A stretch of 64,000 nucleotides of DNA, from the IMG/VR virus record IMGVR_UViG_3300037475_000199, positions 1 through 64,000 of that record; one strand, given 5' to 3'. Origin of the DNA: a virus. How positions within the stretch are numbered: position 1 is the first letter of the stretch; each line of letters begins with the position of its first letter. The notes under the pieces were generated by a model. The model was given only the letters and a program-made list of their open reading frames with translations, was not told the origin of the DNA and did no database searches. The translations under genes were made by a program, and so were the position numbers. Of the stretch, positions 1 to 64,000 are shown in pieces.

Positions 1-16
1 TTCTCTTAGAAGATTA

Positions 17-421
17 ATGATTCATAATCTATTTAGTTTTTTTGAGACTGAAGTACATTCTTTATTAGTTGACTTTGCGCTAGAATGGTCTAAATATGGT
101 GGAATGGTAAAGGATTATTCTGGAACATTTTTAATTAAAGCTAATTTAGATCAACTTAACAAAGAAATAGTTTTGCATCGTTTTGCATATTCTAGTGTCG
201 CCAGAATTACTTTTTCTTTATTAAATACAGAGTTAAAGTGTGAGTTTAGAATAAATAATGATAATCATGATTATACTAATGGATATAATTTAGAGTGTAT
301 CTTTAATGATCATATTCTCAGTAAAACTATTTGTAATTTTTACGAAGATATACTTGTAAAAATTAAAAATGAAACATTAATAATGTTGGCTACGAAATTT
401 TCCGTTGAAAACTTTAAGTGA
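17..421 (+). CDS. hypothetical protein
   Basis: 134-aa ORF. No recognisable motif. Same strand as the rest of the gene array. Confidence 0.4.
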   Translation: MIHNLFSFFETEVHSLLVDFALEWSKYGGMVKDYSGTFLIKANLDQLNKEIVLHRFAYSSVARITFSLLNTELKCEFRINNDNHDYTNGYNLECIFNDHILSKTICNFYEDILVKIKNETLIMLATKFSVENFK

Positions 422-427
422 GAATAT

Positions 428-604
428 ATGTCTAAAGAAGAAAAAACACTCTCTTCTTATGAAATAAGAAGACTAGGTCATTGTAAAGATACTGAATCAT
501 GTAAAGATAAATTATATTGTATTTGTCCTTGTTTACCTTGTGAAAAACAAGATTGCTTTAAACCTGGTTGTAAGTGTAAAAGAGTTCATCCTTATAAAGG
601 TTAA
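428..604 (+). CDS. small Cys-rich (Zn-binding-like) protein, 58 aa
   Basis: ATG at 428 with a TAA stop. Multiple CxC/CxxC pairs (CICPCLPC...CKCK). It is below the 60-aa cutoff of the ORF track. Confidence 0.3.
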   Translation: MSKEEKTLSSYEIRRLGHCKDTESCKDKLYCICPCLPCEKQDCFKPGCKCKRVHPYKG

Positions 605-607
605 AGT

Positions 608-865
608 ATGAAATACTTTAAATATAAATGTAGAAATTTTACAGAACTTACAATTCCTTCTGAGATTTTTATTACTAAAAGTTGGTTTGATAAAAGTCTT
701 GATAATGTTCATCTTGTTTTACAACAGGATAAACATCTTTTTAAAATATTAATGTGGAATGGTATTGAAATTTCGCGCTATTTAACAGGATATTCTCTTG
801 CACACGATGTTAATTTTATAGAATTTTCTTTAGAGTCTTTCCAAAATATAAGAGCGTTCTTATAA
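608..865 (+). CDS. small protein of the C-terminal 'LKxF-tail' paralog family
   Basis: Ends ...FQNIRAFL. It is the first of three tandem members linked by ATGA overlaps (608/865/1137). Confidence 0.5.
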   Translation: MKYFKYKCRNFTELTIPSEIFITKSWFDKSLDNVHLVLQQDKHLFKILMWNGIEISRYLTGYSLAHDVNFIEFSLESFQNIRAFL

Positions 866-1140
866 TGCTTTATCTTAAATATTTTAAATTAGAAGTTCCA
901 GAGTCTATTCTAATTTTAGAAGATTCAAAAGCTTTTTCTATAGATAAAAATAATCATTATGTAATTGAAAAACTAAATGATGATACGTTTTGTTTTAGAT
1001 ATATAAATAGGGAACCAGCAGGAGAATTTGCTCGTTATAGTGAATTTGACTTATACAGGATGTTTTTTGATACAGTAATTGGTGTTAAATATAGAGAGTA
1101 TTCTTTAGAAAAATATAATAACCTTAAAGATTTTTTATGA
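865..1140 (+). CDS. small protein of the 'LKxF-tail' family
   Basis: Ends ...YNNLKDFL. Its start overlaps the stop of the preceding gene. Confidence 0.5.
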   Translation: MLYLKYFKLEVPESILILEDSKAFSIDKNNHYVIEKLNDDTFCFRYINREPAGEFARYSEFDLYRMFFDTVIGVKYREYSLEKYNNLKDFL

Positions 1141-1439
1141 AATATTTTATTTTTTCTCAAATTGATCTTATTATGCCAAGCGAGATTCTTCTGATTGAAA
1201 ACTTTAGCCTTAGTTATGCTAAAGGCACACATCTTTGTATTTCAATCGATAAATATGCTTTAGATTTAGATATTTTCTCTATAAATAGAGATCATGGATA
1301 TTTCTTTGTTGAAAAGAAAAATGGATCTAATATTGATTTTAAATCTTTCTTCTACATTCGCCGTCTTTTAAATGAATTTAAAAATAAATATATTGAGTGT
1401 AGTTTAGAGAAGTTTAATGATTTAAAAATATTCTTATAA
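1137..1439 (+). CDS. small protein of the 'LKxF-tail' family
   Basis: Ends ...FNDLKIFL. Similar body to 865..1140 (…SLEK[FY]N[DN]LK[DI]FL). Confidence 0.5.
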   Translation: MKYFIFSQIDLIMPSEILLIENFSLSYAKGTHLCISIDKYALDLDIFSINRDHGYFFVEKKNGSNIDFKSFFYIRRLLNEFKNKYIECSLEKFNDLKIFL

Positions 1440-1461
1440 TAACATGATATATAACAATCAC

Positions 1462-1535
1462 GCCTTCATCGTTCAATGGTAGGACGTTAGCTTGTCACGC
1501 TAATAATGCCGGTTCAATTCCGACTGGGGGCGCCA
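1462..1535 (+). tRNA. tRNA-Asp (GTC)
   Basis: Acceptor GCCTTCA pairs with TGGGGGC through two G-U pairs. D-arm GTTCAATGGTAGGAC. Anticodon loop TTGTCAC. T-arm GGTTCAATTCC. G73 with an encoded CCA. Confidence 0.75.
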
Positions 1536-1547
1536 CTTAATTATTAT

Positions 1548-1622
1548 CCGCTATGAGTCTCTGGTAGAGCTGAGGGGTCTTATAAATCTTTTGGACAGGT
1601 TCGATTCCTGTATGGCGGACCA
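1548..1622 (+). tRNA. tRNA-like element (aberrant; no canonical anticodon arm)
   Basis: Perfect T-arm ACAGG-TTCGATT-CCTGT. Acceptor CCGCTAT pairs with ATGGCGG, followed by A73 and CCA. The D-arm and anticodon-arm region cannot be folded canonically. Confidence 0.4.
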
Positions 1623-1677
1623 TGAGGAATTTTCCTCGCACTGCACATGGTATCCATGTGATAATTTAGGAGCGCTC

Positions 1678-1917
1678 ATGACTAATTTTAATAATCAATC
1701 AGAACTAGATTTTTCTGATATATCTTCAGAAGAATACAGAATTTATGAATTTGAAAGTGGAAGATCAATCTTAATAAATAAACCATTAAGATTAAATGTG
1801 TCACCAAGTGGTGGACACAGGATATATGATGACTCTGGAGAGTCTCATTATATTCCAAAAGGTTGGATTCATCTTAAGTGGAAAGCTAAAGAAGGACAAC
1901 CTAATTTTGTGAAGTGA
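1678..1917 (+). CDS. hypothetical protein (start trimmed to ATG 1678 with SD AGGAG)
   Basis: The track ORF 1591..1917 begins inside the tRNA-like element. An internal ATG is preceded by AGGAG at the right spacing. Confidence 0.4.
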   Translation: MTNFNNQSELDFSDISSEEYRIYEFESGRSILINKPLRLNVSPSGGHRIYDDSGESHYIPKGWIHLKWKAKEGQPNFVK

Positions 1918-2226
1918 TTATATCGGGCAATAATGTTAATTTGTTATTGCTTTGACCATGGATAAATGCCTTGCAAGGATTACATTTTATTTGAAAAACC
2001 AACATCTTTGCTATTTCTTGTTATCCAATTATGGTGCATAGGCGAATCTAGTGAACGCGAAATCCTGAAGAGATTTAGAGCCCCGAGCGTAACGTGGGAT
2101 GCACCACCAAAGAAAGGTAGCGCCTTTCAGTCTGCTCACATGAACGAAACTGTGACGTTCCCTCTTGACTGTATAGATCAAGTAGTAAAAGGGACAGCTG
2201 GTTCACCTAGTCGGAAACGGTGATAA

Positions 2227-2303
2227 AGTCATCTAGTTTAATGGTAAAACGCCATCACATTTATGTGCCGGCGGAGATCTGGGTTCGAGTCCCAGGATGA
2301 TTT
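2227..2303 (+). tRNA. tRNA-like gene with an atypical anticodon region
   Basis: Acceptor AGTCATC pairs with GATGATT. Classic D-arm TAGTTTAATGGTAAAAC. T-arm CTGGG-TTCGAGT-CCCAG. The 28 nt between the D-arm and T-arm form CACAT-TT-ATGTG rather than a 5-bp stem with a 7-nt loop. Confidence 0.45.
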
Positions 2304-2514
2304 CTAATAACGAATGCAGTTTAGGTTTACAATACACGATCCTAAGGTAGTGACACTCTTCTATTCCTTAATTGGAAAGAGGAAATAGCAAGTACAGATA
2401 TAGTAATTTGATATCTTACGTGGCGAATACAGTAGCCTGATAAAAAGGAGCTGTACAGCAGATCACCAGAAACTTAGATAATATTTTGTCGTTATTATTT
2501 TTTAAAGGTGAAAT

Positions 2515-2628
2515 ATGAAGTGTAAGATTCATCCAAAATATAAAGCTATGAGAAAGCCTATAAAGACAGTTAAGTTTCCAAAAGGCTGTAAAGATTGTTT
2601 ATTGATATATAAGGAAATCAAACAATGA
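2515..2628 (+). CDS. very small basic protein (37 aa)
   Basis: ATG 2515 preceded by AAAGGTG. Its stop overlaps the next start (ATGA at 2625). Confidence 0.25.
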   Translation: MKCKIHPKYKAMRKPIKTVKFPKGCKDCLLIYKEIKQ

Positions 2629-2828
2629 AGATTTATAAGCACGTTTTATGTAAAAAGAATCTTTTCAAAAGCACATATAATGATTATGCTTTTGAAATTA
2701 ACAAATATTATTCTTTAGAAGATGAAGATTCGGAATTTTATTTCATAAAGGATAGTACGGGTCATAAATTTAATTTTTCTAAAGAAGTAGACGGTATATC
2801 CTATTGGATAGATGATTACTTTGAATAA
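2625..2828 (+). CDS. hypothetical small protein
   Basis: 67-aa ORF that is translationally coupled to the upstream small ORF. Confidence 0.3.
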   Translation: MKIYKHVLCKKNLFKSTYNDYAFEINKYYSLEDEDSEFYFIKDSTGHKFNFSKEVDGISYWIDDYFE

Positions 2829-2834
2829 CAATAT

Positions 2835-2911
2835 CGACCTCTAGCTCATTTGGTTAGAGTACTTCTCTGATAAGGAAGGGGTGCCGGGTTCGAATCCCGG
2901 GGGGTCGACCA
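2835..2911 (+). tRNA. tRNA-Ile (GAT)
   Basis: Acceptor CGACCTC pairs with GGGGTCG. D-arm GCTCATTTGGTTAGAGT. Anticodon stem CTTCT/GGAAG with loop CTGATAA. T-arm CCGGG-TTCGAAT-CCCGG. A73 with CCA. Confidence 0.75.
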
Positions 2912-2947
2912 TTTAAACAATATAATAATTTTAATTAGGAATTATAT

Positions 2948-3478
2948 ATGTGGGCAAAAGAAGATCAAAGAAAATCAGACCAAGCTTTTAGAGAAAGACG
3001 AAGAGCACGTACACATATTGAAATACCAATCAGTAAAATTTGTTCTGAATGTTTAATAGACAAACCGGCTAGTGAATTTACAAGAGACAAAGTCTCTAAA
3101 GATGGTTTAAAATTTCATTGCAAAGCTTGTACTAAAAAAGAAAATGATACTTGGAAAAACAAAAACTGGTTTAAAAAATTATTACATACCGCAAAATCAA
3201 CTTCGAAAAAATATAATCTTTTATTTGATCTGGATGAAGATTTTATAATTGGTTTGTTTAACTATCAAGATAGAAAGTGTTTTTACCTTGGAATAGATTT
3301 AGAGCCAGCATTTAATAGAAGAAAATTAAATTCTCCATCATTAGATAGAATAGATTGCAATAAAGGATATACTAAGGATAATGTGATTTTATGTTCACAA
3401 TTTGCCAATTTAGGTCGGTGTGATGTTCCTTTTGAAGAATTTAAAAATTTTTGCGATCAACTTATAAACAAGACTTGA
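2948..3478 (+). CDS. Endonuclease VII-like / HNH-type nuclease with Zn ribbon
   Basis: CSEC...CKAC zinc ribbon. C-terminal SLDRIDCNKGYTKDNVILCSQFANLG resembles the Endonuclease_7/HNH core (hlDHdh...vRGlLC..CN..lG). Confidence 0.45.
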   Translation: MWAKEDQRKSDQAFRERRRARTHIEIPISKICSECLIDKPASEFTRDKVSKDGLKFHCKACTKKENDTWKNKNWFKKLLHTAKSTSKKYNLLFDLDEDFIIGLFNYQDRKCFYLGIDLEPAFNRRKLNSPSLDRIDCNKGYTKDNVILCSQFANLGRCDVPFEEFKNFCDQLINKT

Positions 3479-3807
3479 AACAAATGCGAAAATTTAATAT
3501 GAAATGTTTTATTTGCAATAATGAGCTTGAAGCTCACACCGTTGGATTAGGTCACTTTTTAGTGTGCCCAATAGATAATATTATTGCTACATTAGGTGAT
3601 GACGGAAAAGTGAAGCACTATTCTTGTTATTATAAACAATATTCATTTAATATTAATTATATAACAAATAAAACAACTGTATCTAAGCAATCATTATCTC
3701 AGTTTAATGAACATACAATAATTACAATTATTGACAGTGCAATTTCTATGCCAACGTCATCAGATGATTTTTTAAAAAAAATTAAGACCATCTTGACATA
3801 TATGTAA
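3451..3807 (+). CDS. hypothetical Cys/His-rich protein
   Basis: ORF in the gene array with a C-x2-C...H motif. Confidence 0.35.
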   Translation: MRSTYKQDLKQMRKFNMKCFICNNELEAHTVGLGHFLVCPIDNIIATLGDDGKVKHYSCYYKQYSFNINYITNKTTVSKQSLSQFNEHTIITIIDSAISMPTSSDDFLKKIKTILTYM

Positions 3808-3818
3808 AAGAGGTTATA

Positions 3819-4013
3819 ATGTTCGGTGAAATCTGTAGCTGTGGCTGTCACAACAATAAAAATATAAGACATGTCATATCTTGTTGTGTTACTTGTCCTT
3901 CTTGTGATGGAAGAATTAAAACATCATTTTATGATAATCATGTTAAAAAATGTATTGAAGAATGTGAAGCTAGGCTTAAAGAATTAATTTCTAAATATAA
4001 AAAATTAGATTAA
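3819..4013 (+). CDS. small Cys-rich protein
   Basis: CSCGCH...CCVTCPSCDG zinc-ribbon-like motif. Confidence 0.35.
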   Translation: MFGEICSCGCHNNKNIRHVISCCVTCPSCDGRIKTSFYDNHVKKCIEECEARLKELISKYKKLD

Positions 4014-4014
4014 G

Positions 4015-4377
4015 ATGGAATTAACTTGTATATTTTGTCATAATAAATTAATTTTGAGAAATTCTAATTCCGCAATGGAAGGTTATTTTTGTGTTTATCA
4101 AAATGAACATGAAAATGTTAGAAAAAATCATTGGGCTTGGACTTGTCGTAATGATAACTATGAAGTTGAAATTGATGTCATTAATATAATAGTTGATAAA
4201 TATCAATTATGCGCCTCTTTTATGTCTAATAATACTAGATTACTAATCGAATCTAATAAAAATGGCGACGAAATCAAAGATACAATACTAATTATTCCTG
4301 AATTAGATTTTTTCTTTCGTATAAAAACTGAAGAAGATTTTATGAATAAAGTTAAATCTCTCTTATTATTTATGTAA
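4015..4377 (+). CDS. hypothetical protein
   Basis: ORF that is adjacent and co-directional in the array. Confidence 0.35.
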   Translation: MELTCIFCHNKLILRNSNSAMEGYFCVYQNEHENVRKNHWAWTCRNDNYEVEIDVINIIVDKYQLCASFMSNNTRLLIESNKNGDEIKDTILIIPELDFFFRIKTEEDFMNKVKSLLLFM

Positions 4378-4384
4378 GGTTTAA

Positions 4385-4681
4385 ATGACAAAAAGTTTAA
4401 TTATGAAAAATTTATTTTTAACTGTAGAAGAATTTAAATCTTCTTTACTCTCTGCTTTATTGAAAAATAATAAAACTTTTGTAGATGGAAAAAATTATAC
4501 TCAGTATAGTATTAGAAATGCTATTTATTGTTTGATTGAAATGGAAAAAGCAGCTCATCATTTTATAGATTTCCCATTAGAAGATCAAAAACAAATTATG
4601 TTTTGGGCTATTCAAATGCGAGATGAAGCTAAAAGAATTTTAAAAAAAGAATTTGACTTTTACTACGATTATTCAAAATGA
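4385..4681 (+). CDS. hypothetical protein
   Basis: ORF only. Confidence 0.35.
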   Translation: MTKSLIMKNLFLTVEEFKSSLLSALLKNNKTFVDGKNYTQYSIRNAIYCLIEMEKAAHHFIDFPLEDQKQIMFWAIQMRDEAKRILKKEFDFYYDYSK

Positions 4682-4914
4682 AAATTAATATAGAAAAAGC
4701 GTCTGCTAAAGCAAAGTGTCGTGGTATTAAATGTAAAAAAATGCCAGAATATATTAATCGTAAAGGTAGAATAAGAAAAGATACATCTTGTGCAGCTATT
4801 AGAATGTCCTCTAGTGGTGGCTGGCATACATCTTATTATTGTAGAGATTGCATTGATGTTATTTATTTAGATATGAAAGCGCAACTGAATCCTAGTTTAT
4901 GGATATTTAAATGA
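4678..4914 (+). CDS. hypothetical Cys-rich protein
   Basis: ATGA overlap with the upstream gene. CRGIKC...CRDC motif. Confidence 0.35.
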   Translation: MKINIEKASAKAKCRGIKCKKMPEYINRKGRIRKDTSCAAIRMSSSGGWHTSYYCRDCIDVIYLDMKAQLNPSLWIFK

Positions 4915-5336
4915 CTGAAAAAGATTATAAATTTTATATATCAACATCTCAAAGAGTTACTGGTGGCAAACCATATCCTGGAGAAAAGGGACCTTATGCC
5001 TGCTGTGAACCTATTTATAGAGAAACCGATTTTCATAGAGTATATATAAATCCTCCTCCAAATATGATGTTTTTTGAAACAATAGAGTTGTCTGAAGCAG
5101 AATATATTCATTTTTCTAAAAAGAAGAAAATTTATTTAGCTGTAGTTTTTTATTCAGATGGAGATACTTTTGGTACAACATATGGTCTTTTTCATATTTC
5201 AGGCTTATCTTCGACACAAAAGGGAGCAGAAAGATTAAATAAAGAAGCATTGGAGAGAAATGAATATAAACCTTGGGAAGGATATTTTTCGCATTTAATG
5301 CGTACAGAAGTTTATTTATTAGATTTAGTAAAATAA
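4911..5336 (+). CDS. hypothetical protein
   Basis: ATGA overlap. No recognisable motif. Confidence 0.4.
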   Translation: MTEKDYKFYISTSQRVTGGKPYPGEKGPYACCEPIYRETDFHRVYINPPPNMMFFETIELSEAEYIHFSKKKKIYLAVVFYSDGDTFGTTYGLFHISGLSSTQKGAERLNKEALERNEYKPWEGYFSHLMRTEVYLLDLVK

Positions 5337-5339
5337 TAT

Positions 5340-5410
5340 GAGCTTATAACTTAATGGTAAAGTAATCGATTCTTAATCGGTTAATGAAAGTTCAACTCTT
5401 TCTAAGCTCA
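5340..5410 (+). tRNA. tRNA-Lys (CTT)
   Basis: Acceptor GAGCTTA pairs with TAAGCTC. D-arm ACTTAATGGTAAAGT. Anticodon stem ATCGA/TCGGT with loop TTCTTAA. T-arm GAAAG-TTCAACT-CTTTC. A73. Confidence 0.65.
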
Positions 5411-5414
5411 CAAT

Positions 5415-5490
5415 GGGTTTATAGTGTCAACGGTAGCACATCAGACTTTTAATCTGTTCAGTTTCGGTTCGAATCCGAATAAACCCACCA
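5415..5490 (+). tRNA. tRNA-Lys (TTT)
   Basis: Acceptor GGGTTTA pairs with TAAACCC. Anticodon loop CTTTTAA. T-arm TTCGG-TTCGAAT-CCGAA. A73 with CCA. Confidence 0.7.
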
Positions 5491-5506
5491 CTTAAAGGAA
5501 AGTTAT

Positions 5507-5803
5507 ATGATTTTTATTGAAAGAATATTTATTTTAGTATTATTATGCTCTTTTATAGGAACATTAACCTTTGCAGCCCTAGCATCATTAAAAGCTAACA
5601 AAGCCAAACAATTAAGCTCTGACGCCCTTCAAAAGGCATTAGAATCTAATTCTAAAAAGAAATTAGAAAACGTTTTAATTGTTTATGATAAGCAATTAGA
5701 TAAATCTGTGAAACAAAAAGTTCATGCTCGCATTGACGATATGATTATTGAAGATATTGAAGAGATTGAAAACGAAAAGTATTCTAAATTAGAAAACAAA
5801 TAA
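5507..5803 (+). CDS. small membrane protein (N-terminal TM plus charged coiled region); possible SPFH partner
   Basis: Hydrophobic N-terminus IFILVLLCSFIGTLTFAALASL. Lies immediately upstream of the SPFH gene. Confidence 0.4.
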   Translation: MIFIERIFILVLLCSFIGTLTFAALASLKANKAKQLSSDALQKALESNSKKKLENVLIVYDKQLDKSVKQKVHARIDDMIIEDIEEIENEKYSKLENK

Positions 5804-5815
5804 GGATTTTATATT

Positions 5816-6787
5816 ATGAGTGGATTAACAAAATTAGCAATTATTTTAGGCGTATTTCTGGTGTCATCACTTCTTTTTGCAGCCTGTACCACTACAAGAG
5901 TAGATGTTGGTCATGTTGGCGTTAAAGTTAAATTAGCTGGTTCAGGGCGCGGCGTTCAAGATATGCAAATTAAAACTGGATGGGTGATTTTTAATCCATT
6001 AACAGAACAAGTTGTAGAGTTTCCGGTTTCAGTTCAAAATATTATTTTAAGCGCCGATCCACATGAAGGTGGCTCAAAAGATGATGCAACATCGGATCAT
6101 TCAGTTGATGAATCAATTACATTTTCTTCTATTGAAGGTGTTAATGCTACCGCAAATGTTGGATTCAGTTTCCACATTGATCCTAATAAGGCTCCACAGC
6201 TTTACGCAAGATTTAGACAAACTGATATGAGAGAGTTAGCTTATGGTTACATGAGAAATGTTATCAGAGAAGGTTTCAGTGAAGTTGGCTCTAAAATGCC
6301 AATTCAAGATATTTATGGTGCTGGTAAAACCAAACTTATTGCAGATGTAACTCATAAGTGTCAAGAGTCTCTTGGAAAAGATGGCGTAATTATTGATCAA
6401 TTAACCATTAATGGTGCTTTAAAACTACCTGAAAATGTTGCTGGTGCAATTAATAATGCTATGGCAGCAACACAAAATGCTATTCAAAGTGAAAATAAAG
6501 TTCGTCAAGTTAAAGCTGAAGCTGAACAAACTATTGCAACTGCACATGGTGCTGCGGAAGCTGCTCGTCAAAAAGCACAAGGTGAGGCTGATGCTCTTCT
6601 TATTAGTGCTGAAGCTGAAGCTAAATCAAGATTGATTAAAGCAGCAGCTGAAGCAAAAGCTAATGATACTGTTCAATCATCTTTGACTCCGCAAATTATT
6701 CGTTATCGTGCCATTAATAGCTGGGATGGTAAGCTCCCAACTTATTTAGGCTCTTCTGGTCCGCTACCAATGATTAATGTTCAATAA
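5816..6787 (+). CDS. SPFH/band-7 (prohibitin/HflK-C-like) membrane protein
   Basis: N-terminal TM followed by an SPFH-like core. C-terminal Ala/Glu-rich coiled coil (AEAEQTIATAHGAAEAARQKAQGEADALLISAEAEAK), as in HflK/C and prohibitins. Confidence 0.6.
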   Translation: MSGLTKLAIILGVFLVSSLLFAACTTTRVDVGHVGVKVKLAGSGRGVQDMQIKTGWVIFNPLTEQVVEFPVSVQNIILSADPHEGGSKDDATSDHSVDESITFSSIEGVNATANVGFSFHIDPNKAPQLYARFRQTDMRELAYGYMRNVIREGFSEVGSKMPIQDIYGAGKTKLIADVTHKCQESLGKDGVIIDQLTINGALKLPENVAGAINNAMAATQNAIQSENKVRQVKAEAEQTIATAHGAAEAARQKAQGEADALLISAEAEAKSRLIKAAAEAKANDTVQSSLTPQIIRYRAINSWDGKLPTYLGSSGPLPMINVQ

Positions 6788-7229
6788 TATTAAGAAAGAA
6801 TTAGTTATGATTGAAAAAATGTCAGATTTAAATCTAGATAAATTAGATCCTAAGGCTGAAGATTATTTAGATCAATTAGATAATTTGGTAAAAGAAAGTT
6901 TAGGAGTTTCATTCTCAGAATTAAAAGCTCCTATTATTTCTTATGTTGCCAGTCATTCTGAAGAATTGTCTTTGCAATTTCCTAATATTGCACCATATGG
7001 AGATTATTCTAAGTTAATTGAAGATAATGATGGTATGTCAGAATTTTTAAAAAAACTAGATCAACCAACTGATTGGAAGATTGCAGTTTTAGAAGAAGAT
7101 AAAAAATATGGCTTACTGAAATTTGGTTTCATTTGTACATCAGTTGATGATGGTGATTCGTTAGAAGGTTTTACTTATGTAACTATGTCTGGCAAGATTA
7201 AACACTCTTTTGCACAATATATTGGATGA
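6777..7229 (+). CDS. hypothetical acidic protein
   Basis: ORF only. Confidence 0.35.
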   Translation: MFNNIKKELVMIEKMSDLNLDKLDPKAEDYLDQLDNLVKESLGVSFSELKAPIISYVASHSEELSLQFPNIAPYGDYSKLIEDNDGMSEFLKKLDQPTDWKIAVLEEDKKYGLLKFGFICTSVDDGDSLEGFTYVTMSGKIKHSFAQYIG

Positions 7230-7510
7230 AAAACCTTACTGATGAAGAAATTGCTGAAGGTTGCGTTATGTCAGCTGATGGTATAAAACGGTGGTATGAT
7301 GAGAATAGACATTATCATCGTCTTGGTGGTCCAGCTATTTTAGGTTTAAATGGAAATCAATTATGGTATAAGCATGGCAGACGTCATTGTTTATGTGGTC
7401 CTGCTGTTGATGTAGATTGGAATAAAGAGTGGTGGGTTGAAGGCGAAAAGATAGAATGTTCTTCTCAAGAAGAGTTTGAACAAATTTTAAAGTTAAAAGC
7501 ATTTTGGTAA
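7226..7510 (+). CDS. MORN-repeat (MORN_2/YwqK-like) protein with LKLKAFW tail
   Basis: Repeats of the W[YW]..NG..HR..GPA type. C-terminus CSSQEEFEQILKLKAFW. Confidence 0.55.
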   Translation: MKNLTDEEIAEGCVMSADGIKRWYDENRHYHRLGGPAILGLNGNQLWYKHGRRHCLCGPAVDVDWNKEWWVEGEKIECSSQEEFEQILKLKAFW

Positions 7511-7514
7511 AATT

Positions 7515-8069
7515 ATGGCAAATGATCTTAAAACTACGATAATTAATTTATATGGTGGTCCTGGAGTTGGTAAGTCTACTTCTGCAGCATATCTTTATTA
7601 TTTACTTAAAATTAATGGCGTAAATGCTGAGTTGGTTAGAGAGTATGTTAAGGATTGGGTTTGGGAACAAAGATCAATTGGACCTTATAATCAAATTTAT
7701 TTCTTAGGCAAACAAATTCATAAAGAGAGTCTTTTATATGGTAAAGTTAATTATATAGTGACAGATGCTCCAATCATGATGAATGTTTATTATGCTTATT
7801 TGTATTGCAAAAAAGAATTGGCAGATGGAATAAGGTGTGCTGCAGAAGCATTTTATAATCAATGCAAGAATGATAATTATAATCACATTCATGTAATGTT
7901 AAAGAGGTCGCATGCATATAACCCTAATGGCAGATATCAATCAGAGGAAGAAGCTCTTCAAATTGATACTGGCGTTAGAAAGTTATTATCTGATTTAGAT
8001 ATTCCTTATATAGAGTGTAATAGTGATGAAAATAGTTTGGCAGAATTGTTAGTGAAATTAAAGCCATGA
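7515..8069 (+). CDS. P-loop NTPase/kinase (NadR-RNK- or polynucleotide-kinase-like)
   Basis: Walker A motif GGPGVGKST near the N-terminus. About 180 aa, the size of a small nucleoside/nucleotide or polynucleotide kinase domain. Confidence 0.45.
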   Translation: MANDLKTTIINLYGGPGVGKSTSAAYLYYLLKINGVNAELVREYVKDWVWEQRSIGPYNQIYFLGKQIHKESLLYGKVNYIVTDAPIMMNVYYAYLYCKKELADGIRCAAEAFYNQCKNDNYNHIHVMLKRSHAYNPNGRYQSEEEALQIDTGVRKLLSDLDIPYIECNSDENSLAELLVKLKP

Positions 8070-8413
8070 GAGATAATTTTATATATAATTCGTTACTAGA
8101 AAATGGCGAAGCAATTTGGAAGCCACAAGGCAATTCTATGACTCCAAAAATTAATTCTGGAGAAGAAGTTGAATTAAAGTCATGTGAAAAACTAAAGTTA
8201 TATGTAAATGATATAGTTTACTGTAAGGTTAAAAGTAATTATTATTTACATTTATTATCAGCTATAGAGGGTGAAAGATATCAAATTTCTAATAATCATG
8301 GATATGTTAATGGCTGGATTAATAGAAAAAATATATTTGGTATCTGTGTTAGGGTAAAAGATAAAGTACTTTTATCTGTTGATGAATTAAAACTTAGAGA
8401 AGAAACATTATAA
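8066..8413 (+). CDS. S24 LexA/signal-peptidase-like protein
   Basis: QGNSMTPKINSGEEVEL...NDIVYCKV resembles the GdSMeP...GD.v...GDiV core of S24/S26 peptidases. Confidence 0.35.
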   Translation: MRDNFIYNSLLENGEAIWKPQGNSMTPKINSGEEVELKSCEKLKLYVNDIVYCKVKSNYYLHLLSAIEGERYQISNNHGYVNGWINRKNIFGICVRVKDKVLLSVDELKLREETL

Positions 8414-8448
8414 ATCTATTACTTAGGTGATATATTTATAAGCGTTAT

Positions 8449-8522
8449 GGGGTCGTAATATAATGAGATTATTTTTCCTTTGCACGGAAAAAATGCGGGT
8501 TTGATTCCCGCCGACTCCACCA
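8449..8522 (+). tRNA. tRNA-Ala (TGC)
   Basis: Acceptor GGGGTCG pairs with CGACTCC and includes the G3:U70 Ala identity pair. Anticodon stem TTTCC/GGAAA with loop TTTGCAC. T-arm GCGGG-TTTGATT-CCCGC. A73 with CCA. Confidence 0.7.
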
Positions 8523-8628
8523 TAACTCTACTATTTAGATATTCATAATCTAGAGTATGAAAGAAATTTCTAAATAAACTGAGTAAAGTTTTATATTAAC
8601 TTTGCCTAACTTGTGACATATAGGTTGC

Positions 8629-9003
8629 ATGGCAAAAGATATTTTAGTAGTTAATAGTCGAGGGCAGCTTATAGATAGAGCTAATGGAATTAAATCCAAT
8701 AATGTTTATTGGGGCGCTACTGGTCATTATATGCCAATCAATCAGGCAACTTCTGGACAAGTGTTGACTATTAATAATAGCGCAGCAAAATGGATAACTA
8801 TTCCGGTAGTTGGACCAACTGGTCCTACAGGAGCCATAGGTCCAACGGGTCCAAGTACAAATTATTTTAATAGTGCTGGAGTAACATTAACTCAAACTAA
8901 TGGGTCATGGACAGTATCTTCAATTGGTGAAGAATATTATATGAAAAAAGTTGAGTTACCAAAATTTAATTCGGTTGTGTTTGGAAGTTTTAGTAATAAA
9001 TAA
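8629..9003 (+). CDS. protein with a short collagen-like G-X-Y tract (structural/fibre-like?)
   Basis: VGPTGPTGAIGPTGPS gives five or six Gly-X-Y triplets. Confidence 0.35.
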   Translation: MAKDILVVNSRGQLIDRANGIKSNNVYWGATGHYMPINQATSGQVLTINNSAAKWITIPVVGPTGPTGAIGPTGPSTNYFNSAGVTLTQTNGSWTVSSIGEEYYMKKVELPKFNSVVFGSFSNK

Positions 9004-9007
9004 ATAT

Positions 9008-9079
9008 TGGGGAATAGACTAATGGCAGGTCCTTTCGCGTTGAACGAAAACGGTGTGGGTTCGAATCCTACTTCCCCAA
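9008..9079 (+). tRNA. tRNA-Gln (TTG) (probable)
   Basis: U1:A72 acceptor, TGGGGAA pairing with TTCCCCA. D-arm GACTAATGGCAGGTC. Anticodon stem TTTCG/CGAAA with loop CGTTGAA. T-arm GTGGG-TTCGAAT-CCTAC. Confidence 0.55.
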
Positions 9080-9228
9080 CAATTAATATTATATAAAAAT
9101 AATTTGGGACATTTTACCACAATAGAAACGATGATTTACGGGACATTTATAGACTTTATTATCTAAGTCATGGTAATAAATATGAATTACATCATGTAAC
9201 TTAGTTATCTTTAACGAGGATAAGTGTA

Positions 9229-9576
9229 ATGTCTCATAAAGCAAATGACCCAGAAGTATTATCAGAAACAGAACTAGAGTTAGTTGAATCTGATAGACAC
9301 GCTGAAGAAAAATATAAGTCTAGAATACATAAAGATATTTTAGGTTTACAAACTGAAAGTGATCTTGTTTTATTTAAACATATTCCTGAAATAGTTCACA
9401 AACTTGATCGTGTAGCTAGTGATATTGTTATTATTAGAGATGATTATACTGATACTAATAGATTAGTACGTAAAATGTATTATGATATGATCCCATCTTT
9501 GCATACAAAGATAGATAATTTAGGTGTAAAATTTGATCTTATTTGTTCTAAATTAAATGAGTTGTTAAATAAATGA
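9229..9576 (+). CDS. hypothetical protein
   Basis: ORF only. Confidence 0.4.
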   Translation: MSHKANDPEVLSETELELVESDRHAEEKYKSRIHKDILGLQTESDLVLFKHIPEIVHKLDRVASDIVIIRDDYTDTNRLVRKMYYDMIPSLHTKIDNLGVKFDLICSKLNELLNK

Positions 9577-9815
9577 TAGTATATTTAATTATATTAATGT
9601 TAGTAATAGCTACTTCAGTTTTAGCAGCAATGTTTTGGACTGTTAGAATTGAATTGAAGCATTTACAAGATAATTTTCAATTAAAACTTTTAGCAAAACA
9701 TATTGCTTTAACAAGAGAGATTGAGGCGTTGACCAAGATAAGATCAAAAGAACTTGATTTTACTGAATTAGATAAAATCATAGAAAACTTAAGAAGGCTC
9801 CACAATGGACAATGA
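9573..9815 (+). CDS. small membrane/coiled-coil protein
   Basis: N-terminal TM MIVYLIILMLVIATSVLAAMFW. ATGA overlap. Confidence 0.4.
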   Translation: MIVYLIILMLVIATSVLAAMFWTVRIELKHLQDNFQLKLLAKHIALTREIEALTKIRSKELDFTELDKIIENLRRLHNGQ

Positions 9816-10110
9816 TCTACTTGAGCGTACAATTGATAAACAAGAATTGTTAGAGAAGTCTTTATTAGAAATAAGAGATTTGGCTTATAATTTTAAATTA
9901 AATCTAAATACATTAGAGCTTGAAAATAGATATTTAAAACAATCTATTGAAGAGATGAAAAAGATTTTAGAAAAAGAAGCTGAAAGAAGAGAGCGTGATT
10001 CACAAGCCAGTAAATCTTCTGCTTCTACTATTCGTGCCGCTCTTATTACTGGAATTTTAGGTTTTGTAACAGCTACAGTGGTTGCTGTTATATCTTTGTT
10101 TAAGCATTAA
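9805..10110 (+). CDS. coiled-coil protein with C-terminal TM anchor
   Basis: C-terminal hydrophobic segment ALITGILGFVTATVVAVISLF. Confidence 0.4.
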   Translation: MDNDLLERTIDKQELLEKSLLEIRDLAYNFKLNLNTLELENRYLKQSIEEMKKILEKEAERRERDSQASKSSASTIRAALITGILGFVTATVVAVISLFKH

Positions 10111-10131
10111 TAACTATTAAGTTGTCACCTG

Positions 10132-10512
10132 ATGACATTAAAAGAAATACTAAATTCCCTGCGTTGTCCATTATGTGAATCACAAGTAGATGGAATCTAT
10201 AGTTATTCACCACGATTTTATTGTGCTACTGAAAAAGATCATTATAATGTATGGTTTAAAGATAATTTAATTAAAAAAGAAACTATTAATTTGTATGATT
10301 ATAATAAATTAATTAAGTATGAGATCATTAAAATTTATGATGGTGACAATATAACAACTAAAGTTGTTATGGAAAATATTGATGCAGAAGGTAGAGAGAT
10401 TTTTACTTTTGAAGATAGAAGTTTTACGATTGGAATGAGTTTGTTTGATTTTAGGAACTTTAATTTAGATACCGCTTTAAATAAAATAAAAACTATTTTA
10501 TTATTTAAATAA
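10132..10512 (+). CDS. hypothetical protein
   Basis: ORF only. Confidence 0.35.
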   Translation: MTLKEILNSLRCPLCESQVDGIYSYSPRFYCATEKDHYNVWFKDNLIKKETINLYDYNKLIKYEIIKIYDGDNITTKVVMENIDAEGREIFTFEDRSFTIGMSLFDFRNFNLDTALNKIKTILLFK

Positions 10513-10536
10513 TATTTGTCTCTTAGGAGAATGCAT

Positions 10537-11430
10537 ATGTCGAAGAAAAATTTAGCCCGCACAGCTATTGAAGGTGGCAGAGCCAATTCAAACAAATGGG
10601 ATCGCCGAAATTCTCATACACAAGAACGTCGTTCAGCCAGAGATTTTTGTAATAAAGCAAAAATTGATCCAGAAATAACTAACGAAGAAAGTGTTGAAAG
10701 CAAAGATAAAGTTTATAAAGAGTTTACCGATAAATTAAGTCCAATGTATCGTTGGCTTAAGTCTAAGGTTGGTGAACCTTGGGATGAAGTTCGCTCTGAA
10801 GTTTTCAAAAAATTTGATAGTCGTACTACTGCTGGTCGTCATATTTTATTTGATCACTTACTTTCTTCTGTTGTTGATACACAAACTGGATTTAATAAAT
10901 ATGGATATATTGTTGACCCAGATATTGAAATAGCTAATAACAATAATAGTGATAGCTACTATTATCGTAGAGCTTATCAAGATTATTATGTTAATCAAGA
11001 TGGTATACTTTGTGAAAGTATTAAAGATCGTATAAAATATGAAAAGATTACTGAAGCGGATTATAGAACAGCTGGTAAATGGTTAAATGGTCGTATGATT
11101 GTAAATAGGGGCGGAGTATTATTTTGGTGCTGCCCAACAGATGGTATTTGGATGGCTTCTTGGATTAAACCCGATAAACTATTTGATCATTTTGGAAATA
11201 AATTAAAATATTATTTGTTTGATAATGGACTATATACTTTAACTACATTTATAGGTTGGGAAGGAAGTCCTAAATTCACTGGTAGAACTCATGGAGATCA
11301 TTGGGAATTGATTGAAAATCCTTTCTCTTTTCGTCAAAGAGGTCCATTATCTGAAGAAGAATTAAAACAATTTAAATCTTTAAAGAAAAGATTTCAAAAG
11401 GAAATTTTGGAGTTTTCTAAAGGAAGATAA
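10537..11430 (+). CDS. hypothetical protein
   Basis: Start taken at ATG 10537, downstream of AGGAGA. No recognisable motif. Confidence 0.4.
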   Translation: MSKKNLARTAIEGGRANSNKWDRRNSHTQERRSARDFCNKAKIDPEITNEESVESKDKVYKEFTDKLSPMYRWLKSKVGEPWDEVRSEVFKKFDSRTTAGRHILFDHLLSSVVDTQTGFNKYGYIVDPDIEIANNNNSDSYYYRRAYQDYYVNQDGILCESIKDRIKYEKITEADYRTAGKWLNGRMIVNRGGVLFWCCPTDGIWMASWIKPDKLFDHFGNKLKYYLFDNGLYTLTTFIGWEGSPKFTGRTHGDHWELIENPFSFRQRGPLSEEELKQFKSLKKRFQKEILEFSKGR

Positions 11431-11457
11431 TATAATCAATATCTTGCCATATTAAGT

Positions 11458-12033
11458 ATGAGTAAGTACTCTGAGATATTAGAACAAGCCGATTTATTCT
11501 GTTTTGCTGTTGTTAGCAAGGTTTTTGGACCCTATAAACGCGAATCAGATGGTCGTCAAATTGTTATTATTAGAGATGAAAGCGGAAATACAAGAACTGT
11601 TTCATATCCTAAATATTTAATGGAACAACATTTAAATAGAGTACTTGATCCTGATAAACACACAGTTGATCATTGGGACTCTAATAAAGATAATAATGAT
11701 ATTAGTAATCTTCGAATTATGCCAAGAGATGAGCATTCCAGAGAAGACACTCGCAGAGTTAAATTAGTAAAATTTAAATGTAAATTATGTGACAAAGAGT
11801 TTGAAAGATCTCCTCGTCTTATTAGAGATAAGGCTAAGAAGAATAAAGCTGGACCCTTTTGCTCTAGACCATGCGCTGGGCGTTACAGTCGAAAGTTACA
11901 ACTTAAGCTGATAGACAAGCTGGGTCCACAGCCAATGGTTGACAGCGAATATTATAAAAAGAAATACGCATCCTCTTACGTTGATGTAGAAAATTTATTT
12001 ATAGATTATTTTTGTGATATTTGGGAAGAATAA
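11458..12033 (+). CDS. HNH homing endonuclease
   Basis: TVDHWDSNKDNNDISNLRIMPRDEH is an HNH motif. A CKLC...CSRPC zinc ribbon follows. Confidence 0.6.
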   Translation: MSKYSEILEQADLFCFAVVSKVFGPYKRESDGRQIVIIRDESGNTRTVSYPKYLMEQHLNRVLDPDKHTVDHWDSNKDNNDISNLRIMPRDEHSREDTRRVKLVKFKCKLCDKEFERSPRLIRDKAKKNKAGPFCSRPCAGRYSRKLQLKLIDKLGPQPMVDSEYYKKKYASSYVDVENLFIDYFCDIWEE

Positions 12034-12050
12034 AATAAAATTATTTGCTC

Positions 12051-12079
12051 TTGACATTTAATTATTAGTAATTAAGTTT
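12051..12079 (+). promoter_or_regulatory. possible sigma70-like promoter (TTGACA at 12051; weak -10)
   Basis: Exact TTGACA at 12051-12056, followed after about 17 nt by an A/T-rich hexamer (TAAGTT/AAGTTT). It lies upstream of the NADAR gene. Confidence 0.25.
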
Positions 12080-12094
12080 CCATTTGGAGAATTA

Positions 12095-12592
12095 ATGAAT
12101 AAATACAATTATACAATTAAAGATAACTACTTATTATTTTGGAGTGGTCACTTTTCTAATTGGTATCCCGCCTCATTTATTATAGGATCAATGACATTTA
12201 ATTGTGTTGAACAATATATGATGTACATGAAAGCTAAAACTTTTAATGACCAAGAGACTATGGATAAAGTTATGGCAACTTTAGATGCTAAAGAACAAAA
12301 GAAATTGGGTCGTGGAGTTAAAAACTTCAACCCTGTTGCTTGGGATCTTGTAAAGGAAGAAGTTGTTTATGATGGTTGTTTTGCTAAATATTTACAAAAC
12401 TTAGATCTTAAAGAAGATATTATTAAAACAAATGATTTAATGCTTGTTGAAGCATCTCCATATGATAAGATTTGGGGAATTGGAATGAGCGCAAAAGATC
12501 CTGATGTCACTGATGAAAGTAAGTGGAAGGGTGAAAATTTATTAGGCAAAGCCTTAATGAAAGTTCGAAATAAATTAAAAGGAAACGCATGA
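12095..12592 (+). CDS. NADAR (DUF1768/YbiA-like) domain protein, copy 1
   Basis: FWSGHFSNWYPASF...CVEQYMMYMKA...LLGKALMKVR matches the NADAR signature (F...S.FSNF...F.....EH.yQa.K). Confidence 0.55.
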   Translation: MNKYNYTIKDNYLLFWSGHFSNWYPASFIIGSMTFNCVEQYMMYMKAKTFNDQETMDKVMATLDAKEQKKLGRGVKNFNPVAWDLVKEEVVYDGCFAKYLQNLDLKEDIIKTNDLMLVEASPYDKIWGIGMSAKDPDVTDESKWKGENLLGKALMKVRNKLKGNA

Positions 12593-12951
12593 GCATTGAG
12601 AAATTTGATGATTTAATTGGCAAGACATTTGTAGAAGTTAAAAATGATAATTATGATGAATTAGTTTTTAAACTAAAAGATGGTAGTGGATATAAATTTT
12701 ATCATTCACAAGACTGTTGTGAAAGTGTATCAATTGAAGACATTATTGGAGATCTTTCTGATTTATGTGGATCCCCAATAATAGAGGCAGAGGAAATTTC
12801 TTCTGAACCACCAAGACAAGAATATAATCATGAGTCATGTACTTGGACATTTTATAGATTCTCTACTGTTAAAGGAACTGTAACTGTTCGTTGGTTAGGA
12901 ATTTCCAATGGTTATTATTCTGAAAGTGTATCTTTCGGAGAATTTAAATGA
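12589..12951 (+). CDS. hypothetical protein
   Basis: ATGA overlap. Confidence 0.4.
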   Translation: MSIEKFDDLIGKTFVEVKNDNYDELVFKLKDGSGYKFYHSQDCCESVSIEDIIGDLSDLCGSPIIEAEEISSEPPRQEYNHESCTWTFYRFSTVKGTVTVRWLGISNGYYSESVSFGEFK

Positions 12952-13268
12952 AAAAAGATACTTTAAAAGATTTTTTTCGTGGTTGGTTCATTGGTAATTT
13001 TAGCCCAACTCTTATTAAAACTAATGAAGTGGAAATTGGAGTGAAAAGATATAAGGCAGGAAATTCTGAAGCAGCTCATCATCATAAGATAGCTACTGAA
13101 ATAACAGTTATTATTTCTGGGGAAGTAGAAATGAATGGCGTTAAGTATGTTGAAGATGATATTATTGTAATTGACCCCAATGATAGTACAGACTTTAAAT
13201 GTCTTACCGACGTTGTAACCGTGGTAGTTAAATATCCTGGTGCAAACAACGACAAATATGTTGATTAA
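12948..13268 (+). CDS. cupin-fold small protein
   Basis: G.K.......AAHHHKIATEITVIISGEVEM.G matches the cupin two-His pattern. Confidence 0.4.
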   Translation: MKKDTLKDFFRGWFIGNFSPTLIKTNEVEIGVKRYKAGNSEAAHHHKIATEITVIISGEVEMNGVKYVEDDIIVIDPNDSTDFKCLTDVVTVVVKYPGANNDKYVD

Positions 13269-13298
13269 TTTTTAAAATATTTGAATAGTTGACAGTGC

Positions 13299-13326
13299 CT
13301 TTCGAGTGATTATCTTGTCAGCGTAA
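13299..13326 (+). promoter_or_regulatory. sigma70-like promoter (TTGACA-16-TATCTT)
   Basis: TTGACA at 13299-13304, a 16-nt spacer, then TATCTT. Upstream of the gene at 13367. Confidence 0.35.
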
Positions 13327-13366
13327 ATGGTAGAAATACCCAAATTTTATTTAATTGGAGTTTATT

Positions 13367-13663
13367 ATGAGTAAAGAAGTTGATTCTATGTTGGAAGAGA
13401 TTGGTAATGTGTTAAGAGCTACTGAGACAAATCTTGATAGCTTAAATAGTGGGGAGCGCATTCAAATTAAAGATTTGGCTGCTGCCGTGGGCTTGGCTAC
13501 TGCTAAAGAGCCAAAGCATGTTATGCCTTTTGTTAATCATTTCGTTCACAATACCACTTTAGCTTATGTCACTCGTGGCAAGAATGGTGGCATTATAAAG
13601 GGAAGTAAGCCTGCTAAAGTAATAAAAGCTGGTAAAAAAACTGACCCTACTGAAACTGTTTGA
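13367..13663 (+). CDS. hypothetical protein
   Basis: ATG 13367 with the TGGAG Shine-Dalgarno. The track's start at 13355 is a TTG. Confidence 0.4.
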   Translation: MSKEVDSMLEEIGNVLRATETNLDSLNSGERIQIKDLAAAVGLATAKEPKHVMPFVNHFVHNTTLAYVTRGKNGGIIKGSKPAKVIKAGKKTDPTETV

Positions 13664-13687
13664 AACTTAAAGTTTCTTGGTTAAGAA

Positions 13688-13716
13688 GGCTGGCTTTGGT
13701 CCAGCCTTTTCTTTTT
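13688..13716 (+). terminator. intrinsic terminator
   Basis: GGCTGG-CTTTGGT-CCAGCC hairpin followed by TTTTCTTTTT. Confidence 0.6.
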
Positions 13717-13729
13717 GAGGATTAAATTT

Positions 13730-15007
13730 ATGAAGACTATTAATATTATTGGCGGCGGCACCGTATCTTATATTAGAAATCATTTAGCATTATGTGCTCC
13801 AGCTTATGGTAGTACAGCTAAAAAACTTGAGAAGTTGTGTCGACAAAAGAATTCTCGAGCTAATAATAAAGCTTATGGAATCTATTGCCATTTAACTAAA
13901 ATGGCTGATTCAACCTCTGACCTGGAAACTAATGAAGATATTTCTAATTTATTAGATAAATTAATTGCAAATCCAGATACCAAAATTATTTTCTTTAATC
14001 CAGCCTTAGTTGATTTTAATGGAAGCATTGCCCCAGAAAAAGAATGGAATGTAGATTGGGAAACAGGATCTATTTCTGGTAAATATGAAAGTAGACTAAA
14101 AACATCTGAGGGCTCTCAATTAATGCTGCTCACTCCGGCAGAGAAATTAGTTTCAAAAATTCGTAAGCAACGTAAAGATATTTTTCTTGTAGCCTTTAAG
14201 ACTACTTGTGGTGCCACAGCAGACGAGCAGTTTTTAACTGGCTTGCACTTACTCAAGTCTTCTAGCTGTAACCTTGTTGTAGCCAATGATACTAAAACTA
14301 GACTTAATATGATTATTACTCCAGAACAAGCCCGCTACTCCGTTACTACAAATAGAGATGAGATGTTATCTGAGTTAGTCGATATGACTTTGGCTAGAGC
14401 AAATTTAACCTTTACAAAATCTACAGTAGTAGAAGGGGATACAGTTTCATGGTCTGCCAAAGCAGTTCCTGATTCTTTGAGAACAGTCGTAGATCATTGT
14501 ATTACTAAAGGCGCTTACAAACCATTTAATGGATCAACAGTTGGACATTTTGCTGTTAAGATTGATGATAATATTTTCTTAACCTCTAAGAGAAAAACAA
14601 ATTTTAATAATTTAAATAAGGTTGGGTTGGTAAAAGTTGAATCTAGTGGTCCTGATGAGGTCGTGGCTTATGGCAGTAAACCAAGTGTGGGCGGGCAGTC
14701 GCAGAGGATTGTTTTTAAGGATCATCCGGAGATGGATTGTATTGTTCATTTTCATTGCCCTCAGAAGGGCTTAGACGTTCCTGTAAGACCTCAGAAGTTT
14801 TTTGAGTGTGGTAGTCATGAGTGTGGCGAAAACACTTCTAAAGGGTTAGCAGAGGTTGTTTCGGGCATTAAATGTGTTTATTTGGACAATCATGGTCCCA
14901 ATATTGTTTTCAATAGAAATATTGATCCACAAAAGGTAATTAATTTTATTGAAGAGAATTTTGATTTATCTCAAGCTACCGATGAAATAAACAGGAATAA
15001 TTTATGA
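13730..15007 (+). CDS. hypothetical Rossmann-like protein (weak CoaB/flavoprotein-family resemblance) with C-terminal Cys/His cluster
   Basis: ATG 13730 after GAGGA. N-terminal IIGGGTVSYIRNHLALCAPAYGSTA is a glycine loop followed by Y-I-x-N-H. C-terminal CIVHFHCPQ...ECGSHECGE. Confidence 0.35.
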   Translation: MKTINIIGGGTVSYIRNHLALCAPAYGSTAKKLEKLCRQKNSRANNKAYGIYCHLTKMADSTSDLETNEDISNLLDKLIANPDTKIIFFNPALVDFNGSIAPEKEWNVDWETGSISGKYESRLKTSEGSQLMLLTPAEKLVSKIRKQRKDIFLVAFKTTCGATADEQFLTGLHLLKSSSCNLVVANDTKTRLNMIITPEQARYSVTTNRDEMLSELVDMTLARANLTFTKSTVVEGDTVSWSAKAVPDSLRTVVDHCITKGAYKPFNGSTVGHFAVKIDDNIFLTSKRKTNFNNLNKVGLVKVESSGPDEVVAYGSKPSVGGQSQRIVFKDHPEMDCIVHFHCPQKGLDVPVRPQKFFECGSHECGENTSKGLAEVVSGIKCVYLDNHGPNIVFNRNIDPQKVINFIEENFDLSQATDEINRNNL

Positions 15008-15228
15008 GTCCTTGGGGAAAATTTTATTTAGAAACAATGGACTTTCGCCCTGATGCGTGGGCTCCATTTCATTCATGGCGAATGCATTATTTAATGGGAG
15101 AAATAGTTGAACGTTGGGGTTGGCGAGTTTCTAGGCACTTAGATCTATTATATAGAGAATTATATAATGAAGAAGATTTAATAATTGGATATAATAGAGA
15201 TAAGCAATATTATTGGCTTAGAAAGTAA
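15004..15228 (+). CDS. small Trp-rich hypothetical protein
   Basis: ATGA overlap. The ORF encodes five Trp. Confidence 0.35.
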   Translation: MSPWGKFYLETMDFRPDAWAPFHSWRMHYLMGEIVERWGWRVSRHLDLLYRELYNEEDLIIGYNRDKQYYWLRK

Positions 15229-15230
15229 AC

Positions 15231-15746
15231 ATGGTAACAAAACTTGAAATAGAAAGAAAATACTTAGTAAAATTCCCAGACTCCTGGTCGAGTTTGTCTG
15301 CCCTATTTGATCAACTGGTGGATGTTAAAAGAATATCACAAACTTATTTAAAACCCAAAGAAGGTGAACCTTCAGGTAGAGTTAGAAAAACTATTCAAGG
15401 ATTGACTGGAGATACTGATACGGTGTATCATTACAATCAAAAGCATTTCGTTGAAGCAGGTGTTAATAAAGAGACAGAAAAAGAAATTACCCGTAAACAA
15501 TACGAAAAATATTTAGAAAATCCGCTTCCTAATAAATTTACTTTAGAGAAAACCAGATTTGTTTTTAAATATAAAGATCAGTGCTTTGAGTTAGATGTTT
15601 TTAAGGGACCACTTAAAGGGCTGGCTATTTTAGAGATAGAACTTAAAAATAAAAAACAAAAAGTAGAATTGCCTCCTTATTTAAAAATAATTAAAGAAGT
15701 TACTAGTGATAAAAAATATAATAATTTTTCACTTTGTGAAAAATGA
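15231..15746 (+). CDS. CYTH-domain (CyaB/ThTPase-type triphosphate tunnel metalloenzyme) protein
   Basis: N-terminal LEIERKYLV is the hallmark ExExK start of CYTH. Size about 170 aa. Confidence 0.5.
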   Translation: MVTKLEIERKYLVKFPDSWSSLSALFDQLVDVKRISQTYLKPKEGEPSGRVRKTIQGLTGDTDTVYHYNQKHFVEAGVNKETEKEITRKQYEKYLENPLPNKFTLEKTRFVFKYKDQCFELDVFKGPLKGLAILEIELKNKKQKVELPPYLKIIKEVTSDKKYNNFSLCEK

Positions 15747-15811
15747 AGTCTTTTAATAAAGAGAAATATCCTTAACTTGAACTCTATTAATAGATTGATA
15801 TAATAATATAT

Positions 15812-15888
15812 GTCGTGGTAGCTCAGCCTGATAGAGCAGCGGATTGCAAACCCGCCGGTCGAAAGTTTAAATCTTTCCCACGACTCCA
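15812..15888 (+). tRNA. tRNA-Cys (GCA)
   Basis: Acceptor GTCGTGG pairs with CCACGAC. D-arm GCTCAGCCTGATAGAGC. Anticodon loop TTGCAAA. T-arm GAAAG-TTTAAAT-CTTTC. U73 with CCA. Confidence 0.7.
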
Positions 15889-15890
15889 AT

Positions 15891-15980
15891 GGAAATTTGA
15901 TCGAGCGGTTTATGATGTTAGTCTAGAAAACTAATGGAGGTGAAAGTCTCCCGAAGGTTCGAATCCTTCAATTTCCACCA
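15891..15980 (+). tRNA. type II tRNA (Ser/Leu class; anticodon ambiguous, loop CTAGAAA reads AGA)
   Basis: Acceptor GGAAATT pairs with AATTTCC. Anticodon stem TTAGT/ACTAA. Long variable arm GGAGGTGAAAGTCTCC. T-arm GAAGG-TTCGAAT-CCTTC. A73 with CCA. Confidence 0.55.
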
Positions 15981-15986
15981 TATAAT

Positions 15987-16078
15987 GGAAGGTAAATTAA
16001 CCAGGGTGTTGACCTAGTTTTGAAAACTAGTGGCTCCTTTGATAGGGAGTGCGTTTCGATTACTGCTACCTTCCTCCA
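15987..16078 (+). tRNA. tRNA-Ser (TGA), type II
   Basis: Acceptor GGAAGGT pairs with ACCTTCC. Anticodon stem CTAGT/ACTAG with loop TTTGAAA. Long variable arm. CCA present. Confidence 0.65.
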
Positions 16079-16082
16079 AAAT

Positions 16083-16177
16083 ATAAAGTTGCGTGAGTGG
16101 ATTAAACGATCACCCGAGTCAGGGTGAGAAAGAACTTATAAAAAGTCTTTCCAAAAGTTCGAATCTTTTACTTTATA
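16083..16177 (+). tRNA. aberrant type II tRNA-like gene (18-nt anticodon arm; possible 8-nt loop; pseudogene?)
   Basis: Acceptor ATAAAGT pairs with ACTTTAT. Three-bp D-stem CGT/ACG. Anticodon region TCACCCGAGTCAGGGTGA. Long variable hairpin GAAAGA...TCTTTC. T-arm AAAAG-TTCGAAT-CTTTT. No CCA. Confidence 0.35.
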
Positions 16178-16182
16178 TTTAT

Positions 16183-16271
16183 GGAAAGTAAATCAGCCAG
16201 GGCGCTGAATCTGTTTGCTAAACAGAATGTACCTTTATAGGTATTCGTTTCAAGTACGATGCTTTCCTCCA
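16183..16271 (+). tRNA. tRNA-Ser (GCT), type II
   Basis: Acceptor GGAAAGT pairs with GCTTTCC. Anticodon stem TCTGT/ACAGA with loop TTGCTAA. Variable hairpin GTACC...GGTAT. T-loop TTCAAGT. CCA present. Confidence 0.6.
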
Positions 16272-16298
16272 TAGTGCTCTTCAAAGAAAGAGTATAAC

Positions 16299-16709
16299 AT
16301 GTATTATACGTTACTAGTTTTTTTAGGTGTTGTTTTATACGGCATAGCTGCCTTCACCAGAAAACTAAGTGTAGAACAGATTAATCCATATCAAATACAA
16401 CTTATTTCTTGCATTGTTCATGCCGTTTTAATTCCAATACTAATGTATTTGGCTCCTAACAATAAGAACTTTAATACTTATAGTGTAGGCATGGCATCAC
16501 TTACAACTCTACTTGGAATAGGTGGAGGCTTAGCTTTTAGTTATTTGTTAAGAGGAAATGCAAATGCAGGGGTTGTTTCCGCTTTACTTGGAATTAGTCC
16601 GGTAGTTACTATTGCATTATCATATTTCTTTTATCATGATACAATTTCTGTTTGGAAATGTTTTGCATTTTTCTTTGCGATTTTAAGTGTGATTATGGTA
16701 AATTACTGA
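16299..16709 (+). CDS. small multi-pass membrane protein (EamA/SMR-like, 4 TM)
   Basis: Four hydrophobic segments across 136 aa. Confidence 0.4.
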   Translation: MYYTLLVFLGVVLYGIAAFTRKLSVEQINPYQIQLISCIVHAVLIPILMYLAPNNKNFNTYSVGMASLTTLLGIGGGLAFSYLLRGNANAGVVSALLGISPVVTIALSYFFYHDTISVWKCFAFFFAILSVIMVNY

Positions 16710-16727
16710 TATAAATATATAACTTAT

Positions 16728-16800
16728 AGGGCATAGTCAAGGTGATAATGGAGCCTCCAAAACTCCAGAAGGTCGGGTTCGATTCCCCCGTGCCCTGCCA
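16728..16800 (+). tRNA. tRNA-like gene (anticodon undetermined)
   Basis: T-arm TCGGG-TTCGATT-CCCCC. Acceptor AGGGCAT pairs with GTGCCCT. G73 with CCA. The central D and anticodon region does not fold canonically. Confidence 0.4.
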
Positions 16801-16875
16801 ATTAATTATTAATTCATTATGCCTTGACTGGCATTTTATAAAAATTATACTATTAAAACATTTAAAGGATTAAAT

Positions 16876-17397
16876 ATGTCTAATGATGAAACTATATCTG
16901 GCTTAACTCAATTGCTATCGAACCATTCATGGTTTAATGGTGTAGGTGTTGATAATTTTGGTAAACTTATTGTTTATGTAAGTCATGCTACATTAGAAAT
17001 TATGAATGCCATTCCAGATAAATTTGAAAATAAAAGAGTTGTTTGGCAATATGCATCTTCAAAATCTGAGGTTGTTGCTGCAAAATATGCTGTAGTATAT
17101 AAACCTACTTATCATAATGCGCCAATTTATGTTCCTAATATTATTCCAGTGGATCAACCACTTCCAAAATATACTGAATCTGATATTGAACCAGACCTTA
17201 AATTTTTAATATCAGAACTTGATCGTTTAGAAAAACTTTGCGGATCAAGAGTGCTACAAGACTTGTTTTATGAAGTACATGATGGAAAAAATTCAGTAAC
17301 AACCTTAAAGAATAAATTTCCAGAAATCTATGATGATGTTTTAGATTTATATGAAGAGTTTGGGTTTGATATTATGTATAATGAGTTAGATGGCTAA
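16876..17397 (+). CDS. hypothetical protein
   Basis: ORF only. Confidence 0.4.
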   Translation: MSNDETISGLTQLLSNHSWFNGVGVDNFGKLIVYVSHATLEIMNAIPDKFENKRVVWQYASSKSEVVAAKYAVVYKPTYHNAPIYVPNIIPVDQPLPKYTESDIEPDLKFLISELDRLEKLCGSRVLQDLFYEVHDGKNSVTTLKNKFPEIYDDVLDLYEEFGFDIMYNELDG

Positions 17398-17726
17398 TGT
17401 CTGATAAAAAAGAAATAAGAAGAAAATTTAGAGATGTATGCTTAAAACGCGACAAGATTACATGCGCAAAGTGTGGTCTTAAAGCAAAAAATATGGAAGA
17501 AGCATTAAAAATCTTTGACGTTCATCATATTACAGACAGAAAAGAAATGCCCAACGGCGGATATGTTTTAGAGAATGGAATTACTTTATGTCACGAGTGT
17601 CATGTTAAGGCAGAAGAATTTCACTCTACAGGGAATGCTGTTCCAGGATATTCGATTAAAGAGTTGTATATTGTAATTAATTCTAATTATGATGCAGCAG
17701 TAAAAGCAAGTGAAAAACTAAAATGA
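17397..17726 (+). CDS. small HNH endonuclease
   Basis: CAKCG...HH...NG..LCHECH gives the HNH motif with a zinc ligand pattern. Confidence 0.5.
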   Translation: MSDKKEIRRKFRDVCLKRDKITCAKCGLKAKNMEEALKIFDVHHITDRKEMPNGGYVLENGITLCHECHVKAEEFHSTGNAVPGYSIKELYIVINSNYDAAVKASEKLK

Positions 17727-17962
17727 ATTATTTATTAGTAAATGATGAGCCCTTTCCAAGGGAATTCATTTTAGTTAAAGAACATCATACAATACCAATT
17801 GGCACTCATTATGTTATTGAACCGGCAGCTGCCTATCATTCTGTTGTTAAAATGAAAAATGGAAAAGAGTTTGAGTGCAATATAACTCATAAAGTCCTAT
17901 TAGAGTTTACTGTAAAGCCATGTACAGTTGAACAGTTTTTAAAATTTAAATTATTTATATGA
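17723..17962 (+). CDS. 'LKxF-tail' family small protein
   Basis: Ends ...FLKFKLFI. ATGA-coupled. Confidence 0.45.
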   Translation: MNYLLVNDEPFPREFILVKEHHTIPIGTHYVIEPAAAYHSVVKMKNGKEFECNITHKVLLEFTVKPCTVEQFLKFKLFI

Positions 17963-18210
17963 AATATTTAAAGATAAATGATGAAAAGATTCCCTCAGAA
18001 GTTTTAATAACTTTTATTGATCGTTTAGGTAAAGAACAAACCAATCATTATTGTTTCAGATCTTCTAAAAGTAAAACATATTTAATATGTCACACAATAA
18101 ATGGAAAGATTTTAAAAAATATAATAAATTATTTCATGCAATTTATATTAAGTAATCCACATACTCCCATGACTTTAAAGAAATTTAAAAAATTAAAAGC
18201 ATTTATCTAA
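17959..18210 (+). CDS. 'LKxF-tail' family small protein
   Basis: Ends ...LKKFKKLKAFI. Confidence 0.45.
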   Translation: MKYLKINDEKIPSEVLITFIDRLGKEQTNHYCFRSSKSKTYLICHTINGKILKNIINYFMQFILSNPHTPMTLKKFKKLKAFI

Positions 18211-18239
18211 ATGCTAATATTTTAACATATATGTAACTC

Positions 18240-18268
18240 TTGCAATTAAGGAGGAAACGATTTAAAAT
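18240..18268 (+). promoter_or_regulatory. possible sigma70-like promoter (TTGCAA-17-TAAAAT)
   Basis: Hexamers at the correct spacing, upstream of the gene at 18312. Confidence 0.3.
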
Positions 18269-18311
18269 TTCTCAAAACTGTTAATAGATAATTGATTTAT
18301 GGAGTTGCACA

Positions 18312-18659
18312 ATGAATGCACTAGATTTAGATACTTTAAGTTACTTGCACGCCGAGATAGTTGATTCTAATGAAGAATTTAGTATTCCTTTAGATATTTC
18401 CGACATTATTAATATTTGTAGAGAATATAGTAATTTAGGCTGGCAAGTTCAAAATCAAGTAGAACAAATACTCGAAGTGGGAGTCGAAGAGTCTATAAAA
18501 TCCGGTTTTGTAAAAAAAGAATCGTTACCTCATATTAAAAATTTCTTAATAAGTATTCACTCTAATCCTTATTGGGGAGACGCTTCAGCACAAGCAGATA
18601 TTTGTGTAAAATTAATTTCTAAATATGAATTAAATCAAAAATCTGATAACCTAAATTAA
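18312..18659 (+). CDS. hypothetical protein
   Basis: ORF only. Confidence 0.4.
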   Translation: MNALDLDTLSYLHAEIVDSNEEFSIPLDISDIINICREYSNLGWQVQNQVEQILEVGVEESIKSGFVKKESLPHIKNFLISIHSNPYWGDASAQADICVKLISKYELNQKSDNLN

Positions 18660-18667
18660 GTTGAAAT

Positions 18668-19051
18668 ATGGAAGTTATTGATAATATAAATAATGTATAT
18701 GTTATTAAAAGAAACCTGGCAATTTTAAAAAGATTAGATCCTGAAGGTCATTTTGAATATTCGGTGGGTAATTTTATTTTAAAAATATTTACTCACCGGG
18801 TAGGATCTCAACCCATTGATAATAAGAATGATAGAGTTACTTTTTATGATAAAGTAGACGTTAATCTTTATGAAAAAATAAATGGTTTAGCGAACTATAT
18901 TAAAGTTTTTAGTGATACAAGATTTAGCTCTTGTCCTGCCATTCATTTTGAAGGATCAAATTTTTATGATTTAAATGGATTACCGCTTATTAATCTTTGT
19001 GAGTTAATCAAATTTTTATGTAAAATATCTAACCTATCAGCTTTTTTATGA
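18668..19051 (+). CDS. hypothetical protein with LSAFL tail ('LKxF-tail' family, divergent)
   Basis: Ends ...KFLCKISNLSAFL. Confidence 0.4.
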   Translation: MEVIDNINNVYVIKRNLAILKRLDPEGHFEYSVGNFILKIFTHRVGSQPIDNKNDRVTFYDKVDVNLYEKINGLANYIKVFSDTRFSSCPAIHFEGSNFYDLNGLPLINLCELIKFLCKISNLSAFL

Positions 19052-19058
19052 GGTTTTC

Positions 19059-19589
19059 ATGATTATATTTCTTATTGCCATTACATTGTCTTTTATAGTA
19101 ACAAATCTTTTTGGTTGGGTGGTACATTTTATTTTACATAGAAAAGAGGCTAAACAGTTTAATGCTTCGCATATGGCTCATCATTTAAAACTTTATCCGC
19201 CAACTGATTTTTTCTCAGATGTTTATAGAGATGCTGGTAATGATAGTACTCCTAAATTTTTTATTGTTGCTGCTATACCAATGCTACTATCTGTAGCATT
19301 TTTTTGGTGGCTTGGAATAATTTCTTTCTTTGTTGCTTGTTGTTCTTGGTCAACTATGATTGGCGTGGGATTATTGGATAATTTTCTTCATGATGCCTTT
19401 CATATTAGAAATCATTGGCTTAATCGTGTGCCTTTAATAAATAGATGGTATGATGTATTAGTTAAGTTACATTTCCTTCATCATTGTGATATGACTAGAA
19501 ATTATGGAATATTTAATTTTATGTGGGACCGCATTTTAAAAACTTTTTGGGATAAAAGAGATTTTATTATCACTGATATAAGGAAATAA
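19059..19589 (+). CDS. fatty-acid hydroxylase superfamily membrane oxygenase (CrtZ/sterol-desaturase-like)
   Basis: Four histidine boxes: HFILH, HMAHH, HDAFHIRNH and HFLHH. Several TM segments. About 176 aa, like CrtZ. Confidence 0.5.
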   Translation: MIIFLIAITLSFIVTNLFGWVVHFILHRKEAKQFNASHMAHHLKLYPPTDFFSDVYRDAGNDSTPKFFIVAAIPMLLSVAFFWWLGIISFFVACCSWSTMIGVGLLDNFLHDAFHIRNHWLNRVPLINRWYDVLVKLHFLHHCDMTRNYGIFNFMWDRILKTFWDKRDFIITDIRK

Positions 19590-19769
19590 TATGAACATTG
19601 TAAAAATAATTTTAATAAGTTTAAGTTTATCAGGTTGTGCTCATTGTGCTTATGGTTATTCTTCTGCTTGTGGTGATACAACAGTAAATGACGATAAAGA
19701 TCAGAATCAAGATCAAAACAAAGATTCTAAAGATAAAAAAGAAGATCATCCTTCCACTGGCTGGAATTG
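19590..19769 (+). CDS. small secreted lipoprotein (59 aa)
   Basis: MNIVKIILISLSLSGCA is a signal peptide with an L-S-G-C lipobox. A D/K/Q-rich tail follows. Not in the ORF track because it is under 60 aa. Confidence 0.45.
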
Positions 19770-19771
19770 AA

Positions 19772-20452
19772 ATGATTAATAAAGATAAAATTATTCAAGA
19801 AATTTACGCCATTACTAATGGTGAAGATGCTTGTGAATATATGTACCAAGACTTTCCTGATGTTAGTAAACATTTTGATACAGTAAATCAAATTTTAGCT
19901 GAAATAGATTTAAATAGAGTTGATCCACAATTTTTATATATGTTTCTTCTTATTACCTCTCATTATATTAATGAGTTGAGTAACTATAGATCTTTTTATT
20001 ATAAAGTTATAGGGGCAGCAATTCATCAAGGTTATTCTGAAAAAAGAATAAATAATTTATATGGAAAATACAAATTAGGTATGAAGCCTTATTATAATCC
20101 AAATGCGATACCATATAAGTCTCCAGATGAAAGAGAAGAAGAAAAATTACAATCAAAAATTGATTGGGCATTTACTAATGACAAAGAATTATATTATATT
20201 TTAACAGATTTTAAAAATAATAAAGATTATTATAATGAATCCAAAAGAAAATATCAGTTAATGTCTTCTCTATTTGAAGAAGATCAAATAAAAGAAAAAA
20301 CAGTGGAAGCATTAAGGGCTATGGCAGATCGAATTGAAAGTGATCACATGCTACTTGTTCACGCAGATCTTCCAAAATTACCTATTTTTAGTGATGATAA
20401 TTTTTATTCTTCTATAGAAGTTCAAATTATAGCAGGTCCAATGGGCGGATAA
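19772..20452 (+). CDS. hypothetical protein
   Basis: Start moved to ATG 19772. The track's start at 19688 lies in low-complexity sequence that overlaps the lipoprotein gene. Confidence 0.4.
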   Translation: MINKDKIIQEIYAITNGEDACEYMYQDFPDVSKHFDTVNQILAEIDLNRVDPQFLYMFLLITSHYINELSNYRSFYYKVIGAAIHQGYSEKRINNLYGKYKLGMKPYYNPNAIPYKSPDEREEEKLQSKIDWAFTNDKELYYILTDFKNNKDYYNESKRKYQLMSSLFEEDQIKEKTVEALRAMADRIESDHMLLVHADLPKLPIFSDDNFYSSIEVQIIAGPMGG

Positions 20453-20710
20453 ATGGCTGATTCAAATCCTAACTTTAATTTTTTTATGTTTAAAAACAAT
20501 GGATATACAATCCAAGTAATAATTAAATTTAATAACAATAAATTAGAATTAAAGTTAAAGTTTTTTGATATTAATTATAATTTAATTGGAAATAGTTCTT
20601 TAAATTTTAATATAATAAATAGAAAAATTAAATGGGAACAACCTGTTTGGATAAGCCAAGATTGTATGGATTACTGTGACAAACTCTTAAATTTAAGAGC
20701 ATTTGCATGA
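20453..20710 (+). CDS. 'LKxF-tail' family small protein
   Basis: Ends ...DYCDKLLNLRAFA. Confidence 0.45.
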   Translation: MADSNPNFNFFMFKNNGYTIQVIIKFNNNKLELKLKFFDINYNLIGNSSLNFNIINRKIKWEQPVWISQDCMDYCDKLLNLRAFA

Positions 20711-20955
20711 TAAGTTATAGGTTTTCAGATAAGGGCAAAATTTTTTCTAAAACTGATTATATTATTTTTATTAATTCTAACTTTATTGAAATTGATTTTC
20801 ATATTTATAATAAAGGTAAAATATTAATCTCTACTTCGGCTGAATTTAAAATTGATAATAGTTCTATTAATTGGAATGAACGATTAATAGAATTTATTTC
20901 TGATGAATGTAAAGAATATTGTAATAAGTTGATAAAATTAAAAGCATTTACGTAA
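20707..20955 (+). CDS. 'LKxF-tail' family small protein
   Basis: Ends ...EYCNKLIKLKAFT. ATGA overlap. Confidence 0.45.
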   Translation: MISYRFSDKGKIFSKTDYIIFINSNFIEIDFHIYNKGKILISTSAEFKIDNSSINWNERLIEFISDECKEYCNKLIKLKAFT

Positions 20956-20980
20956 TTTCCAAGAAAGCAATTAAAGATTT

Positions 20981-21589
20981 ATGCAAAAAATACAAATTGT
21001 AATAGGGGCAGATGAATGTGGCTATGGCTCACTTGCTGGACCATTAGTAGTTTGTGGCGTAAGGGCTCCAGAAAATTGGACTATGTCAGGATTAAAGGAC
21101 TCGAAAAAATTTAAAGATTCGAAGGGCTTGACAGCGCACCAACAACGACAAATAGTATCTGATGAACTTCAGAAAAGGATCGCTAACAAAGAAATTTCAT
21201 TTCATATTGCTGAAAGATCCAATTCTCAAATTGATTCGACTGGTGTAGCTGTTGCTTTAAAAGATTCTTTTGTAGAAATTTTTAAAGCACTATATAGTAA
21301 TGATGATAGAATTATTACTGACGGAATTTTAAATTTCAAATCTTATAATCTTAATTTTTCAATTGAATCCATTGTAAAGGCTGATGATAAATTTGCTACA
21401 GTAATGGCAGCATCTATTATCGCAAAAGCTTATAGAGATAGTAAAATGAAGTCATTGCACTTATTACATCCTATGTATGGGTGGGAGTCAAATTCTGGTT
21501 ATGGATCAAAAGATCATTTAGATGCAATAAATAAATTTGGACCATGCTTATTGCATCGGTTTTCATATGCTCCAATGAAGAATATGTAA
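20981..21589 (+). CDS. rnhB: ribonuclease HII-like
   Basis: N-terminal IGADECGYGSLAGPLVV matches the RNase HII GIDEAGRGPLAGPVV catalytic motif. Confidence 0.6.
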   Translation: MQKIQIVIGADECGYGSLAGPLVVCGVRAPENWTMSGLKDSKKFKDSKGLTAHQQRQIVSDELQKRIANKEISFHIAERSNSQIDSTGVAVALKDSFVEIFKALYSNDDRIITDGILNFKSYNLNFSIESIVKADDKFATVMAASIIAKAYRDSKMKSLHLLHPMYGWESNSGYGSKDHLDAINKFGPCLLHRFSYAPMKNM

Positions 21590-21622
21590 TCCTAACCAAT
21601 TAAAATTATTTAAAGACGTGTA

Positions 21623-22324
21623 ATGAATTTATGTTTATTTTGTAATAAGGAAATTGTTAATAAAAATAATAAATTTTGTAATCGTAGTTGTGCAGCTTCT
21701 TTTAATAATTTAAAGAGGCATCAAGAAGGGTATACTTTAAATGGCAAATCAAAAGTTTTAAATTGTTTAGATTGTAAGGTAGAATTAATTGTGCCACTTA
21801 ACTCCTCTAATTCTATTAGGTGTACAGATTGTTATTTGCACCACATTAACAATAAAGAAATAATTTGCGCAAAATGTAATGAAAAGTTTGTTGGAGCATA
21901 TTATAGAGAATATTGCAATGATTGTTTGCATTTGATTCGCGTAGAACAAGGTAGAATTGGTGGCTTAATAAGAAATACAATCAGAGTTAAACGCTCCAAA
22001 AACGAAATACACTTTGTAAATTTATGTATAGATTATTTTGGTATTGATAATGTGTTGTTAAATGAATCTATGTTTGATGGTTGGGACGCAGATGTTATAA
22101 TAAAAGTTTTAAAAATTGCTGTTTTATGGAATGGGAAATGGCATTATGAAAAAATAACTGAAAAACATTCTTTGTCTCAAGTTCAAAATAGAGATAAAAT
22201 AAAAAAAGACATTATAATGAAATATGGATATATTCCATATATAATAAAGGACATGGGAAGTGAATCAATATTATTTGTTAAAGATGAATTTGATAAATTT
22301 GTTGAATATAGTAAATTAGTTTAA
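21623..22324 (+). CDS. Zn-finger-rich hypothetical protein
   Basis: Multiple CxxC pairs in the N-terminal half. The 3' end overlaps tRNA-Met by about 15 nt. Confidence 0.4.
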   Translation: MNLCLFCNKEIVNKNNKFCNRSCAASFNNLKRHQEGYTLNGKSKVLNCLDCKVELIVPLNSSNSIRCTDCYLHHINNKEIICAKCNEKFVGAYYREYCNDCLHLIRVEQGRIGGLIRNTIRVKRSKNEIHFVNLCIDYFGIDNVLLNESMFDGWDADVIIKVLKIAVLWNGKWHYEKITEKHSLSQVQNRDKIKKDIIMKYGYIPYIIKDMGSESILFVKDEFDKFVEYSKLV

Positions 22325-22383
22325 TGGTAAAACCTCTGTCTCATAAGCAGAAGACAACGGATCGTAACCGTTATTTACTACCA
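22310..22383 (+). tRNA. tRNA-Met (CAT) (elongator or Ile2-type; unusual T-loop)
   Basis: A1:U72 acceptor, AGTAAAT pairing with ATTTACT. D-arm GTTTAATGGTAAAAC. Anticodon stem TCTGT/GCAGA with loop CTCATAA. T-arm AACGG-ATCGTAA-CCGTT has A54. A73 with CCA. Confidence 0.6.
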
Positions 22384-22413
22384 ATGTTGGTTCGAATCCA
22401 ATTATCAGCACCA
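22384..22413 (+). other. orphan tRNA 3'-half (T-arm plus acceptor 3' strand plus CCA)
   Basis: ATGTTGG-TTCGAAT-CCAAT followed by TATCAGC-A-CCA. No matching 5' acceptor strand (GCTGATA) occurs upstream. Confidence 0.45.
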
Positions 22414-22420
22414 ATTAATT

Positions 22421-22666
22421 ATGTATTATACACAAACTATTAAAGATAAAATTTACACCATGCATTTCACTGGTGAAGGGCTAGGAACTTTATGGGTAAG
22501 ATCTGTTGACGGCGCAAACAAATATTATTCCAACTCTACTATAGTATTTAAAAAGAGTGGTAAAATAAGATATGGAAAAGAAAACGGCTGGCATTTACCA
22601 GTTGAATTCATGATTAATTGCGATAAGATTTATAAAAGACTTTTAAAAATAAACGCTTTTATTTAA
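22421..22666 (+). CDS. 'LKxF-tail' family small protein
   Basis: Ends ...IYKRLLKINAFI. Confidence 0.45.
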   Translation: MYYTQTIKDKIYTMHFTGEGLGTLWVRSVDGANKYYSNSTIVFKKSGKIRYGKENGWHLPVEFMINCDKIYKRLLKINAFI

Positions 22667-23094
22667 TCACCAGCAATCATTTCGCCGGAACTTTCAGGTT
22701 TATAAGTCAAATTCATAGCAAATTGACTATAATTGATAGATTTACCATCATACATACTAGGAAATAATTCCCAATTTTTATTTAGGTATTTTTCTATTTG
22801 AACAACTAATGGCTGATATTTAGCAGTTAAATTGCTAGGAGAAACATCAAAATTTAATACTTTAATACTTTTAAAGCCTAAAGTATCATTTCTGACAACT
22901 ACAAAGTTAATAGTAGCTCCATCAGAATTAATCATTAATGGGAAATTTAATATCCCAATATTAGATAAAGCTGCATTTTTTATGGCTTGCCAAATGGATT
23001 TTTCTATTTCTGGTTTAATAGAATTAGCATTAATGGAAGCATATTTCTTGATCCAAGTCTCACCCAAAGTTATTAAATAGTCTGTTCTCTTCAT
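22663..23094 (-). CDS. hypothetical protein (minus strand)
   Basis: 143-aa ORF convergent with the array. Its start codon is followed by a tRNA pair. Confidence 0.4.
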   Translation of the reverse strand: MKRTDYLITLGETWIKKYASINANSIKPEIEKSIWQAIKNAALSNIGILNFPLMINSDGATINFVVVRNDTLGFKSIKVLNFDVSPSNLTAKYQPLVVQIEKYLNKNWELFPSMYDGKSINYSQFAMNLTYKPESSGEMIAGD

Positions 23095-23127
23095 AAGTGA
23101 TATATGATTTTAGTGACATAAATTTAT

Positions 23128-23202
23128 CGGTAATTAACTCAGAGGTAGAGTGCTACTCTAACACGATGGAAGTCACTGGTTCAAATCCAGTATTATCGAC
23201 CA
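23128..23202 (+). tRNA. aberrant tRNA (anticodon loop CTAACAC reads AAC; Val-like duplicate?)
   Basis: Acceptor CGGTAAT pairs with ATTATCG. D-arm ACTCAGAGGTAGAGT. Weak anticodon stem CTACT/GATGG with one mismatch and two G-U pairs. T-arm ACTGG-TTCAAAT-CCAGT. CCA present. Confidence 0.4.
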
Positions 23203-23206
23203 TTAT

Positions 23207-23280
23207 GCCCGATTAACTTAGTGATAAAGTGCTGGTTTTACAAGCCGGAATCGAAAGTTTGATTCTTTCATCGGGTACCA
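23207..23280 (+). tRNA. tRNA-Val (TAC)
   Basis: Acceptor GCCCGAT pairs with ATCGGGT. D-arm ACTTAGTGATAAAGT. Anticodon loop TTTACAA. T-arm GAAAG-TTTGATT-CTTTC. A73 with CCA. Confidence 0.65.
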
Positions 23281-23286
23281 TATATT

Positions 23287-23568
23287 ATGCAAAAAGAATT
23301 TTATGAAATTTACAACTCATTAAAAGATGAAACTAGATTTTTATCTTTTCATGATACAGAAAATCCTCATTTTAAACAGTTAATTGCAATGGGAAATGAA
23401 ACAATTCCCTTATTACTAAATAATTTGTGGGATAGTTGGTGGGCAATCATCGCATTACATACTCTAACAAGAGGCGCCTGTCAAATTGCCAAAGAAGATT
23501 TAGGAAGATTTGATTTGATCTCAGAGGCTTGGTATCGTTGGGGACAATTGGAGGGATATATTAAATGA
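23287..23568 (+). CDS. hypothetical protein
   Basis: ORF only. Confidence 0.4.
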   Translation: MQKEFYEIYNSLKDETRFLSFHDTENPHFKQLIAMGNETIPLLLNNLWDSWWAIIALHTLTRGACQIAKEDLGRFDLISEAWYRWGQLEGYIK

Positions 23569-23711
23569 TTTATTACCCACTTGGTAGTTATTTAAATAGT
23601 TTATTGGATAAATTATTTCGTACAAGATTTTTTAGTGATGAAGTTTTTACAAATAAAGTAATTATTTTATTATATTTAGTTGGCGTTACATTGGCAATTT
23701 GTTTACGATAA

Positions 23712-24008
23712 ATGTATATTTATAAAAATCATACAGACACTCATTTACTTTCTGTTGAAATGAAATTTATAAAGATGTCTAAAAAAACTGTTGGATATGA
23801 TAAAGGTATTTGTATTGAAATAAAAGGATATACGATTGATGATTATAATTTTGAATATACTTTAGGATCATATTCTTATCCATATCCAATTTTTGAAGGA
23901 GAAATTTTATGGAATCCTCTATCTAAAATGGACAAAGAATTTGATATAGATGTGGCGGATTTAAAAAAGTTTTGTGAAAAAATAGTAAAGTTAAAAATAT
24001 TTGAATGA
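23712..24008 (+). CDS. 'LKxF-tail' family small protein
   Basis: Ends ...FCEKIVKLKIFE. Confidence 0.45.
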   Translation: MYIYKNHTDTHLLSVEMKFIKMSKKTVGYDKGICIEIKGYTIDDYNFEYTLGSYSYPYPIFEGEILWNPLSKMDKEFDIDVADLKKFCEKIVKLKIFE

Positions 24009-24244
24009 AATTTATATATAAAGACAAATATGTTCCAAACTTAAATATTTCAGTAATTTTGGCAGATAATAATTTTGGAGTATATGTGGATGATTATCCT
24101 TACAATTTTGATAATGATATGGTATTTGAAGGTACTTTAAAAAATGTGGTTGAGTGGCATTATGCCTTTGTTGAATATAATATTGATGCCCATGCACTTA
24201 AAAGATTTTGTAGGTGTTTAATAAAAAATAAAGCTTTTATCTGA
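24005..24244 (+). CDS. 'LKxF-tail' family small protein
   Basis: Ends ...FCRCLIKNKAFI. ATGA overlap. Confidence 0.45.
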   Translation: MKFIYKDKYVPNLNISVILADNNFGVYVDDYPYNFDNDMVFEGTLKNVVEWHYAFVEYNIDAHALKRFCRCLIKNKAFI

Positions 24245-24270
24245 CTAATAAGCAGATATATACAATACAC

Positions 24271-24345
24271 GCGAATGTAGTTCAATGGTAGAATCCGAGT
24301 TTTCCAAACTCGCTGTTGCAGGTTCAAGTCCTGTCGTTCGCTCCA
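24271..24345 (+). tRNA. tRNA-Gly (TCC)
   Basis: Acceptor GCGAATG pairs with CGTTCGC. D-arm GTTCAATGGTAGAAT. Anticodon stem CGAGT/ACTCG with loop TTTCCAA. T-arm GCAGG-TTCAAGT-CCTGT. U73 with CCA. Confidence 0.7.
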
Positions 24346-24460
24346 CATGAAAGTTACAAAAAACTAGTATAGTACAAGAAATTTATGGAGCTATTCAAGA
24401 ATTTGGTAATTTTAACAACTCTAAGTGGATAATTAAGCAATAATAAAGTATAATATTAAT

Positions 24461-24544
24461 GCGGGTGTCGCATAGTGGCGATTGCGTCAGTTTTCCAAAC
24501 TGAAAATAAAAACACCGAAGGTTCGAGTCCTTTCACCCGCACCA
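24461..24544 (+). tRNA. tRNA-like gene with TCC anticodon loop and 13-nt unpaired variable region (aberrant Gly duplicate?)
   Basis: Acceptor GCGGGTG pairs with CACCCGC. Anticodon stem TCAGT/ACTGA with loop TTTCCAA. Variable region AAATAAAAACACC. T-arm GAAGG-TTCGAGT-CCTTT. A73 with CCA. Confidence 0.45.
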
Positions 24545-24625
24545 TAAGACGAATGTAGATAAGGTTGAGTTAAACATTTTTGTTTATGATAAAACTTTAT
24601 CGCTCTTAGTCGTCTTAATTATATT

Positions 24626-25036
24626 ATGAATTTTTTAAATTTAAATGAAGTAAAAGAATGTTTGAGTGCTTTAAATAGAGTGCAAGACAATTTATTTGCA
24701 GATAATTTTGAATCGTTAAAAATAAATAATTTTAAAATAGAATTTCGAGCAGGACAACATAGTTTTTGTTATCCAAGACAAAAACTAAAATGTATCATAG
24801 ACTACGAATCAATTCAAATAAGTATATCTGACTATAATGAAGCCGGCATTATTTCAATGATCCGACCATTAAAAGATAATAGACTTTCATATTTTAGTTG
24901 GGCAAATTGCTTTTCTTTCAAAACTAATCGGCAGCTTGTTCAAGCTAGTTATATTGGTTGTAATATACCGATTTCTACTGCTTGTCAAATAGTTAAAGAT
25001 CTTTATAAGGTAAGTCAGCTCAAAACTTTTTTCTAA
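24626..25036 (+). CDS. hypothetical protein with QLKTFF tail (family-like)
   Basis: Ends ...YKVSQLKTFF. Confidence 0.4.
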   Translation: MNFLNLNEVKECLSALNRVQDNLFADNFESLKINNFKIEFRAGQHSFCYPRQKLKCIIDYESIQISISDYNEAGIISMIRPLKDNRLSYFSWANCFSFKTNRQLVQASYIGCNIPISTACQIVKDLYKVSQLKTFF

Positions 25037-25097
25037 AATTAGTGCCCCTTGACACCTAATTTATAAAATTTAACTTAAGGGTACAGAGGATTATAAT

Positions 25098-26006
25098 ATG
25101 AATACGGCAGAACTAATTAAACAATTGCGTGAATTTACCCAAGCTGGGATGAAGGATTGTATTGATGCTTTAAAAGAATCTGGAAATGATTTAGAAAAAG
25201 CCATTGATATTATTAAAGTCAAAGGAAAAAACATTGTTTCTGGTCGTTCTGGTAGAATAGCATCAGAAGGTTTAGTGGTAATAAGATCATTACCATATAC
25301 AAATGCTATTGCTATGTTGGAAGTAAATTGTCAAACTGATTTCGTAGCTCGCAGCGAACAATTTCAATCATTAGCTAATATAGCTATGCAAGGCTTAGTT
25401 GTTGCAGTAACTAACAATCAAACATGGGATGGTAAAGACAATATAACTACTGCTGCTATTGAAAATGTAACTTCATCTACCAAAGAAAATATTGTTGTTC
25501 GTCGATGGTGGGTAGAAGAAGTAATTGATCCAACAGCCAAAGTATTTCATTATCTTCATAATGGAGATCAATTGGGAGTTATTCTTACTTTGCAAGCTCC
25601 TTCTGTTGAGGCGGCAAGCGACCCAAGATTTATTGCTCTTGGAAATGATTTAGCTATGCAAGTAGCCGCAATGAGTCCAGTAGCAATTTCAGCCGAGCAT
25701 GTATTGCCCGAGGTTAAAGAAAGGCAGCAAGCTATCTTTGAAACTCAATTAAAAGAAGCCAATAAACCAGAAACTGCCTGGGCAAAGATTTTAACTGGCA
25801 AGTTTAATAAGTGGTATTCTGAATCCTGTTTATTAGAACAGGAATCTGTGTTACATCCAAAATCTTCTGTTAAAGATGTTATTGCTTTAGTCTCTAAGCA
25901 GATTGGTGGAGATATTACTGTAGCTAATATGATTAGATGTCAAGTTGGTGAAGGTATAGTAAAAGAAAAAATTGGTTTAGCTGATGAAGTTGCAAAGTTA
26001 ATGTAA
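25098..26006 (+). CDS. tsf: translation elongation factor Ts (EF-Ts)
   Basis: N-terminal UBA-like LIKQLREFTQAGMKDCIDAL. Internal LEVNCQTDFVA is identical to the E. coli EF-Ts core motif. C-terminal RCQVGEGIVKEK compares with RFEVGEGIEK. Confidence 0.75.
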   Translation: MNTAELIKQLREFTQAGMKDCIDALKESGNDLEKAIDIIKVKGKNIVSGRSGRIASEGLVVIRSLPYTNAIAMLEVNCQTDFVARSEQFQSLANIAMQGLVVAVTNNQTWDGKDNITTAAIENVTSSTKENIVVRRWWVEEVIDPTAKVFHYLHNGDQLGVILTLQAPSVEAASDPRFIALGNDLAMQVAAMSPVAISAEHVLPEVKERQQAIFETQLKEANKPETAWAKILTGKFNKWYSESCLLEQESVLHPKSSVKDVIALVSKQIGGDITVANMIRCQVGEGIVKEKIGLADEVAKLM

Positions 26007-26332
26007 TGAATAATCCATCTAATCTAGAAGAAGCTTTTGTCCTATTAAAAGAAGATTTGTCAATCAAAGATCAAATTGAAATTTTAAATATGCAAAAAGA
26101 TGAATTATGTAGATTACATAATGGTTTAGGTAGATGGATTCGTAATAATTGGGACTTATGGAGTCATGGTTCCATGACTAAATTTTTTAATAACTTAGGT
26201 ATTCATCATGCAGATGATATGTCTGGAATTATTATAGAAAGTTTTTGGCATCATTTAAGGAATGAATCTTTAGATTTAGATAATCAAATTACTTACTATA
26301 AAGAGTTTTGGGCGTCACAGGAAAACAAATGA
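26006..26332 (+). CDS. hypothetical protein
   Basis: Its start overlaps the tsf stop. Confidence 0.4.
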   Translation: MNNPSNLEEAFVLLKEDLSIKDQIEILNMQKDELCRLHNGLGRWIRNNWDLWSHGSMTKFFNNLGIHHADDMSGIIIESFWHHLRNESLDLDNQITYYKEFWASQENK

Positions 26333-26688
26333 ATCATAAAAAATTATTAGAAGAAATGAAAGAAAGTATTGGAACTAGAGACCCTGTTATTTATTTTGAT
26401 AAATTAACAGATCTTTTATCTTCACTTTTTCAAAAATTAGAAAAAAATGAGGTAGAGCTAAAGAGATCTAAGTACCTTCTATCATTAGCAATTAATTGGG
26501 ATGCAAAAATTGCTTCGGCATATATTGCTTATCAAATTAATGAATTAAGAGAAAATAAAGATATATACTTTAATGAAATTTCTTTATTTAAAGAAGCATA
26601 TACAAAAGATTTAGTTACCCAAAACTCTAAAGATTTTTGTGATTTTTGGCAAAGTGTTTTGGGCTGGCACCCATTTTTAGGTTCTTAA
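26329..26688 (+). CDS. hypothetical protein
   Basis: ATGA overlap at 26329. Confidence 0.4.
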   Translation: MNHKKLLEEMKESIGTRDPVIYFDKLTDLLSSLFQKLEKNEVELKRSKYLLSLAINWDAKIASAYIAYQINELRENKDIYFNEISLFKEAYTKDLVTQNSKDFCDFWQSVLGWHPFLGS

Positions 26689-26885
26689 TGAATTATGTTG
26701 TTGAACCTAAAGCTGGTTATAATCTAACTACAATTTCTAATAAGCTTCATGCTATGAATATAGCACATATTATTATTGAAACTGATGAGGGTGTTCGTGT
26801 GATTAAAGCTGAACTTACCTTTAATGAAGTATGTGATTTGAAAGATATGGCTTACTGTATACATGAAGAATCAAATAACTTTTAA
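26688..26885 (+). CDS. hypothetical small protein
   Basis: TAATG overlap with the upstream gene. Confidence 0.3.
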   Translation: MNYVVEPKAGYNLTTISNKLHAMNIAHIIIETDEGVRVIKAELTFNEVCDLKDMAYCIHEESNNF

Positions 26886-26896
26886 GTATTTTTAAG

Positions 26897-27598
26897 ATGA
26901 GTAAAATTATTTTATCATTAGAAAATGATCTACAAAAATCTAGATCTTTATTGAGTGATGTTCGAGAAGATATTGGGATGATACAAATATCTTCTCAAAT
27001 GCTGTTGAAATATGGTGATGAAGCTTTGTCTTTAAGCAAAGAATTTTCTATTCCATTATTTTTAGATTTAAAATTAAATGATATGCCTTCTTCTGTTCAA
27101 GAAACTATTCATATATTAGGTCAGAAATTATCCGGATATCATTATCCTCATTTACTTTCAATCCATTGTTTTGGCGGGAAAAATATGTGTAAAACTGCTG
27201 TTAATGCTGCCGCAATATATGATATTGGTATTGTTGGTGTAGGCATTATGAATTCAATAGAAACAAGAGATCTATATTCTTTTGGTGGAAGAGATGGTCG
27301 AGTTGGTCCAAGATCTATAGAATTAAATTTAAGAGTTAGTAGAGAAGGTGGCGTTAAAAATTTTATGTGTGGGGCGGAACAAGTAAAGTTAACTAGACAA
27401 TATTTTAAAGACGCACAAATTATTGCTACTGGCATTAGAGAGCCTGGCGAAGATTTTAATGATCATTTAAGAGTAAAACCAATTAATTTTGCATTGAAAA
27501 ATGGAGCTAACTGGGTTTTGATTGGAAGACCTATTCATAATTTCTTTTCGCCACAACAAGCTGTAAGTAGACTAAAGTTGCAGTCTGATAGATACTAA
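26897..27598 (+). CDS. orotidine-5'-phosphate decarboxylase family protein (PyrF-like)
   Basis: LFLDLKLNDMPSSV compares with DlKfhDIpnTv. IHCFGG compares with the vHa.gG motif. C-terminal IGRPI compares with vGRpI. Confidence 0.5.
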   Translation: MSKIILSLENDLQKSRSLLSDVREDIGMIQISSQMLLKYGDEALSLSKEFSIPLFLDLKLNDMPSSVQETIHILGQKLSGYHYPHLLSIHCFGGKNMCKTAVNAAAIYDIGIVGVGIMNSIETRDLYSFGGRDGRVGPRSIELNLRVSREGGVKNFMCGAEQVKLTRQYFKDAQIIATGIREPGEDFNDHLRVKPINFALKNGANWVLIGRPIHNFFSPQQAVSRLKLQSDRY

Positions 27599-27621
27599 TA
27601 TTATTTCATTAAAGAAATTAC

Positions 27622-27697
27622 TCGGGAATAGATTAATAGGCAAATCTCCATACTCTGAATATGGTAAGTGTTGGTTCGAGCCCAACTTCCCGATCCA
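27622..27697 (+). tRNA. tRNA-Gln (CTG)
   Basis: U1:A72 acceptor, TCGGGAA pairing with TTCCCGA. D-arm GATTAATAGGCAAATC. Anticodon stem CCATA/TATGG with loop CTCTGAA. T-arm GTTGG-TTCGAGC-CCAAC. CCA present. Confidence 0.65.
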
Positions 27698-27715
27698 ACA
27701 AAGCATTAAATATTT

Positions 27716-28123
27716 ATGAAATCTATTGGTAAATTAATATATGAACCATCTAGCCACTTAGGATCAACCAAAAATTGGTTAGTTTTAATGTGTGATGATG
27801 AAATTGGCAAATATTATCGTCATTTATTTACTTTACAATATCCTTATTTAAATAATAATTATAATGGTAAATTAGCAAGACCTGTATTAGGATCTCACAT
27901 TAGTGTTGTAAGAGGAGAAAAAATTCAAAATTTGTATTTGTGTAAAAAAATAAATAACAAAATTATTGAATTTGAATATGATGGTGAGGTTAAAGATAAT
28001 TCAGAATATTTTTGGCTCAAGGTAAATTGCCCATTCTTGAATGATTTAAGAATTAATCTTGGATTATCTCCTATTCCAAAATTTGGGCTGCATCTTACAA
28101 TTGGTCGATCGACCAACTGTTAA
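27716..28123 (+). CDS. hypothetical protein
   Basis: ORF only. Confidence 0.4.
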   Translation: MKSIGKLIYEPSSHLGSTKNWLVLMCDDEIGKYYRHLFTLQYPYLNNNYNGKLARPVLGSHISVVRGEKIQNLYLCKKINNKIIEFEYDGEVKDNSEYFWLKVNCPFLNDLRINLGLSPIPKFGLHLTIGRSTNC

Positions 28124-28168
28124 AAGTATTATTTATCAAATAAATTAAACATTCAAGAAGAGTAATAA

Positions 28169-28855
28169 ATGTTAAACTTTCCGTCATTCAATTTATATTT
28201 AATTAGACATGGTCAATCTGAATCAAATGTTGATCCAGATAGAATGGGGCAAACTCCAGAGGTTCCATTAACAAGATTAGGAGAATCACAAAGTAATGCA
28301 TTAGGATCTAAATTAAGATCAGATGGTATTGTGTTTGATAGAATATTCTCTTCACCTTATACTAGGGCATTGTATACAGCACAAATTGTTAATTCATATT
28401 TTGGTAACCAAAATATTGTATTAGCTGATGATTTAAGAGAATATGATGCAGGTGATTGGAAAGGAACATCACGTAAAGAAACCGTAACTCCAGACATTAA
28501 ATTGTCAATGGGATACTTTACTAATGCTTTTGCTCCGCCCAATGGAGAATCATTAAATGCCGTTGAAAGAAGAGCTACTAAATGGCTAGATGATTTTATT
28601 ATGTTTAATAACGAAATCTTAACCCTTTCAGATAAAAAAATGTCTGACTCTAACAAGCCATTAGAGTTGGCTTGTTTTACTCATGGTATGACAATTAAAT
28701 GTTTACTGCATCATATTATGGGTTTTGATAAGAGTATAACTTGGAAAATTAGTGTAGATAATACATCTGTATCCAAGTTATCATTTGATCATGAAGGATG
28801 GAAAGTTCGCTATTTGAATAATTGTTCTCACTTAAGGGATAATTCATTTGCCTGA
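28169..28855 (+). CDS. histidine phosphatase (phosphoglycerate-mutase family)
   Basis: N-terminal LIRHGQSESN is the RHG catalytic motif. Confidence 0.55.
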   Translation: MLNFPSFNLYLIRHGQSESNVDPDRMGQTPEVPLTRLGESQSNALGSKLRSDGIVFDRIFSSPYTRALYTAQIVNSYFGNQNIVLADDLREYDAGDWKGTSRKETVTPDIKLSMGYFTNAFAPPNGESLNAVERRATKWLDDFIMFNNEILTLSDKKMSDSNKPLELACFTHGMTIKCLLHHIMGFDKSITWKISVDNTSVSKLSFDHEGWKVRYLNNCSHLRDNSFA

Positions 28856-29357
28856 AAGATCCAGAATAAAAAAAATTAGACAAAAAGTTATTGATCGTGA
28901 CGGGCTAATATGTTGTTATTGTGAAAATTTGTTATTGTTAACAGAAGTAACTATGGAACATATTGTTCCCATTTGTAAAAAGGGAACATTTAATACAACG
29001 AATTTAACTGTTGCATGTAAAGACTGTAATAATAAAAGAGACAATAAACCTTTTTTCAAATTTTGCAAAAACTTTAATTGGTCCACATCAAAAATAGATA
29101 AATATAGAAAATTATATTATAGTAATTTAAAAATTAAAATTCTTAATATTGCTAAAGAAAATTGTATTTCTGATATAGAAAAAGTAATTCCAGAAAATAT
29201 TATATCTCAATCTTGTTTGATTCTAAAAGTCAATCCTGCAAATTTTGATTCTTATTTTGCATTAGTTAGTATTTCTTCAAAAGAAACTTATACGCGGAAA
29301 GTGATAAAATTTTCTTTTGAAGAAATTATTAAAATAATTGAAAGCGAAACTCTTTGA
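28848..29357 (+). CDS. HNH endonuclease
   Basis: CCYCE...MEHIVP...NLTVACKDCNNKR is an HNH motif. Confidence 0.55.
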   Translation: MPERSRIKKIRQKVIDRDGLICCYCENLLLLTEVTMEHIVPICKKGTFNTTNLTVACKDCNNKRDNKPFFKFCKNFNWSTSKIDKYRKLYYSNLKIKILNIAKENCISDIEKVIPENIISQSCLILKVNPANFDSYFALVSISSKETYTRKVIKFSFEEIIKIIESETL

Positions 29358-29380
29358 TATAGTTGATGCAAGGAGTTTCA

Positions 29381-29665
29381 ATGAATATTAAACCAATTAG
29401 AGATTTAGTTGTTGTGACAAAAGAAGAAGGCGATAAAGTTTCCAGTGGAGGCATCCATTTAGTGGCAAGTGTAGATAAAGCTGCTGTAGGAACTGTTTTA
29501 GCTGTTGGATCAGGTTATGTTGCTGAAAATGGAACAATTGTTCCTTTAGAGGTTAAGGTTGGAGATCGAGTATCATTTAATAGACATGGTGTTCAAGAAG
29601 CTAGTGTTAATGGAGAAACTGTTTTGTTAGTTAGAGAAGATAGTCTTCTTTGTGTTATTAGTTAA
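29381..29665 (+). CDS. groES: co-chaperonin GroES (Hsp10)
   Basis: MNIKPIRDLVVV...GGIHL...GTVLAVGSG...VKVGDRVSF aligns along its whole length with bacterial GroES. ATG 29381 follows the AAGGAG Shine-Dalgarno. Confidence 0.7.
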   Translation: MNIKPIRDLVVVTKEEGDKVSSGGIHLVASVDKAAVGTVLAVGSGYVAENGTIVPLEVKVGDRVSFNRHGVQEASVNGETVLLVREDSLLCVIS

Positions 29666-29686
29666 TTATTAAATAATAAGTAATTC

Positions 29687-29715
29687 AAAAAGCCGCTTAT
29701 GCGGCTTTTTTATTT
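29687..29715 (+). terminator. intrinsic terminator
   Basis: AAAAAGCCGC-TTAT-GCGGCTTTTTTATTT hairpin and T-run. Confidence 0.7.
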
Positions 29716-29723
29716 GGTGTATT

Positions 29724-30314
29724 ATGAATTTTATAGATTGTGAATTTTGCGAAGATTGGAAACAAGAGAAAAAAATTAAGGAATCTTGTCCTTGTTGTGC
29801 TGGTCGTGGTAAAATTCAGAATCCTGAAGAACATTTATGCAATAATTGTGGGAGCAGAATGCACCCACCTAAATCAGATCCAAATTGGCAATTTCCTAAT
29901 GGTCTTAGTAGAGCAAAGGTTGTTGGAGATTATAGTTCTACACATTTAACAGATGATGTCATATATAGATTTTCTATTTGTGAATTTTGTTTAAGACTCA
30001 TGTTTAATAATTTTGTAATTCCTCCAGCCTTATCTGATAATAGGGCTGATGCTATTGAATTTGATTATAAGTTAGATAAAACAAATTATGAATATGAACA
30101 ATGGAGGCAGTCGGGCGGATTTTCTCAAGCTTATAAAAATAGAAAGTGTAATGCAGTTAAAGACTGTATAAATTCTGCTATTTATACTATACTTCATGGC
30201 AGTGATACTTTTGATGAAAAATGTGCTTGTGAAGAACATGTAAGTGAATATAGAAATTATAAATGGTATAAAATAGTTCCATTCATCCCAGATACACTAA
30301 AGGCATTTGTATGA
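29724..30314 (+). CDS. Cys-rich hypothetical protein
   Basis: Multiple CxxC motifs (CEFCEDW...CPCCAG...CNNCG). Confidence 0.4.
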   Translation: MNFIDCEFCEDWKQEKKIKESCPCCAGRGKIQNPEEHLCNNCGSRMHPPKSDPNWQFPNGLSRAKVVGDYSSTHLTDDVIYRFSICEFCLRLMFNNFVIPPALSDNRADAIEFDYKLDKTNYEYEQWRQSGGFSQAYKNRKCNAVKDCINSAIYTILHGSDTFDEKCACEEHVSEYRNYKWYKIVPFIPDTLKAFV

Positions 30315-30928
30315 AACAATATCCTTCAATAACTAAAGATGTTCGACAAGATACATATATTTATGCTTTTGATAAGTTAGATGGATCTAATATTAGAGCT
30401 GAATGGAATTATAAAAAAGGATTTTATAAATTTGGAAGTAGAACTCAGCTAATTGATTCCTCAAATAAACCTTTGGGAAAATCAATTAATTTGATTCAAG
30501 AAAAATATAGTGATGATTTAACAAGAATCTTTAAAGAACAACGCTATCAAGATGCTTTATGCTTCTTTGAATTCTATGGACCAAGCTCTTTTGCTGGATT
30601 ACATTCAGAAAACGAAGACCAAACAGTAATTCTGCTTGACGTCAACCCTTATAAGCAAGGCATAATGGAGCCAGAACAATTTATAAATTTGTTTGGCAGC
30701 CTAGACATACCTAAAGTCCTGTATCAAGGAAACGTAACAGCAGAGCTATTTGATAGCGTTAAACAGTCAACTTTAAAAGACATGACCCTGGAAGGCATTG
30801 TTTGTAAAGGAACTAATGACAAAAAAACTAAAATGCCAATTATGTTTAAAGTTAAATCTAATAAATGGCTAAATCTATTAAAAGAACACTGCAAAGGTGA
30901 TGAATCATTATTTACTAAATTAGCGTAA
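30311..30928 (+). CDS. RNA-ligase-like covalent nucleotidyltransferase (KxDGxN motif I)
   Basis: AFDKLDGSNIR is motif I. EFYGPSSFAG, EGIVCKG and FKVKSNKW resemble motifs III, IV and V of ATP-dependent RNA/DNA ligases. Confidence 0.45.
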   Translation: MKQYPSITKDVRQDTYIYAFDKLDGSNIRAEWNYKKGFYKFGSRTQLIDSSNKPLGKSINLIQEKYSDDLTRIFKEQRYQDALCFFEFYGPSSFAGLHSENEDQTVILLDVNPYKQGIMEPEQFINLFGSLDIPKVLYQGNVTAELFDSVKQSTLKDMTLEGIVCKGTNDKKTKMPIMFKVKSNKWLNLLKEHCKGDESLFTKLA

Positions 30929-31035
30929 ATAATACGTTTAATATCATTAAAGTGATAAAAAAGATAAATCATGATATGATCTATGAAATTTATGATATAT
31001 ACTCTGTTGAGGTTAATTAATTTAAGGAGACCCAG

Positions 31036-31935
31036 GTGTATATTCAAAATTCAAGTTACAGTGTAGATGTAGTTAGTCAATTGCCCGAATTCAAAAATAA
31101 GGCTTTAAAAAAATATGCTGTTGAAGGCATTGAAACTATTGGGGTTTGGGGCAATGAACCCTTCGAAATAAAATTTAAAAATAATACTTATGAAAGAGTT
31201 CAAATAAAAGTTTCTATTGATGGAACTGATATTTTAACAGGAGATGTTGCAGACACTACAGTTATTAAACAAATGTGGGTAGTTGAACCATTAGGCACTA
31301 TTACATTAAAGGCTTGGCCAGAAACTCAAAATGGTGGAGCTGAGTTTATATTTACTCATGCCGGAAATAGTGTAGCAGCTCATACTCATGGAGATATGAG
31401 TAGTCGTGGAATTATTGCTGTAGCTGTTTTTCGTGAAGGATATAAGGAACCAACAAGAATAGTTAATCATAATTATTGGGGCTGGGGTTATCCATATTAT
31501 GATTCTTGGACACTTGGTGGCAACCAAATTTATGGTGGCGGAGGCACTTTCAGTTCCAGTGGAACAATATTAACTTCCAATTGTGTAAATTCAAGTACGG
31601 CTGCAATGGATTCTATGAATGCTACAGTTGCTGATAATGAATCTTTATTTGAATCTGCTGCTGGAGTAGGCGCTGGGCAACATGTTGAACAAAAAATTAC
31701 TTATACTACAGGTTTAAAAGAACCTTATTTTGCTGAAACTATTAGAGTAAAGTATCTTTGGTGGGATGATTTATTAGCTAAACTAAAGGAAACTCACTCA
31801 GCAGTATCACATGCTTCAGGATTTCCTGGCGATCAACAAGAACTTATGAGCATTGGCTCTACTCCTAGAATTGGTGAATATAAAAAGGTTGCTTTTCCAA
31901 AAACTCAAACACAACCATCTTATGCAAGAATATAA
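31036..31935 (+). CDS. Gly/aromatic-rich hypothetical (structural?) protein
   Basis: GTG start 31036 after AAGGAG. Contains the tract YWGWGYPYYDSWTLGGNQIYGGGGTFSSSG. Confidence 0.4.
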   Translation: MYIQNSSYSVDVVSQLPEFKNKALKKYAVEGIETIGVWGNEPFEIKFKNNTYERVQIKVSIDGTDILTGDVADTTVIKQMWVVEPLGTITLKAWPETQNGGAEFIFTHAGNSVAAHTHGDMSSRGIIAVAVFREGYKEPTRIVNHNYWGWGYPYYDSWTLGGNQIYGGGGTFSSSGTILTSNCVNSSTAAMDSMNATVADNESLFESAAGVGAGQHVEQKITYTTGLKEPYFAETIRVKYLWWDDLLAKLKETHSAVSHASGFPGDQQELMSIGSTPRIGEYKKVAFPKTQTQPSYARI

Positions 31936-31954
31936 AATTTAACTATTATTAAAA

Positions 31955-31982
31955 GGAAGGCGCCAATTGGCGCCTTTTTATT
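31955..31982 (+). terminator. intrinsic terminator
   Basis: GGCGCCAATTGGCGCC palindrome followed by TTTTTATT. Confidence 0.7.
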
Positions 31983-32321
31983 ATGGAAGATATTTCAAAA
32001 TTAGAAAAAATAGAAATCTTATTTAAAGAATATGATTTTATGAAGTTGAAGCGCCGCACTTATTATGGTGGTGAATATAATAATGAAGCATTACACTTTT
32101 GTTTATTATTGAATCAATATGATACGGTAGATTCAATACAAGTTAAAGCTTGGGAAACTTTTTATAAATATTTTTGTACTGATGAGAGATTTTACAATCT
32201 TTATAAAAAAAAGATTGGTCTTGTTTTTAAAGATTCAAAAGAAGAAGCTATTAAAAAAATAGGTACAGTCGATAGCTTTTTAGAGTTTTCAAAAAAAGTT
32301 AAGGAAATATTAGATGGATAA
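31983..32321 (+). CDS. hypothetical protein
   Basis: ORF only. Confidence 0.4.
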   Translation: MEDISKLEKIEILFKEYDFMKLKRRTYYGGEYNNEALHFCLLLNQYDTVDSIQVKAWETFYKYFCTDERFYNLYKKKIGLVFKDSKEEAIKKIGTVDSFLEFSKKVKEILDG

Positions 32322-33411
32322 TTCAAAAGTTGCAGTAGGGTATGTGCCAGAAAAAATTTCCTATGTTTATTCTGCAGAACAAGAAGTTAATGTTGGGTGT
32401 GAATGGGATATTAATTGGGGATCCAATGTTAACGGTATAAAAGAAAAAGTTACTCCTGCGTTTCCTGTAGATTCTGTAGATGATAAAGGAATGTCTACAG
32501 CCAAAGCTTGGGCAAAAAATAACTATAGAAGAGCTCATTATCAAGATAAAACCGCGCCAACACCGCCTGAACCAATAATAGAAACCGTAAACAATGATTC
32601 TATTACGAATATTAAATTACTTTCAATAGAGCAAAGAAGTGGCGGCGGTCGTGCATATAAAGCATTAATTGATAAATTTTACGTAGATGTAAGAGAAGAT
32701 GTTGTCCTAGATACTATGCTTAAGTCTGGAGTTAGTCCAGGTGGAATTCTTAATGGTGAATTTGTGTGGGCAAAAGTTGGAGCCCAAATGAAATTAATCC
32801 GTAAAGGATCAGAAGTACATAGATTAATTATAGAGTTTTCATCTAAAAAAGATTTGAAACCAATAAAGAAGAAGACACTAGAGGTTGGAGGAGTTTATCA
32901 GACTCGTAAAAAAGAACCTGCCATTTTTATAGGGTATGTTGATTCCGTAAAATATTCTTGCCCAAGTAATATTACAAATACTTATTATTCTATGGCTCGA
33001 CTAAAAGATGATGAATATTTAAAATTTGAACAAGGACCAATTAAAAATTGCATGCTGTTCTATACATTATATAAGTTTCAAGAGTTAGAAAAAAACCTTA
33101 AAGAGATGGATGACTTTAATAATTATTATAGGTTTAATTTTAAAAAATCTCATAATTTTATTGAAAAAATAGATCAATTAGATTTAGGTAGTGATATTAT
33201 TGAGAGATTAAATGCAGCAACTTTAAAAAGTATAAAAACTAAATTTTTAGAATATGTTGGCAAGGTTCCTCCACCATCGGGGTACTCAAAAATTGATGCA
33301 TATGGTTTAGCATTAAAAATACAAGATTGTTCTGCTTATTTAAATATGTCTAAAACTGGTGAGCCTGCGAAAGAATTGTTTGATATTAAAAAATATCTTT
33401 TATTTACTTAA
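32314..33411 (+). CDS. hypothetical protein
   Basis: 365-aa ORF with no recognisable motif. Confidence 0.4.
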   Translation: MDNSKVAVGYVPEKISYVYSAEQEVNVGCEWDINWGSNVNGIKEKVTPAFPVDSVDDKGMSTAKAWAKNNYRRAHYQDKTAPTPPEPIIETVNNDSITNIKLLSIEQRSGGGRAYKALIDKFYVDVREDVVLDTMLKSGVSPGGILNGEFVWAKVGAQMKLIRKGSEVHRLIIEFSSKKDLKPIKKKTLEVGGVYQTRKKEPAIFIGYVDSVKYSCPSNITNTYYSMARLKDDEYLKFEQGPIKNCMLFYTLYKFQELEKNLKEMDDFNNYYRFNFKKSHNFIEKIDQLDLGSDIIERLNAATLKSIKTKFLEYVGKVPPPSGYSKIDAYGLALKIQDCSAYLNMSKTGEPAKELFDIKKYLLFT

Positions 33412-33425
33412 TTTATCTGTCGCTC

Positions 33426-33453
33426 TTGACAGTAATTTTAAAAAATGTATACT
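33426..33453 (+). promoter_or_regulatory. sigma70-like promoter (TTGACA-16-TATACT)
   Basis: Consensus hexamers upstream of natV/nadV. Confidence 0.45.
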
Positions 33454-33467
33454 AAGTGTAGAGGGTC

Positions 33468-33494
33468 TACTACTACTACTACTACTACTACTAC
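33468..33494 (+). repeat. (TAC)9 trinucleotide microsatellite in the natV 5' leader
   Basis: Nine perfect TAC units between the promoter -10 and the natV Shine-Dalgarno. Confidence 0.9.
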
Positions 33495-33576
33495 TTAAAC
33501 ATATGTTTGAATCTGTTATATAGGTTCATGTTCCCAGAGAGGGAACTTTATAATTTAGACAACATGGAGAATGTTA

Positions 33577-34590
33577 ATGAAAAATTTTGAATTTTGTGTA
33601 TTTATTGGTCAATTTAGTCCATTCCATAATGGTCAATCTGCTATTCTTCAAGAAGCTTTAAATCAAGCAGAAACAGTTATTGTTGTCCTTGGTTCAGCTA
33701 AAAAGGCAAGAAACATTGAAGTTTCATGGAATGTCGAGCAACGCATTGAGATGATTAAGTCAACTCTTTCTGTCGAAGATCAGGTTCGTATTAAATTTGT
33801 TCCATTACGAGATCACATTTATAGTGATACAATTTGGGTAACTGAATTATTAGAAAAAATGACTCCCATTTTAAATGGATCAAAGAATGTTTCTTTGGTT
33901 TGTAGAGAAAAGTATAATAAAGAATATCTTAAATTGTTCCCGCAATGGGAATTAATCCCAGTTAAAACTACTGAGCCGCATCATGATGCGGAAGATATTA
34001 GACATCGTTATTTTACATATGATACATCTTATTCTCGTTTCGTTCACGAAAATGTAGCTAAGATGATGAAAGAATTTCAAGACACTCCAATCTTTCAAAC
34101 CTTAAAAAGTGACTTTGATTATGTCAAGAAATATAAGGCAGCATGGGAAGGCGCCCCATTTAAACCAATCTTTGTTACAGTAGATGCTGTAATTGTTAAA
34201 TCTGGACACGTACTTTTAGTGAAGCGTAAGGGTAATCCTGGTAAAGGGCAAATGGCATTACCAGGTGGATTTTTAGATCAAGAAGAGCTAATTGAAGATG
34301 CTGTTTTAAGAGAAGTAAAAGAAGAGACTGCTATTAAAATGTCTAAAGATGAACTTCGAGCCTGCATTACATATTCTGAAGTTTTTGATGCCAAAAATCG
34401 TTCATTGCGTGGGAGAACAATTACTCACGCATTTTTAATTGATTTAGGTTCCGGAACCCTACCAAAAGTAAAAGGTTCTGATGATGCAGAAAAAGCTTTT
34501 TGGCTTCCTTTGAACGAAGTCAAGGACCGTGAAGATGAATTTTTTGAAGATCATTTTCACATTATTAGTTCATTCACAAACAAACTATAA
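33577..34590 (+). CDS. natV: bifunctional NMN adenylyltransferase / Nudix hydrolase (NatV/NadM-Nudix type)
   Basis: N-terminal GQFSPFHNGQ is the nucleotidyltransferase (H/T)xGH-like motif. Nudix box GGFLDQEELIEDAVLREVKEETA. ATG 33577 after GGAGA. Confidence 0.6.
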   Translation: MKNFEFCVFIGQFSPFHNGQSAILQEALNQAETVIVVLGSAKKARNIEVSWNVEQRIEMIKSTLSVEDQVRIKFVPLRDHIYSDTIWVTELLEKMTPILNGSKNVSLVCREKYNKEYLKLFPQWELIPVKTTEPHHDAEDIRHRYFTYDTSYSRFVHENVAKMMKEFQDTPIFQTLKSDFDYVKKYKAAWEGAPFKPIFVTVDAVIVKSGHVLLVKRKGNPGKGQMALPGGFLDQEELIEDAVLREVKEETAIKMSKDELRACITYSEVFDAKNRSLRGRTITHAFLIDLGSGTLPKVKGSDDAEKAFWLPLNEVKDREDEFFEDHFHIISSFTNKL

Positions 34591-34633
34591 TCTTTTCAGA
34601 GAGAAAAGAAGTTAACAATACGGAGAGTACGAA

Positions 34634-36085
34634 ATGAGAACAGTAATCGCAAGAAAAGAAGACTTAGAACATAGCAACGTTACCGACACTGATAGTTACA
34701 AGTTTAGCCATTTTATTTTATATAAGAAGGCTGGCGTAACTAGAATGTTTAGTTATCTAGAGTCTCGTGGTGGTGAATTTGATGTTTCTACTATTTCAGC
34801 CCTACAAGTAGCATTACATAGATACATTGCAAAAGGATTTAAGAGAAAGGACATTGATCGTGCAGAAAAGCTTGCAGCTAAACATGGCGTCCCTTTCAAT
34901 CGTCCAGGATTTGAAGCCATGTATAACAAATATAATGGTAAGTTTCCAGTTAGAATTAGATCTATTCCTGAAGGTATGATAGTTCCAGTTTCAACTGCAC
35001 TATTAACTATTGAGTGTTGTGACGAAGATTGTTTTTGGATTGTCAATTGGCTAGAGACTTTATTATCTAGAATTTGGTATCCTTCTACTATTGCAATTGC
35101 AAGTCGTTCAGTCAAGAAACTTTGGAAGCACTTCTTAGATATGACTTCCGATAATACTGATCTCGAAATTGGATTTAAGCATCATGATTTCGGATCTAGA
35201 GGAGTAACCTGCTTTGAGCAAGCCGAATTGGGCGGTATGGCTCACTTGTTGAGCTTCTTTGGTTCTGATACTTTAGCGGGTGTTGAGCTTGCCAATTACT
35301 ACTATGATTGTGATATGTCAGGATTCTCGATTTGTGCTACTGAACATTCTACCATGACTATTTTTGGTCGTGCTGGTGAACGTCAAGCACTTATTGATTG
35401 GATTACTGAAACATTGGTTAATGTTCCAAATATTCCTGGTGTACCTAAAGTGTCTGCTTGTGTTGGTGACAGCTACAATATCTATGATTTTACTACACTA
35501 GTAAGTCGTGATGATGAGGTAAGAAACTTAATTGCTAATTCAGGGGGCACTTTAGTAGTAAGACCAGATAGCGGTAAACCATCTGAAGTTCTTCCTAAAA
35601 TATTGGAATTGTTTGAGCAAAACTTGCCATCAGGATCTATTACTGTTAATAGTAAGGGATACAAAGTTCTACCTTCATATTTGAGACTTATTTGGGGTGA
35701 TGGCATTAACCGTCGTTCAATGAAAGATATTCTTCAATTAGTAGTTGATCTTGGTTGGAGTGCATCTAATATTGCGTTAGGTTCTGGTGGCGGTTTATTG
35801 CAAGATGTTAATCGTGATACACAGAAGTTTGCTTTTAAGTGTTCGTTTGCTGAAGCAAAAGGCGTCTCAATTGATGTTCTTAAAGATCCAATCACTGATC
35901 CTGGAAAGAAATCAAAAGCGGGTCGCCTTGACACTATTAAGCTTCCAGATGGTGAAATTAAAACAGTCTCCATTGGAGTAAATGAAGAATGTCATCCTCT
36001 TAGCATTATGAATACTGTTTTTGAAATGGGAGATATTACTTATCACACTACGTTCGCTGAATGTAGAGACAGAATGGCGCTATGA
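34634..36085 (+). CDS. nadV: nicotinamide phosphoribosyltransferase (NAMPT/NadV)
   Basis: DTDSYKFSHF near the N-terminus matches the NAMPT DSYK motif. About 480 aa, the size of NadV. Confidence 0.65.
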   Translation: MRTVIARKEDLEHSNVTDTDSYKFSHFILYKKAGVTRMFSYLESRGGEFDVSTISALQVALHRYIAKGFKRKDIDRAEKLAAKHGVPFNRPGFEAMYNKYNGKFPVRIRSIPEGMIVPVSTALLTIECCDEDCFWIVNWLETLLSRIWYPSTIAIASRSVKKLWKHFLDMTSDNTDLEIGFKHHDFGSRGVTCFEQAELGGMAHLLSFFGSDTLAGVELANYYYDCDMSGFSICATEHSTMTIFGRAGERQALIDWITETLVNVPNIPGVPKVSACVGDSYNIYDFTTLVSRDDEVRNLIANSGGTLVVRPDSGKPSEVLPKILELFEQNLPSGSITVNSKGYKVLPSYLRLIWGDGINRRSMKDILQLVVDLGWSASNIALGSGGGLLQDVNRDTQKFAFKCSFAEAKGVSIDVLKDPITDPGKKSKAGRLDTIKLPDGEIKTVSIGVNEECHPLSIMNTVFEMGDITYHTTFAECRDRMAL

Positions 36086-36360
36086 AAGTATTAAAGGCAC
36101 CCGAATTAGATAGTTGGTCAACAGAAGTTACATGTAAATGTACGGCTCTTCTTGAAATTGTTATTAGTGACATTTCTTCTCAATGTCATGAAGATAATGA
36201 TAGGTTTGCTGGAAGTATATATTATACATTTAATGTAAAGTGTCCAATCTGTAAAGACAGCATACCTATTCTTGAAAATAAAATGACTCCTGCTGTTAAG
36301 GCTCATTTAGAACATACAGCTAAAAGACCATATATAAGCTCTGGTCCCTGGGATAGATGA
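36082..36360 (+). CDS. small Zn-ribbon protein
   Basis: CKC...C and CPICKD Cys pairs. ATGA overlap. Confidence 0.35.
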   Translation: MKVLKAPELDSWSTEVTCKCTALLEIVISDISSQCHEDNDRFAGSIYYTFNVKCPICKDSIPILENKMTPAVKAHLEHTAKRPYISSGPWDR

Positions 36361-36977
36361 TTAATGCTGAAACAATAATTAAGACGTTTGGTTTAAATGC
36401 ATCAAACGTCTTAACCATTTTCCCTTACGGAAGTCAAGTTTACAAAACAGCTAATGAAAAATCAGACCATGATTTTATTGTTGTTTTTAAAGACGGAACA
36501 GTATCAGATGAATTTGCTATTACTAGAGACAATTTATCTATTCATTCCTATAATGATTCATCATTTCAAGATTTGTTAACCAGGCACAAAATAGCTGCAC
36601 TGGAATGTTATTTTTTACCCTCGGAATATTTATTATTAGAGAATAAAAAATACAAATTTTCCCTCCATATAGACATGTTAAGATCTACAATTAGCGAAAA
36701 ATCATCGCATTCTTTTGTGAAAGCTAAGAAAAAATTTGAAGTGGAAAAAGATCGCGATATTTATATTGCTAAAAAATCTTTATTTCATTCATTAAGAATT
36801 ATTGACTTTGGAACTCAAATAGCTGTTCATAAAAGAATTATTGATTATACATCCAGCAATCATTTATGGGAAGATATTTACACTGATCCTAATGAAGGTT
36901 GGGTTTCATATAAAGAAAAGTATCAGCCAATATTTAATTCTATGATGACTGAATTTAGAAAGGTAGCTCCTAAATAA
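36357..36977 (+). CDS. minimal Pol-beta-superfamily nucleotidyltransferase
   Basis: FPYGSQVYKTANEKSDHDFIVV matches the G[SG]-x9-13-DxD NTase signature. Confidence 0.45.
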   Translation: MINAETIIKTFGLNASNVLTIFPYGSQVYKTANEKSDHDFIVVFKDGTVSDEFAITRDNLSIHSYNDSSFQDLLTRHKIAALECYFLPSEYLLLENKKYKFSLHIDMLRSTISEKSSHSFVKAKKKFEVEKDRDIYIAKKSLFHSLRIIDFGTQIAVHKRIIDYTSSNHLWEDIYTDPNEGWVSYKEKYQPIFNSMMTEFRKVAPK

Positions 36978-37420
36978 TGGGCAACATAGCTTTTATTACA
37001 ACTAAAAAGCATATTAGGTCTTATAATATGTTTTCCTTGCTTCAAAAAATTAATGAATCAAAATTTGATGGAAAGCTAAATATTGTGGACGATATAAGTG
37101 CTTGGAGCATAAACTATCAAAATAATTGGGATAGTATAAATTACTATATTCGTAGTCCTAGAAAAATAGGTGCCAAACACCCTCATAATAATTGGATGCC
37201 TTATGTTTTTTCTGTTTTTCAAAATGAATTAGGCTATATGACGGATGGAAAATTAAGTGATGAATGCTGTAATGAATTTTGGTTACCAGAAAAAGATAAA
37301 TGGGAATCATATAAAGAATATAGATATGAGATGAATAGTTGGATGGAAGACGAAAATTCTCGAACATTAAGAACCATAGAAGATTTGCGGGATGTTCCTC
37401 CAGATATGGCAGGATATTAA
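36977..37420 (+). CDS. hypothetical protein
   Basis: ORF only. Confidence 0.4.
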   Translation: MGNIAFITTKKHIRSYNMFSLLQKINESKFDGKLNIVDDISAWSINYQNNWDSINYYIRSPRKIGAKHPHNNWMPYVFSVFQNELGYMTDGKLSDECCNEFWLPEKDKWESYKEYRYEMNSWMEDENSRTLRTIEDLRDVPPDMAGY

Positions 37421-37687
37421 ATGCGTGGTTGGACTGGCTTAGTTGGAAAAATAGACGGAGCTCATTTTTATTATGTAAATGGACTTTTGCATAGAGAAGA
37501 TGGTCCAGCCATAATAGAAGATAATGGAGATAAGTTTTGGATGCAAAATCATATGCTTCACAGATTAGATGGTCCTGCATCAGAATTTGCTGATGGTGGT
37601 AAAGAATGGTTTATTTGGGATGAAAAGATTCCGTGCTCATCTCAAGAAGAATTTGAAAGAGTTCTTAAGTTAAGAACATTTTGGTAA
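37421..37687 (+). CDS. MORN-repeat protein with KLRTFW tail
   Basis: YVNGLLHREDGPA and MQNHMLHRLDGPA repeats. C-terminus CSSQEEFERVLKLRTFW. Confidence 0.55.
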   Translation: MRGWTGLVGKIDGAHFYYVNGLLHREDGPAIIEDNGDKFWMQNHMLHRLDGPASEFADGGKEWFIWDEKIPCSSQEEFERVLKLRTFW

Positions 37688-37690
37688 CAA

Positions 37691-37960
37691 ATGAAAAACT
37701 CTTATAAAATGAAAGATGGAATTAATATTAGAGATGATGGCGCTATTTGTTATGTTAAAAATAGAAAATATCACAGAGAAGATGGACCGGCTATAATTTT
37801 AGAAGGACAATATAGATGTTGGCTTCAAAATGATGTATATTACCGTCTTGATGGACCAGCCGTGGAAGATGATAATGGTTATAAAGAATGGCATGTTGAT
37901 GATAAAGTATTCTTTACAGAAGAAGAGTATAGAATGTGGAAAATTAAAACTTTTAGTTAA
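37691..37960 (+). CDS. MORN-repeat protein with KIKTFS tail
   Basis: NRKYHREDGPA and VYYRLDGPA repeats. Confidence 0.5.
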   Translation: MKNSYKMKDGINIRDDGAICYVKNRKYHREDGPAIILEGQYRCWLQNDVYYRLDGPAVEDDNGYKEWHVDDKVFFTEEEYRMWKIKTFS

Positions 37961-37970
37961 GGATTAAAAT

Positions 37971-38885
37971 ATGTGTAATGTACTCGTAGGCACAGCTGTT
38001 GGTGATGCTTTAGGTGTTCCATTTGAAACTTTTTTGATAAATAATCCTCTTCTTTTAGATTGGGATGGAACAACTTATCTTGGAAGTAAATATCATGGTT
38101 TAGAACCAGGTCAATACTCAGATGACACTCAACTATCTATTTTGGTTGCTAAATCATTAATATTAAATTCTGGATTTAATCCAGACGATTTAGCTGCAAG
38201 ATATCAAGATTGGTTTTTTTCTGGCGTTGCACGAGGTTATGGTAAAACAACAAAGTTAGCTATGGAAGCTCTTAAAAGTGGTAAACATTGGAATGAATCT
38301 GGGATTGCCGGCTCTTTAGGTAATGGAACGGCTATGCGTGCAGCTCCATTTGGAGTTTACTTTAGAAATGATTTTAAACAATTAATTGCTGCAGTAAAAA
38401 TAGATTCAGCAATTACGCATGTTTCAGAAGATGCTGAAGCTGGAGCTATTGCTATTGCATTAACAGCAGCTTATGCCGTTAATCGTAACACTGAAAATCT
38501 TTTAGACAAAATTTGTGAAAATTTACCAGACTGTAAAGTTAAAAAAACAATTTCTAGTTTGGATGCATTAATTAACGCAGATAATATTACTCCTCCACAA
38601 GCTTTAAGAGTATTGGGGACAAAGGCTAATGTACAAGAAACTGTGCCCGCAGCATTATATTGTTTTCTGAAATTTGATAATTATCACGATGCTGTGCTTG
38701 CTGCAATTAAAGCTGGTGGTGATACCGACACTACTGCCGCAATAGTTGGAGCTTTATTTGGAGCCAGAGATGGAATCAAAAAGATAGATAGAAAATTTTA
38801 TTCGGTAGAAGATTTTGATAAATTAATAGAGTTAGATAGCCAGCTTTATAACAGATCTAATTCATTATTTTTTCCTAGAAACTAA
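37971..38885 (+). CDS. ADP-ribosylglycohydrolase (ARH/DraG family)
   Basis: N-terminal VLVGTAVGDALGVPFE matches the ARH GdAlG...E motif. C-terminal AGGDTDTTAAIVGALFGA is the metal-binding D-T-D region. Confidence 0.6.
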   Translation: MCNVLVGTAVGDALGVPFETFLINNPLLLDWDGTTYLGSKYHGLEPGQYSDDTQLSILVAKSLILNSGFNPDDLAARYQDWFFSGVARGYGKTTKLAMEALKSGKHWNESGIAGSLGNGTAMRAAPFGVYFRNDFKQLIAAVKIDSAITHVSEDAEAGAIAIALTAAYAVNRNTENLLDKICENLPDCKVKKTISSLDALINADNITPPQALRVLGTKANVQETVPAALYCFLKFDNYHDAVLAAIKAGGDTDTTAAIVGALFGARDGIKKIDRKFYSVEDFDKLIELDSQLYNRSNSLFFPRN

Positions 38886-38914
38886 TTATGAAAGAAATTC
38901 GGATAAGTAAATAA

Positions 38915-40414
38915 ATGTATAAGAAATATCCGCCTAAAAAACCAGATAATTCATATCTTGTTAAAGTAAATGTTAAACATAATTGGTCAGACTATCAAAA
39001 AGCTATTTTTAAAAGTATAGCCAAAGATACAGGACATTTAATAGTAGAAGCTTATGCTGGTAGTTCAAAAACCACTTCAGCCATTGAAAGCTTTAAATAT
39101 GTGCCAAAAGGTAAAAAAACTTTAGCATTAGCATTTAATAAAATAATTCAAGAAGAACTAAGATCTCGTAGTCCCTCTTATATTGAAACTTTTACTTTTC
39201 ATAGTTTAGGATATAGGGCTATTAAACAACGTTTTGGTAATGTTGAGTTAAATGATCATAAAGTATTTGATATTGTTTCTGAAACTTTAGATAAAAAAAC
39301 AAATTACGATCTTATAAATAATATTTGTGATACTGTTGCTTATTGCAAATATACACTTTCAGATACGCCTAAGCAAATTGAAGATTTAATTCTTAATTTT
39401 GGAATTGATACTTGTGAAATGGATGACGATAAATTTATTAAATTAGTTATTAATACTTTAGGCAAAAGTAAATCTATAACTAATAAAATAGATTTTAATG
39501 ATATGTGTTGGTTGCCGTTTGTATATAATTTACCTTTAGGTCAGTATGACTATGTTTATGTAGATGAAGCACAAGATTTAAATAAATCTCAGTTAGTAAT
39601 GGCTAAAAAAGCCAGTAAAACTAATTCTGGTAGAATAATTGTTATTATGGATCCTAATCAAGCGCTTTATTCTTGGCGCGGCGCCGATAGTACAGTAGTT
39701 GATTCTATTAAAAAAGATGAGACAACTAAATCATTACAATTACCAATATCTTATCGTTGTCCTCGATCAGTTATTGATTTGGCTAAAAAATGGGTGCCAG
39801 ATATTACTTGCCCAGAAACAGCAATAGATGGTGAAGTGTCTGATATTACCACAGACAAAATGTATGACATTGTAAAGCCTGGTTCCTTTATTTTATCAAG
39901 AACTAATGCCCCAATGATTAAAATATGTATGCTTTTAATTAAGAGAGGCATTAAAGCTAACATTCGTGGCAGAGATGTTGGAAAACAACTCAACTACTTA
40001 ATAAAGAAATCTAAAAAGAAACAAATGGCTGCTTTCTTAAAATGGTTAGAATGCTGGAAAGATGAAGAAGTTGAAAAGTTGATATCTAAAAAAATAAATA
40101 CAGATAATGTATTAGATAGATATGAATGTTTAGTGTCTTTGTGTGAAGAACACAAGACATTAGAAGAAGTTTCTGAAAAGATAGATCATTTATTTGATGA
40201 TACTGATGAAAAAAATATAGTTATTCTATCTTCTGTTCATAGAGCAAAAGGATTAGAAAGAGATAATGTCTTCATTTTAAGATGGACTTTTAGGCAATGG
40301 TTAGATGATAAGTTAGAGTTTATTGAAAAACCAAATGAAGAGGCAAATATTGCTTATGTTGCTGCTACTAGAGCAAAGAAATCACTATATATTGTTAGAA
40401 AAAGTGTAGTTTGA
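38915..40414 (+). CDS. SF1 UvrD/PcrA-like DNA helicase
   Basis: Walker A AYAGSSKTT. DEAQD box in YVYVDEAQDL. Motif VI-like VHRAKGLERDNVFIL. Confidence 0.55.
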   Translation: MYKKYPPKKPDNSYLVKVNVKHNWSDYQKAIFKSIAKDTGHLIVEAYAGSSKTTSAIESFKYVPKGKKTLALAFNKIIQEELRSRSPSYIETFTFHSLGYRAIKQRFGNVELNDHKVFDIVSETLDKKTNYDLINNICDTVAYCKYTLSDTPKQIEDLILNFGIDTCEMDDDKFIKLVINTLGKSKSITNKIDFNDMCWLPFVYNLPLGQYDYVYVDEAQDLNKSQLVMAKKASKTNSGRIIVIMDPNQALYSWRGADSTVVDSIKKDETTKSLQLPISYRCPRSVIDLAKKWVPDITCPETAIDGEVSDITTDKMYDIVKPGSFILSRTNAPMIKICMLLIKRGIKANIRGRDVGKQLNYLIKKSKKKQMAAFLKWLECWKDEEVEKLISKKINTDNVLDRYECLVSLCEEHKTLEEVSEKIDHLFDDTDEKNIVILSSVHRAKGLERDNVFILRWTFRQWLDDKLEFIEKPNEEANIAYVAATRAKKSLYIVRKSVV

Positions 40415-40444
40415 ATTTTATAAAAATGTGTGGTCTTGACTGCA

Positions 40445-40473
40445 CATTTTTAAATGATTAGGATAGTGAAATG
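40445..40473 (+). promoter_or_regulatory. sigma70-like promoter (TTGACT-17-TAGGAT) within an ATGTG...CACAT inverted repeat
   Basis: Hexamers at the correct spacing. AAATGTGTGGTCTTGACTGCACATTT forms an inverted repeat over the -35. Confidence 0.35.
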
Positions 40474-40929
40474 GAAAACCACGAAACACCAGAAGCTATT
40501 AAAGCAAGGGCTGAACAAGCGGACCCTCTTGTTATGTATTTAATAGTAAGAGAAGAGTTAGAAATGAGTATTGGTAAAGCTTGTGCTCAATGCGCTCATG
40601 CTAGCCAAATGATCACTTTAAAATATTTGCCATTATATATTAAATATTTTGAAAAAGATATTGAGAATTCTGGTTGGATTGATAAAAGTTCATATGAAAG
40701 TTACTTAAGTTTTGTTGAATGGCTTGCCGGTTCTTTTCGTAAAGTGGTTCTTAAATCAGATGAAAAAGAATGGGTTAAAATCAAAAACGAGTTACCCAAC
40801 AACTCAATAATCGTTGTTGATGCGGGTTTAACCGAGCTTCAACCAAATACAGAAACAGTAATTGGTCTTTGGCCAATGAAAAGAAGTGAACGACCCAAAA
40901 TAATCAAAAAATTGCAAGTTTTAACATGA
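40471..40929 (+). CDS. peptidyl-tRNA hydrolase, PTH2 family
   Basis: PLVMYLIVREELEMSIGKACAQCAHAS aligns with the PTH2 core ([25 protein letters not shown]). Confidence 0.6.
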   Translation: MENHETPEAIKARAEQADPLVMYLIVREELEMSIGKACAQCAHASQMITLKYLPLYIKYFEKDIENSGWIDKSSYESYLSFVEWLAGSFRKVVLKSDEKEWVKIKNELPNNSIIVVDAGLTELQPNTETVIGLWPMKRSERPKIIKKLQVLT

Positions 40930-41255
40930 AAAAAATAACTAAAAAAGTAAAAATAGAAGAAGAAACAAAAGAGTATGATTTATTGTATCCTGTTTTAAGT
41001 GGTGTAAAAATAAATCATATTTATAAATATATTATTGATTATTTTGAAGATGAAGTACTATATTTGAAAGAAAGAATTAAAGAACAAAAAGACTACATAA
41101 AATTTGAAACAGATTCATATAGGCTTCAGAAAAAAGAAGTAAAAGCAGAAGTTTTATCCATGTCTAAAAATAAAAAAGCTCTTGAAAAAGAATTAACGAA
41201 ATTAAAAATTTCGTTAAAAAACGCCGACCAATTAAAAGATAATTTATGGAAATAA
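40926..41255 (+). CDS. coiled-coil hypothetical protein
   Basis: K/E-rich heptad-like sequence. Confidence 0.4.
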   Translation: MKKITKKVKIEEETKEYDLLYPVLSGVKINHIYKYIIDYFEDEVLYLKERIKEQKDYIKFETDSYRLQKKEVKAEVLSMSKNKKALEKELTKLKISLKNADQLKDNLWK

Positions 41256-41503
41256 AAGTTATAGGATATCACCTAACTGAAATTAAAAAGGGTATTCTCG
41301 GCAAATCTTCTAAAATTCAAGAAGAGTTAGATGAATTGGTGGATGCCGAATTACAAAACAATAAAATATTAGCTTTAGTAGAGCTATCAGATTTATATGG
41401 AGCTTTGGAGGCTGTCGCTTCTTCTTACAATTGTTCTATGGATGATTTAAAGAAGATGTCTGATGCCACCAAAAGAGCGTTTACTAGCGGACATAGGAAA
41501 TGA
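41246..41503 (+). CDS. MazG-like nucleotide pyrophosphohydrolase (small all-alpha NTP-PPase)
   Basis: IQEELDELVDAELQNNKILALVELSDLYGALEAVA matches the EExxE...E..D pattern of MazG/HisE-type domains. Confidence 0.45.
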   Translation: MEIKVIGYHLTEIKKGILGKSSKIQEELDELVDAELQNNKILALVELSDLYGALEAVASSYNCSMDDLKKMSDATKRAFTSGHRK

Positions 41504-42039
41504 TTGATTATCACTTGATATCTAATTGTATTAAAAAATACGAAGATTTAGGTTACAAGTATATAGATGTTCCTTGGTTTACTACTGAAAAAATAGTTAA
41601 TATTACTTTGCCACCAGGCAAAAAACCTTTTCATATAAATAATGATTATTTAGTAGGTTCAGCAGAACAGTCTTTTTTACATTTAATTTTAGCTGGCGAA
41701 TTAAAAGATGGTAAATATGTTGCCGCTTCACCATGCTTTAGAGACGATGAAATAGATCAATATCATCAAAAATATTTTTTTAAAGTTGAACTGATTAATT
41801 ATTCCAATAGTTATAAGTTTGATTATTTTGATTTAATGAATGTTATTTCTGATGCACAAAGGACGTTATCTTCTTTATGTACCAAAACAATAAAATCTTC
41901 AAAAACAAATGAAGGCGTTGATTTATCAATAAATGATATTGAAATTGGATCATATGGTATACGACAATTTAGTAACTTTAATTGGATTTATGGAACTGGC
42001 TTGGCAGAGCCAAGATTTTCGAGTTTAAATTATGGATGA
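41500..42039 (+). CDS. mini class-II aminoacyl-tRNA-synthetase-like catalytic core
   Basis: Motif-2-like CFRDDEIDQYHQKYFFKVE (fRxE...H..F...E) and motif-3-like GTGLAEPRF (GxGxGxxR). Only 179 aa. Confidence 0.35.
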   Translation: MIDYHLISNCIKKYEDLGYKYIDVPWFTTEKIVNITLPPGKKPFHINNDYLVGSAEQSFLHLILAGELKDGKYVAASPCFRDDEIDQYHQKYFFKVELINYSNSYKFDYFDLMNVISDAQRTLSSLCTKTIKSSKTNEGVDLSINDIEIGSYGIRQFSNFNWIYGTGLAEPRFSSLNYG

Positions 42040-42667
42040 ATTTTTAATTATATCAGATGATGAAACTGAACGAAAAAGATATGCAAAAAAACTATTAAAG
42101 CAAGATTTTCTTACCAAAGAAAGTGAAAAGGCAAAAATTGCTATTACTAAGTTTTTAGAAGAAAATCCTGACATTAATATTGATTATGCCATTATTCATA
42201 TGAAAGATTCAATTTTAAGTACAATTAAATGCGCAGAAAAATTAGGAATTAGTCCAAAAGCTTTTCTTAGATTAAGAAAAAAGTATAATATTGTACCTGT
42301 CTCTGAAATTAAGAATAGTTATAAATCAAAAAGTTTTGCTCCGCATTTTTCAAAGAAAGCTACTAAGAATTTCTATAGCATTTATCAGCTAAAAAGAATT
42401 CCCAAATCAGAAATTGATTTATCTCAAAAAAGGTCGGGCAGTAATTTAAAGCTTGGAATTAAAATAAAATGGAAACCAAGAGGCTATCATTCAAATGGAA
42501 AATTAAAAGCTAGAACTGACTATTTGAGTAAATATGGATTTTTCGTTCTTTATAATCATAAAGATGATAATTATACTGTTAATAAAGATGACAAAAATAC
42601 AATTTTGTCAAAAAAAGAAGTAGATGTTTTGAATCAAAAATACTTACGATTAAAGAGCTTTGTATGA
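42032..42667 (+). CDS. hypothetical protein with RLKSFV tail
   Basis: Ends ...KYLRLKSFV. Confidence 0.4.
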   Translation: MDEFLIISDDETERKRYAKKLLKQDFLTKESEKAKIAITKFLEENPDINIDYAIIHMKDSILSTIKCAEKLGISPKAFLRLRKKYNIVPVSEIKNSYKSKSFAPHFSKKATKNFYSIYQLKRIPKSEIDLSQKRSGSNLKLGIKIKWKPRGYHSNGKLKARTDYLSKYGFFVLYNHKDDNYTVNKDDKNTILSKKEVDVLNQKYLRLKSFV

Positions 42668-43350
42668 AAATTAAATATAAAATCAAAGAAGTAAAGCCTA
42701 AAATATTTTTAGCAGAGTTTGAAGATTCTTATGACATGTGTATGACATTTTGTCGATATCAAGAATATTACGAATCACCTAATCCAAAATTTAGAAATAA
42801 AGATTTTGATATATTTACTTTCATGAAATGGTATTCTGGATTTCATGGCAAAGGAAATTTTACTTATCCTACAGATTGGGTTGGATTTAATATACCTTCA
42901 AAAATTTTAAATAAATGTATTAGTTCAATTGGCAGTGATTGGAATTGTTATGATGAAACAATGAATGATATTGTTTCCAAAATAGAAAATAAAATTTATA
43001 ATAATCCAAATCATAGCTTGGCTGTACATCAAGCTTTTAAAGAAGAAAAGTATTATCTAATTGGAGCCATGAAAGGCAGTGAAAGAACTGTTAGACATGA
43101 AGTAGCTCATGGTATGTATTATTTAAATAGTTCCTATAGAAAAGAGATGGATTATTTAGTTAATAAATTAAGCTCAAAATTCAAAAAAGATTTATTCGTA
43201 GCATTAAAGTCTGTAGGATATACAGATCAAGTTTTGATTGATGAAGCACAAGCCTTTTTATCTACTGGTTGGAGAGATTACTTTCCTAAATTAAAAAATC
43301 AAGATAAACCATTTATTTCAGTTTTTGAAAGATATTACAACGAGCCCTAA
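42664..43350 (+). CDS. hypothetical protein
   Basis: ATGA overlap. Confidence 0.4.
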   Translation: MKIKYKIKEVKPKIFLAEFEDSYDMCMTFCRYQEYYESPNPKFRNKDFDIFTFMKWYSGFHGKGNFTYPTDWVGFNIPSKILNKCISSIGSDWNCYDETMNDIVSKIENKIYNNPNHSLAVHQAFKEEKYYLIGAMKGSERTVRHEVAHGMYYLNSSYRKEMDYLVNKLSSKFKKDLFVALKSVGYTDQVLIDEAQAFLSTGWRDYFPKLKNQDKPFISVFERYYNEP

Positions 43351-43352
43351 TT

Positions 43353-44087
43353 ATGAAAAAAGAACTCTACAAGTCGATGATATCTTCTGAGGATAAAATT
43401 GCTATTTATCGTTCAGAAAAAGCAGCACATTTTATTCCTGAAAATGCTCTTGATGACATAGAAGTAATAAATTCTCCCTCCGGAAAATATTCTGTTACTG
43501 TTACCAAATACAAAACAAACAAAGAAAATAAAGTTTATACTCTGGGTTCTGTTTATTTAAATAGTAATAAACAATTGATCTCAGAGATTCAGAGAGATTA
43601 TGCTACTTTTCCACTTACGTTTGTAGAAAATCATCCAAATGGTCATGATTATTTAGTGTGTTCAGAAGATACTCAAGGTCAAACAGTAGTAGAATTAGAT
43701 ACTGGTGAAAAAGTTAGTTGGGTTCCAATTCTTGCGGGGTTTTGTTGGGTAGATATGACTCCATCACCTTCTCGCACTCTAATTGCAGTAGATGGATGTT
43801 ATTGGGCTTGCCCCTATGAGATCAAAATATATGATTTTTCAAATCCAATGAAACCACCTTTTGAGTGCTTAACTGAAGATTATAGTATTGAAAAATTCAA
43901 TGGGTGGAATGTAGATGACACTTGTTCTATTTATGTAGAATATGAAACAAGAAAATCAGATGGAAAACCAATAAAGGATTTGTCTGAAGAAGAGGAAGCT
44001 GCCCTTTATGAATTATTAGATCCTGGTCATAATCATAATGATTTATTTGGTTATAAAAACAAAGAATTTGTCTGGTCTAAATCATGA
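43353..44087 (+). CDS. hypothetical protein
   Basis: ORF only. Confidence 0.4.
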   Translation: MKKELYKSMISSEDKIAIYRSEKAAHFIPENALDDIEVINSPSGKYSVTVTKYKTNKENKVYTLGSVYLNSNKQLISEIQRDYATFPLTFVENHPNGHDYLVCSEDTQGQTVVELDTGEKVSWVPILAGFCWVDMTPSPSRTLIAVDGCYWACPYEIKIYDFSNPMKPPFECLTEDYSIEKFNGWNVDDTCSIYVEYETRKSDGKPIKDLSEEEEAALYELLDPGHNHNDLFGYKNKEFVWSKS

Positions 44088-44278
44088 ATAAAAAATATTT
44101 TGTAGTTTATTATGTTTGGGACACTTTTCGAGGGTGGAATGGTCCAATGAATATTCTTATAGATAAACATCCCTTAAAGTGGCTTAAAGAAGATAAGATT
44201 GCGTTATCAAAAGAACATAGTTGGGATGACATTTCTATTTCTTGGTGGCAATTATTAGAGGAAGATTATGACAAATAA
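44084..44278 (+). CDS. small hypothetical protein
   Basis: ATGA overlap. Confidence 0.3.
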   Translation: MNKKYFVVYYVWDTFRGWNGPMNILIDKHPLKWLKEDKIALSKEHSWDDISISWWQLLEEDYDK

Positions 44279-45029
44279 AGATAGTTTAGGCGACAGAATA
44301 AAGGCTTATGAGGATTGTTATAGAGTACAATTACCTCAAAGAATGCCAGTTATTCTTAGGGTTGATGGCAAATCATTTCATAATTATACCAAAGGTTGTA
44401 AAAGACCTGTTGACGAGAACCTTGTCAATTGTATGAATGAGACAGCAAAATATCTTTGTGAAAATATTCAGGGAGCAAAATTAGGATATGTACAATCAGA
44501 TGAAATATCTATATTATTAACTAACTATGAAACAATAAATACGCAATCATGGTTCGATAATAATTTGGTTAAAATGGTTAGCATATCTTCGGCTTTAGCT
44601 TCAGCTAAATTTACCTCTATTTCTGACACTATTTTTGGTAAGCCTAAAATGGCAGTTTTTGACAGTCGAGCTTTTGTAGTTCCAGTTAATGATGTTTGTA
44701 ATTATTTTTTATGGAGACAACAAGATTGTACCAGAAATTCAGTTCAAATGTTAGCTAGAAGTCTTTATTCTCATAAAGAATGTAATAATAAGAACAATTC
44801 TCAATTGCAAGAGATGTGCTTTCAAAAAGGTATTAATTGGAATGATTGCCCTACATCTCAAAAACGTGGTAGATGTATAATTAAACAATACAAGGTTAAA
44901 ACTGGAACTAATATTAAAACTGGCGAACAATTTTCTGCAGAACGTTCCAGTTGGGAAGTTGATAACGAAATTCCAATTTTCTCATTAGATAGAAATTATA
45001 TTAATAAACTAATAATTCTTAAAGACTAA
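44268..45029 (+). CDS. tRNA(His) guanylyltransferase Thg1-like protein (TLP)
   Basis: VILRVDGKSFHNYT compares with the Thg1 rIDGkkFH motif. KRPVDEN compares with the PxDE motif. YVQSDEISILL compares with GESDEYSFI. Confidence 0.6.
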   Translation: MTNKDSLGDRIKAYEDCYRVQLPQRMPVILRVDGKSFHNYTKGCKRPVDENLVNCMNETAKYLCENIQGAKLGYVQSDEISILLTNYETINTQSWFDNNLVKMVSISSALASAKFTSISDTIFGKPKMAVFDSRAFVVPVNDVCNYFLWRQQDCTRNSVQMLARSLYSHKECNNKNNSQLQEMCFQKGINWNDCPTSQKRGRCIIKQYKVKTGTNIKTGEQFSAERSSWEVDNEIPIFSLDRNYINKLIILKD

Positions 45030-45328
45030 GAATTCATATTATTAATATCTGATTTGGTTTTTATTTTATGGCATGATTTACATAATACCATTAAGCCAGA
45101 TGTATCGCAAAATAAACGCTCAATATATAAATCAAAAGTAGTAAATTTGCCTACTGGTATGATATGATCAACATTTATGTCTTTACGTCTAGTTGATTTC
45201 TTACATATAGCACAAGTATATAAACCATAAGATATTTTGGCTAAATTTAAAGCGCCTTGGCGTTGTTTGCTTCTGCCCCAAGTTCTACGTAGGGCGGCTT
45301 TAATATAGGCAATTGTAGATTTTCTCAT
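45026..45328 (-). CDS. free-standing HNH homing endonuclease (minus strand)
   Basis: CAICKKST...VDHIIPVGKF...LMVLCKSCHKIKT is an HNH motif. The orientation is opposite to the array. Confidence 0.55.
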   Translation of the reverse strand: MRKSTIAYIKAALRRTWGRSKQRQGALNLAKISYGLYTCAICKKSTRRKDINVDHIIPVGKFTTFDLYIERLFCDTSGLMVLCKSCHKIKTKSDINNMNS

Positions 45329-45362
45329 ACATATATTATAACTAATAAATAAAGGATTTTAA

Positions 45363-45650
45363 ATGGGCGTTGATTATTATACTTGTCAAAATTGCAGTGA
45401 TACATTTCCAGATTGTGGATACTATTTTACATGTAACGGTTGCGAAAGCATGTTTTGCTCAAACGAATGTGGTAAGAAACAAAGTGTAGATGGAAAAAAT
45501 CGCTGGAATGAAGATTTAACCTCATGTATTTTTTGTAGACATGAAGCAGTAACGGATAGAAGTGTTTTATTATTCTTGTGTAGGAAATATGGTATAACTG
45601 AAGAAGACGCAAATAAAGAGTGTTTAGAGGCTTGTAAAAATGGAAAATAA
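45363..45650 (+). CDS. Cys-rich hypothetical protein
   Basis: CQNCS...CNGC...CSNEC...CIFC motifs. Confidence 0.4.
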   Translation: MGVDYYTCQNCSDTFPDCGYYFTCNGCESMFCSNECGKKQSVDGKNRWNEDLTSCIFCRHEAVTDRSVLLFLCRKYGITEEDANKECLEACKNGK

Positions 45651-46266
45651 AGAATCTTTTAGAAATAGAATACAACCATATTTCTCCCCTGCAGTTCAAT
45701 TGGATATTAAACTTGCTTATGTATTAGCTAAATTTGGTCATCGAGCTCAAACTAGAAAAGAGCTTGATGATAATGGTAAGCCAATTAGATACTTTGAGCA
45801 TGTTAGAAGAGTTGCCATTATTCTTATGGATGATATGAAGATTATGGATGAAACAATGATCATTGCAGCTTTGCTTCATGACAGTCTAGAGGATACTTTG
45901 GATTTGACTCCCGAACTGTTAGAACACTCTTTTGGCATAGAAGCTGTCAATATAATTAAACATCTATCTAAGTGCCCTAAAGAGGGGTATCATCAAAGGT
46001 TGGCTAATTGTAGTAATTGGAAGGTTCTAGCTATTAAAGCTTGTGATAGATTAGATAATTTAAGGTCTTTAATGGTTCCAGGAACGCTTCTTAGCTTTCA
46101 AAAGAAACAAATTCAAGAAACAAAGGAAATTTATTATCCTTTATTTGACCAATTGCTTAATAGGTGCCCCTCTGAATTTAAAAACAATGTTCAATGGGTT
46201 CGCGATGAAATAAGAAGATTGGTCGAAAGATATAGTGTAATGATAGAGATGCAAGAGCAACCTTAA
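45640..46266 (+). CDS. RelA/SpoT-type HD-domain (p)ppGpp hydrolase (small alarmone hydrolase-like)
   Basis: AKFGHRAQTRK...YFEHVRRVAIIL...IIAALLHDSLEDT aligns with the SpoT HD hydrolase motifs (H..Q.R.sGePY..H...VA.iL...AALLHDvvEDT). Confidence 0.6.
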   Translation: MENKESFRNRIQPYFSPAVQLDIKLAYVLAKFGHRAQTRKELDDNGKPIRYFEHVRRVAIILMDDMKIMDETMIIAALLHDSLEDTLDLTPELLEHSFGIEAVNIIKHLSKCPKEGYHQRLANCSNWKVLAIKACDRLDNLRSLMVPGTLLSFQKKQIQETKEIYYPLFDQLLNRCPSEFKNNVQWVRDEIRRLVERYSVMIEMQEQP

Positions 46267-46282
46267 AATATATGGAGTAATC

Positions 46283-46846
46283 ATGACTTGTATTGTTGGC
46301 ATTGCTGAAAAGGGTAATGTGTATATTGGTGGAGATAGTGCTGGTGTAGGCGGATTATCTATCACCATAAGGGCAGATGAAAAAGTATTTCATAATGGTC
46401 CATTTATAATGGGGTTTACTACAAGCTTTAGAATGGGTCAATTATTAAGATATAAATTTAGCCCTCCAAAACAAACAATAAAGCAAGACGATATGGAATA
46501 TATGGTTAATGACTTTATTGACAGCGTTAGAAAGTGTTTTGCTGAAGGTGGTTGGGGTAAAGCTAGTGGTCATGATAACAATGAGGGTGGTAACTTTTTA
46601 GTAGGTTACAATGGTACCTTATATGAGATTTTTGGTGACTTTCAAGTGGCTATGCCATCTCTACAATACTCTTCTTGTGGTTGTGGCGAGGACTTAGCAT
46701 TAGGATCTTTGTATTCAACTGCAGGATTAAAGCCAGAAATAAGATTAAAGAAGGCACTTGATGCAGCTAGTCATTTTAGTGCTGGTGTTGCACCACCATA
46801 TGCCTTCGTAAAACAGCTAAGTAAGACCGCTAAATCTAAAAAATAA
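46283..46846 (+). CDS. HslV/proteasome-beta-like Ntn hydrolase
   Basis: MTCIVGIAEKGNVYIGGDSAG parallels the HslV N-terminus TTIVSVRRNGHVVIAGDGQ with Thr2. GFTTSFRMG and CGCGEDLALGSLY parallel GFAGGTADAF and IGSGGPYA. Confidence 0.45.
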   Translation: MTCIVGIAEKGNVYIGGDSAGVGGLSITIRADEKVFHNGPFIMGFTTSFRMGQLLRYKFSPPKQTIKQDDMEYMVNDFIDSVRKCFAEGGWGKASGHDNNEGGNFLVGYNGTLYEIFGDFQVAMPSLQYSSCGCGEDLALGSLYSTAGLKPEIRLKKALDAASHFSAGVAPPYAFVKQLSKTAKSKK

Positions 46847-46854
46847 TCTATCTC

Positions 46855-46883
46855 TTGACAGGTGGGCTTGACACCCTTATATT
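46855..46883 (+). promoter_or_regulatory. sigma70-like promoter (TTGACA-17-TATATT)
   Basis: TTGACA at 46855-46860 and TATATT at 46878-46883. A second TTGACA lies at 46868. Upstream of ligA. Confidence 0.45.
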
Positions 46884-46954
46884 GTCCGAGCCCACAGCGG
46901 GTTTATTTTATAAATTCAACATTTAACTGCATTGCACTTACCCAAGTAATTCAC

Positions 46955-48823
46955 ATGAACAGAATACAAGAATTATCAGACAAGATTATTAAGGCTCGTA
47001 ATGACTACTACAATCAACAGCCATCTGTTTCAGATAAGGTTTTTGATGCTTGGGTAGCTGAGCTATCATCTTTAGATCCAAATAATATAGCTGTAACGGC
47101 AATTGGTGCCCCAGTATTGCCCTCTGAATGGAAGAAGGCTAAGCATCAAATACCTATGGGCTCTTTAGATAAAGTTAATTTGCCAGCCGAACTAACTGCT
47201 TGGGTAGATACGCTACCCACAAATGGAAAACTTTTAATTACAGAGAAGCTAGATGGTCTTTCGATTGAAGTAATTTATGAAAATGGTAAGTTAACACAAG
47301 GCATTACTCGTGGTGATGGTGAAATTGGCGAAGATATTACTATTAATGTTGTTAAAATGAGTGGCGTCCCATCTCAATTAAAAGATAACTTTACTGGCTC
47401 TCTTAGAGGAGAGATTATTATGAAGAAAAGTGTTCATCAAAAGCACTTTTCAGATAAAGCAAATCCTCGAAATGCTGCTTCTGGAGTATCTAAACGTTTA
47501 GATGGTGTAGGTGTAGAGCACTTAAATATCTTCTTTTATCAAGCTTTGGGTGATATTGAGTTTCAGGCAGAGCAAGAACAATTTGCTTGGTTAGTTCATC
47601 AAGGTCTAACAACTCCTCTTTGGTGTTTAGCAAAGACCGCTGATGAGGTTAATAAGTTTTGGCGAGACTATCAAGACACTAAACGAGATAAATTAGACTA
47701 TGATATTGATGGTTTAGTTATTCGTCTTGATAATTTAGATGATCAAGCAGCTCTTGGAGACAAAGATCTTAGACCAAAGGGAGCTAAAGCCTTTAAATTT
47801 GATAATGAGACCAGAGAGTCAGTCATTAGAGATATTACTTGGCAAGTAGGCAACAGTGGTCGTATTACTCCTGTAGCCACAGTAGATCCAGTAGTACTGG
47901 TTGGGGCAACTGTAACTCGTGCCAGCATCTATAACCTAACTTATATTGAAGACCTAGGTCTAGATGTAGGTGCTACAGTTTTAGTAGCAAGAGCTAATGA
48001 TGTCATTCCCAGGATTGAAGAGTTGGTTAAAGGCACAGGAACTGTAGCTAAGCCACCAGCACATTGTCCAGAATGCAATGCTGTTACTATAATGAATGGA
48101 GAGAATCTACAATGTACTAATGTAGATACTTGTCCTGCACAAGTAATTGGTCGTATTAAGAACTGGGTAGCTGAGCTTAACTTATTAGAATGGGGCGACA
48201 CTCTTATTGAGAAGTTAGTTAAGTCTGGCAAGGTCTCTAATGTTGCTGACCTTTATACTTTAACTGTAGATGATTTAGCTAATTTAGATAGAATGGGTGA
48301 CAAGTCAGCAAAGAAATGTTATGATATTCTTTGGTCAGATGTAAATATTCCTTTGGACACTTTTTTAGGAGCTTTAAGTATGACAATGATTGGTGCTAGT
48401 ACCATTAAGTTAATTATGAATGCCGGCTGTGATACATTAGAAAAGTTTGGTCAGTTAAAGGCAGAACACTTTGAACAAGTCGCAGGCGTTGGTCCAACTA
48501 AAGCTAAGTTTTTGGCAGACGGATTAATGGCTAATCAAAAACTTATTTTGTCTATTTTGGATAACGGAGTTAAGATTAAAGATAAAGTTGATGGACCTTT
48601 GAGCAATAAAAGCGTTTGTTTTACTGGAACAATGACAAATAAGCGCCCAGTATTAGAGAAAATGGTTCAGGATGCAGGTGGCGATGTTAAAAGTTCTGTT
48701 GGCAAGGGTTTAACCTATTTGGTTATTGCAGATACTAATAGTACAAGCTCTAAAGCTGTTAGTGCTCGTAAGTATGGAACCACTTTAATTTCAGAAGATG
48801 AATTTTTAGATTTGGTGAAATAA
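46955..48823 (+). CDS. ligA: NAD+-dependent DNA ligase (LigA)
   Basis: Adenylation motif TEKLDGLSIEV (KxDG). Followed by OB, Zn-finger (CPECN...C), HhH and C-terminal BRCT-like regions. Start set at MNRIQEL. Confidence 0.7.
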   Translation: MNRIQELSDKIIKARNDYYNQQPSVSDKVFDAWVAELSSLDPNNIAVTAIGAPVLPSEWKKAKHQIPMGSLDKVNLPAELTAWVDTLPTNGKLLITEKLDGLSIEVIYENGKLTQGITRGDGEIGEDITINVVKMSGVPSQLKDNFTGSLRGEIIMKKSVHQKHFSDKANPRNAASGVSKRLDGVGVEHLNIFFYQALGDIEFQAEQEQFAWLVHQGLTTPLWCLAKTADEVNKFWRDYQDTKRDKLDYDIDGLVIRLDNLDDQAALGDKDLRPKGAKAFKFDNETRESVIRDITWQVGNSGRITPVATVDPVVLVGATVTRASIYNLTYIEDLGLDVGATVLVARANDVIPRIEELVKGTGTVAKPPAHCPECNAVTIMNGENLQCTNVDTCPAQVIGRIKNWVAELNLLEWGDTLIEKLVKSGKVSNVADLYTLTVDDLANLDRMGDKSAKKCYDILWSDVNIPLDTFLGALSMTMIGASTIKLIMNAGCDTLEKFGQLKAEHFEQVAGVGPTKAKFLADGLMANQKLILSILDNGVKIKDKVDGPLSNKSVCFTGTMTNKRPVLEKMVQDAGGDVKSSVGKGLTYLVIADTNSTSSKAVSARKYGTTLISEDEFLDLVK

Positions 48824-49164
48824 TGGATTTTATTGATAGTGATCGAAGTCTTCAAGTAGGTGATTATGTATTTCATAACTATTCAAAGAATAGTTTTTTA
48901 TGGAAAATAACTAAAATTACAAGAAGGTTTTTAACTCAAGATGATCTTAGATATGGGGTTTATAAAAATGCCAACATTGGTAATGAATATAATCCTTATG
49001 TTGAAATTGAATCTATAGCTGATTTGGGATTTAATTTAGTAAACAAAAAATATCGTAAACAAATAAGATATTTTGATGCGGTTTATTTAATTAAGGTTGA
49101 TCCAAAAGTCATTCAAAATCATATTAATACTTTAAATAAAGTATTAAAAGATTTTTGGACATAA
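48823..49164 (+). CDS. hypothetical protein
   Basis: ORF only. Confidence 0.4.
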   Translation: MDFIDSDRSLQVGDYVFHNYSKNSFLWKITKITRRFLTQDDLRYGVYKNANIGNEYNPYVEIESIADLGFNLVNKKYRKQIRYFDAVYLIKVDPKVIQNHINTLNKVLKDFWT

Positions 49165-49168
49165 TAAA

Positions 49169-49720
49169 ATGATCAGTGGTCTTAAATATATTCCCAATTT
49201 TATATCTTTAGATAATGAATTATCTTTAATTCATACTATTGACAATCAAATTTGGTCTAAAGATCTTAAAAGAAGAACTCAGCATTATGGTTATAAGTAT
49301 GATTATACTAACAAATCAATTGATGAATCTTTATATTTAGGAAGAATACCTCAGTGGTTAGAAAAATATTGTTTTAAACTTTATGATAATAAGTTTTTTG
49401 AGAAGTTGCCGGACCAAGTAATTATAAATGAATATTTGCCTGGGCAAGGAATTAATAAACATGTTGATTGCGTTCCATGTTTTGATCATACCGTTGCCTC
49501 TTTAAGCTTAAATTCAAGTTGTGTTATGTGTTTTGAAAATATTTATACGCATAAAGTTGGTGAACTGGCATTAGCACCATTAAGTTTATTGGTTTTGTCG
49601 GGCGAATCTAGATTTGAATGGATGCATTCTATTCCAGCTAGAACAAGAGATGTAATTTCTGATCAGGTTTTACCTCGTGGAAGAAGAATCTCTTTGACAT
49701 TTAGAACTGTTTTGTTATAA
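49169..49720 (+). CDS. AlkB-family 2OG-Fe(II) dioxygenase
   Basis: INEYLPGQGINKHVDCVP gives the H-x-D motif. A later H (WMHSIP) and RRISLTFR give the R-x-S motif. Confidence 0.55.
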   Translation: MISGLKYIPNFISLDNELSLIHTIDNQIWSKDLKRRTQHYGYKYDYTNKSIDESLYLGRIPQWLEKYCFKLYDNKFFEKLPDQVIINEYLPGQGINKHVDCVPCFDHTVASLSLNSSCVMCFENIYTHKVGELALAPLSLLVLSGESRFEWMHSIPARTRDVISDQVLPRGRRISLTFRTVLL

Positions 49721-50628
49721 ATTTTCCAGTCTTGTTCCCAAATAGATATAATTTTATATCCCGCCTCTATTAAAATATTTTCTCTATTTATAGTTTGTGA
49801 GTATAATTCACCAAATGTTTTATTGACAAATTTGTTAAAATCATTTGAATCAAATTTTTTAGGATTACCATGCCAATAGTCTCCATAAAATTCATAAACT
49901 ATGTTTGTAATTGGATCGAGAGCATCTACAAAATATTTTTTATTATTTATATATGATTGCCTATATTCTTGTGGTATTTGCAATTGGTTTAACCAATCAA
50001 TTTCTTGTTTTGAAATTCTGTTAATACATTTTGGACAACCTTGTCCAGATAAATGGTTATTAGGAGTTTGATTAAATTCACCATGTAATAAACAAATTAT
50101 TGTGATTTTAGTTGCATGATTTTTATATATCACTTTTGAATAATCAAATTTATCGCCATGAATGTCATTTGCTTTTACATTAAATTCTTCTAATGTTAAT
50201 CGTATGCTTTCTGAATTTTTTAGTTTGCCACATTTAGGACAACCTTTTCCACATTTATGAAGATGAGGCGTTTGCAAAAATAAACCATGTATTGGACAAA
50301 TTATTTTAATATGTTTATTTACTGAAATGTATTCAACTTCATGATAATCATAAAAATTATTATGAATTAATATAAATTCCTCAATCACATCTTTTGTTGT
50401 AAGGGTTCTGTTTTTGCCTGATGTAATTTTACTACATAATGGGCAGCCCTGACCATTTAAATGATGATTAGGTGTTTTGTAAAATTTACCATGAATTTTA
50501 CAGATTATGATTACTTTGACGCTGGAACAAATATAAATAGTTTCTGAATAATCATAAATATTATTATATATGGCATTAGCTTTTTTTAAAAAATTTTCTT
50601 GTGTAAATGCTTTGTCCATTTTAACCAT
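49663..50628 (-). CDS. homing-endonuclease-like protein: triple Zn-ribbon repeat plus Vsr/DUF559-type PD-(D/E)xK nuclease domain (minus strand)
   Basis: The motif H-G-x-F-x-Q-TP-x-x-HL-x-GQGCP-x-C occurs three times. C-terminal YEFYGDYWHGNPKKF...ISIWEQDW compares with the Vsr-like YEFDGdyWH motif. Confidence 0.5.
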   Translation of the reverse strand: MVKMDKAFTQENFLKKANAIYNNIYDYSETIYICSSVKVIIICKIHGKFYKTPNHHLNGQGCPLCSKITSGKNRTLTTKDVIEEFILIHNNFYDYHEVEYISVNKHIKIICPIHGLFLQTPHLHKCGKGCPKCGKLKNSESIRLTLEEFNVKANDIHGDKFDYSKVIYKNHATKITIICLLHGEFNQTPNNHLSGQGCPKCINRISKQEIDWLNQLQIPQEYRQSYINNKKYFVDALDPITNIVYEFYGDYWHGNPKKFDSNDFNKFVNKTFGELYSQTINRENILIEAGYKIISIWEQDWKIYNKTVLNVKEILLPRGKT

Positions 50629-50642
50629 ATATCAGGCATATA

Positions 50643-51506
50643 ATGAATTTAAAAATTTTTAAATCCGAAATTGATAGCAGTATAAATATAGTAGAAAAAC
50701 AATTAGTTGGATTTCTTGAATCTCGTTTTGTAAGAAAATGTAATGATTATTTTATTGCATATTTATCTTCTCAAACGGGATGCAATCGTGGCTGTACGTT
50801 TTGTCATCTAACTGCAACAGGGCAAACTTCTTTTACAGATTCTAGCCATAATGATTTTATGGCTCAAGCCATTCAAATTTTTAAACACTATAGAAAACAA
50901 ACGGTCAATGCAAAGTATATGCATTATAATTTTATGGCTCGTGGCGAACCATTAGCAAATAAAATTTTGCTTGAATCGGGCGACGAGTTGTTAGTTAAAC
51001 TTGGGCAGGTTGCTAAGGAAGAGGGATTGCCAGCAAAGTTTAATATCTCAACTATTATGCCAATAAGCTTAAAGAAATCATTAGTTACAACATTTAACTA
51101 TGTTAATCCAACAATTTACTATTCTTTATATTCTACCGACAAAGAATGGCGAAAGAAATGGATGCCTGCAGCAATGGATACTACTGATGCACTGAATCTT
51201 TTGAAAGATTATCAAGATTTTTCTAAAAAAATTATTAAAATACATTATCCTTTTATCGCTGGTGAAAATGATTCAGTTGAAGAGATTAATAATGTTTGTG
51301 ATGCTATAGAAAAAGTCAAACTTAATTGTGAATTTAATTTAGTTCGTTATAATCCAGCTTCTCCAGATCAAGGAATAGAGTCTTCGCAAGAGGTTATTGC
51401 TCGTAATATAGAAATTATTTCCAATAGATTTCAATTTAATGGAAAGGTACAAATTATTCCGAGAGTAGGATTCGATGTAAAGGCATCGTGCGGAATGTTT
51501 GTTTAA
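50643..51506 (+). CDS. RlmN/Cfr-like radical-SAM RNA methyltransferase (short form)
   Basis: SSQTGCNRGCTFCHLTATGQ parallels the RlmN motif SSQVGCALECKFCSTAQQG. MARGEPLAN parallels MGMGEPLLN. A C-terminal Cys sits in KASCGMF. Confidence 0.5.
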   Translation: MNLKIFKSEIDSSINIVEKQLVGFLESRFVRKCNDYFIAYLSSQTGCNRGCTFCHLTATGQTSFTDSSHNDFMAQAIQIFKHYRKQTVNAKYMHYNFMARGEPLANKILLESGDELLVKLGQVAKEEGLPAKFNISTIMPISLKKSLVTTFNYVNPTIYYSLYSTDKEWRKKWMPAAMDTTDALNLLKDYQDFSKKIIKIHYPFIAGENDSVEEINNVCDAIEKVKLNCEFNLVRYNPASPDQGIESSQEVIARNIEIISNRFQFNGKVQIIPRVGFDVKASCGMFV

Positions 51507-51546
51507 ATTAAAACGATTTAAATATCGCTTCTAATTAAAATTTTAG

Positions 51547-52152
51547 TTGACGAGTTATAGTTTATGTATGAAGTTTACTATTTCTCCCGATATTTATACA
51601 AAATGTACTGATTTTGCAAAAGATTCGGTGTCTTCTAGCTCAAACAAATATGCTGGAAGGAATCAGTTTAACGTAGAAAAAATAATAAAAGATATTTTAT
51701 GTGGTAAAATAGGAGAAGAAATAGCTTATTCTTTTTTAATAGAAAAGTTTCCTAGTTTAACAAAACCAGATTATCAAATTTATGATAGTTTTAACAAATC
51801 ATGGGATAGTGATCTAAAAGTTATAGATAGCAATATAAAAATTGCGGTTAAATCACAAAATATAGATAGTTCTATTCATTTTGGGGACAGTTGGGTGTTT
51901 CAATATAATAACAACAAAAATTATGATTGTGATAAAGAAATATTTAAATCAACTAATAATGATAGTTATGTAACTTTTGTTTCTTTAAATATACCAAAAA
52001 AACAAGCTTTAATTAGAGCTATTGTTAAAGTAAATTGGTTACATGAAAAAAATCTTTTTAAAGAAATGAAAAAAGAAAATTTACGGGGCAACAAAGTTGC
52101 GGTATATCTTGAGGATTTAGAGTCTTATAAAGATGATTTATTTCAATTATGA
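51547..52152 (+). CDS. hypothetical protein
   Basis: ORF only. Confidence 0.4.
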   Translation: MTSYSLCMKFTISPDIYTKCTDFAKDSVSSSSNKYAGRNQFNVEKIIKDILCGKIGEEIAYSFLIEKFPSLTKPDYQIYDSFNKSWDSDLKVIDSNIKIAVKSQNIDSSIHFGDSWVFQYNNNKNYDCDKEIFKSTNNDSYVTFVSLNIPKKQALIRAIVKVNWLHEKNLFKEMKKENLRGNKVAVYLEDLESYKDDLFQL

Positions 52153-52855
52153 TTGTATGTATAAAGTGTAAAAAAGAAAAGCTGTCTGAAGAATTTAGTC
52201 GTTCTTCAAAAAGAAAAAATGGAAGACAAGCAATTTGTAAGTTATGTACTAAAGAATATAATATTTTTAATAAAGAAAAAATAGCTTTACAAAAAAGCAT
52301 TTTCTATATAGAAAATAAAGAAGAAATAAAATTTGGGAGTTCAATAATAAAAATTCTATAAAATTAAGAAAGCAAGAGTATTATAAAGAAAATAAAGATG
52401 ATTTTATTCTTTATTACGTAGAAAACAAAAATATAATACGACAAAAAGCTAACGAGAATGAAAAGAAAAGAAGAAAAACGGATCCTTCTTTTAAATTAAG
52501 AAAAGACTGCTCGAGAATGATATCTATGATGCTCAACTTAACAAATGGATCTAAAAACAAACAATCTATATTAGATTTTCTTTCGTATTCAATTGATGAG
52601 TTGAAAAAACATTTAGAGAATCAATTTGAAACTTGGATGACGTGGAATAATCGTAGTTTATATAATAAAAATACTTGGGACGATAATGATCAATCAACTT
52701 GGACATGGCAACTAGATCATATTGTCCCACAATCAATTTTACCTTATACAAGTATGGAAGATGATAATTTCAAGAAATGTTGGGCGTTAAATAATCTAAG
52801 ACCACTATCTGCTAAACAAAATTTTTTAGAAGGTGTTCAAAGAACAAGGCATTAA
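52149..52855 (+). pseudogene. frameshifted HNH endonuclease (Zn-ribbon N-terminus in frame 0, HNH C-terminus in frame +2)
   Basis: ORF 52149..52361 has CIKCKK...CKLC. From 52319 a stop-free frame runs into ORF 52517..52855, which carries WQLDHIVPQS...NNLRPLSAKQN (HNH). The two frames overlap in A-rich runs around 52290-52340. Confidence 0.4.
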
Positions 52856-52856
52856 T

Positions 52857-53660
52857 ATGAATTTATCAGTTTTTAGATATCCAGGAGGAAAATCAAAATT
52901 AATTTCTATCTTAGGTTCTTATATTAATGATTTAAAAATTGAATCTTATAATGCATTTTGCGACGCATTTGTAGGAGGAGGTTCCGTTTTATTAAGTATA
53001 GCGGAAAAATATCCTAATATAAAACTGTATGCTAATGATAAAGATTTTGGAATAGCTTCCTTTTGGCAAATAGTATCAAGCAGTGATACTTTAAAATTGC
53101 AGGAGCTGCTAAAGCTAATGGAGCAGCCAGTTACGCTAGAACATTTTAATAAATTGCGCCAGGCAGTCCCATCAACCGATGTTGATGCTGCCTACCAAGC
53201 AATATTTTTTAACCGTACAACCTTTTCTGGAATTGCAAGCAGTGGTCCTATTGGTGGAAAAGAACAAAAATCAAAATACAAAGTAGATTGTAGATACAAT
53301 TTCACTAAATTAAAACAAAAAATATTAAAATGTAATAAGCTGTTGTCTGGTAGAACTGATATTTCTAATGTAAGCTTCTCAGAATATTCTGTTTTACATT
53401 CGGATATTCCTACTTATGTTGATCCGCCATATTATATAAAAGGAGATTCTCTTTATACAGAGAAAATGTCTCCACAGAATCATCAAGAGTTATTTGAGAT
53501 TTTAAATAATAAGAAAAATTGGGTATTGTCCTATGATGATCATCCTTTTATAAAAGACTTATATAAAGACCATACAATTATAGATTTAGCTGCTCGTTAT
53601 TGTATTAATGGAAATAAAGAGTCTTGGGAACATAAAAACGAATTAATAATCACATGTTAG
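52857..53660 (+). CDS. dam: Dam-type N6-adenine DNA methyltransferase
   Basis: VFRYPGGKSKL is the SAM-binding motif. VDPPYYIKG is motif IV (DPPY). Confidence 0.6.
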   Translation: MNLSVFRYPGGKSKLISILGSYINDLKIESYNAFCDAFVGGGSVLLSIAEKYPNIKLYANDKDFGIASFWQIVSSSDTLKLQELLKLMEQPVTLEHFNKLRQAVPSTDVDAAYQAIFFNRTTFSGIASSGPIGGKEQKSKYKVDCRYNFTKLKQKILKCNKLLSGRTDISNVSFSEYSVLHSDIPTYVDPPYYIKGDSLYTEKMSPQNHQELFEILNNKKNWVLSYDDHPFIKDLYKDHTIIDLAARYCINGNKESWEHKNELIITC

Positions 53661-53953
53661 ATATAATCACAATAATATTAGCTATATTTGGACTATCTTT
53701 TTTAATTAAAGATTCTAATGGTCCTTGGGATATTGTTTCTACGCTAAGAAACAAACTTATAACTAATAAATATGTTGGAGTTTTCTTCTTTAAATTTTTT
53801 GATTGTTACTTTTGTGTAGGTTGTCATTCAGGATGGATGATTTACTTGTTAACGCAGAAAGATTATCATCTCAATTTTTTAATTTGCTGGTCCCTTGCAG
53901 GCGGAATTATCAGCCTTATGTTGGACGCTGTCCTCACGAAACTTCATCAATAA
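53654..53953 (+). CDS. small membrane protein
   Basis: Three hydrophobic segments. Confidence 0.35.
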   Translation: MLDIITIILAIFGLSFLIKDSNGPWDIVSTLRNKLITNKYVGVFFFKFFDCYFCVGCHSGWMIYLLTQKDYHLNFLICWSLAGGIISLMLDAVLTKLHQ

Positions 53954-53980
53954 TTATTTATAATATTTTCGCATATATTT

Positions 53981-54166
53981 GTGAAATATTTAATAATATT
54001 ATTCCTTCTATTTGGTTGTGCTCGTCCAGAGCCCAAATCACCAGAAGTTGAATGTGGTAAAAATTTCTCTTGCTGTTATAAAGTGGGCAAGAATACTTCC
54101 GTTTGTGCTAAATACAACGGAGATCACGATCAACATAGATTCATATATTTTCAATTCAAACAATAA
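53981..54166 (+). CDS. small lipoprotein
   Basis: MKYLIILFLLFGCA is a signal peptide with an L-F-G-C lipobox. Cys-rich mature part. Confidence 0.4.
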   Translation: MKYLIILFLLFGCARPEPKSPEVECGKNFSCCYKVGKNTSVCAKYNGDHDQHRFIYFQFKQ

Positions 54167-54184
54167 TATCACAAGGATATAACT

Positions 54185-55690
54185 ATGGCAGAGAAATTAG
54201 TTGCTTATTCGGCAGGCGAAGAACCGTCTTTTCCTGGAGATTATGATGTAGTAAAAAGGACTACATTAAATTTTACAGACATTATTAACAACAACAATAA
54301 ATATTATAATTTAGAAGTTCAAGTTGCTAAGAATGGCAGTTCAAGAATTTTTACTCAGTATGGTCGAGTAGGCGGAACGGCAGCCAAAGAATATCGAGTA
54401 GCAGCTAATCAGTCTCATGCTGAAACTGAAGCCGAAAAAATTATCAAGTCCAAAACTAAAAAGGGCTATGTTGAAGTTAAATTGGTAAAAGCTGATATTG
54501 GGTCCGAAGCAGGCAAGGCTAAAGTTGATACTTCAGCTTCTAGCGTATCAGTTGATACACTTAAAAAGATGGGTGTTAAAGTTCAGGAAGCAGAAACCAG
54601 TAAATTACATCCTGAAATTGGAGATTTAGTTAGAACTTGGTTCGGCGTTACACAGGAATTTATTGAATTAAATCTTGACACTAAAAAGTGTCCATTAGGT
54701 CAATTATCGATTGATCAAATTGATAAAGCAAAAGAAATATTAGATGAAGCTCGTTTAATTATTCATGCATCTAAACCAGATGTATTAGAATTAAATAAAT
54801 TAACTAACTCTTATTATAGTAACATTCCTCATAACTTTGGTTATGGTAGAATTAATGCCGATGTACTTCGTTTAGACAACGATGATAAGGTAAATAAAGC
54901 TTTTGATATATTAGATGTTTTTGGTTCAGCTAAAAACGTTCAAAGTGTTATTTCAAAGAAATCGGCTGTAGACTCTCAGTATGCCACTTTAAATGCTGAT
55001 TTAAATTTTATTGATCCAAAAGATCCTATTTGGAAATGGATTGACACTATGTTGCATGAGACTAAAGCTAGCAATCATCATTTCTTAGGCAAATTAAAAA
55101 CTCATAAAATTTATAAAGTAAATCGTAAAGGTGAAGAACAGTATTTTCTTAAGAATGCAGAGAAGATTGCTAAAGAATGTGGAAAGCATGATCCTTCTCC
55201 AGTTTACTCTAAATTAGTTAAATCTCGCCCAGATGTATCAAAAGAGCTAAGAGATTTGTATGCAAGAGCTAACGTTTCTCCTGGTTGGCATGGAACTCGT
55301 AGAGCTAATATGATTGGCATTACTACTAAAGGTCTTTTAATTAGACCTTCAGGTGTAGTTCATGCTGGTTCAATGTATGGTGACGGTGTTTACTGGGCTA
55401 CTAATAGTACTAAGAGCATCAATTACTGTGATGTTCGTGGCTCATATTGGGCTGCTGGTACAAATAAAACGGCTTATTTATTCTTAGGTGATGTTGCTTT
55501 TGGTAATTATAAATATGCTAATGGCTCACAATATTATAATAGAAAGAATATTTCGCCAGCACATTCTGTTTTTGCTCAAGGCGGGAAGAGCGGAGTATTG
55601 AATGACGAAATTATTACTTATACTCCATCGGGTCCAGAGCAACAACATTGTTTAAGATATATTATTGAATTCGAAACACAAGCAAAATGA
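54185..55690 (+). CDS. PARP-like ADP-ribosyltransferase (WGR domain plus PARP catalytic domain; H-Y-D variant)
   Basis: WGR-like YYNLEVQ...QYGRVGG. Catalytic WHGTRRANMIGI...GSMYGDGVYWA carries the H-G-T motif and Tyr. YLFLGDVAFGNY aligns with PARP1 LLLGEVALG, with Asp in place of the catalytic Glu. Confidence 0.6.
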   Translation: MAEKLVAYSAGEEPSFPGDYDVVKRTTLNFTDIINNNNKYYNLEVQVAKNGSSRIFTQYGRVGGTAAKEYRVAANQSHAETEAEKIIKSKTKKGYVEVKLVKADIGSEAGKAKVDTSASSVSVDTLKKMGVKVQEAETSKLHPEIGDLVRTWFGVTQEFIELNLDTKKCPLGQLSIDQIDKAKEILDEARLIIHASKPDVLELNKLTNSYYSNIPHNFGYGRINADVLRLDNDDKVNKAFDILDVFGSAKNVQSVISKKSAVDSQYATLNADLNFIDPKDPIWKWIDTMLHETKASNHHFLGKLKTHKIYKVNRKGEEQYFLKNAEKIAKECGKHDPSPVYSKLVKSRPDVSKELRDLYARANVSPGWHGTRRANMIGITTKGLLIRPSGVVHAGSMYGDGVYWATNSTKSINYCDVRGSYWAAGTNKTAYLFLGDVAFGNYKYANGSQYYNRKNISPAHSVFAQGGKSGVLNDEIITYTPSGPEQQHCLRYIIEFETQAK

Positions 55691-56949
55691 AAATTGGATT
55701 ATTAACATTTCCCAGATTAACCAATAATTTTGCTGAGGGTAGACCAACTCTACTTGCACAAAAGCTGGAACCATCAGTATTATTTTTATCTCCATCTTAT
55801 GGAGAATTAGTCTTTATAGAAGACAACGTTCCTAGAGATGATATTGATTTATACTTATGTTCTGTATATACTCGTGGTTTAAGTGAGTTTATTACGTTTT
55901 CAAAGGCAGTAGGTAGAGACAAAGTAATTGCCGGAGGATATCATCCAACAGCAATGCCAGAAGAAATGCTGCCTTACGCTCATAAAGTAGTTACTGGTTA
56001 TTGTGACAACATCGATCAAATCATTGATGGTCCCACTGGAGTATCTAAAGGTTCTTTTGGTTTTACTAAGATGCGAAGAGATCTTGTTGATATGAAGTCA
56101 ATGACTCAAATTTATCCGGATATTTATCCAGATGATATTAGTGGTTCAATGGTTTCTTCTGTCGGATGTCCTTATGATTGTGACTTTTGCTCAACTCCAT
56201 CTATGTCTGGCAGAAAAATGCGAACAGCCAGCTTAGATTATGTAGCAGAAGAAATTGAAGACCTATTAAAGCATAATGTTACTACTGTTTTTATTAGAGA
56301 TGAAAGTTTTGCAACTCATCCAATGATGGCTGAAGTAGCTCCTTTATTTAAAGATAAATTTAAAGTTTTATATTCATTTGGAACCTCTGGTGTCTTTGCT
56401 AAAAAGCCAGAATTACTTAAAGTCTTAAAAGAGAGCGGCTGGCATTCTCTTAATATTGGATTAGAAGACGTTGGGGTAAAATATAGAAAAAATCTTAACT
56501 TAAAAATGGGTGTTGAAAATATTCATCGTAATGGTCTTCAACACGTAATGTCATTCATTGTAAATGATGATGGAAAATCTTTAGAAGAAGCTAAAGCAAA
56601 CTATAATTCTTTATATGATGCCTTTATAGATCTTAAACCATTGCAAGTTTGCGCGAACTTTTTGATGCCTTTTCCAGGAACGCAATTATGGCAATCATAT
56701 AAAGATCGTATGTCAGAAAAAGATTTTGATAATTTTGATTCAAAAACACCTATTTTTACTAAAGGTCCGATGCATGAATGGCACAAGAGGATGTTAGTTG
56801 CTGTACAACTCAAGTATTATTTAAGTGATTCTTATAATAAGAATGTAAGAAACTTTAATTGTGGAGATACGCTTAATCTTAGGATGAATGAGTTGCAAAA
56901 AGAATTTGGTTTAGATAATTTGTCGTGGGATAAACTATTAGAAATATGA
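55687..56949 (+). CDS. B12-binding-domain radical-SAM enzyme
   Basis: CPYDCDFC is the CxxxCxxC motif. N-terminal VIAGGYHPTAMPEEM resembles the class B cobalamin-binding region. ATGA overlap with the PARP gene indicates translational coupling. Confidence 0.55.
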   Translation: MKIGLLTFPRLTNNFAEGRPTLLAQKLEPSVLFLSPSYGELVFIEDNVPRDDIDLYLCSVYTRGLSEFITFSKAVGRDKVIAGGYHPTAMPEEMLPYAHKVVTGYCDNIDQIIDGPTGVSKGSFGFTKMRRDLVDMKSMTQIYPDIYPDDISGSMVSSVGCPYDCDFCSTPSMSGRKMRTASLDYVAEEIEDLLKHNVTTVFIRDESFATHPMMAEVAPLFKDKFKVLYSFGTSGVFAKKPELLKVLKESGWHSLNIGLEDVGVKYRKNLNLKMGVENIHRNGLQHVMSFIVNDDGKSLEEAKANYNSLYDAFIDLKPLQVCANFLMPFPGTQLWQSYKDRMSEKDFDNFDSKTPIFTKGPMHEWHKRMLVAVQLKYYLSDSYNKNVRNFNCGDTLNLRMNELQKEFGLDNLSWDKLLEI

Positions 56950-57136
56950 AGTTGTAGAAAATCTTGCAAATCTGACTAATAAGGTAATAAGAAAATTTAA
57001 TTACCTTGGGGAAGCTGAGCATTATATAAAAACAGAAAATAAGCCGAATTTAAGAATTAGACATTTGCCATTGCTAGAAACTTCTGTCTCAGGCGTTATT
57101 AGATTCTATAAATTAGAGCCTTATTGAGAAAATAAA

Positions 57137-57361
57137 ATGGGAATATTTATCTTTAATGATTCTGTGGTTTTTCATAAGCTAACTTCTCTTAAAATAATCA
57201 ATAAAGTTTTAAGGGGATTAGAAGCCAAATTTCCAATTGAAGTATATCCCAATTATGCAACTGAAAAAGATTTCTATAAATATACATTTAAAGAATCTAT
57301 TACTGATGAAACCTTAAAGAGGGCTTACGAATATTTAAGTAAGTTTAATAAAAATGCATAA
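57137..57361 (+). CDS. small hypothetical protein
   Basis: ORF only. Confidence 0.3.
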   Translation: MGIFIFNDSVVFHKLTSLKIINKVLRGLEAKFPIEVYPNYATEKDFYKYTFKESITDETLKRAYEYLSKFNKNA

Positions 57362-57626
57362 AAAGAAAACAAAGAAAAAATCTGCTTATAAAATTATGAA
57401 AGTATTTGATTGTCAAGATATGCCAGAAAATATTCGTCAAATGTTCTTTGAACTGTGTGAATCTGGCAATGATTGTTATGTTGATTGGACCATTAATGGT
57501 ACGACAGACGAATATATAACAGATGAAGAAAAAGCAATTGATGCTTGGTTGATATCTAATGGAGCGAATGGCGCTCCATCTGAAGATGATTCAGGAGAAG
57601 ATATATTAATTAGGCATTGGTGGTAA
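57354..57626 (+). CDS. small hypothetical protein
   Basis: The ORF overlaps the upstream stop. Confidence 0.3.
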   Translation: MHKKKTKKKSAYKIMKVFDCQDMPENIRQMFFELCESGNDCYVDWTINGTTDEYITDEEKAIDAWLISNGANGAPSEDDSGEDILIRHWW

Positions 57627-57627
57627 T

Positions 57628-58371
57628 ATGTTTAATAAATTTAATAAAATTTTAAACCTAATAAAACAAAGTTCTTCTCCATTTATTTTGTGTGCCATCG
57701 CTGCTGCATGTGATAATAAAGGAGAAATCCCTATATCGACATCTTTTTATAAACAAATAATAACTAAATATGGACCAAATATATCTAAAGGTAAAACTCC
57801 CCAAAATACTTTAAGCACATTATTACAATATCAGACTGGACTTGGAAGAACTATATTTCGTCGTAGGTCAAATAATTTAGAGTTAATAGATAAATCATAT
57901 TTGTCCACATTAAAAGAAGTTGCGCTTAGTTATTTGCCACCAACTTCTTTAAACATTAATAATGTTAAGCCTTTTATATCACTAACGACTCAAGCGCCGC
58001 AACCTTTAATTGATGAATTTAAAGTTCCTAAACAACATTTACAATCATACTTAAATGAAGGAATTTATATTGGAGTTGATCAAGAAACAAAAGATGGCAA
58101 AATTCAAATTAAAATAGGAAGATCTAATGATATTAAATCTCGTTTTAAAAGTTTAAAGCCGTATAAACTTGGAGCAATAGTGTCTGCTGACTTTTCAATC
58201 AAAGAAGAAAACAAATTTAAAAATAAATATTTGGAATTTAAACATGACGGCGAATATTTTCTTGTACCAAAAGATATATATAAAGAAATTATATCTTTAG
58301 ATGTTTCAAAAGAATATTCGCCTATTTCTTTAAAAAAGAAAATAGAAGATTTAATTGGAAAGAAAATATAA
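57628..58371 (+). CDS. hypothetical protein
   Basis: ORF only. Confidence 0.4.
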   Translation: MFNKFNKILNLIKQSSSPFILCAIAAACDNKGEIPISTSFYKQIITKYGPNISKGKTPQNTLSTLLQYQTGLGRTIFRRRSNNLELIDKSYLSTLKEVALSYLPPTSLNINNVKPFISLTTQAPQPLIDEFKVPKQHLQSYLNEGIYIGVDQETKDGKIQIKIGRSNDIKSRFKSLKPYKLGAIVSADFSIKEENKFKNKYLEFKHDGEYFLVPKDIYKEIISLDVSKEYSPISLKKKIEDLIGKKI

Positions 58372-58388
58372 TTTATGGAAAAAATTTA

Positions 58389-58865
58389 ATGATTACTATA
58401 ATTCAGGGAGATTTAATAGAAGCTAAAGAGAAATATTTGATCCACCAAACAAATTGTGTTTCGCATTTCGCGGCAGGTATTGCACAAACTATTTTTTCTA
58501 AATTTCCATATGCTAATGTTTATGCTAATAGAATAGAAGAAGACTTACCTGGACATATAGTTATTTGTGGTAACGGTAAAGATCAAAGATACATTGTTAA
58601 TTTAATGGGTCAGTTCTATCCTGGTGGATATTCTGAATCAGACATTGACAATGAAAAAGCACGACAACAATATTTCCACAAAGGATTACTTAGATTGGCT
58701 AAAATTCCTAATTTAGAGAGTGTTGCTTTTAATTTTAAAATTGGATGCGGAATTGGCGGAGGTAATTGGAATTGGTATAAAGGTACTCTTGAAAACTTTG
58801 CTAATTATATTGATAGTACACAAGGAGCTAAAACTTTTATCTATCAAAGAGAAGGTGACGTTTAA
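58389..58865 (+). CDS. macrodomain (ADP-ribose binding/hydrolase) protein
   Basis: ITIIQGDLIEAKEKYLIHQTNCVSHFAAGIAQ parallels the macro signature GDIT...IVNAAN..L.GGgGV. Confidence 0.55.
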   Translation: MITIIQGDLIEAKEKYLIHQTNCVSHFAAGIAQTIFSKFPYANVYANRIEEDLPGHIVICGNGKDQRYIVNLMGQFYPGGYSESDIDNEKARQQYFHKGLLRLAKIPNLESVAFNFKIGCGIGGGNWNWYKGTLENFANYIDSTQGAKTFIYQREGDV

Positions 58866-59197
58866 TGAAAAACGGATTAATAATTGATGATTATGGTACT
58901 CAAAAATGGTATAAAGAAGATCTTTTACATAAAGAAGACGGTCCTGCCGTAATCTGGAAAAGTGGAGATAAAGAATACCGCATTAATGGACAACTTCACA
59001 GAGAAGATGGTCCTGCTATTGAGTATAATAATTTTCATATGTGGTATTTTAATGATAAACTTCATAGAGTTGAAGGCGCCGCCGTCATTGACATTTTTAA
59101 TGATGAAAAAGAGTATTGGTATAAAGGAAAATCAGTTGAGGACATAGAAACTGACGAGGATTTTAAAAATTTCATCAAATTCAAGGCGTTTTGGTAA
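58865..59197 (+). CDS. MORN-repeat protein with KFKAFW tail
   Basis: LLHKEDGPA and QLHREDGPA repeats. C-terminus DEDFKNFIKFKAFW. Confidence 0.55.
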   Translation: MKNGLIIDDYGTQKWYKEDLLHKEDGPAVIWKSGDKEYRINGQLHREDGPAIEYNNFHMWYFNDKLHRVEGAAVIDIFNDEKEYWYKGKSVEDIETDEDFKNFIKFKAFW

Positions 59198-59199
59198 AC

Positions 59200-59658
59200 A
59201 TGACAATTAAGTTTTATACTTCTGCCGAACCATATGGATATTTAAATAATTTTAAAAAGTCGCCTATGTTTGTGTATGGTCGTTGGTGGAAAAATGTTGA
59301 ATCAGCTTATCAAGCACAAAAGACAATTATTCCAGAAGAATATAATAAAATTTGGTTAGCTAAACATCCAAGAGAAGCAAGAAATTTAGGACAAATAGTT
59401 CATATTAGAAAAGATTGGGATGAAATAAAAGTCTCAGTTATGTATGAATGTGTTTTAGCAAAATTTGTTCAAAATAAAGATTTTAGAAATAGATTGTTTT
59501 CTACTGGTGATGAAGAAATTGCAGAAGATTCTCCAATTGATTCATTTTGGGGATTAGGTCCAAATGGTGACGGATTAAATCATTTGGGTAAAATTCTAAT
59601 GAAAGTTAGAAGTATTTTAAGAACAAATGAATATTATGAATTATTTCAAGGATTATAA
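59200..59658 (+). CDS. NADAR (DUF1768/YbiA-like) domain protein, copy 2
   Basis: FYTSAEPYGYLNNF...VESAYQAQKT...FWGLG...LGKILMKVR matches the NADAR signature. ATG 59200, or TTG 59191. Confidence 0.6.
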   Translation: MTIKFYTSAEPYGYLNNFKKSPMFVYGRWWKNVESAYQAQKTIIPEEYNKIWLAKHPREARNLGQIVHIRKDWDEIKVSVMYECVLAKFVQNKDFRNRLFSTGDEEIAEDSPIDSFWGLGPNGDGLNHLGKILMKVRSILRTNEYYELFQGL

Positions 59659-60140
59659 TGACACAAAAAGAAAAATATATATTTAATGTTGGTGATCGTG
59701 TGGCTGTTAGTTTAAATCATAATGGAGATTTATCTACAAAATTTGTTTATGATGGTAATCATGGGTTAGAATATGGTGAAGTTATTTCAGTTTTACCTAA
59801 AAATAAATTACTTATTTTATGGGAGGCAGCCTATTTAAATCACTCCAATTACAGTACTAAAACTGGAAAATATACTTATGAACCAAAGATAATGAATTCT
59901 AATGGAATTTTGCCAGCTAAAGATGCCGAAGAGCAATTTTCTGTTTTAGAAAAAGAATTTAAAAAAATAGAAAAAGAGATTAAAGATAAGCTCGAAAATG
60001 CTGCAAAATTAATTATTGAAGCAGATAAGCTTGCTAGCAAGGCAACTGATGGCACTTTGTCTGACATGTATGACGCAATCTCTCCACTATATGATGCAAT
60101 GGATAAGTGTGGTTGGAATACCTCATCTTTTAGTTGTTAA
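59658..60140 (+). CDS. hypothetical protein
   Basis: Its start overlaps the NADAR stop. Confidence 0.4.
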   Translation: MTQKEKYIFNVGDRVAVSLNHNGDLSTKFVYDGNHGLEYGEVISVLPKNKLLILWEAAYLNHSNYSTKTGKYTYEPKIMNSNGILPAKDAEEQFSVLEKEFKKIEKEIKDKLENAAKLIIEADKLASKATDGTLSDMYDAISPLYDAMDKCGWNTSSFSC

Positions 60141-60227
60141 ATTAAAAAATAAACAACCCCTTGCGCCCTTATTTATAAAATATATGATATTATTGCAGAT
60201 TTTTATTACCGATTTTAAAGAGGAAAA

Positions 60228-60743
60228 ATGATTCAATTACAAGATGTAGTATTAAATGTTGTTAAAGATTTTGTGAAGAATGAAGTATTATTTACTGGTC
60301 TTGATGTAAGTAATGAAGTTAAAAAGACTTTACCTTTTGCTAAACATAAAGATGTTAGAGATTTGGTTAGAGCTGCTTGGCAATCTGATATTTCTCCACA
60401 AAACTATGATCGTACTCCAATTAAAGTAGTTTTAGTTGATGGTACAGTAGCCGATGCTTTGTTGTATCATCCATTATCTGCTTCTTGGGATTTAGATAAT
60501 CTTTATACTCAACAACAACGTAGCCAAACACTTAATAAAGTGGGCGTTACACAAACGGCACCTGTTACAGTAGCACCAGTAACTTCAGTAAGTGGTACTC
60601 TATCAAAAGCTGATGATGGAACTTTAACAGTAGTTACAGCTCCTGTAAACCCTTTGTCGATCACAGCTGCGCCAGCAGTTAATCCAAGAGATCTTTGGGC
60701 TCAAATGTGGCAAAATCAACCTTCATTATTTCCACGTAAATAA
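60228..60743 (+). CDS. hypothetical protein with A/P/V/T-rich C-terminal low-complexity tail
   Basis: TAPVTVAPVTSVSG...TAPVNPLSITAAPAVNP. Confidence 0.4.
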   Translation: MIQLQDVVLNVVKDFVKNEVLFTGLDVSNEVKKTLPFAKHKDVRDLVRAAWQSDISPQNYDRTPIKVVLVDGTVADALLYHPLSASWDLDNLYTQQQRSQTLNKVGVTQTAPVTVAPVTSVSGTLSKADDGTLTVVTAPVNPLSITAAPAVNPRDLWAQMWQNQPSLFPRK

Positions 60744-60748
60744 TTATT

Positions 60749-61321
60749 TTATAATAGTTTGGTTGGGTCTTCTGGACTACTGGTTGGACCATGATCTAAT
60801 TGCTCAATTTTATCTAATTCTGCTTCAGATTGATAAATATCCATTAACATAGGATTATCTTGTATATATTTTTTTAATTTAGGTATTAATTGACAAAATT
60901 TACTTATACTAAATACTTTGGGTTGTTTAAGGTTATCTTTACCATAAAAAGAAACTTCATGTTTTTTAAGATGATTTTCAATTAAAAATTCTAAATTTTC
61001 CAATATTGCTTTATTTTGTTTAGCATTAGCCCAATTAATTAGATTAAGTGTGCCAGGATAAGGATCTCTTGGATCTATGTCTTTATACAAATCTATTATT
61101 TGTTGATATATTTTAATTAATAATTGACGCAATTCAGGATTAAATCCCTTTTCTTTTAGAATAAAAAGATCACCAGCCAATTCATTAACAATATTTTTTA
61201 ATGCACCAGTGGTATCATAATAAAATTCTTCTAATCGGTCTTTTTGTTGTTTAAGCTTTTCGTCAGTAAAATGCTCGTGAGCTATTTTATTTGCTAATCT
61301 TTGCACTAAAGTACTACTCAT
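60749..61321 (-). CDS. hypothetical protein (minus strand)
   Basis: 190-aa ORF convergent with the upstream gene. An AT-rich divergent intergenic region lies at 61322-61441. Confidence 0.4.
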   Translation of the reverse strand: MSSTLVQRLANKIAHEHFTDEKLKQQKDRLEEFYYDTTGALKNIVNELAGDLFILKEKGFNPELRQLLIKIYQQIIDLYKDIDPRDPYPGTLNLINWANAKQNKAILENLEFLIENHLKKHEVSFYGKDNLKQPKVFSISKFCQLIPKLKKYIQDNPMLMDIYQSEAELDKIEQLDHGPTSSPEDPTKLL

Positions 61322-61441
61322 TTTATACCTAATAATAATATGAAAATATTCAATATGTTTAAGAATTTATAAAATTATTGTTTATTATATCTAATAATGA
61401 CTCGACAATTAAAACTATATTAACTTTTTCTTGAGGAAATT

Positions 61442-61645
61442 ATGCACACTTATAATGAAGCTAATCAAGTTAGATTGATTTTAAAAATGAAGCTATATAG
61501 CTATAGTTGGTATAATAATAGTGAAGTTAGACCTCATAAAGAAGGTTATTCTGTAGCAATTATAGTTAGAGAAATAAATAAAAAAGTTAAAAGATATATA
61601 CCAAAACATATAAACAACATACCTATAAATCTAGAATTAGGTTAA
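61442..61645 (+). CDS. small hypothetical protein
   Basis: ORF only. Confidence 0.3.
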   Translation: MHTYNEANQVRLILKMKLYSYSWYNNSEVRPHKEGYSVAIIVREINKKVKRYIPKHINNIPINLELG

Positions 61646-61655
61646 TGGAGTTAGC

Positions 61656-62318
61656 TTGCGCCTTTGTCATATTTCCGATACTCATGGTCATTTAAATCCA
61701 TTACAAGGATTCTTTGATGTAATTGTTCATTCAGGTGATTTTTTGCCCGATCCTCCGGGCAATCCTTCTTTCAAAGATGAAATAGGTCTTTGGCAACTTG
61801 ATTGGGTAAAAGATAATATAGATTCATTAAAAAAATGGATTGGAAATTATCCGTTCCTTTTTACTTTAGGAAATCATGATCATGTAGATCCTTATGATCT
61901 AGAAAAGCTTTTAAGAAAAAATAATATTGATGCAAATTGCTTACATGATAACATCTTTAAAATAAATGATATTGGATTTTATGGATTTCCATTTGTACCA
62001 TATATTAACGGATCTTTTGCATACGAAAGATTTGAGCCATACATGCAAGATGAGGTTAATGTATTGGTTGAACAAGTGAATGCGGGTAAAGTAAATGTAT
62101 TAGTTTGCCATGCTCCCCCACTAAATATTTTAGATTTATCTTACAGTAAACATCACTTAGGTAGTGCTATAATAGCAAGTGGACTTGCAAAAATTAAGGC
62201 AAAGAAATTGCCATCATATTATTTGTGTGGGCACATACATTACTCTAGAGGTGTAATGTTTAAGCATAATATTTGTTTTAGTAATGCTGCTTGTTTTCAA
62301 CAAATTTTAGAAATTTAA
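61656..62318 (+). CDS. calcineurin-like metallophosphoesterase
   Basis: CHISDTHGH, SGDF and GNHDH are motifs I to III of the MPE family. Confidence 0.55.
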   Translation: MRLCHISDTHGHLNPLQGFFDVIVHSGDFLPDPPGNPSFKDEIGLWQLDWVKDNIDSLKKWIGNYPFLFTLGNHDHVDPYDLEKLLRKNNIDANCLHDNIFKINDIGFYGFPFVPYINGSFAYERFEPYMQDEVNVLVEQVNAGKVNVLVCHAPPLNILDLSYSKHHLGSAIIASGLAKIKAKKLPSYYLCGHIHYSRGVMFKHNICFSNAACFQQILEI

Positions 62319-62347
62319 ATGTATTAATAAAAGATTGGTTTCATTTT

Positions 62348-63013
62348 ATGAAAATAATAGTTGTAAGTGATACTCACGGCAAACATAAAAATTTAGATAG
62401 TTCAAAATTAGAATGTGATACTTTTATCCATGCTGGTGATATTACTACACAGGGAGAATTAAGTACATTACTTGATTTTTCTTTTTGGTTAAAAGATATT
62501 CCGGCAAATAATAAAATAGTAATTTTTGGTAATCATGAAATTGGATTTCAAAATGGACCTAAGCGTCAAAAAGCAATAGAAATGATTAAAGAAACAGGCG
62601 CATATTATTTAGAAAATAATTCAATAATAATTGATGGAATAAAATTTTATGGATCTCCAGCTACTCCATATTTTTTTGGTTGGGAATGGAATTATCAAAG
62701 AGGAGAGGAAATTGGAAAGCAATGGTCTCAAATTCCAGATGATGTTAATGTTCTTATTACTCATGGTCCTCCATATGGAATTTTAGATCTTGTTGAAGAT
62801 ACAGCATCTAATGCTGGAAGAGATTTACATCAAGGTTGTGCAGATTTACGAAAAAGAATTTCATCTTTAACACAATTAAAAGCACATGTCTTTGGTCATT
62901 TACATTTGAACGGTGGACAAATGGTAAAAATTGCTGATACAGTCTTTGCTAATGGTGCTATTTGTACTGAAAGATATGCTCCAACTAACTTATCTGTGGT
63001 ATTTGAAATATGA
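62348..63013 (+). CDS. calcineurin-like metallophosphoesterase (second tandem copy)
   Basis: VVSDTHGKH, AGDIT and GNHE are MPE motifs. Start set at MKIIVVSD. Confidence 0.55.
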   Translation: MKIIVVSDTHGKHKNLDSSKLECDTFIHAGDITTQGELSTLLDFSFWLKDIPANNKIVIFGNHEIGFQNGPKRQKAIEMIKETGAYYLENNSIIIDGIKFYGSPATPYFFGWEWNYQRGEEIGKQWSQIPDDVNVLITHGPPYGILDLVEDTASNAGRDLHQGCADLRKRISSLTQLKAHVFGHLHLNGGQMVKIADTVFANGAICTERYAPTNLSVVFEI

Positions 63014-63279
63014 AGGTTAAGCCTAAAGAAGTTATGATAAACGTTCCGGTAGTTCTAATGTTTGGTGATTACCATGAAATACCTCATTTTGCCTCTAATA
63101 TTAATGAAATAATTCATGGTAAAGTTAAATTGAAGTATGAAGAACTGGGATGTTTGTGTGGACAATATGTTGGGCTTTTCTATTTCATTAGAAACAATGA
63201 GTTTCATGAGTTAAGACAAGAATTTAAATCTGCAATTGAACAAGAAGAAATAGATAATTATAATCTTATTAAAAATTAA
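63010..63279 (+). CDS. small hypothetical protein
   Basis: ATGA overlap. Confidence 0.35.
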   Translation: MKVKPKEVMINVPVVLMFGDYHEIPHFASNINEIIHGKVKLKYEELGCLCGQYVGLFYFIRNNEFHELRQEFKSAIEQEEIDNYNLIKN

Positions 63280-63873
63280 ATGAAAAAATCTATAATTAAA
63301 AAATCAGATGAATTAAATGTTTTATTAGATAAAGTTTATGATAAATATGCAGAAGATGGACAGGCACTAAAATTTAAAAATTTTGCAAAAAAAATATCTG
63401 ATGTTTATTTTGAAAATGATTATTTGGGAGTTTTAGAATATGCTAATTGTGGTTCAAAAATAACACAAACGGCTTTAACAGCTAACAAACCCGTCTATCA
63501 TGTTTTATGTAGTCGTTGGCATATTACTTTATTTATCATTAATACTAAATCAGCTATCAAAAAGATTTTAAATGATGAACTTGTTAAGTATAATAATTCA
63601 TCTCAAATAAAAAATATACTAAGTAGTATAAATAGTTTAGATGCATCAATCTTAGCTTTTATTGCTTTGTCTCCAAAGCCAATAAAAGATATTAGTATTT
63701 TAAATTTTTTATCAAAAGATACTGTATTACTTGGAAAATGTTTAATGAAAATTAAAGGAAACTATCCAGCAAAAATTAAAAATTCAGCCAAAGTATATTC
63801 TGAATGGGCTATTTACAAAAATAAATTAACTCCAAAAAGAAATTCTTTAATCTTAACAAAGATTGTAAAATGA
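63280..63873 (+). CDS. hypothetical protein
   Basis: ORF only. Confidence 0.4.
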   Translation: MKKSIIKKSDELNVLLDKVYDKYAEDGQALKFKNFAKKISDVYFENDYLGVLEYANCGSKITQTALTANKPVYHVLCSRWHITLFIINTKSAIKKILNDELVKYNNSSQIKNILSSINSLDASILAFIALSPKPIKDISILNFLSKDTVLLGKCLMKIKGNYPAKIKNSAKVYSEWAIYKNKLTPKRNSLILTKIVK

Positions 63874-64000
63874 TAGTTAGTTTCAGTGGTCATCGCCCCA
63901 ATAAATTAGGCGGATGGATTCTTCCTAATCCAACTTATAATCATATTTGTAAAGAAATTCAAAGAATATTGCTAGAATTAAATCCAACCAAAGTTATTTC
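63870..64000 (+). CDS. partial ORF (5' end; ...SFSGHRPNKLGG...), truncated by the window end
   Basis: ATGA overlap at 63870. The sequence continues past the window. Confidence 0.3.
   Translation, partial: MIVSFSGHRPNKLGGWILPNPTYNHICKEIQRILLELNPTKVI

Follow-up and report, generated by a model that had tools for sequence, protein, structure and literature searches.

A small alarmone hydrolase and a proteasome-fold N-terminal-threonine hydrolase encoded side by side in a clade of very large phages

Introduction

SpoT and the other long RSH enzymes are bifunctional proteins of about 700 aa, which combine hydrolase, synthetase, TGS and ACT domains. The small alarmone hydrolases (SAHs), of which 11 subfamilies are distinguished, are promiscuous enzymes, and MESH1, one of them, also acts as an NADPH phosphatase. 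Published work further shows that MESH1 and ATfaRel, both SAHs, rescue the aminoacylation of pyrophosphorylated tRNA. SAHs encoded by phages have been published too: in the Salmonella phages PVP-SE1 and SSU5, the stand-alone enzymes counteract each of the five toxSAS toxins tested (2020, PMC7229694), and an "HD-alarmone PDease" was noted in jumbo phages (Iyer et al. 2021, PMC7824862). Phage SAHs are a plausible counter to abortive infection mediated by alarmones or toxSAS toxins, and the tests so far have been performed by toxin co-expression, not by infection.

In bacteria, the peptidase gene hslV and the unfoldase gene hslU share an operon, and BPH, the beta-proteobacteria proteasome homologue, occurs as a heptameric double ring. 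Proteasome homologues of phages have already been published and are uncharacterised. PPH is about 140 aa long and lacks helix H2 (PMC8665760), and the AAH family was described as a group I proteasome homologue with a compact subunit containing the helices H1-H4 without insertions, on the basis of 240 sequences at 90% identity, occurring in alpha-proteobacteria and Actinobacteria and carried by phages to Bacillota and further groups (Fuchs, Alva and Lupas 2021).

Here we report the analysis of a window of 64,000 nt from an uncultured phage (IMGVR_UViG_3300037475_000199, positions 1 to 64,000; the genome may reach several hundred kb), in which a gene for an HD hydrolase of the RelA/SpoT family and a gene for a proteasome-fold N-terminal-Thr hydrolase (hereafter the HD and Ntn genes) are direct neighbours.

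Results

The HD and Ntn genes

Both ORFs lie exactly where the original prediction had placed them (Table 1), on the same strand and separated by a spacer of 16 nt. Compared with their clade relatives, the two genes show dN/dS values of 0.07-0.18 (0.09 for the HD gene), and since they also have many homologues and match described families, both are real genes. Megablast of window positions 44000-48900 against cultured phages yielded no match, promoter and terminator scans of 44000-49200 gave nothing above the shuffled expectation, and no PADLOC defence model matched the HD protein, the Ntn protein or their neighbours.

Table 1. Positions in the window of the two genes, their key codons and the MazG/HisE-superfamily candidate
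Feature	Position	Strand	Evidence
Small alarmone hydrolase (SAH), 208 aa, single-domain RelA/SpoT-family HD hydrolase	45640..46266	+	Pfam HD_4, TIGR00691, PDB profile, fold
His54 codon, first metal-binding His, Mesh1/Rel "Y-x-x-H" motif	45799..45801	+	Invariant in alignments of 121 and 29 homologues; aligned to Mesh1 and Rel
H80-D81-S-L-E84-D85 codons, HD metal ligands and catalytic ED dyad (LLHDSLEDT)	45877..45894	+	Invariant; Mesh1 "LLHDvvEDT", Rel "LLHDtlEDc"
D136-R-L-D-N140 codons, last metal-binding Asp and catalytic Asn (CDRLDNLR)	46045..46059	+	D136 and N140 invariant; Mesh1 "aDkLDNLR", Rel "aDRLhNLR"
GGAG Shine-Dalgarno sequence, 5 nt before ATG of the Ntn gene	46274..46277	+	Direct sequence reading
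Proteasome-fold N-terminal-Thr hydrolase, 187 aa, group I proteasome homologue, AAH-like; PHROG "peptidase HslV family"	46283..46846	+	
Thr2 codon, predicted nucleophile (Thr1 after Met removal)	46286..46288	+	T in 269/271 homologues; exactly one preceding residue in 258/271
Asp18 codon (proteasome Asp17)	46334..46336	+	D in 271/271; aligned to HslV GGD
Lys34 codon (proteasome Lys33)	46382..46384	+	K in 271/271; aligned to HslV Lys33
G133-C134-G135 codons, family version of the G-S-G (Ser129) motif of proteasome, HslV and BPH	46679..46687	+	Aligned to "iGSG" of HslV and BPH
MazG/HisE-superfamily candidate ORF	41246-41503		Weak PRA-PH family match, EExxE...ExxD motif

The HD protein is a single-domain small alarmone hydrolase

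Pfam HD_4 (PF13328) recognizes the HD protein at 50.6 bits (E 2.3e-13) against a gathering cutoff of 27.2, and the same domain is precomputed on 120/120 of its close homologues, while 729 homologues in total were collected by a word-indexed search. The RelA/SpoT model TIGR00691 matches through its hydrolase part (2e-17), covering only positions 1-146 of 687, and the protein scores below the cutoffs of the full-length RSH models, with 62.7 bits vs 499.2 for TIGR00691 and 49.2 vs 947 for PRK11092. At the profile level, the family matches Mesh1, SAH and Rel hydrolase domains with E-values of 1e-17 to 1e-7, and in the PDB it finds Drosophila Mesh1 at 6e-17 and the T. thermophilus Rel NTD at 1e-15. 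The AF2 model (pLDDT 88.3) adopts the all-helical RSH hydrolase fold, and its best 31 Foldseek matches in the PDB are all Mesh1, SAH, Rel, SpoT or (p)ppApp hydrolase structures.

The catalytic set of H54, H80-D81, E84-D85, D136 and N140 is intact, and the H..HD..D signature expected by the original prediction does align, in that the metal ligands, the ED dyad and the Asn all correspond to those of Mesh1 and Rel without variation across the family. The same holds for R39-K40 and Y51, the basic and aromatic residues of substrate binding, and the Rel-like "QETxEIYxPL" helix is kept. Neither synthetase nor regulatory domains are present; lacking the synthetase, TGS and ACT domains, the protein is not SpoT. 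Sequence, motifs and fold thus identify it as a single-domain SAH of the RelA/SpoT-family hydrolase class, so that of the "SpoT-type HD (p)ppGpp hydrolase" proposed originally the HD hydrolase class stands and the SpoT type does not.

The Ntn protein has a proteasome fold and family-specific invariant residues

The Ntn protein begins with M-T-C-I-V-G and has no earlier in-frame start, which, together with the Shine-Dalgarno sequence 5 nt before its ATG, indicates that Thr2 directly follows the initiator Met without a propeptide. The conservation of Thr2, on which the original prediction depended, is nearly complete (Table 1). At position 134, Cys occurs in 229/271 homologues (84%) and Ser in 25/271 (9%), so the canonical G-S-G is not the rule in this family, and S48 and R50 are invariant residues specific to it. 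Because of the Cys in place of the G-S-G serine and these two invariant residues, the chemistry of the Ntn protein may differ from that of HslV and BPH.

PHROG family phrog_1040, "peptidase HslV family", matches the Ntn protein at 2e-20, and the JGI annotation likewise reads HslV. No Pfam or NCBIfam family was matched at E <= 0.01, and a PDB search with the single sequence returned chance glucanase matches only; with the family profile, the best PDB E-value belongs to an HslV (2.7e-8). The high-confidence structural model has the alpha-beta-beta-alpha proteasome fold, with helices H1 (49-58), H2 (70-88), H3 (136-145) and H4 (151-165) and a short terminal helix; its neighbours are BPH, HslV and 20S beta subunits, and the nearest solved structure is BPH, not HslV. 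The claim that the protein mirrors HslV consequently holds at the superfamily level but not for HslV proper, as BPH is closest, Pfam and NCBIfam do not recognize it, and its distribution is AAH-like.

This distribution is very wide. Exhaustive searching of metagenomes gave 5,575 clusters of homologues at 50% identity, and 473 matches were found on viral contigs. Among species genomes, the best 80 of 365 matches fall in Rhizobium, Mesorhizobium, Azospirillum, Streptomyces, Frankia, Paenibacillus and similar bacteria, and many bacterial copies adjoin terminase and portal genes.

Search for an HslU partner

As originally predicted, the 64-kb window contains no AAA+ ORF of HslU size. The search was extended to the neighbourhoods of about 170 Ntn homologues (97 sources, 1.38 Mb), where no HslU/ClpX-like ORF was found within 8-10 kb; the queries were E. 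coli HslU and ClpX, and they produced only two marginal matches (E about 2e-3). An "ATPase" 2.4 kb from the Ntn homologue of a Moorella phage was considered as an HslU and rejected, being an AAA_5 protein. Many carriers of the Ntn gene are phages of 30-60 kb, and their visible flanks are without an AAA+ unfoldase.

Adjacency of the HD and Ntn genes

The two genes stand side by side in 16/16 loci of one clade of 60-491-kb phage contigs, in which the gap between them measures 9-191 bp, the GC content ranges over 0.31-0.50 and the synonymous divergence is saturated. Three clade members (L091-L093) have lost the Ntn gene and kept PTH2, Thg1, HD and ligase. Outside the clade, 69/69 viral loci whose Ntn identity is under 58% have no HD gene within 8 kb, and 80/80 bacterial Ntn loci have none within 5 kb; cultured phages with an Ntn gene have no HD neighbour, and the megaphage LR745208.1 carries both genes about 100 kb apart. 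Since the ligase, Thg1 and other neighbours are equally syntenic, the adjacency is not special. It is synteny by shared ancestry and not a working module, and by itself it does not point to functional coupling.

Ntn matches in Salmonella and Escherichia phages were considered as rV5-like phages (PVP-SE1-like, with the tested SAH), which would have made an independent co-occurrence; this was rejected, as they are T5-like phages, whose homologue is of the short PPH type with a match over about 143 aa, and jumbo phages of ~350 kb.

Genome context and the MazG-like ORF

Translation and tRNA genes abound in the window (17 tRNAs, EF-Ts, PTH2, Thg1-like, aaRS-like and RNA-ligase-like), and so do NAD/ADP-ribose counter-defence genes (NAMPT, NMNAT-Nudix, PARP, ARH, macro and NADAR). 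An NAD-dependent DNA ligase gene directly follows the HD-Ntn pair, and the Ntn gene is surrounded by replication and accessory genes rather than by head genes.

At 41246, where a MazG-like gene had been proposed, the ORF is present, and its assignment to the MazG/HisE superfamily, as judged from sequence, appears weak but real. The residues of its EExxE...ExxD motif (E26, E27, E30, E46 and D49) are invariant in the family, and 19/27 members match Pfam PRA-PH (best E 1.5e-5), with the window protein itself at 18.0 bits below the cutoff of 21.3; a PDB profile search returned nothing significant (HisE E 1.1). The accompanying analogy between a phage alarmone hydrolase and cyanophage MazG is outdated, because cyanophage MazG does not hydrolyse magic-spot nucleotides (PMC6850273); the toxSAS-neutralising SAHs of PVP-SE1 and SSU5 are the better precedent (PMC7229694).

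Discussion

We consider it highly probable that a very large phage carries here two accessory genes independent of each other, one for an SAH and the other for an AAH-like Ntn hydrolase, which are adjacent by lineage synteny. Both are unremarkable members of families previously described in phages. By analogy with characterised SAHs, two phage SAHs included, the HD protein, which is predicted to be Mn2+-dependent, would strip (p)ppGpp and (p)ppApp of their 3′-pyrophosphate, and it would probably act on 3′-pyrophosphorylated CCA ends of tRNA as well, as other SAHs do. When made during infection, such an enzyme would keep host growth and translation running despite the stringent response or toxSAS-type abortive-infection toxins, and may thereby serve in counter-defence. 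As for the Ntn protein, cleavage of the initiator Met presumably frees the Thr, which would form the catalytic triad with Asp18 and Lys34, and the protein would most likely assemble into a BPH/HslV-like ring peptidase without a dedicated HslU partner.

Other explanations of the Ntn protein have to be weighed against this. It could be a genuine HslV working with an HslU-type unfoldase that is supplied by the host or encoded elsewhere in the phage, as the PHROG and JGI labels, the top PDB profile E-value of an HslV and the conserved Thr1, Asp17 and Lys33 would suggest, and as the window spans only 64 kb of the genome; however, the closer structure is that of BPH, for which no ATPase partner is known, the Pfam and NCBIfam families give no match, no HslU/ClpX-like ORF lies near about 170 homologues even though bacterial hslV and hslU share an operon, and the small carrier phages show no AAA+ unfoldase in their visible flanks, so that we regard a genuine HslV as unlikely. 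That the protein is not a protease but a connectase-like transpeptidase/ligase or a small-molecule amidase is, in our estimate, a rather doubtful proposal. A role as the prohead maturation protease of the phage might be read from the packaging modules of 21-23 small phages and prophages, in which the Ntn homologue immediately precedes TerS/TerL or lies between TerL and portal, but in 10/10 such loci tested the portal is directly followed by a prohead protease of canonical type (Peptidase_S78 or ClpP), and the Ntn gene in the window stands among replication and accessory genes; replacement of the prohead protease is thereby effectively refuted, and we give this role almost no credence.

Regarding the HD protein, its main activity could instead be that of a MESH1-like NADPH phosphatase acting on the NAD(P) pool, the gene being grouped with those for NAD+ salvage and the NAD+-dependent ligase rather than with alarmone or tRNA chemistry. 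Mesh1 is indeed the top match in sequence and fold, including the human MESH1-NADPH complex 5vxa, the ligase gene directly follows the pair, the NAD/ADP-ribose genes listed above share the window, and the promiscuity of SAHs is documented; nevertheless, the bacterial Rel hydrolase domains score as well as Mesh1, the Rel-like helix is retained, and the phage SAHs tested so far counter toxSAS products, which makes NADPH an improbable main substrate. A functional two-gene module, in which for example the peptidase liberates amino acids or breaks down a host factor and the hydrolase quenches the alarmone signal that follows, would account for the gap of at most 191 bp in all clade loci despite their differing GC content and saturated synonymous divergence, for the shared strand, short spacer and Shine-Dalgarno sequence, and for the presence of both genes in LR745208.1, distant as they are there. 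Yet the HD gene is missing from the surveyed viral and bacterial Ntn neighbourhoods and from beside the Ntn gene in cultured phages, L091-L093 have dispensed with the Ntn gene alone among the neighbours named, and ligase and Thg1 are just as syntenic with the pair, and we hold such a module to be very improbable. Scarcely more credible is the most elaborate reading, namely a viral unfoldase-free "mini-proteasome" (Cys for Ser129, invariant Ser48 and Arg50) that would degrade specific host proteins and cooperate with an SAH serving chiefly as a tRNA 3′-CCA de-pyrophosphorylase against CapRel-type toxSAS immunity, the two forming a translation-protection island with PTH2, the Thg1-like, aaRS-like and RNA-ligase-like genes and the 17 tRNA genes.

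Under the preferred reading of two independent accessory genes, the adjacency adds little, because it reflects lineage synteny. The clade adds a divergent and strongly conserved SAH in huge phages with large tRNA and translation toolkits. The Ntn family is very large and phage-spread, carried by small temperate phages in their packaging modules and by huge phages in accessory regions, and biochemistry on any one member would annotate thousands of genes.

Comparison with known systems

Like the SAHs of PVP-SE1 and SSU5, the HD protein is a phage-encoded single-domain RSH hydrolase with HD_4 and the same catalytic residues, and the same role would be expected of it, namely removal of the products of host RelA/SpoT or of toxSAS toxins. 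In sequence, it is not close to them: tblastn against 50,697 phage records gave 10 matches, none of which was SSU5 or PVP-SE1, the best being a 485-kb uncultured phage at 42.6% identity. Its best sequence and fold matches are Mesh1 (3nqw, 5vxa) and the hydrolase domains of long Rel/SpoT enzymes (6s2t, 1vj7, 7qpr), with which all metal and catalytic residues align; it differs from them in being phage-encoded, in an identity of 22-30% and in standing without synthetase, TGS and ACT domains. Its substrate-binding loop contains an insert of about 5 residues (ELDDN), and a long, conserved pair of C-terminal helices (residues 151-206) extends past the Mesh1 core.

The Ntn protein is set apart from HslV (ClpQ, the peptidase of HslUV) by the absence of HslU in the window and near the homologues, by the failure of Pfam and NCBIfam to recognize it and by its greater structural closeness to BPH. 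From BPH (5ovs, 5ovt, 5ovu) it differs with 17% identity, G-C-G for G-S-G and its own invariants S48 and R50. PPH falls with it in phrog_1040 and is detected by tblastn at 28-30% identity, but is shorter and without the H2 that is predicted in the 187-aa Ntn protein. With AAH, in contrast, it shares a compact subunit of about 180 aa, H1-H4, the Thr1/Asp17/Lys33 triad and the relationship to HslV and BPH, and the families share alpha-proteobacteria, Actinobacteria, Bacillota and many phages as carriers, with 5,575 clusters at 50% identity in metagenomes here vs the 240 sequences at 90% of AAH. By distribution and architecture, the Ntn protein fits the AAH family (published representative WP_035979212; Fuchs et al. 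2021).

The HD protein as a small alarmone hydrolase

Both genes of the pair were located on the same strand exactly where the original prediction had placed them, with the 187-aa product beginning MTCIVG, and its overall annotation of the pair proved correct. With dN/dS values of 0.07-0.18 against clade relatives, the HD and Ntn genes are under strong purifying selection.

The HD protein passes the Pfam HD_4 cutoff (PF13328; 50.6 bits, cutoff 27.2); against the RelA/SpoT model TIGR00691, its match is confined to the N-terminal hydrolase portion. A single-sequence search retrieved Drosophila Mesh1 (6e-11) as well as Rel and SpoT hydrolase domains, and the family profile improved these matches to 6e-17 (Mesh1) and 1e-15 (Rel). 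Residues H34, R35, Q37, R39, K40, Y51, H54, H80-D81, E84-D85, D136 and N140, which include the anticipated HD signature (H..HD...D), do not vary among 121 close homologues or across a set of 29 sequences, one of them a megaphage protein of 44% identity. Each of these residues has its aligned counterpart in Mesh1 and Rel, and together they represent the RSH hydrolase metal ligands, ED dyad, catalytic Asn, and substrate-binding basic and aromatic residues. The best 31 PDB matches of its AlphaFold model (pLDDT 88.3) are all RSH hydrolases. Because the 208-aa protein lacks any synthetase or regulatory domain, it is a small alarmone hydrolase (SAH) and not SpoT; therefore, the predicted "SpoT-type HD (p)ppGpp hydrolase" holds for the RSH hydrolase class, as supported by Pfam, motifs and fold, but not for SpoT, the protein being single-domain.

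A role for this SAH may be drawn from three published results. Aminoacylation of tRNA with a pyrophosphorylated CCA end was restored by the SAHs MESH1 and ATfaRel; each of the five toxSAS toxins tested was neutralised by the stand-alone SAHs that Salmonella phages PVP-SE1 and SSU5 encode (PMC7229694); and for the "HD-alarmone PDeases" of jumbo phages a role against alarmone-based immunity was predicted (PMC7824862). The analogy to alarmone hydrolysis by cyanophage MazG, also put forward originally, should be dropped, because that enzyme does not hydrolyse magic-spot nucleotides (PMC6850273). The "MazG-like gene" at 41246 is an 85-aa ORF with weak but consistent signs of a small HisE/MazG-superfamily protein, and its supposed link to ppGpp has no basis.

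Genomic context

The window encodes 17 tRNA genes (1462-27697, ARAGORN), a translation and RNA-repair toolkit of EF-Ts, GroES, PTH2, and Thg1-like, aaRS-like and RNA-ligase-like genes, and additionally NAMPT, NMNAT-Nudix, PARP, ARH, macro and NADAR genes, which is consistent with a host-takeover and counter-defence region. The NAD+/ADP-ribose set, conserved in 39-491-kb relatives, looks like NAD+ salvage together with ADP-ribosylation and its reversal. The aaRS-like ORF here is truncated; in relatives, the gene is a full PheRS-alpha-like one that includes an FDX-ACB domain. Minus-strand genes are few, and the HNH endonuclease and the DUF4379/DUF723 protein among them are probably mobile or homing elements. 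Several 79-100-aa ORFs (608-1439, 17723-18210, 24005-24244) have similar N-termini (e.g. MKYF..., ...PSEIL..., MKYLKINDEKIPSEVL...), suggesting a small paralogous family scattered between tRNA genes.

Coordinates of the gene pair and other features in the window
Feature	Position	Strand	Remarks
tRNA-Ile	1548-1622		anticodon TAT; ARAGORN
tRNA call	16082-16178		4-base anticodon (agtc), 97 nt; ARAGORN
EF-Ts	25098-26006
GroES (Cpn10)	29363-29665
RNA-ligase-like ORF	30311-30928
NAD+/ADP-ribose set	33571-36085, 37971-38885, 54185-55690, 58389-59658		NMNAT-Nudix, NAMPT, ADP-ribosylglycohydrolase, WGR-PARP, macro domain (weak hit), NADAR
Peptidyl-tRNA hydrolase PTH2	40471-40929
Class II aaRS-like ORF	41500-42039		truncated
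Thg1-like tRNA-His guanylyltransferase	44268-45029
HNH endonuclease	45026-45328	-	between Thg1-like gene and zinc-finger ORF; also in relative L001
Cys-rich ORF	45363-45650		95 aa; phrog_6884
HD gene	45640-46266	+	ORF, 208 aa
Ntn gene	46283-46846	+	ORF, 187 aa, N-terminus MTCIVG
DUF4379/DUF723 treble-clef zinc-finger protein	49663-50628	-	321 aa

The HD gene start overlaps the end of the Cys-rich ORF by 11 nt. This ORF is kept upstream of the HD gene in two relatives (L001 and L095), and its place is taken in others by either a zinc-finger ORF of the DUF4379 type or a small ORF resembling a P-loop kinase. Within the 108-nt spacer 3' of the Ntn gene (46847-46954) lie an 11/12 sigma-70-like match (46855-46883) and, at 46888-46904, a weak hairpin with a T-run after it; site counts around the spacer did not exceed shuffled expectation. 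The mechanical ORF of the NAD-dependent ligase begins at GTG 46862, and homologues and the Pfam domain favour a Met at ~46955 (MNRIQELSDKI).

Adjacency of the two genes

The close relatives are viral contigs of 60-491 kb (GC 0.31-0.50) collinear with the window, in the order PTH2, Thg1-like, aaRS-like, HD, Ntn, NAD-ligase, then PARP, radical SAM and NADAR. At 16/16 loci with Ntn identity >= 58% and upstream DNA present, a gap of 9-191 bp separates the Ntn gene from the HD gene upstream of it, as a two-gene module would have it. However, an HD homologue occurs within 8 kb at none of 69 viral loci with 48-58% Ntn identity, and within 5 kb at none of 80 bacterial loci; in three clade members the Ntn gene is missing from an otherwise retained backbone of PTH2, Thg1, HD and ligase; and LR745208.1, a 485-kb uncultured phage (GC 54%), has the two about 100 kb apart (HD homologue, 42.6% identity, 350349-350969; distant Ntn homologue, 29.6%, 246843-247334). 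The module is therefore rejected: the adjacency reflects lineage synteny, is not evidence of coupling, and is not meaningful.

The Ntn protein as a proteasome homologue

A GGAG Shine-Dalgarno lies 5 nt ahead of the Ntn ATG and no in-frame start was found upstream of it, so that Thr2 immediately follows the initiator Met. Pfam and NCBIfam searches of the protein returned nothing, and PHROGs assigned it to phrog_1040 "peptidase HslV family" (2e-20). An exhaustive search yielded 5,575 homologue clusters (50% identity, E <= 0.001). Among 271 aligned homologues (41-96% identity), Thr2, whose conservation the original prediction had made decisive, is found in 269, with exactly one residue ahead of it in 258, and Asp18, Lys34, Gly44 and Arg50 in all. 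The family profile bears out the proposed HslV likeness at superfamily level (2.7e-8), also matching BPH, the beta-proteobacteria proteasome homologue, over its full length (1e-6) and actinobacterial proteasome beta (3.5e-5), with the family Thr, GGD and Lys aligned to Thr1, Asp17 and Lys33. The protein is most likely an active Thr peptidase in a predicted BPH/HslV-like ring.

As anticipated, no HslU-size AAA+ ORF is present in the 64-kb window, its sole clear P-loop protein being a 184-aa AAA_28 protein. A phmmer search of 5,476 open frames from 97 sources (1.38 Mb), with approximate HslU and ClpX sequences of E. coli as queries, gave only two marginal matches (E about 2e-3), and no HslU adjoins the Ntn gene in the cultured phages Moorella MTATph1 and Geobacillus E3. 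In 21-23 small phages or prophages the Ntn gene lies just ahead of TerS/TerL or between TerL and portal. Loci with an AAH-like gene in the packaging module are L032, L036, L038, L039, L046, L057, L058, L062, L072, L077, L080, L086, L088, L108, L109, L116, L131, L149 and L155. A replacement maturation protease is ruled out, since an S78 or ClpP prohead protease still follows the portal at 10/10 loci tested.

Three group I proteasome homologues are described in phages, namely PPH (about 140 aa, without helix H2), AAH and CPH (PMC8665760; Fuchs, Alva and Lupas). T5-like phage matches cover only about 143 aa and are of the PPH type, and the present protein is not PPH because all four helices are present. 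Species-representative genomes carrying the family are mainly Rhizobium, Mesorhizobium, Azospirillum, Streptomyces and Frankia, besides some Bacillota and Chloroflexota; this is the distribution defining AAH, and by distribution and architecture the protein is a candidate AAH-like member. The significance comes mainly from the size of this AAH-like family, for which no functional study was found in the literature, and not from the adjacency. Both gene kinds, SAH and proteasome homologue, have already been described in phages, and those reported here are new, divergent members. The Ntn family differs from the proteasome in having G-C-G (46679-46687) in place of the Ser129 G-S-G (of the 271 homologues, 84% have Cys and 9% Ser at this position), and from HslV and BPH in its invariant Ser48 and Arg50 ("SFRMGQ"), which are absent from both.

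Follow-up and report, generated by a model that had tools for sequence, protein, structure and literature searches.

A PARP-macrodomain-NADAR backbone of huge phages and its probably accessory radical-SAM gene, a member of a rare family apparently linked with NAD salvage

The locus at positions 54185 to 56949 of the viral DNA IMGVR_UViG_3300037475_000199 (64,000 nucleotides, the whole stretch analysed, hereafter called the window) probably combines two separable things, a core encoding a PARP-like ADP-ribosyltransferase, a macrodomain protein and a NADAR protein, and an accessory radical-SAM (rSAM) gene from a family linked with NAD salvage. The source is a huge, tRNA-rich, lytic-type phage, and the locus lies in its NAD/ADP-ribose accessory region. 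Much of the conflict between phages and bacteria centres on NAD+ and ADP-ribose, and three phage routes of NAD reconstitution have been described since 2024, none of them by radical chemistry. The new lead is the apparent link of the rSAM family with NAD metabolism. In bacteria with small genomes, members are repeatedly found inside NrtR/PncA/PncB/NMNAT/NadE operons, and huge phages appear to have captured such genes; the pattern suggests a previously undescribed pyridine-nucleotide reaction.

The PARP2/3-like protein (501 amino acids; 54185..55690, plus strand) had three Pfam matches above the gathering scores, WGR at residues 26-98 (PF05406, E 1.3e-16), PARP_reg at 139-264 (PF02877, E 3.1e-18) and the PARP catalytic domain at 286-468 (PF00644, E 2.6e-18, 66.7 bits against a cut-off of 26.7), in agreement with the WGR and PARP-like assignment made earlier from the sequence alone. 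The WGR and helical regulatory (HD) domains are both N-terminal to the ART domain. Comparison with structures of PARP1, PARP2 and PARP3 (phmmer) gave E-values down to 2e-26. In the alignment with human PARP1 (4opx/4dqy) the phage motif WHGT corresponded to WHGS (His862), GVYWA to GIYFA (Tyr896), SINYC to SANYC (Tyr907) and LGDVAFGN to LGEVALGN (Glu988), i.e. to residues H369, Y403, Y414 and D436 of the phage protein. All four were invariant in 121 sequences, consisting of the phage PARP and its 120 closest homolog clusters, confirming the proposed H-Y-D core with LGDVAFG in place of LGEVALG. The triad is H369-Y403-D436 and not H-Y-E, the His and Tyr being kept and Asp436 occupying the Glu988 site. 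The triad Glu of PARPs is required for efficient chain elongation, and because Asp436 replaces it, synthesis of poly(ADP-ribose) by the phage enzyme should not be assumed. Despite Asp436, the protein is, judged by its domains, a member of the PARP family.

The phage PARP matched PHROG 23333, and PADLOC had no informative family for it. More than 120 PARP clusters had at least 68 % identity with it, compared with approximately 26 rSAM clusters at 75 % identity or above, and it belongs to a large clade of uncultured huge phages in which the H-Y-D triad is fixed. WGR-PARPs of phages and bacteria are already on record, among them one viral protein with Asp for Glu (PMC4245714). The clade-1-like PARPs of Herpetosiphon aurantiacus, Cellulophaga phage phi4:1, Aeromonas phage Aeh1 and Xanthomonas phage XacN1 share with it the layout of WGR, (regulatory) and catalytic domains and the His and Tyr of the triad, and, except in the bacterium, are likewise phage-encoded. 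However, identity was only 27.6 % with the XacN1 and 23.7 % with the phi4:1 protein (tblastn; both annotated as PARP), and just 23-32 % with the phage PARPs of INPHARED. The PARP neighbours in XacN1 and phi4:1 are also different (a vWA protein; a DNA ligase and a CCA-adding-type enzyme), whereas the conserved synteny with macrodomain and NADAR genes and the variable slot with UV-repair genes belong to the huge-phage clade.

The rSAM gene (420 amino acids; 55687..56949, plus strand) starts within the end of the PARP gene, the stop and start codons overlapping by 4 nt as ATGA (junction sequence ...gcaaaATGAaaatt), as had been noted before. The same 4-nt overlap was present in 23 of the 111 adjacent same-strand gene pairs of the window (21 %), and an overlap of some kind in 46 of the 111. 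The ATGA overlap of PARP and rSAM is not distinctive, and adjacency with such an overlap does not define a system in a genome in which every fifth gene pair has it. Among the PARP-rSAM loci the overlap was found only in the window and in one other contig (L003), the remainder having gaps of 150-760 bp, one of which contains a pyrimidine-dimer glycosylase gene. The translational coupling proposed in the sequence-only reading thus keeps its overlap in two contigs but lacks it elsewhere, and is commonplace in this genome. Scans for promoters and terminators near the pair found as many as expected from shuffled sequence and were not informative.

The 17 PARP-anchored loci from related huge phages (L185-L201) included 15 with downstream sequence. 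A macrodomain gene was located 3' of PARP in all 15, and a NADAR gene followed the macrodomain in 12 of the 14 informative loci. In the related phages the backbone runs from PARP through a variable slot to a DarG-like macrodomain and NADAR. It is preceded throughout the phage clade by a small hydrophobic ORF of 99 amino acids (53654..53953, plus strand), found by tblastn just 5' of PARP in L003-L006, L012 and L101 and in 15 of the 17 PARP-anchored loci, and closed by a conserved ORF of 171 amino acids (60228..60743, plus strand), found by tblastn 3' of macrodomain/NADAR in 13 of 15 informative loci and absent from L188 and L194; neither ORF had a Pfam match.

The slot contained rSAM in 3 of the 15 loci, a Pyr_excise-like (pyrimidine-dimer) glycosylase in seven and UvdE in one, UV-repair genes being found there more often than rSAM. 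Among the matches listed, PARP and rSAM were adjacent in approximately seven distinct related huge-phage loci, and the PARP-linked rSAMs formed one terminal monophyletic branch. The rSAM homologs outside this phage clade (35-69 % identity) were never next to PARP, and none below approximately 75 % identity had a PARP neighbour, among the matches listed. The rSAM is probably an accessory gene of the slot in a minority of related phages and not a dedicated PARP partner; co-conservation of the pair ended at one terminal clade. Of the suggested writer/modifier/eraser set, the syntenic PARP, macrodomain and NADAR in a region with an NAD/ADP-ribose theme hold up; the rSAM as modifier is not supported, given its minority occurrence and its salvage context. 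A 492-aa ORF overlapping the rSAM start in the phage-like L205 was considered as a divergent PARP and rejected (BLASTP E 0.97; only a weak match to HATPase_c_3). A tblastn search with the rSAM against 50,697 GenBank phage records gave no match, nor did megablast with the PARP-rSAM pair. No description of the PARP-rSAM architecture was found in the literature searched, consistent with the earlier statement that pairing of a PARP with a B12-type rSAM was undescribed.

Both predicted erasers were found downstream, as first noted. The macrodomain protein (58389..58865, plus strand), a predicted ADP-ribose hydrolase, resembled DarG (PADLOC DarG, 1.3e-8; PHROG 335, 1.2e-19); the Pfam Macro match was just below the cut-off (E 5e-4, 20.4 bits against 22), the NCBIfam DarG model gave 2.7e-5 (23.6 bits against a cut-off of 250) and the best PDB matches had E 0.02-0.1. 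The NADAR-domain protein (59191..59658, plus strand; Pfam NADAR, 1.2e-33) was YbiA-like, matching YbiA (2b3w) at 1e-21 and the characterised DNA-acting NADAR (8bau) at 4e-7. The macrodomain gene is parted from rSAM by a T5orf172/MUG113-domain gene (57628..58371, plus strand; Pfam T5orf172 4.9e-4, MUG113 3.4e-4), probably a mobile or selfish insertion. It is missing from L004-L006 and L101, where the macrodomain gene begins 6 nt after rSAM.

The window further encodes a bifunctional NMNAT-Nudix protein (33571-34590, plus strand; Pfam; NCBIfam NMNAT/Nudix, 9e-108) and a NAMPT (34634-36085, plus strand; Pfam), which by these matches form a NARP2-type pair for NAD reconstitution (33571..36085) as defined in PMC13464706, and an ADP-ribosylglycohydrolase (ARH; 37971..38885, plus strand; Pfam ADP_ribosyl_GH, 2.4e-68). 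The NAD/ADP-ribose set of the window consists of NAMPT, NMNAT-Nudix, ARH, two NADARs and the macrodomain. For the NARP1-3 pathways, no radical-SAM enzyme is mentioned in the NARP literature searched, and the word "radical" is absent from the viral NAD-ADPr survey and the NARP3 paper. A Dam methylase and a Cfr/RlmN-like rSAM are also encoded nearby in the phage genome.

The rSAM protein had a Pfam Radical_SAM match above the cut-off (PF04055, residues 156-301, E 3.1e-13) and a weak B12-binding match at 51-105 (E 0.003, 17.9 bits against a cut-off of 32.1). Its N-terminal Rossmann-like domain (approximately 1-125) carries an invariant GGYH-T motif. The CxxxCxxC motif (C161/C165/C168) was invariant in 17 aligned members and kept in 119 of 120 homolog clusters. 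An AlphaFold model (pLDDT 87) had a two-domain class-B-like fold that matched many rSAM structures, with AprD4 and MgmA tied as the closest solved relatives and CysS, TsrM, TokK, MiaB and RimO also close; the fold comparison did not separate dehydratase from methylase. AprD4 was the best sequence match, at just 17-18 % identity, and the score with the NCBIfam AprD4 model NF033070 was 40.5 bits against a cut-off of 500, so the protein is not a member of that family. The top NCBIfam matches were B12-binding/rSAM families, all scoring far below cut-off, and PADLOC and PHROG offered no informative family. AprD4 is a diol dehydratase without bound cobalamin (PMC12931638) that functions with a reductase partner (PMC5461906). 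The fold ties this cobalamin-free enzyme with a methylase, and cobalamin use and methylation by the phage rSAM are therefore unproven; of the cobalamin-dependent rSAM named in the sequence-only reading, the radical-SAM domain and class-B-like N-terminal domain were recovered and the cobalamin and methylase typing was not established. The family is rare and unnamed, with 28 representative clusters among 1.84 billion.

Among the matches listed, 13 of the 14 non-PARP, apparently cellular contexts of rSAM were among NAD-salvage genes (L007, L008, L009, L010, L011, L013, L014, L015, L018, L102, L106, L181 and L204), the exception being L202; the tally overstates independence, because several of the NAD-linked contexts are from closely related Saccharimonadales. 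Neighbours, assigned by NCBIfam, were NrtR, PncA, PncB, NadM-type NMNAT, NadE, Nudix proteins and, often, a GDP-fucose-synthase-like (Fcl-like) reductase. The gene order was NrtR-PncA-PncB-rSAM with divergent SDR and NMNAT in L204, NadE-Prs-ARH-NrtR-PncB-rSAM-nucleoside hydrolase-NadK-like in L181, Nudix/NrtR-rSAM-SDR-NMNAT in L008, L010 and L102, PncB-rSAM in L014, NadE-rSAM in L106 and L018, and rSAM-NMNAT-isochorismatase in L011. These resemble NrtR/NAD salvage operons of the Preiss-Handler type (PncA/PncB/NadD-or-NadM/NadE) with rSAM homologs embedded among NrtR, PncA, PncB, NMNAT, NadE, Prs and Nudix genes. We know of no radical-SAM enzyme in the canonical NAD salvage pathway. The link was absent from the literature searched and from curated family libraries, and nothing relevant emerged in that literature on radical-SAM enzymes together with NrtR, nicotinamidase or NAD biosynthesis, or with PARP, macrodomain or NADAR proteins.

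Five other phage-like rSAM contexts had no adjoining NAD genes, and the role in phages may therefore differ from that in cells. The phage rSAMs were without SDR and small NMNAT partners. A search for the Fcl-like SDR in IMG/VR gave only generic SDRs (22-27 % identity), none on PARP-rSAM contigs, and all-vs-all BLASTP of the flanking genes found no conserved small partner across contexts except in near-identical genomes. Alignment-based rSAM scans of viral and metagenome contigs gave mostly generic rSAMs (20-28 % identity), with L019 and L099-L108 usable, and there may be loci beyond the matches listed.

For the core, the WGR domain would sense DNA breaks and the helical domain would then release autoinhibition of the PARP, which, with NAD+ as donor, would modify protein or DNA ends, probably with single ADP-ribose units or short oligomers. 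Removal of this mark, and/or of ADP-ribose placed on DNA by DarT-type host enzymes, would fall to the macrodomain and NADAR hydrolases. The UV-damage repair genes in the slot between writer and erasers point to a role in DNA repair or DNA protection. It is possible, if somewhat unlikely, that the macrodomain and NADAR serve only to free phage DNA of ADP-ribose added by DarT-type host enzymes, with PARP acting separately in host takeover or repair. The best macrodomain matches were DarG models, guanine ADP-ribosylation is reversed by NADARs in DarT-NADAR systems (PMC11543638 and PMC11125620), and macrodomains and NADARs co-occur widely in large phages without PARP (PMC9503650), but the synteny with PARP is strict across 15 loci and the NADAR is nearer to YbiA than to the DNA-acting enzyme. 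DarTG and DarT-NADAR likewise have a writer syntenic with a DarG-like macrodomain and a NADAR eraser; their writer is DarT, whereas that of the phage is a PARP-family protein with WGR and helical domains, and the phage genes are unlike DarTG in that a variable slot separates them and the genome is that of a lytic-type huge phage.

That all four genes form one dedicated system, with the rSAM altering the ADP-ribose mark or the PARP target on DNA, RNA or protein, appears quite improbable. The order PARP-rSAM-macrodomain-NADAR in the seven or so loci listed, the 6-nt spacing of rSAM and macrodomain in L004-L006 and L101, the ATGA overlap in the window and L003 and the common NAD/ADP-ribose theme argue for it. 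However, 12 of the 15 PARP-anchored relatives retain PARP, macrodomain and NADAR without rSAM, unrelated genes occupy the same slot in other phages, the overlap is neither conserved nor rare in the genome, the ORF 5' of rSAM in L205 is no PARP, and beyond the clade rSAM homologs adjoin small-molecule NAD-salvage enzymes and never PARP or another ART. A role in counter-defence, by destroying or altering NAD-derived immune signals or toxins (e.g. cyclic ADP-ribose isomers) or by making a NADase-resistant NAD analogue, is also unlikely; it would draw on the family's link with NAD metabolism, the NAD/ADP-ribose set of the window, one phage-like homolog less than 4 kb from a Tad6-family gene and the well-established NAD-centred counter-defence of phages, but neither PADLOC nor PHROG gave an informative rSAM match and the cellular homologs are in housekeeping-type salvage operons and not in conflict islands. 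Such an enzyme would complement the NAMPT/NMNAT genes of the phage. Very improbable is a class B methyltransferase that depends on cobalamin, modifies nucleic acid or protein (anti-restriction or translation-modifying) and lies beside NAD genes by chance. MgmA is as close in fold as AprD4, with CysS, TsrM, TokK, MiaB and RimO also close, the best NCBIfam matches are B12-binding/rSAM families, and the Dam methylase and Cfr/RlmN-like rSAM are near. Against it, the protein is below every family cut-off for class B methylases (MgmA/QCMT, TsrM, TokK, CysS) and the gathering score for B12-binding, its gene context offers no clue to a methylation substrate, and 13 of the 14 apparently cellular contexts listed are NAD/ADPR clusters, several under NrtR. 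Many of the hosts are bacteria that we take to be small-genome Saccharibacteria, in which cobalamin synthesis is generally absent.

For the rSAM as an accessory gene, dropped into the variable slot in a minority phage lineage, we infer substrates, chemistry and role from the observed domains and contexts. The C161/C165/C168 [4Fe-4S] cluster would cleave SAM to a 5'-deoxyadenosyl radical, whose target for hydrogen abstraction would be a small molecule of the pyridine-nucleotide or ADP-ribose type. Dehydration of a ribose diol in the manner of AprD4 would most likely follow, with the SDR finishing the deoxygenation in cells, as the pairing of rSAM and SDR there parallels AprD4/AprD3, a radical-SAM 1,2-diol dehydratase with an NADPH-dependent reductase in sugar C3' deoxygenation. 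In contrast to AprD4, found in aminoglycoside biosynthesis, the rSAM context is NAD salvage, and rSAM in the phages lacks an SDR partner. The phage enzyme would act on the NAD/ADPR pool beside NAMPT and NMNAT, not on the PARP product. Tentatively, the family may be an unrecognised NAD-metabolism enzyme that reshapes the ribose or base of a pyridine nucleotide or of ADP-ribose, working in cells with Fcl-like ketoreductase and NadM partners under NrtR, giving a deoxy- or otherwise altered NAD-family metabolite in Saccharibacteria-type bacteria, and captured by phages. If so, the phage rSAM could reshape the NAD/ADP-ribose pool, e.g. towards a NADase-resistant cofactor, the loss of immune signals made from ADPR or a changed donor for the neighbouring PARP. 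The position of rSAM exactly between writer and erasers in the seven or so loci listed is a point against its being accessory, and it may have a PARP-related role. The H-Y-D PARP clade with its macrodomain/NADAR erasers and UV-repair genes offers a tractable prokaryotic-virus model of reversible, DNA-damage-linked ADP-ribosylation.

The variable slot of the window also holds two small ORFs of 74 and 90 amino acids (57137..57626, plus strand; no meaningful Pfam match), both of which are present in L003, the 90-aa ORF recurring in the slot of L186 and L194. Between macrodomain and NADAR is a repeat protein of 110 amino acids (58865..59197, plus strand). It had been labelled a MORN protein, a label that neither Pfam nor PHROG profiles supported. 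Among the related loci it was detected in L003 alone, and it has paralogs within the window at 7250-7507 and 37433-37909.

The window contains an ORF of 501 amino acids at 54185-55690 (+), hereafter called PARP, and an ORF of 420 amino acids at 55687-56949 (+), a radical-SAM protein hereafter called rSAM, both of which appear in the ORF listing at exactly the coordinates proposed in a sequence-only reading. As that reading had suggested, PARP has WGR (residues 26-98, E 1.3e-16) and PARP catalytic (residues 286-468, E 2.6e-18) domains, with a PARP_reg domain between them (residues 139-264, E 3.1e-18), all Pfam matches being above the gathering scores. Among PDB sequences, phmmer matched it to PARP1, PARP2 and PARP3, with E down to 2e-26. 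In the alignment to PARP1 the phage WHGT corresponds to WHGS (His862), GVYWA to GIYFA (Tyr896), SINYC to SANYC (Tyr907) and LGDVAFGN to LGEVALGN (Glu988), so the H-Y-D triad had been identified correctly. No variation at H369, Y403, Y414 or D436 is seen across the query and its 120 closest homolog clusters, and D436 is thus a fixed character of the clade rather than an occasional substitution. This Asp is likely to restrict chain elongation, to an extent suggested by mutagenesis of PARP1 E988. The layout is that of PARP2/3, and by analogy with characterised WGR-PARPs the protein is most likely a DNA-break-responsive ADP-ribosyltransferase (PMC4245714). WGR-PARPs of phages and bacteria, including one viral Asp variant, have already been documented (PMC4245714). 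PARP thus adds a new protein to a type already known, and is notable for its conserved synteny.

The stop codon of PARP and the start codon of rSAM overlap by 4 nt (junction sequence ...gcaaaATGAaaatt), in which the ATGA interpreted earlier as translational coupling can be read. The same overlap is present in L003 (L-numbers designate other contigs or loci with homologs of PARP or rSAM), but the other PARP-rSAM loci have a gap of 150-760 bp, which in L005 encodes a 162-aa pyrimidine-dimer-glycosylase-like protein. Of the 111 pairs of neighbouring same-strand genes in the window, 23 overlap by 4 nt and 46 overlap to some extent, and the PARP/rSAM overlap therefore reflects the style of the genome and is not a signature of partnership.

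Co-conservation was approached from both rSAM-anchored and PARP-anchored loci. Among the matches listed, rSAM homologs at least 75-77 % identical are found directly downstream of PARP in L003, L004, L005, L006/L101, L012 and L100. In L004-L006 and L101 the macrodomain gene (macro) begins 6 nt after rSAM, followed by NADAR where the locus is long enough, L004 ending inside macro. Two small ORFs and a T5orf172/MUG113-domain protein are inserted between rSAM and macro in the window. The latter (57628-58371) is found at this position only in this phage, is probably mobile or selfish, and has about 100 N-terminal residues resembling the N-terminus of a 623-aa protein in L185, located in the variable stretch between PARP and macro (the slot).

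In all 15 PARP-anchored loci with usable downstream sequence a small ORF precedes PARP, which is followed by a variable slot of 0.15-2.2 kb and then by macro, with NADAR in 12 of 14 and a conserved 171-aa ORF in 13 of 15. The slot contains rSAM in three of the 15, a Pyr_excise-like pyrimidine-dimer DNA glycosylase of about 160 aa in seven (L189, L190, L191, L192, L196, L198 and L200; Pfam 1.8e-6) and a UvdE endonuclease in one (L186, 2e-49), its other contents being Cfr/RlmN-like rSAM, HNH-like proteins and unknowns. Neither a Pyr_excise-like glycosylase nor UvdE was found anywhere in the window. A large protein database gives the same picture, with upwards of 120 clusters for PARP (68 % identity or above) against only about 26 for rSAM (75 % or above). 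With rSAM present in so few PARP-anchored loci, and no PARP beside rSAM homologs in the contexts examined outside the PARP clade, the pair is not the dedicated one that had been proposed. The Cfr/RlmN-like rSAM in the slot of L193/L199, after PARP, differs from the type encoded at 50643-51506 in the window.

The macrodomain (58389-58865) and NADAR (59191-59658, Pfam E 1.2e-33) of the sequence-only reading are real, whereas the 'MORN' label given to 58865-59197 has no profile support in Pfam or PHROG. The macro matches DarG models of PADLOC (1.3e-8) and, below the family cut-off, NCBIfam (2.7e-5), and the NADAR is YbiA-like (1e-21). A second NADAR-domain gene at 12095-12592 (Pfam 3.3e-49) shares 33 % identity with this paralog. 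Co-occurrence of macro and NADAR in large phages is already known (PMC9503650). What the two erasers remove may be the mark made by the phage itself, DNA ADP-ribosylation of the DarT type made by the host, or both. The earlier observation was confirmed, and its interpretation borne out in part only. Two components can be told apart: PARP, DarG-like macro and NADAR form a conserved phage module with a variable slot favouring UV-damage repair genes, while rSAM is accessory and belongs to a family linked with pyridine-nucleotide salvage.

The most informative result of the analysis concerns the neighbours of those rSAM family members that lie outside the PARP clade. In a neighbour-joining tree the PARP-linked rSAMs form one terminal monophyletic branch, to which adjacency with PARP is limited; it is nested in the family, the deeper branches of which are almost all NAD-linked. 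Many of the contigs taken as cellular are labelled Saccharibacteria, Saccharimonadales or Patescibacteria, and others carry FtsH, EF-Tu, SmpB, ThrRS or PFOR. In 13 of 14 cellular-looking contexts (the exception being L202) rSAM lies among NAD genes, a tally that includes several close relatives of one another and hence fewer independent lineages. The partners recognised by NCBIfam are a GDP-L-fucose-synthase-like sugar-nucleotide 4-ketoreductase/epimerase (SDR, 7e-34), a small archaeal-type NMNAT (2e-15) and an ADPR-responsive NrtR regulator (4e-51). The NMNAT sequence carries GRFQPLHPGH and SSATEIR motifs, which are NadM-type signatures. L204 has NMNAT and SDR on one side and divergent NrtR, PncA, PncB and rSAM. 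NMNAT and SDR are likewise divergent from rSAM in L007, while the order is Nudix, rSAM, SDR, NMNAT, NrtR in L010 and L102, and isochorismatase, then further on NrtR, rSAM, SDR, NMNAT in L008. In L011 rSAM is followed by NMNAT and isochorismatase (1.5e-36). It is preceded by NrtR and, further on, Nudix in L013 and L015, by NrtR and one unknown gene in L009, by NAPRTase (7e-51) in L014 and by NadE (8e-68) in L106. In L018 it follows a 1222-aa NadE-type protein with CN_hydrolase and NAD_synthase matches, the N-terminal part of which looks by eye like a candidate NMNAT. L181 contains NadE, Prs, DUF1152, ARH, NrtR, PncB, a NadA-C-terminal-like fragment, rSAM, nucleoside hydrolase and a NAD-kinase-like gene. 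The fragment is a 91-aa ORF (7724-7999) between PncB and rSAM, matching quinolinate synthase NadA (NCBIfam 5.5e-8) in its C-terminal ~36 residues only.

In the five phage-like contexts without PARP (L179, L183, L203, L205 and L107/L108) the neighbours are mostly unknown. A 492-aa ORF overlapping the rSAM start in L205 was considered as a PARP and is not one. The L107/L108 homologs (~35 % identity) are the most divergent full-length members examined, and are followed by a dual-specificity-phosphatase-like protein with an HCxxGxxRS motif.

The Radical_SAM domain of the rSAM protein (residues 156-301) is matched by Pfam with E 3.1e-13, and the B12-binding match is weak (E 0.003, 17.9 bits versus a cut-off of 32.1). 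In a word-indexed search 177 clusters (90 % identity) match it at E 1e-3 or better. In an exhaustive HMM search only 28 of 1.84 billion representatives reach E 1e-30, beyond which scores drop to about 100 bits, a value shared by generic B12-rSAMs; judged by these scores, the rSAM family is small and discrete. No family in NCBIfam, PHROG or PADLOC claims rSAM, and its NAD association was not found in the searched literature or in any curated family library. In the superfamily of class-B-like rSAMs the protein is a new variant that may carry out new chemistry, and the main interest lies in this rSAM-NAD lead and not in the proposed PARP-rSAM system.

The radical-SAM 1,2-diol dehydratase AprD4 deoxygenates a sugar together with the NADPH-dependent reductase AprD3 (PMC5461906), and binds no cobalamin although a Rossmann-like domain is present (PMC12931638). 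Class-B-like architecture, which was confirmed for rSAM, consequently does not establish the cobalamin dependence that the sequence-only reading had assumed; neither this nor methyl transfer was confirmed, and a methylating enzyme is one possible alternative. Action directly on the PARP product is another, to which the adjacency of the two genes lends support within one narrow clade and not outside it. Radical dehydration of a ribose diol is favoured, since in cells rSAM is paired with a ketoreductase, as AprD4 is with its reductase AprD3. The substrate of this dehydration would be a small molecule of the NAD family, and in cells the reaction would be completed to deoxygenation. No SDR partner of rSAM was found in the phage, where the enzyme may work by itself on the NAD/ADPR pool, which the phage manages in other respects with NAMPT, NMNAT-Nudix, ARH, macro and NADAR.

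The source is a huge phage, and its set of NAD/ADP-ribose genes is unusually rich. The G+C content of the window is ~30 %, nearly all genes are on the same strand, 17 tRNA genes are present, with EF-Ts amid tRNA genes (25098-26006, Pfam EF_TS 2.8e-45), and the closest relatives among the matches listed, which come from IMG/VR and metagenomes, are contigs 267-498 kb long. In 50,697 GenBank phage records there was no close relative of the PARP-rSAM region and no rSAM homolog; the phage PARPs matched there (XacN1, Cellulophaga phi4:1 and others) are only 23-32 % identical and have no rSAM neighbour. At 33571-36085, ~20 kb upstream of PARP, NAMPT (Pfam NAPRTase 5e-36 and NAMPT_N) immediately follows a gene for a bifunctional NMNAT-Nudix (NCBIfam 9e-108), and the two make up a NARP2-type NAD-reconstitution pair; NAD reconstitution by phages (NARP1-3) is known (PMC13464706). 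An ADP-ribosylglycohydrolase (ARH, 37971-38885, Pfam 2.4e-68) is followed by a UvrD-type helicase (38915-40414) and preceded by clustered repeat-protein genes (37433-37909) paralogous to the 'MORN-like' ORF. Between NAMPT and ARH, the gene for a Pol-beta-type nucleotidyltransferase (Pfam 3.6e-6) and a 147-aa ORF of no known family overlap (36357-37420) and may form a two-gene nucleotidyltransferase module. A DNA ligase that depends on NAD (46862-48823; OB, HhH and BRCT domains) adds to the enzymes of DNA repair that consume NAD in the PARP region.

Among the tRNA genes, that at 16082-16178 was left without assigned identity by ARAGORN, with a four-base anticodon (agtc), and could be frameshift-suppressor-like or intron-bearing. 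One of the few minus-strand genes, 49663-50628 (-), encodes repeated treble-clef zinc-finger modules (DUF4379, DUF723) and, in its C-terminal region, has weak restriction-endonuclease-like matches; these features suggest a homing endonuclease. Another radical-SAM gene (50643-51506), which is Cfr/RlmN-like (NCBIfam 3.5e-18, PHROG 27142 4e-96), is kept in related huge phages and has 42-45 % identity with genes of the jumbo phages 201phi2-1, Phabio and Psa21 and of Brevundimonas phages.

Follow-up and report, generated by a model that had tools for sequence, protein, structure and literature searches.

In the 64,000-nt stretch of viral DNA analysed here (IMG/VR record IMGVR_UViG_3300037475_000199, positions 1 to 64,000; "the window" hereafter), genes for a macrodomain protein and a NADAR protein, two putative ADP-ribosyl hydrolases, lie downstream of a gene for a PARP1/2-like ADP-ribosyltransferase. 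This order, PARP, macrodomain, NADAR, is the conserved core of the locus in one clade of uncultured, very large phages, and a PARP1/2-like enzyme is linked to an ALC1-class macrodomain in another phage clade, deeply divergent from the first, as well. We propose, giving the idea about an even chance of being correct, that the phage encodes a reversible ADP-ribosylation module of which the macrodomain and the NADAR form the erasing half. Earlier work took phage macrodomains (AdfM) and NADARs (AdfN) singly, as counters to host DarT toxins, and phage PARPs are known from surveys alone. The locus offers a testable system for asking whether a prokaryotic virus runs its own ADP-ribosylation cycle, what a phage PARP targets, and whether a NADAR acts on a PARP product.

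Organisation of the locus

The first-pass annotation had described a tandem of macrodomain, MORN-tail and NADAR genes, and three ORFs were indeed found in this order on the plus strand: the macrodomain ORF (58389–58865; 158 aa), a MORN-like ORF (58865–59197; 110 aa) and the NADAR ORF (59200–59658; 152 aa). The ORF listing extends the last of these to a TTG at 59191, but the ATG at 59200 agrees with the N-termini of the homologues, 'M(T)IKFY'. The three genes had also been described as coupled through TAATG and ATGA junctions. The former holds for the macrodomain and the MORN-like gene, which overlap by 1 nt; the latter does not, as the MORN-like gene and the NADAR gene are separated by a 2-nt spacer (TAAacATG), and the tight packing itself is real. 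A scan for promoters and terminators predicted no terminator inside this run, but was uninformative on co-transcription, as it returned 51 promoter-like sites against 51.5 expected and nothing above shuffled sequences. All three ORFs are under purifying selection (dN/dS against the relative L183: 0.19 for the macrodomain, 0.08 for the MORN-like gene and 0.08 for the NADAR). These low values, together with the recurrent adjacency of macrodomain and NADAR described below, indicate that the ORFs are not chance occurrences.

The PARP gene (54185–55690, plus strand) is parted from the macrodomain by 2.7 kb of unrelated genes. This variable insert (55687–58371, plus strand) is outside the conserved core and carries, according to Pfam, a B12-binding/radical-SAM gene (55687–56949), kept in a minority of relatives only, and a T5orf172/GIY-YIG-like gene (57628–58371), with two small ORFs between them (57137–57626). 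The slot of the T5orf172 gene is empty in L183 and is occupied in the relative L001 by a different ORF of 281 aa, which by eye looks like a LAGLIDADG homing endonuclease. The corresponding block of L183 also contains a deoxyribosyltransferase/SLOG-like gene. Downstream of the NADAR, and joined to it by a TAATG junction, is a 160-aa ORF (59658–60140, plus strand) found only in the close lineage of the window; it is 68% identical to its counterpart in L183 (dN/dS 0.22) and has no family match in Pfam or PHROG. The conserved downstream neighbour of the unit is a 171-aa ORF (60228–60743, plus strand), likewise without a match in Pfam or PHROG, and with a homologue at most 3 kb downstream of the macrodomain in 43 of 53 relatives. 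Synteny is kept further downstream by two tandem calcineurin-like metallophosphoesterases (61656–63013, plus strand; Pfam Metallophos).

PARP and other genes of NAD+ and ADP-ribose metabolism

The PARP of the window has the domain composition of the PARP1/2/3 type, namely a WGR domain, a helical regulatory domain and a catalytic domain with the H-Y-E triad (Pfam WGR 1.3e-16, PARP_reg 3.1e-18, PARP 2.6e-18). It is homologous to human PARP1 and PARP2 over its full length, and its translation contains the motifs 'WHGTR', 'YGDGVYWA' and 'LNDEIITY'. We propose that it is the writer and the ancestral first gene of the unit.

Further genes on the plus strand of the window complete a full NAD+/ADP-ribose toolkit. 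These encode an ADP-ribosylglycohydrolase of the ARH/DraG fold, a third eraser fold (37971–38885; PF03747 2.4e-68, phrog_6572 4e-44), a second NADAR paralogue, 33% identical to the first (12095–12592; PF08719 3.3e-49), two NAD+ salvage enzymes, namely a NAMPT (34634–36085; Pfam NAMPT_N and NAPRTase) and an NMNAT-Nudix fusion (33571–34590; Pfam CTP_transf_like and NUDIX), and an NAD+-dependent DNA ligase identified by Pfam (46862–48823), which in relatives is syntenic 4–9 kb upstream of the macrodomain.

A Gln-type macrodomain

The window macrodomain has the three-layer alpha/beta/alpha arrangement of the macro fold. Its score against Pfam PF01661 is 20.4 bits, below the cut-off of 22, and some of its homologues carry a precomputed PF01661 match. 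The first-pass annotation had suggested an alignment of the catalytic loop as a way of telling MacroD, ALC1 and Af1521 types apart. The protein belongs to the ALC1/TARG1/DarG class and, within it, to the Gln-type subclass of SCO6735 and Bt_1257, with Gln in the place of the catalytic Lys. In both phmmer and MAFFT alignments, Q75 is aligned with K80 of DarG and the Gln of Bt_1257, a position that corresponds to K84 of TARG1 and Q85 of SCO6735 and is Gln in 134 of 138 family members. The equivalents of His24, Asn27, Gly126 and Gly128 of SCO6735 are conserved as well (H19, N22, G119 and G121). MacroD/Af1521-type domains reportedly carry the motifs Nx(6)GG[VLI]D and G[VIA][YF]G (Rack et al. 2016); the window macrodomain has neither these motifs nor its closest structural similarity to that type. 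The GDIT/GGGV loops, by which the macrodomain was to have been judged earlier, are therefore inapplicable to it.

The residues retained are those that matter in SCO6735, in which activity is lost with Q85A and almost lost or substantially reduced with N27S and G128E (PMC9411070). SCO6735 frees DNA of thymidine-linked ADP-ribose and de-MARylates PARP1 E988Q (PMC9411070), and O-acetyl-ADPr, named in the first-pass annotation as a possible substrate of the macrodomain, lies outside the published activities of the SCO6735/Bt_1257 subclass. Lys34 of SCO6735, mutation of which almost abolishes activity on DNA (PMC9411070), is replaced by Ala29 in the window, and 73 of 88 close relatives likewise have Ala there. 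The loop after the Gln is 16–18 residues long, versus 13 in SCO6735 and 7 in DarG. In the window this 'mobile loop' is acidic (net charge −3), most relatives having 'PG[KR]P[KR]YP' and SCO6735 the basic residues K89 and K93. We considered the acidic loop and Ala29 as signs of a preference for protein over DNA substrates, and dropped the loop from this argument as a family trait because most relatives have the basic 'PGKPKYP' loop. The little-studied Gln-type subclass now extends to a large virus-specific family.

A YbiA-type NADAR

The downstream protein matches PF08719 with 117.3 bits (cut-off 35.1) and phrog_1017 with an E-value of 3.5e-36. Against E. coli YbiA (2b3w; E 2.1e-21), its segment 'EIAEDSPIDSFWG' aligns to 'KLVEHTENDAYWG'. 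Seven of the eight active-site residues of the P. nicotianae NADAR are kept (E43, K50, W89, R93 as K, E125, D130 and W133), and R79 is Q. The Glu motif 'xE[DN]S..D..WG' is found in nearly all relatives, and the protein starts at the YbiA core, having no N-terminal extension. Judged by these residues, it is a YbiA-type (Glu) NADAR and a predicted N-glycosidic ADP-ribosyl hydrolase. Assignment to the DarG1 type (BC4488, Asp) or to the T4 gp30.3/AdfN type (His) was rejected, as the Glu is present and PF08010 gave no match. We noticed no DarT near the gene. The first-pass annotation had the NADAR acting on base-linked ADP-ribose, in agreement with the literature on these proteins (PMC11543638, PMC11125620), and for YbiA-type members cleavage of G- and C-linked ADP-ribose has been shown in vitro (PMC11125620, PMC12945103). 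The two erasers are different in kind, as had been supposed: the folds of macrodomain and NADAR are unrelated, and both proteins look catalytically equipped by the residues kept.

The MORN-like gene is a lineage-specific insert

The product of the middle gene appears to adopt a MORN-like beta-hairpin repeat fold, with three 'HRxDGPA' repeats and a C-terminal helix. Neither MORN (PF02493) nor MORN_2 (PF07661) of Pfam matched it, even at E-values up to 10, and one of its relatives matched MORN_2 at an E-value of 0.007, below the cut-off. Matches of its relatives to DUF6745 were set aside, as they reflect merely the 'HRxDGPA' motif, covering 18–30 residues of a 206-position model. The gene belongs to a proliferating multi-copy paralogue family. 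The first-pass annotation had counted it as part of the set, but the synteny of relatives places it outside the conserved unit: it is found between the erasers only in the close lineage of the window and possibly once more in L157, and elsewhere the slot between macrodomain and NADAR is empty or holds one of at least six other, unrelated small genes. We propose that this gene, like the 160-aa ORF, is a passenger confined to one lineage, in a slot that readily takes insertions.

PARP–macrodomain linkage in two phage clades

Gene order in the clade of the window was counted over non-redundant relatives with a macrodomain identity of at least 47% and enough flanking sequence. A PARP gene lies within 5 kb upstream of the macrodomain in 36 of 44 relatives, at distances of 96 nt to 4.9 kb (96–122 nt in some), and a NADAR gene within 1.5 kb downstream in 33 of 53, nine of which have at most 10 nt between the two genes. 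All three genes are present in 24 of 37 well-flanked relatives. The NADAR adjoins the macrodomain only where a PARP is nearby (24 loci with both, 5 with PARP only, none with NADAR only and 7 with neither; Fisher P = 9.5e-5, uncorrected for phylogeny), and is accordingly absent from 5 of the 29 PARP-positive loci. The ligase (LigA), the 171-aa ORF and the phosphoesterases also keep their order in this clade, and the synteny there could reflect vertical inheritance of a collinear genome.

A blastn search with positions 57000–61500 against 50,697 GenBank phages gave no match, and tblastn found only distant PARPs (at most 32% identity over most of the protein and at most 43% over short C-terminal pieces) and distant macrodomains of Bacillus phages. 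In cellular genomes the close macrodomain family was found in two MAG contigs only, with the labels Berkiella and Nanoarchaeota; both probably represent viral DNA that was binned wrongly and therefore give no clue to the host.

In the second clade (PARP catalytic domain 38% identical), an ALC1-class macrodomain is found near the PARP in 68 of 80 loci. It mostly lies immediately upstream, at a gap of −21 to +37 nt, but a few are 0.5–1.3 kb away. Sixty-three of these macrodomains lack Gln at the key position, and those inspected by eye have the Lys of TARG1, most with the 'GCGLD' Asp motif. Since MAFFT --add shifted the TARG1-type Lys by a few columns, the Lys-type proteins were classed by motif and by eye. 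Five others are Gln-type macrodomains like that of the window, of which four lie upstream of the PARP, directly or closely, and one downstream. This exchange of Gln-type and TARG1-type proteins upstream of a PARP is natural evidence for interchangeable mechanisms. No NADAR was found at the PARP loci of this clade. Two loci, L189 and L193, were read from end to end, and in both the macrodomain comes after an ATP-dependent DNA ligase. Among cultured phages, the PARPs of XacN1 and Cellulophaga phage phi4:1 have no adjacent macrodomain or NADAR; a 154-aa ORF between the Cellulophaga PARP and a ligase was tried as a macrodomain candidate and matched neither by Pfam nor by the HMM of the macrodomain family.

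A possible writer/eraser cycle and its alternatives

Adjacency of a transferase gene and a hydrolase gene marks functional pairs such as DarT-DarG, DarT1-NADAR, SirTM-macrodomain and bacterial PARP-PARG. Of the two earlier readings, resetting of the phage's own PARP modification and defence against host toxins, the former has the stronger comparative support, namely the synteny in two clades and the co-occurrence of NADAR and PARP. In the cycle that we favour, the PARP, with its WGR domain as a sensor of DNA breaks, would spend NAD+ on the ADP-ribosylation of targets during infection; by analogy with PARP1-3, these could be the PARP itself, other proteins or DNA ends. The Gln-type macrodomain would remove carboxylate-linked mono-ADP-ribose from proteins and thymine-linked ADP-ribose from DNA, as TARG1 and SCO6735 do, and the YbiA-type NADAR would strip N-glycosidic, base-linked ADP-ribose from guanine or cytosine. 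Together the erasers may thereby clear ADP-ribose from phage DNA and proteins, whether it comes from the phage PARP or from a host DarT-like toxin, and the products may be recycled via the phage Nudix, NAMPT and NMNAT activities. We know of no PARP that makes base-linked ADP-ribose, and the link between PARP and NADAR substrates is therefore without biochemical precedent. Other observations also tell against the cycle: the second clade and 5 of the 29 PARP-positive loci of the first have no NADAR, 2.7 kb of unrelated genes part PARP and macrodomain in the window, the window macrodomain has Ala29 for Lys34 of SCO6735 and an acidic loop, and the PARPs of XacN1 and phi4:1 lack both partners. In its favour stand, besides the comparative support, the catalytic residues retained in both erasers and the NAD+/ADP-ribose toolkit of the window. 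A bolder form of the proposal, which we regard as unlikely, is that the phage PARP modifies both nucleic acid and protein, that the NADAR is the dedicated eraser of a PARP-made base adduct, and that Gln-type and TARG1-type macrodomains are ancestral partners of PARPs. If this is the case, the PARP-made base-linked modification would be a new class of PARP substrate, and the PARP–TARG1 pairing of animals would already be present in phages, beside a DNA ligase.

Alternatively, the two erasers may form a dual counter-defence, in which the macrodomain, in the manner of DarG2, AdfM or SCO6735, strips the thymine-linked ADP-ribose of DarT2 from phage ssDNA, the NADAR, in the manner of DarG1 or AdfN, strips the guanine-linked ADP-ribose of DarT1 or of other pierisin/YarT-like toxins, and the PARP is a mere neighbour. 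Such a role is plausible by analogy with AdfN (PMC11825919) and AdfM (PMC13309987), and we hold it to be a real, if lesser, possibility. SCO6735, of the closest characterised macrodomain subclass, is an efficient enzyme on DarT-made dT-ADPr and also neutralises DarT inside cells (PMC9411070), AdfM of PhiKZ is a phage macrodomain that counters DarTG2 (PMC13309987), and the AdfN proteins are proven guanine-ADPr DNA hydrolases, three phylogenetically distinct ones of which neutralise DarTG1 (PMC11825919). The in vitro activity of YbiA-type NADARs on G- and C-linked ADP-ribose fits as well, and the specificities expected of the two adjacent gene products are complementary. Nevertheless, this explanation does not account for the NADAR being found beside the macrodomain only where a PARP is present, or for the ALC1-class macrodomains by the PARPs of the second clade, which are mostly TARG1-like and not DarG-like. 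The window macrodomain also has neither the catalytic Lys found in DarG and AdfM nor Lys34 of SCO6735, and E. coli YbiA failed to rescue DarT1 toxicity in cells (PMC11125620). We therefore favour the writer/eraser cycle over a pure anti-DarT function, the two not being exclusive. If the anti-DarT function is genuine, the locus would apparently be the first phage cassette pairing erasers of thymine-linked and guanine-linked DNA ADP-ribosylation.

Small ADP-ribose derivatives, such as the ADPr-1''-phosphate or cyclic phosphate of tRNA repair, O-acetyl-ADPr or cADPR-type signals of Thoeris/TIR systems, are improbable substrates. Macro, NADAR, SLOG and Nudix proteins were reported to co-occur and neighbour one another in DNA viruses by Iyer et al. 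2022, who favour soluble substrates for phage Macro/NADAR pairs in general (PMC9503650). The annotation of phrog_335 as 'phosphatase', the SLOG-like gene of L183 and the abundance of tRNA and RNA-repair genes in the window (17 tRNAs, Thg1-like, PTH2, a Pol-beta nucleotidyltransferase and an HD protein) point the same way. However, what recurs in tight linkage is a PARP, an enzyme acting on macromolecules, rather than a TIR, sirtuin or KptA protein; near the cluster we saw neither KptA/Tpt1 nor a 2H phosphoesterase, and the residues retained in the macrodomain are those that SCO6735 needs for macromolecular substrates. That the genes are independent accessories held together by collinear descent only is doubtful to a similar degree: although LigA, the 171-aa ORF and the metallophosphoesterases hold their order too, the slots between PARP, macrodomain and NADAR take many unrelated inserts and the relatives with the full trio are all from one clade, the second clade repeats the PARP–macrodomain adjacency with another order (macrodomain upstream) and another macrodomain subtype, the trio remain neighbours on one strand despite frequent insertions, and the presence of the NADAR is conditional on the PARP.

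Comparison with known systems

The window macrodomain resembles SCO6735 of Streptomyces coelicolor and Bt_1257 of Bacteroides thetaiotaomicron in the Gln at the catalytic Lys position of TARG1 and DarG, in the conserved His, Asn and two PB-loop Gly, in the extended loop after the Gln and in the motif 'IGCG-x-[AG]-GG-x-W', but is only about 19–25% identical to them, has Ala for Lys34 and has a longer loop, acidic in the window. The SCO6735 gene stands by itself in a bacterial chromosome (PMC9411070), whereas the window macrodomain is a phage gene linked to PARP and NADAR genes. With DarG2 and AdfM (PhiKZ gp104) it shares the active-site Asn (N22) and, with the latter, its nature as a stand-alone phage macrodomain, which like AdfM could reverse DNA ADP-ribosylation. 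It differs from both in having Gln for the catalytic Lys (DarG K80, AdfM K78), and from DarG2 in lacking the C-terminal DarT-binding domain, its 158 aa being the macrodomain alone. Human TARG1 (C6orf130) reverses PARP-made Glu/Asp-linked ADP-ribose (PMC9411070); its Lys84 and Asp125 are Q75 and G123 in the window (Ala in most relatives for the latter), and this equally separates the window macrodomain from the TARG1-type macrodomains adjacent to phage PARPs, such as that of L189.

The NADAR shares its fold, active site and stand-alone minimal domain with E. coli YbiA and the AdfN proteins (T4 gp30.3, Bas32 and Bas60), and has the Glu in the last strand that defines the YbiA family. T4 gp30.3 is His-type, unlike the Glu-type window protein, which gave no PF08010 match, and DarG1 is Asp-type with a basic N-terminal DNA-binding extension, neither of which the window NADAR has. 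Its position directly after a macrodomain and a PARP is unique among these proteins. The middle protein differs from the MORN proteins TbMORN1, MORN3/4 and junctophilin in lacking a Pfam MORN or MORN_2 match, in its 'LHREDGPA' signature, in consisting of three repeats and a helix only, and in belonging to a phage multigene family.

As in DarT-DarG, DarT1-NADAR, SirTM-macrodomain and PARP-PARG pairs, an ADP-ribosyltransferase gene adjoins one or more hydrolase genes that would reverse its product. The locus differs from these pairs in that the putative writer is PARP1/2-like, with WGR and regulatory domains, and is accompanied by two erasers of unrelated folds and no PARG, and from toxin-antitoxin loci in being placed in a large, lytic-looking phage genome.

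Gene layout and selection

The macrodomain ORF (58389-58865, 158 aa), a middle repeat-protein ORF (58865-59197, 110 aa) and the NADAR ORF (59200-59658, 152 aa) lie on the same strand, and a 160-aa ORF (59658-60140) is TAATG-coupled to the last of them. The first-pass annotation had regarded the three genes as coupled by ATGA/TAATG; we recovered TAATG, with a 1-nt overlap, at the first junction, while the second is TAAacATG, a 2-nt spacer rather than an ATGA overlap. In comparison with the relative L183 (protein identity to the window 72-91%), dN/dS was 0.19 for the macrodomain, 0.08 for the middle gene and 0.08 for NADAR, and thus all three are real and constrained. The tight packing makes co-transcription of these ORFs plausible; a promoter and terminator scan gave no signal exceeding shuffled controls.

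Macrodomain and NADAR proteins

The macrodomain scored 20.4 bits against Pfam Macro, slightly below the 22-bit cut-off, and matched phrog_335 at 1e-19; its structure model, built with 21 homologues as input, reached a pLDDT of 93.9. The first-pass annotation left the choice among MacroD, ALC1 and Af1521 types to an alignment of the catalytic loop, and took misaligned GDIT/GGGV loops as the sign that ADP-ribose-contacting residues are missing. The protein belongs to the ALC1/TARG1/DarG class, excluding the MacroD/Af1521 type, and the GDIT/GGGV test is therefore inapplicable. Pairwise, profile and MAFFT alignments all placed N22 opposite DarG N22, and Q75 opposite both the catalytic K80 of DarG and the Gln of Bt_1257. 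Gln occupies this position in 134 of the 138 family members. A Gln here marks the subclass whose defining member is S. coelicolor SCO6735. SCO6735 carries Gln85 in place of Lys (Q85A abolishes activity), followed by a lengthened 'mobile loop'; His24 is an active-site position, Gly126 contacts the diphosphate, and full DNA activity requires Asn27, Lys34 and Gly128 (PMC9411070). The enzyme strips both DarT-made thymidine ADP-ribose off DNA and mono-ADP-ribose off PARP1 E988Q (PMC9411070). The window protein retains H19, N22, Q75, G119 and G121, whereas Ala stands at the position of Lys34. Its loop after the Gln is extended (16 aa) and acidic, unlike the basic 'PGKPKYP' loop of most relatives.

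The NADAR protein scored 117 bits with PF08719, and its match to E. coli YbiA (2b3w) had an E-value of 2e-21. It is of the Glu type ('EIAEDSP'), the Glu being kept by nearly all relatives. Of the eight residues contacting ADP-ribose in the P. nicotianae structure it retains seven, with Gln in place of R79. In vitro, NADARs of the YbiA type cleave ADP-ribose off guanine and cytosine (PMC11125620, PMC12945103). We also found a Glu-type paralogue on the plus strand at 12095-12592 (165 aa, PF08719 3.3e-49, 'LVEASPYDKIWGIG'), and the phage therefore has two NADARs, only 33% identical to each other.

Linkage to a PARP gene in two phage clades

The gene at 54185-55690 encodes a PARP1/2-like protein, which combines WGR, regulatory and catalytic domains and carries the H-Y-E triad. 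We fetched 167 loci with macrodomain relatives and searched them using the window proteins, counting non-redundant relatives with at least 47% macrodomain identity and sufficient flank. The PARP gene lay within 5 kb upstream of the macrodomain gene in 36 of 44 relatives, NADAR within 1.5 kb downstream in 33 of 53, and a 171-aa ORF downstream in 43 of 53; all three of PARP, macrodomain and NADAR were present in 24 of 37. NADAR adjoined the macrodomain gene only where PARP was also there (24/5/0/7; Fisher p = 9.5e-5, uncorrected for phylogeny). PARP and macrodomain genes lie between 96 nt and 4.9 kb apart. What is inserted between them varies (radical SAM, repeat paralogues, genes resembling homing endonucleases), and the ancestral arrangement was probably the three contiguous genes. 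The linkage is lost below ~45% macrodomain identity. The sole 'cellular' records with a close macrodomain homologue (51-53% identity) are short or medium MAG contigs, L170 ('Candidatus Berkiella sp.') and L171 ('Nanoarchaeota archaeon'); both are probably binned viral contigs, since L171 appears to match L151, a 60,417 bp contig from the metagenome search.

In the distant locus L063, PARP adjoins a Gln-type macrodomain gene (32% identity to the window macrodomain; 38% for the PARP catalytic domain). Its PARP, used as query, retrieved 80 loci of a different phage clade (L185-L264) on contigs of up to ~200 kb, and a family HMM detected an ALC1-class macrodomain near PARP in 68 of them. The macrodomain gene is directly upstream of PARP in most (gap -21 to +37 nt) and 0.5-1.3 kb off in a few. 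The two loci read fully, L189 (4222-7227) and L193 (4185-7209), show ATP-dependent DNA ligase, macrodomain and PARP in a tight row. Sixty-three macrodomains here lack Gln at the key position; those inspected are TARG1-like ('NLVTK..FHKPTY'), most with 'IGCGLDKLDW' and so both catalytic residues. Five are of the Gln type: one lies downstream of PARP, and the other four share the upstream position of the TARG1-type genes. No NADAR was found within 6 kb in this clade. This recurrence, with changed gene order and a swapped macrodomain subtype, makes the strongest case for the macrodomain being the partner eraser of the PARP.

Variable genes around the macrodomain

The middle protein, previously called MORN-tail, has three repeats of ~23 residues (core 'LHREDGPA') followed by a helix; Pfam MORN gave no match. 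Its family has at least 279 homologues, with additional copies inside the window. The gene separates macrodomain and NADAR in the close lineage of the window (L001, L183/L184), and a family match directly follows the macrodomain gene in L157. Elsewhere this slot is empty (nine loci, 3-7 nt gap) or filled by at least six unrelated small genes, so the middle gene is a passenger rather than a component. The commonest filler, an ORF of ~47 aa ending in '...NGWVSSNC' (16 loci, including L011, L012 and L017), shares a C-terminal 'GW-x-(T)SS-x-x-C' tail with the 160-aa ORF 3' of NADAR, which ends in '...CGWNTSSFSC' ('CGWQTSSMGC' in L001); in some genomes these tail genes lie near a B12/radical-SAM gene. 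In L127 (TARA scaffold75946_3, 1-9724), ~15-20 tandem paralogues of a ~109-aa 'HRxDGPA' repeat protein flank PARP and extend to the macrodomain gene, a striking local gene-family expansion.

Directly upstream of the macrodomain gene, the window has a T5orf172/MUG113 (GIY-YIG-like) gene (57628-58371) and L001 a different 281-aa ORF (4187-5032), LAGLIDADG-homing-endonuclease-like by eye; in L183 the position is empty. Selfish endonucleases appear to insert preferentially at this site. A plus-strand B12-binding/radical-SAM gene (55687-56949), found in a minority of relatives only, shares 4 nt (ATGA) at its start with the end of the PARP gene, and has 97% identity to its L183 counterpart (dN/dS 0.02); another radical-SAM-like ORF occupies 50643-51506. 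Between its radical-SAM and macrodomain genes, L183 carries a 148-aa nucleoside 2-deoxyribosyltransferase/YpsA-like (SLOG-like) gene (2901-3347), of a family tied to ADP-ribose-derivative processing in the survey of Iyer et al. (PMC9503650).

Genome context

The window is densely packed, nearly all plus-strand, has 30% GC and contains PHROG-family genes. Its relatives are IMG/VR contigs, many of 250-500 kb; no cultured phage was close (blastn of 57000-61500 against 50,697 GenBank phages; tblastn gave distant matches only). An ADP-ribosylglycohydrolase of the ARH/DraG fold (37971-38885, plus strand, PF03747 2.4e-68), directly followed by a UvrD-like helicase (38915-40414), gives the genome a third fold of ADP-ribose eraser, unrelated to the other two. 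NMNAT-Nudix fusion and NAMPT genes lie side by side on the plus strand (33571-36085), and an NAD+-dependent ligase is also encoded. These two enzymes make up the NAD+ salvage route NARP2, which PMC13464706 presents as a phage counter to NAD+-depleting defences; here the pair would also recycle PARP-released nicotinamide. A tRNA/RNA-repair theme comprises 17 tRNA genes (within 1462-27697), Thg1-like tRNA-His guanylyltransferase (44268-45029), PTH2 (40471-40929), a Pol-beta nucleotidyltransferase (36357-36977) and an HD protein (45640-46266). For the tRNA called at 16082-16178, the anticodon has four bases (agtc) and no amino acid was assigned.

Proposed function and comparison with known systems

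The most likely reading, held with moderate confidence, is a phage writer/eraser module with PARP coupling as its primary role, on activities that we infer throughout. The PARP would attach ADP-ribose, the macrodomain would remove TARG1/SCO6735-type linkages, NADAR would remove base-linked N-glycosidic ADP-ribose, and the products would be recycled via Nudix and NAMPT/NMNAT. Pure counter-defence against host DarT systems is possible, if less probable; each eraser activity has an experimental phage precedent, AdfM (PMC13309987) and AdfN (PMC11825919). The two readings are compatible. DNA modification of the DarT2 and DarT1 types, made by the host, would likewise be reversed by macrodomain and NADAR. 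Small-molecule processing, proposed in general terms by Iyer et al. (PMC9503650), is improbable, and so is the absence of any functional link among these genes.

We found no description in the searchable literature of the conserved PARP-macrodomain-NADAR block, the virus-specific Gln-type macrodomain family or the ligase/TARG1-type macrodomain/PARP arrangement. Already known are the co-occurrence and neighbourhood of Macro and NADAR in DNA viruses (PMC9503650), PARPs in a few jumbo phages (PMC7824862, PMC4245714), and the countering of DarTG by phage NADARs (PMC11825919) and macrodomains (PMC13309987).
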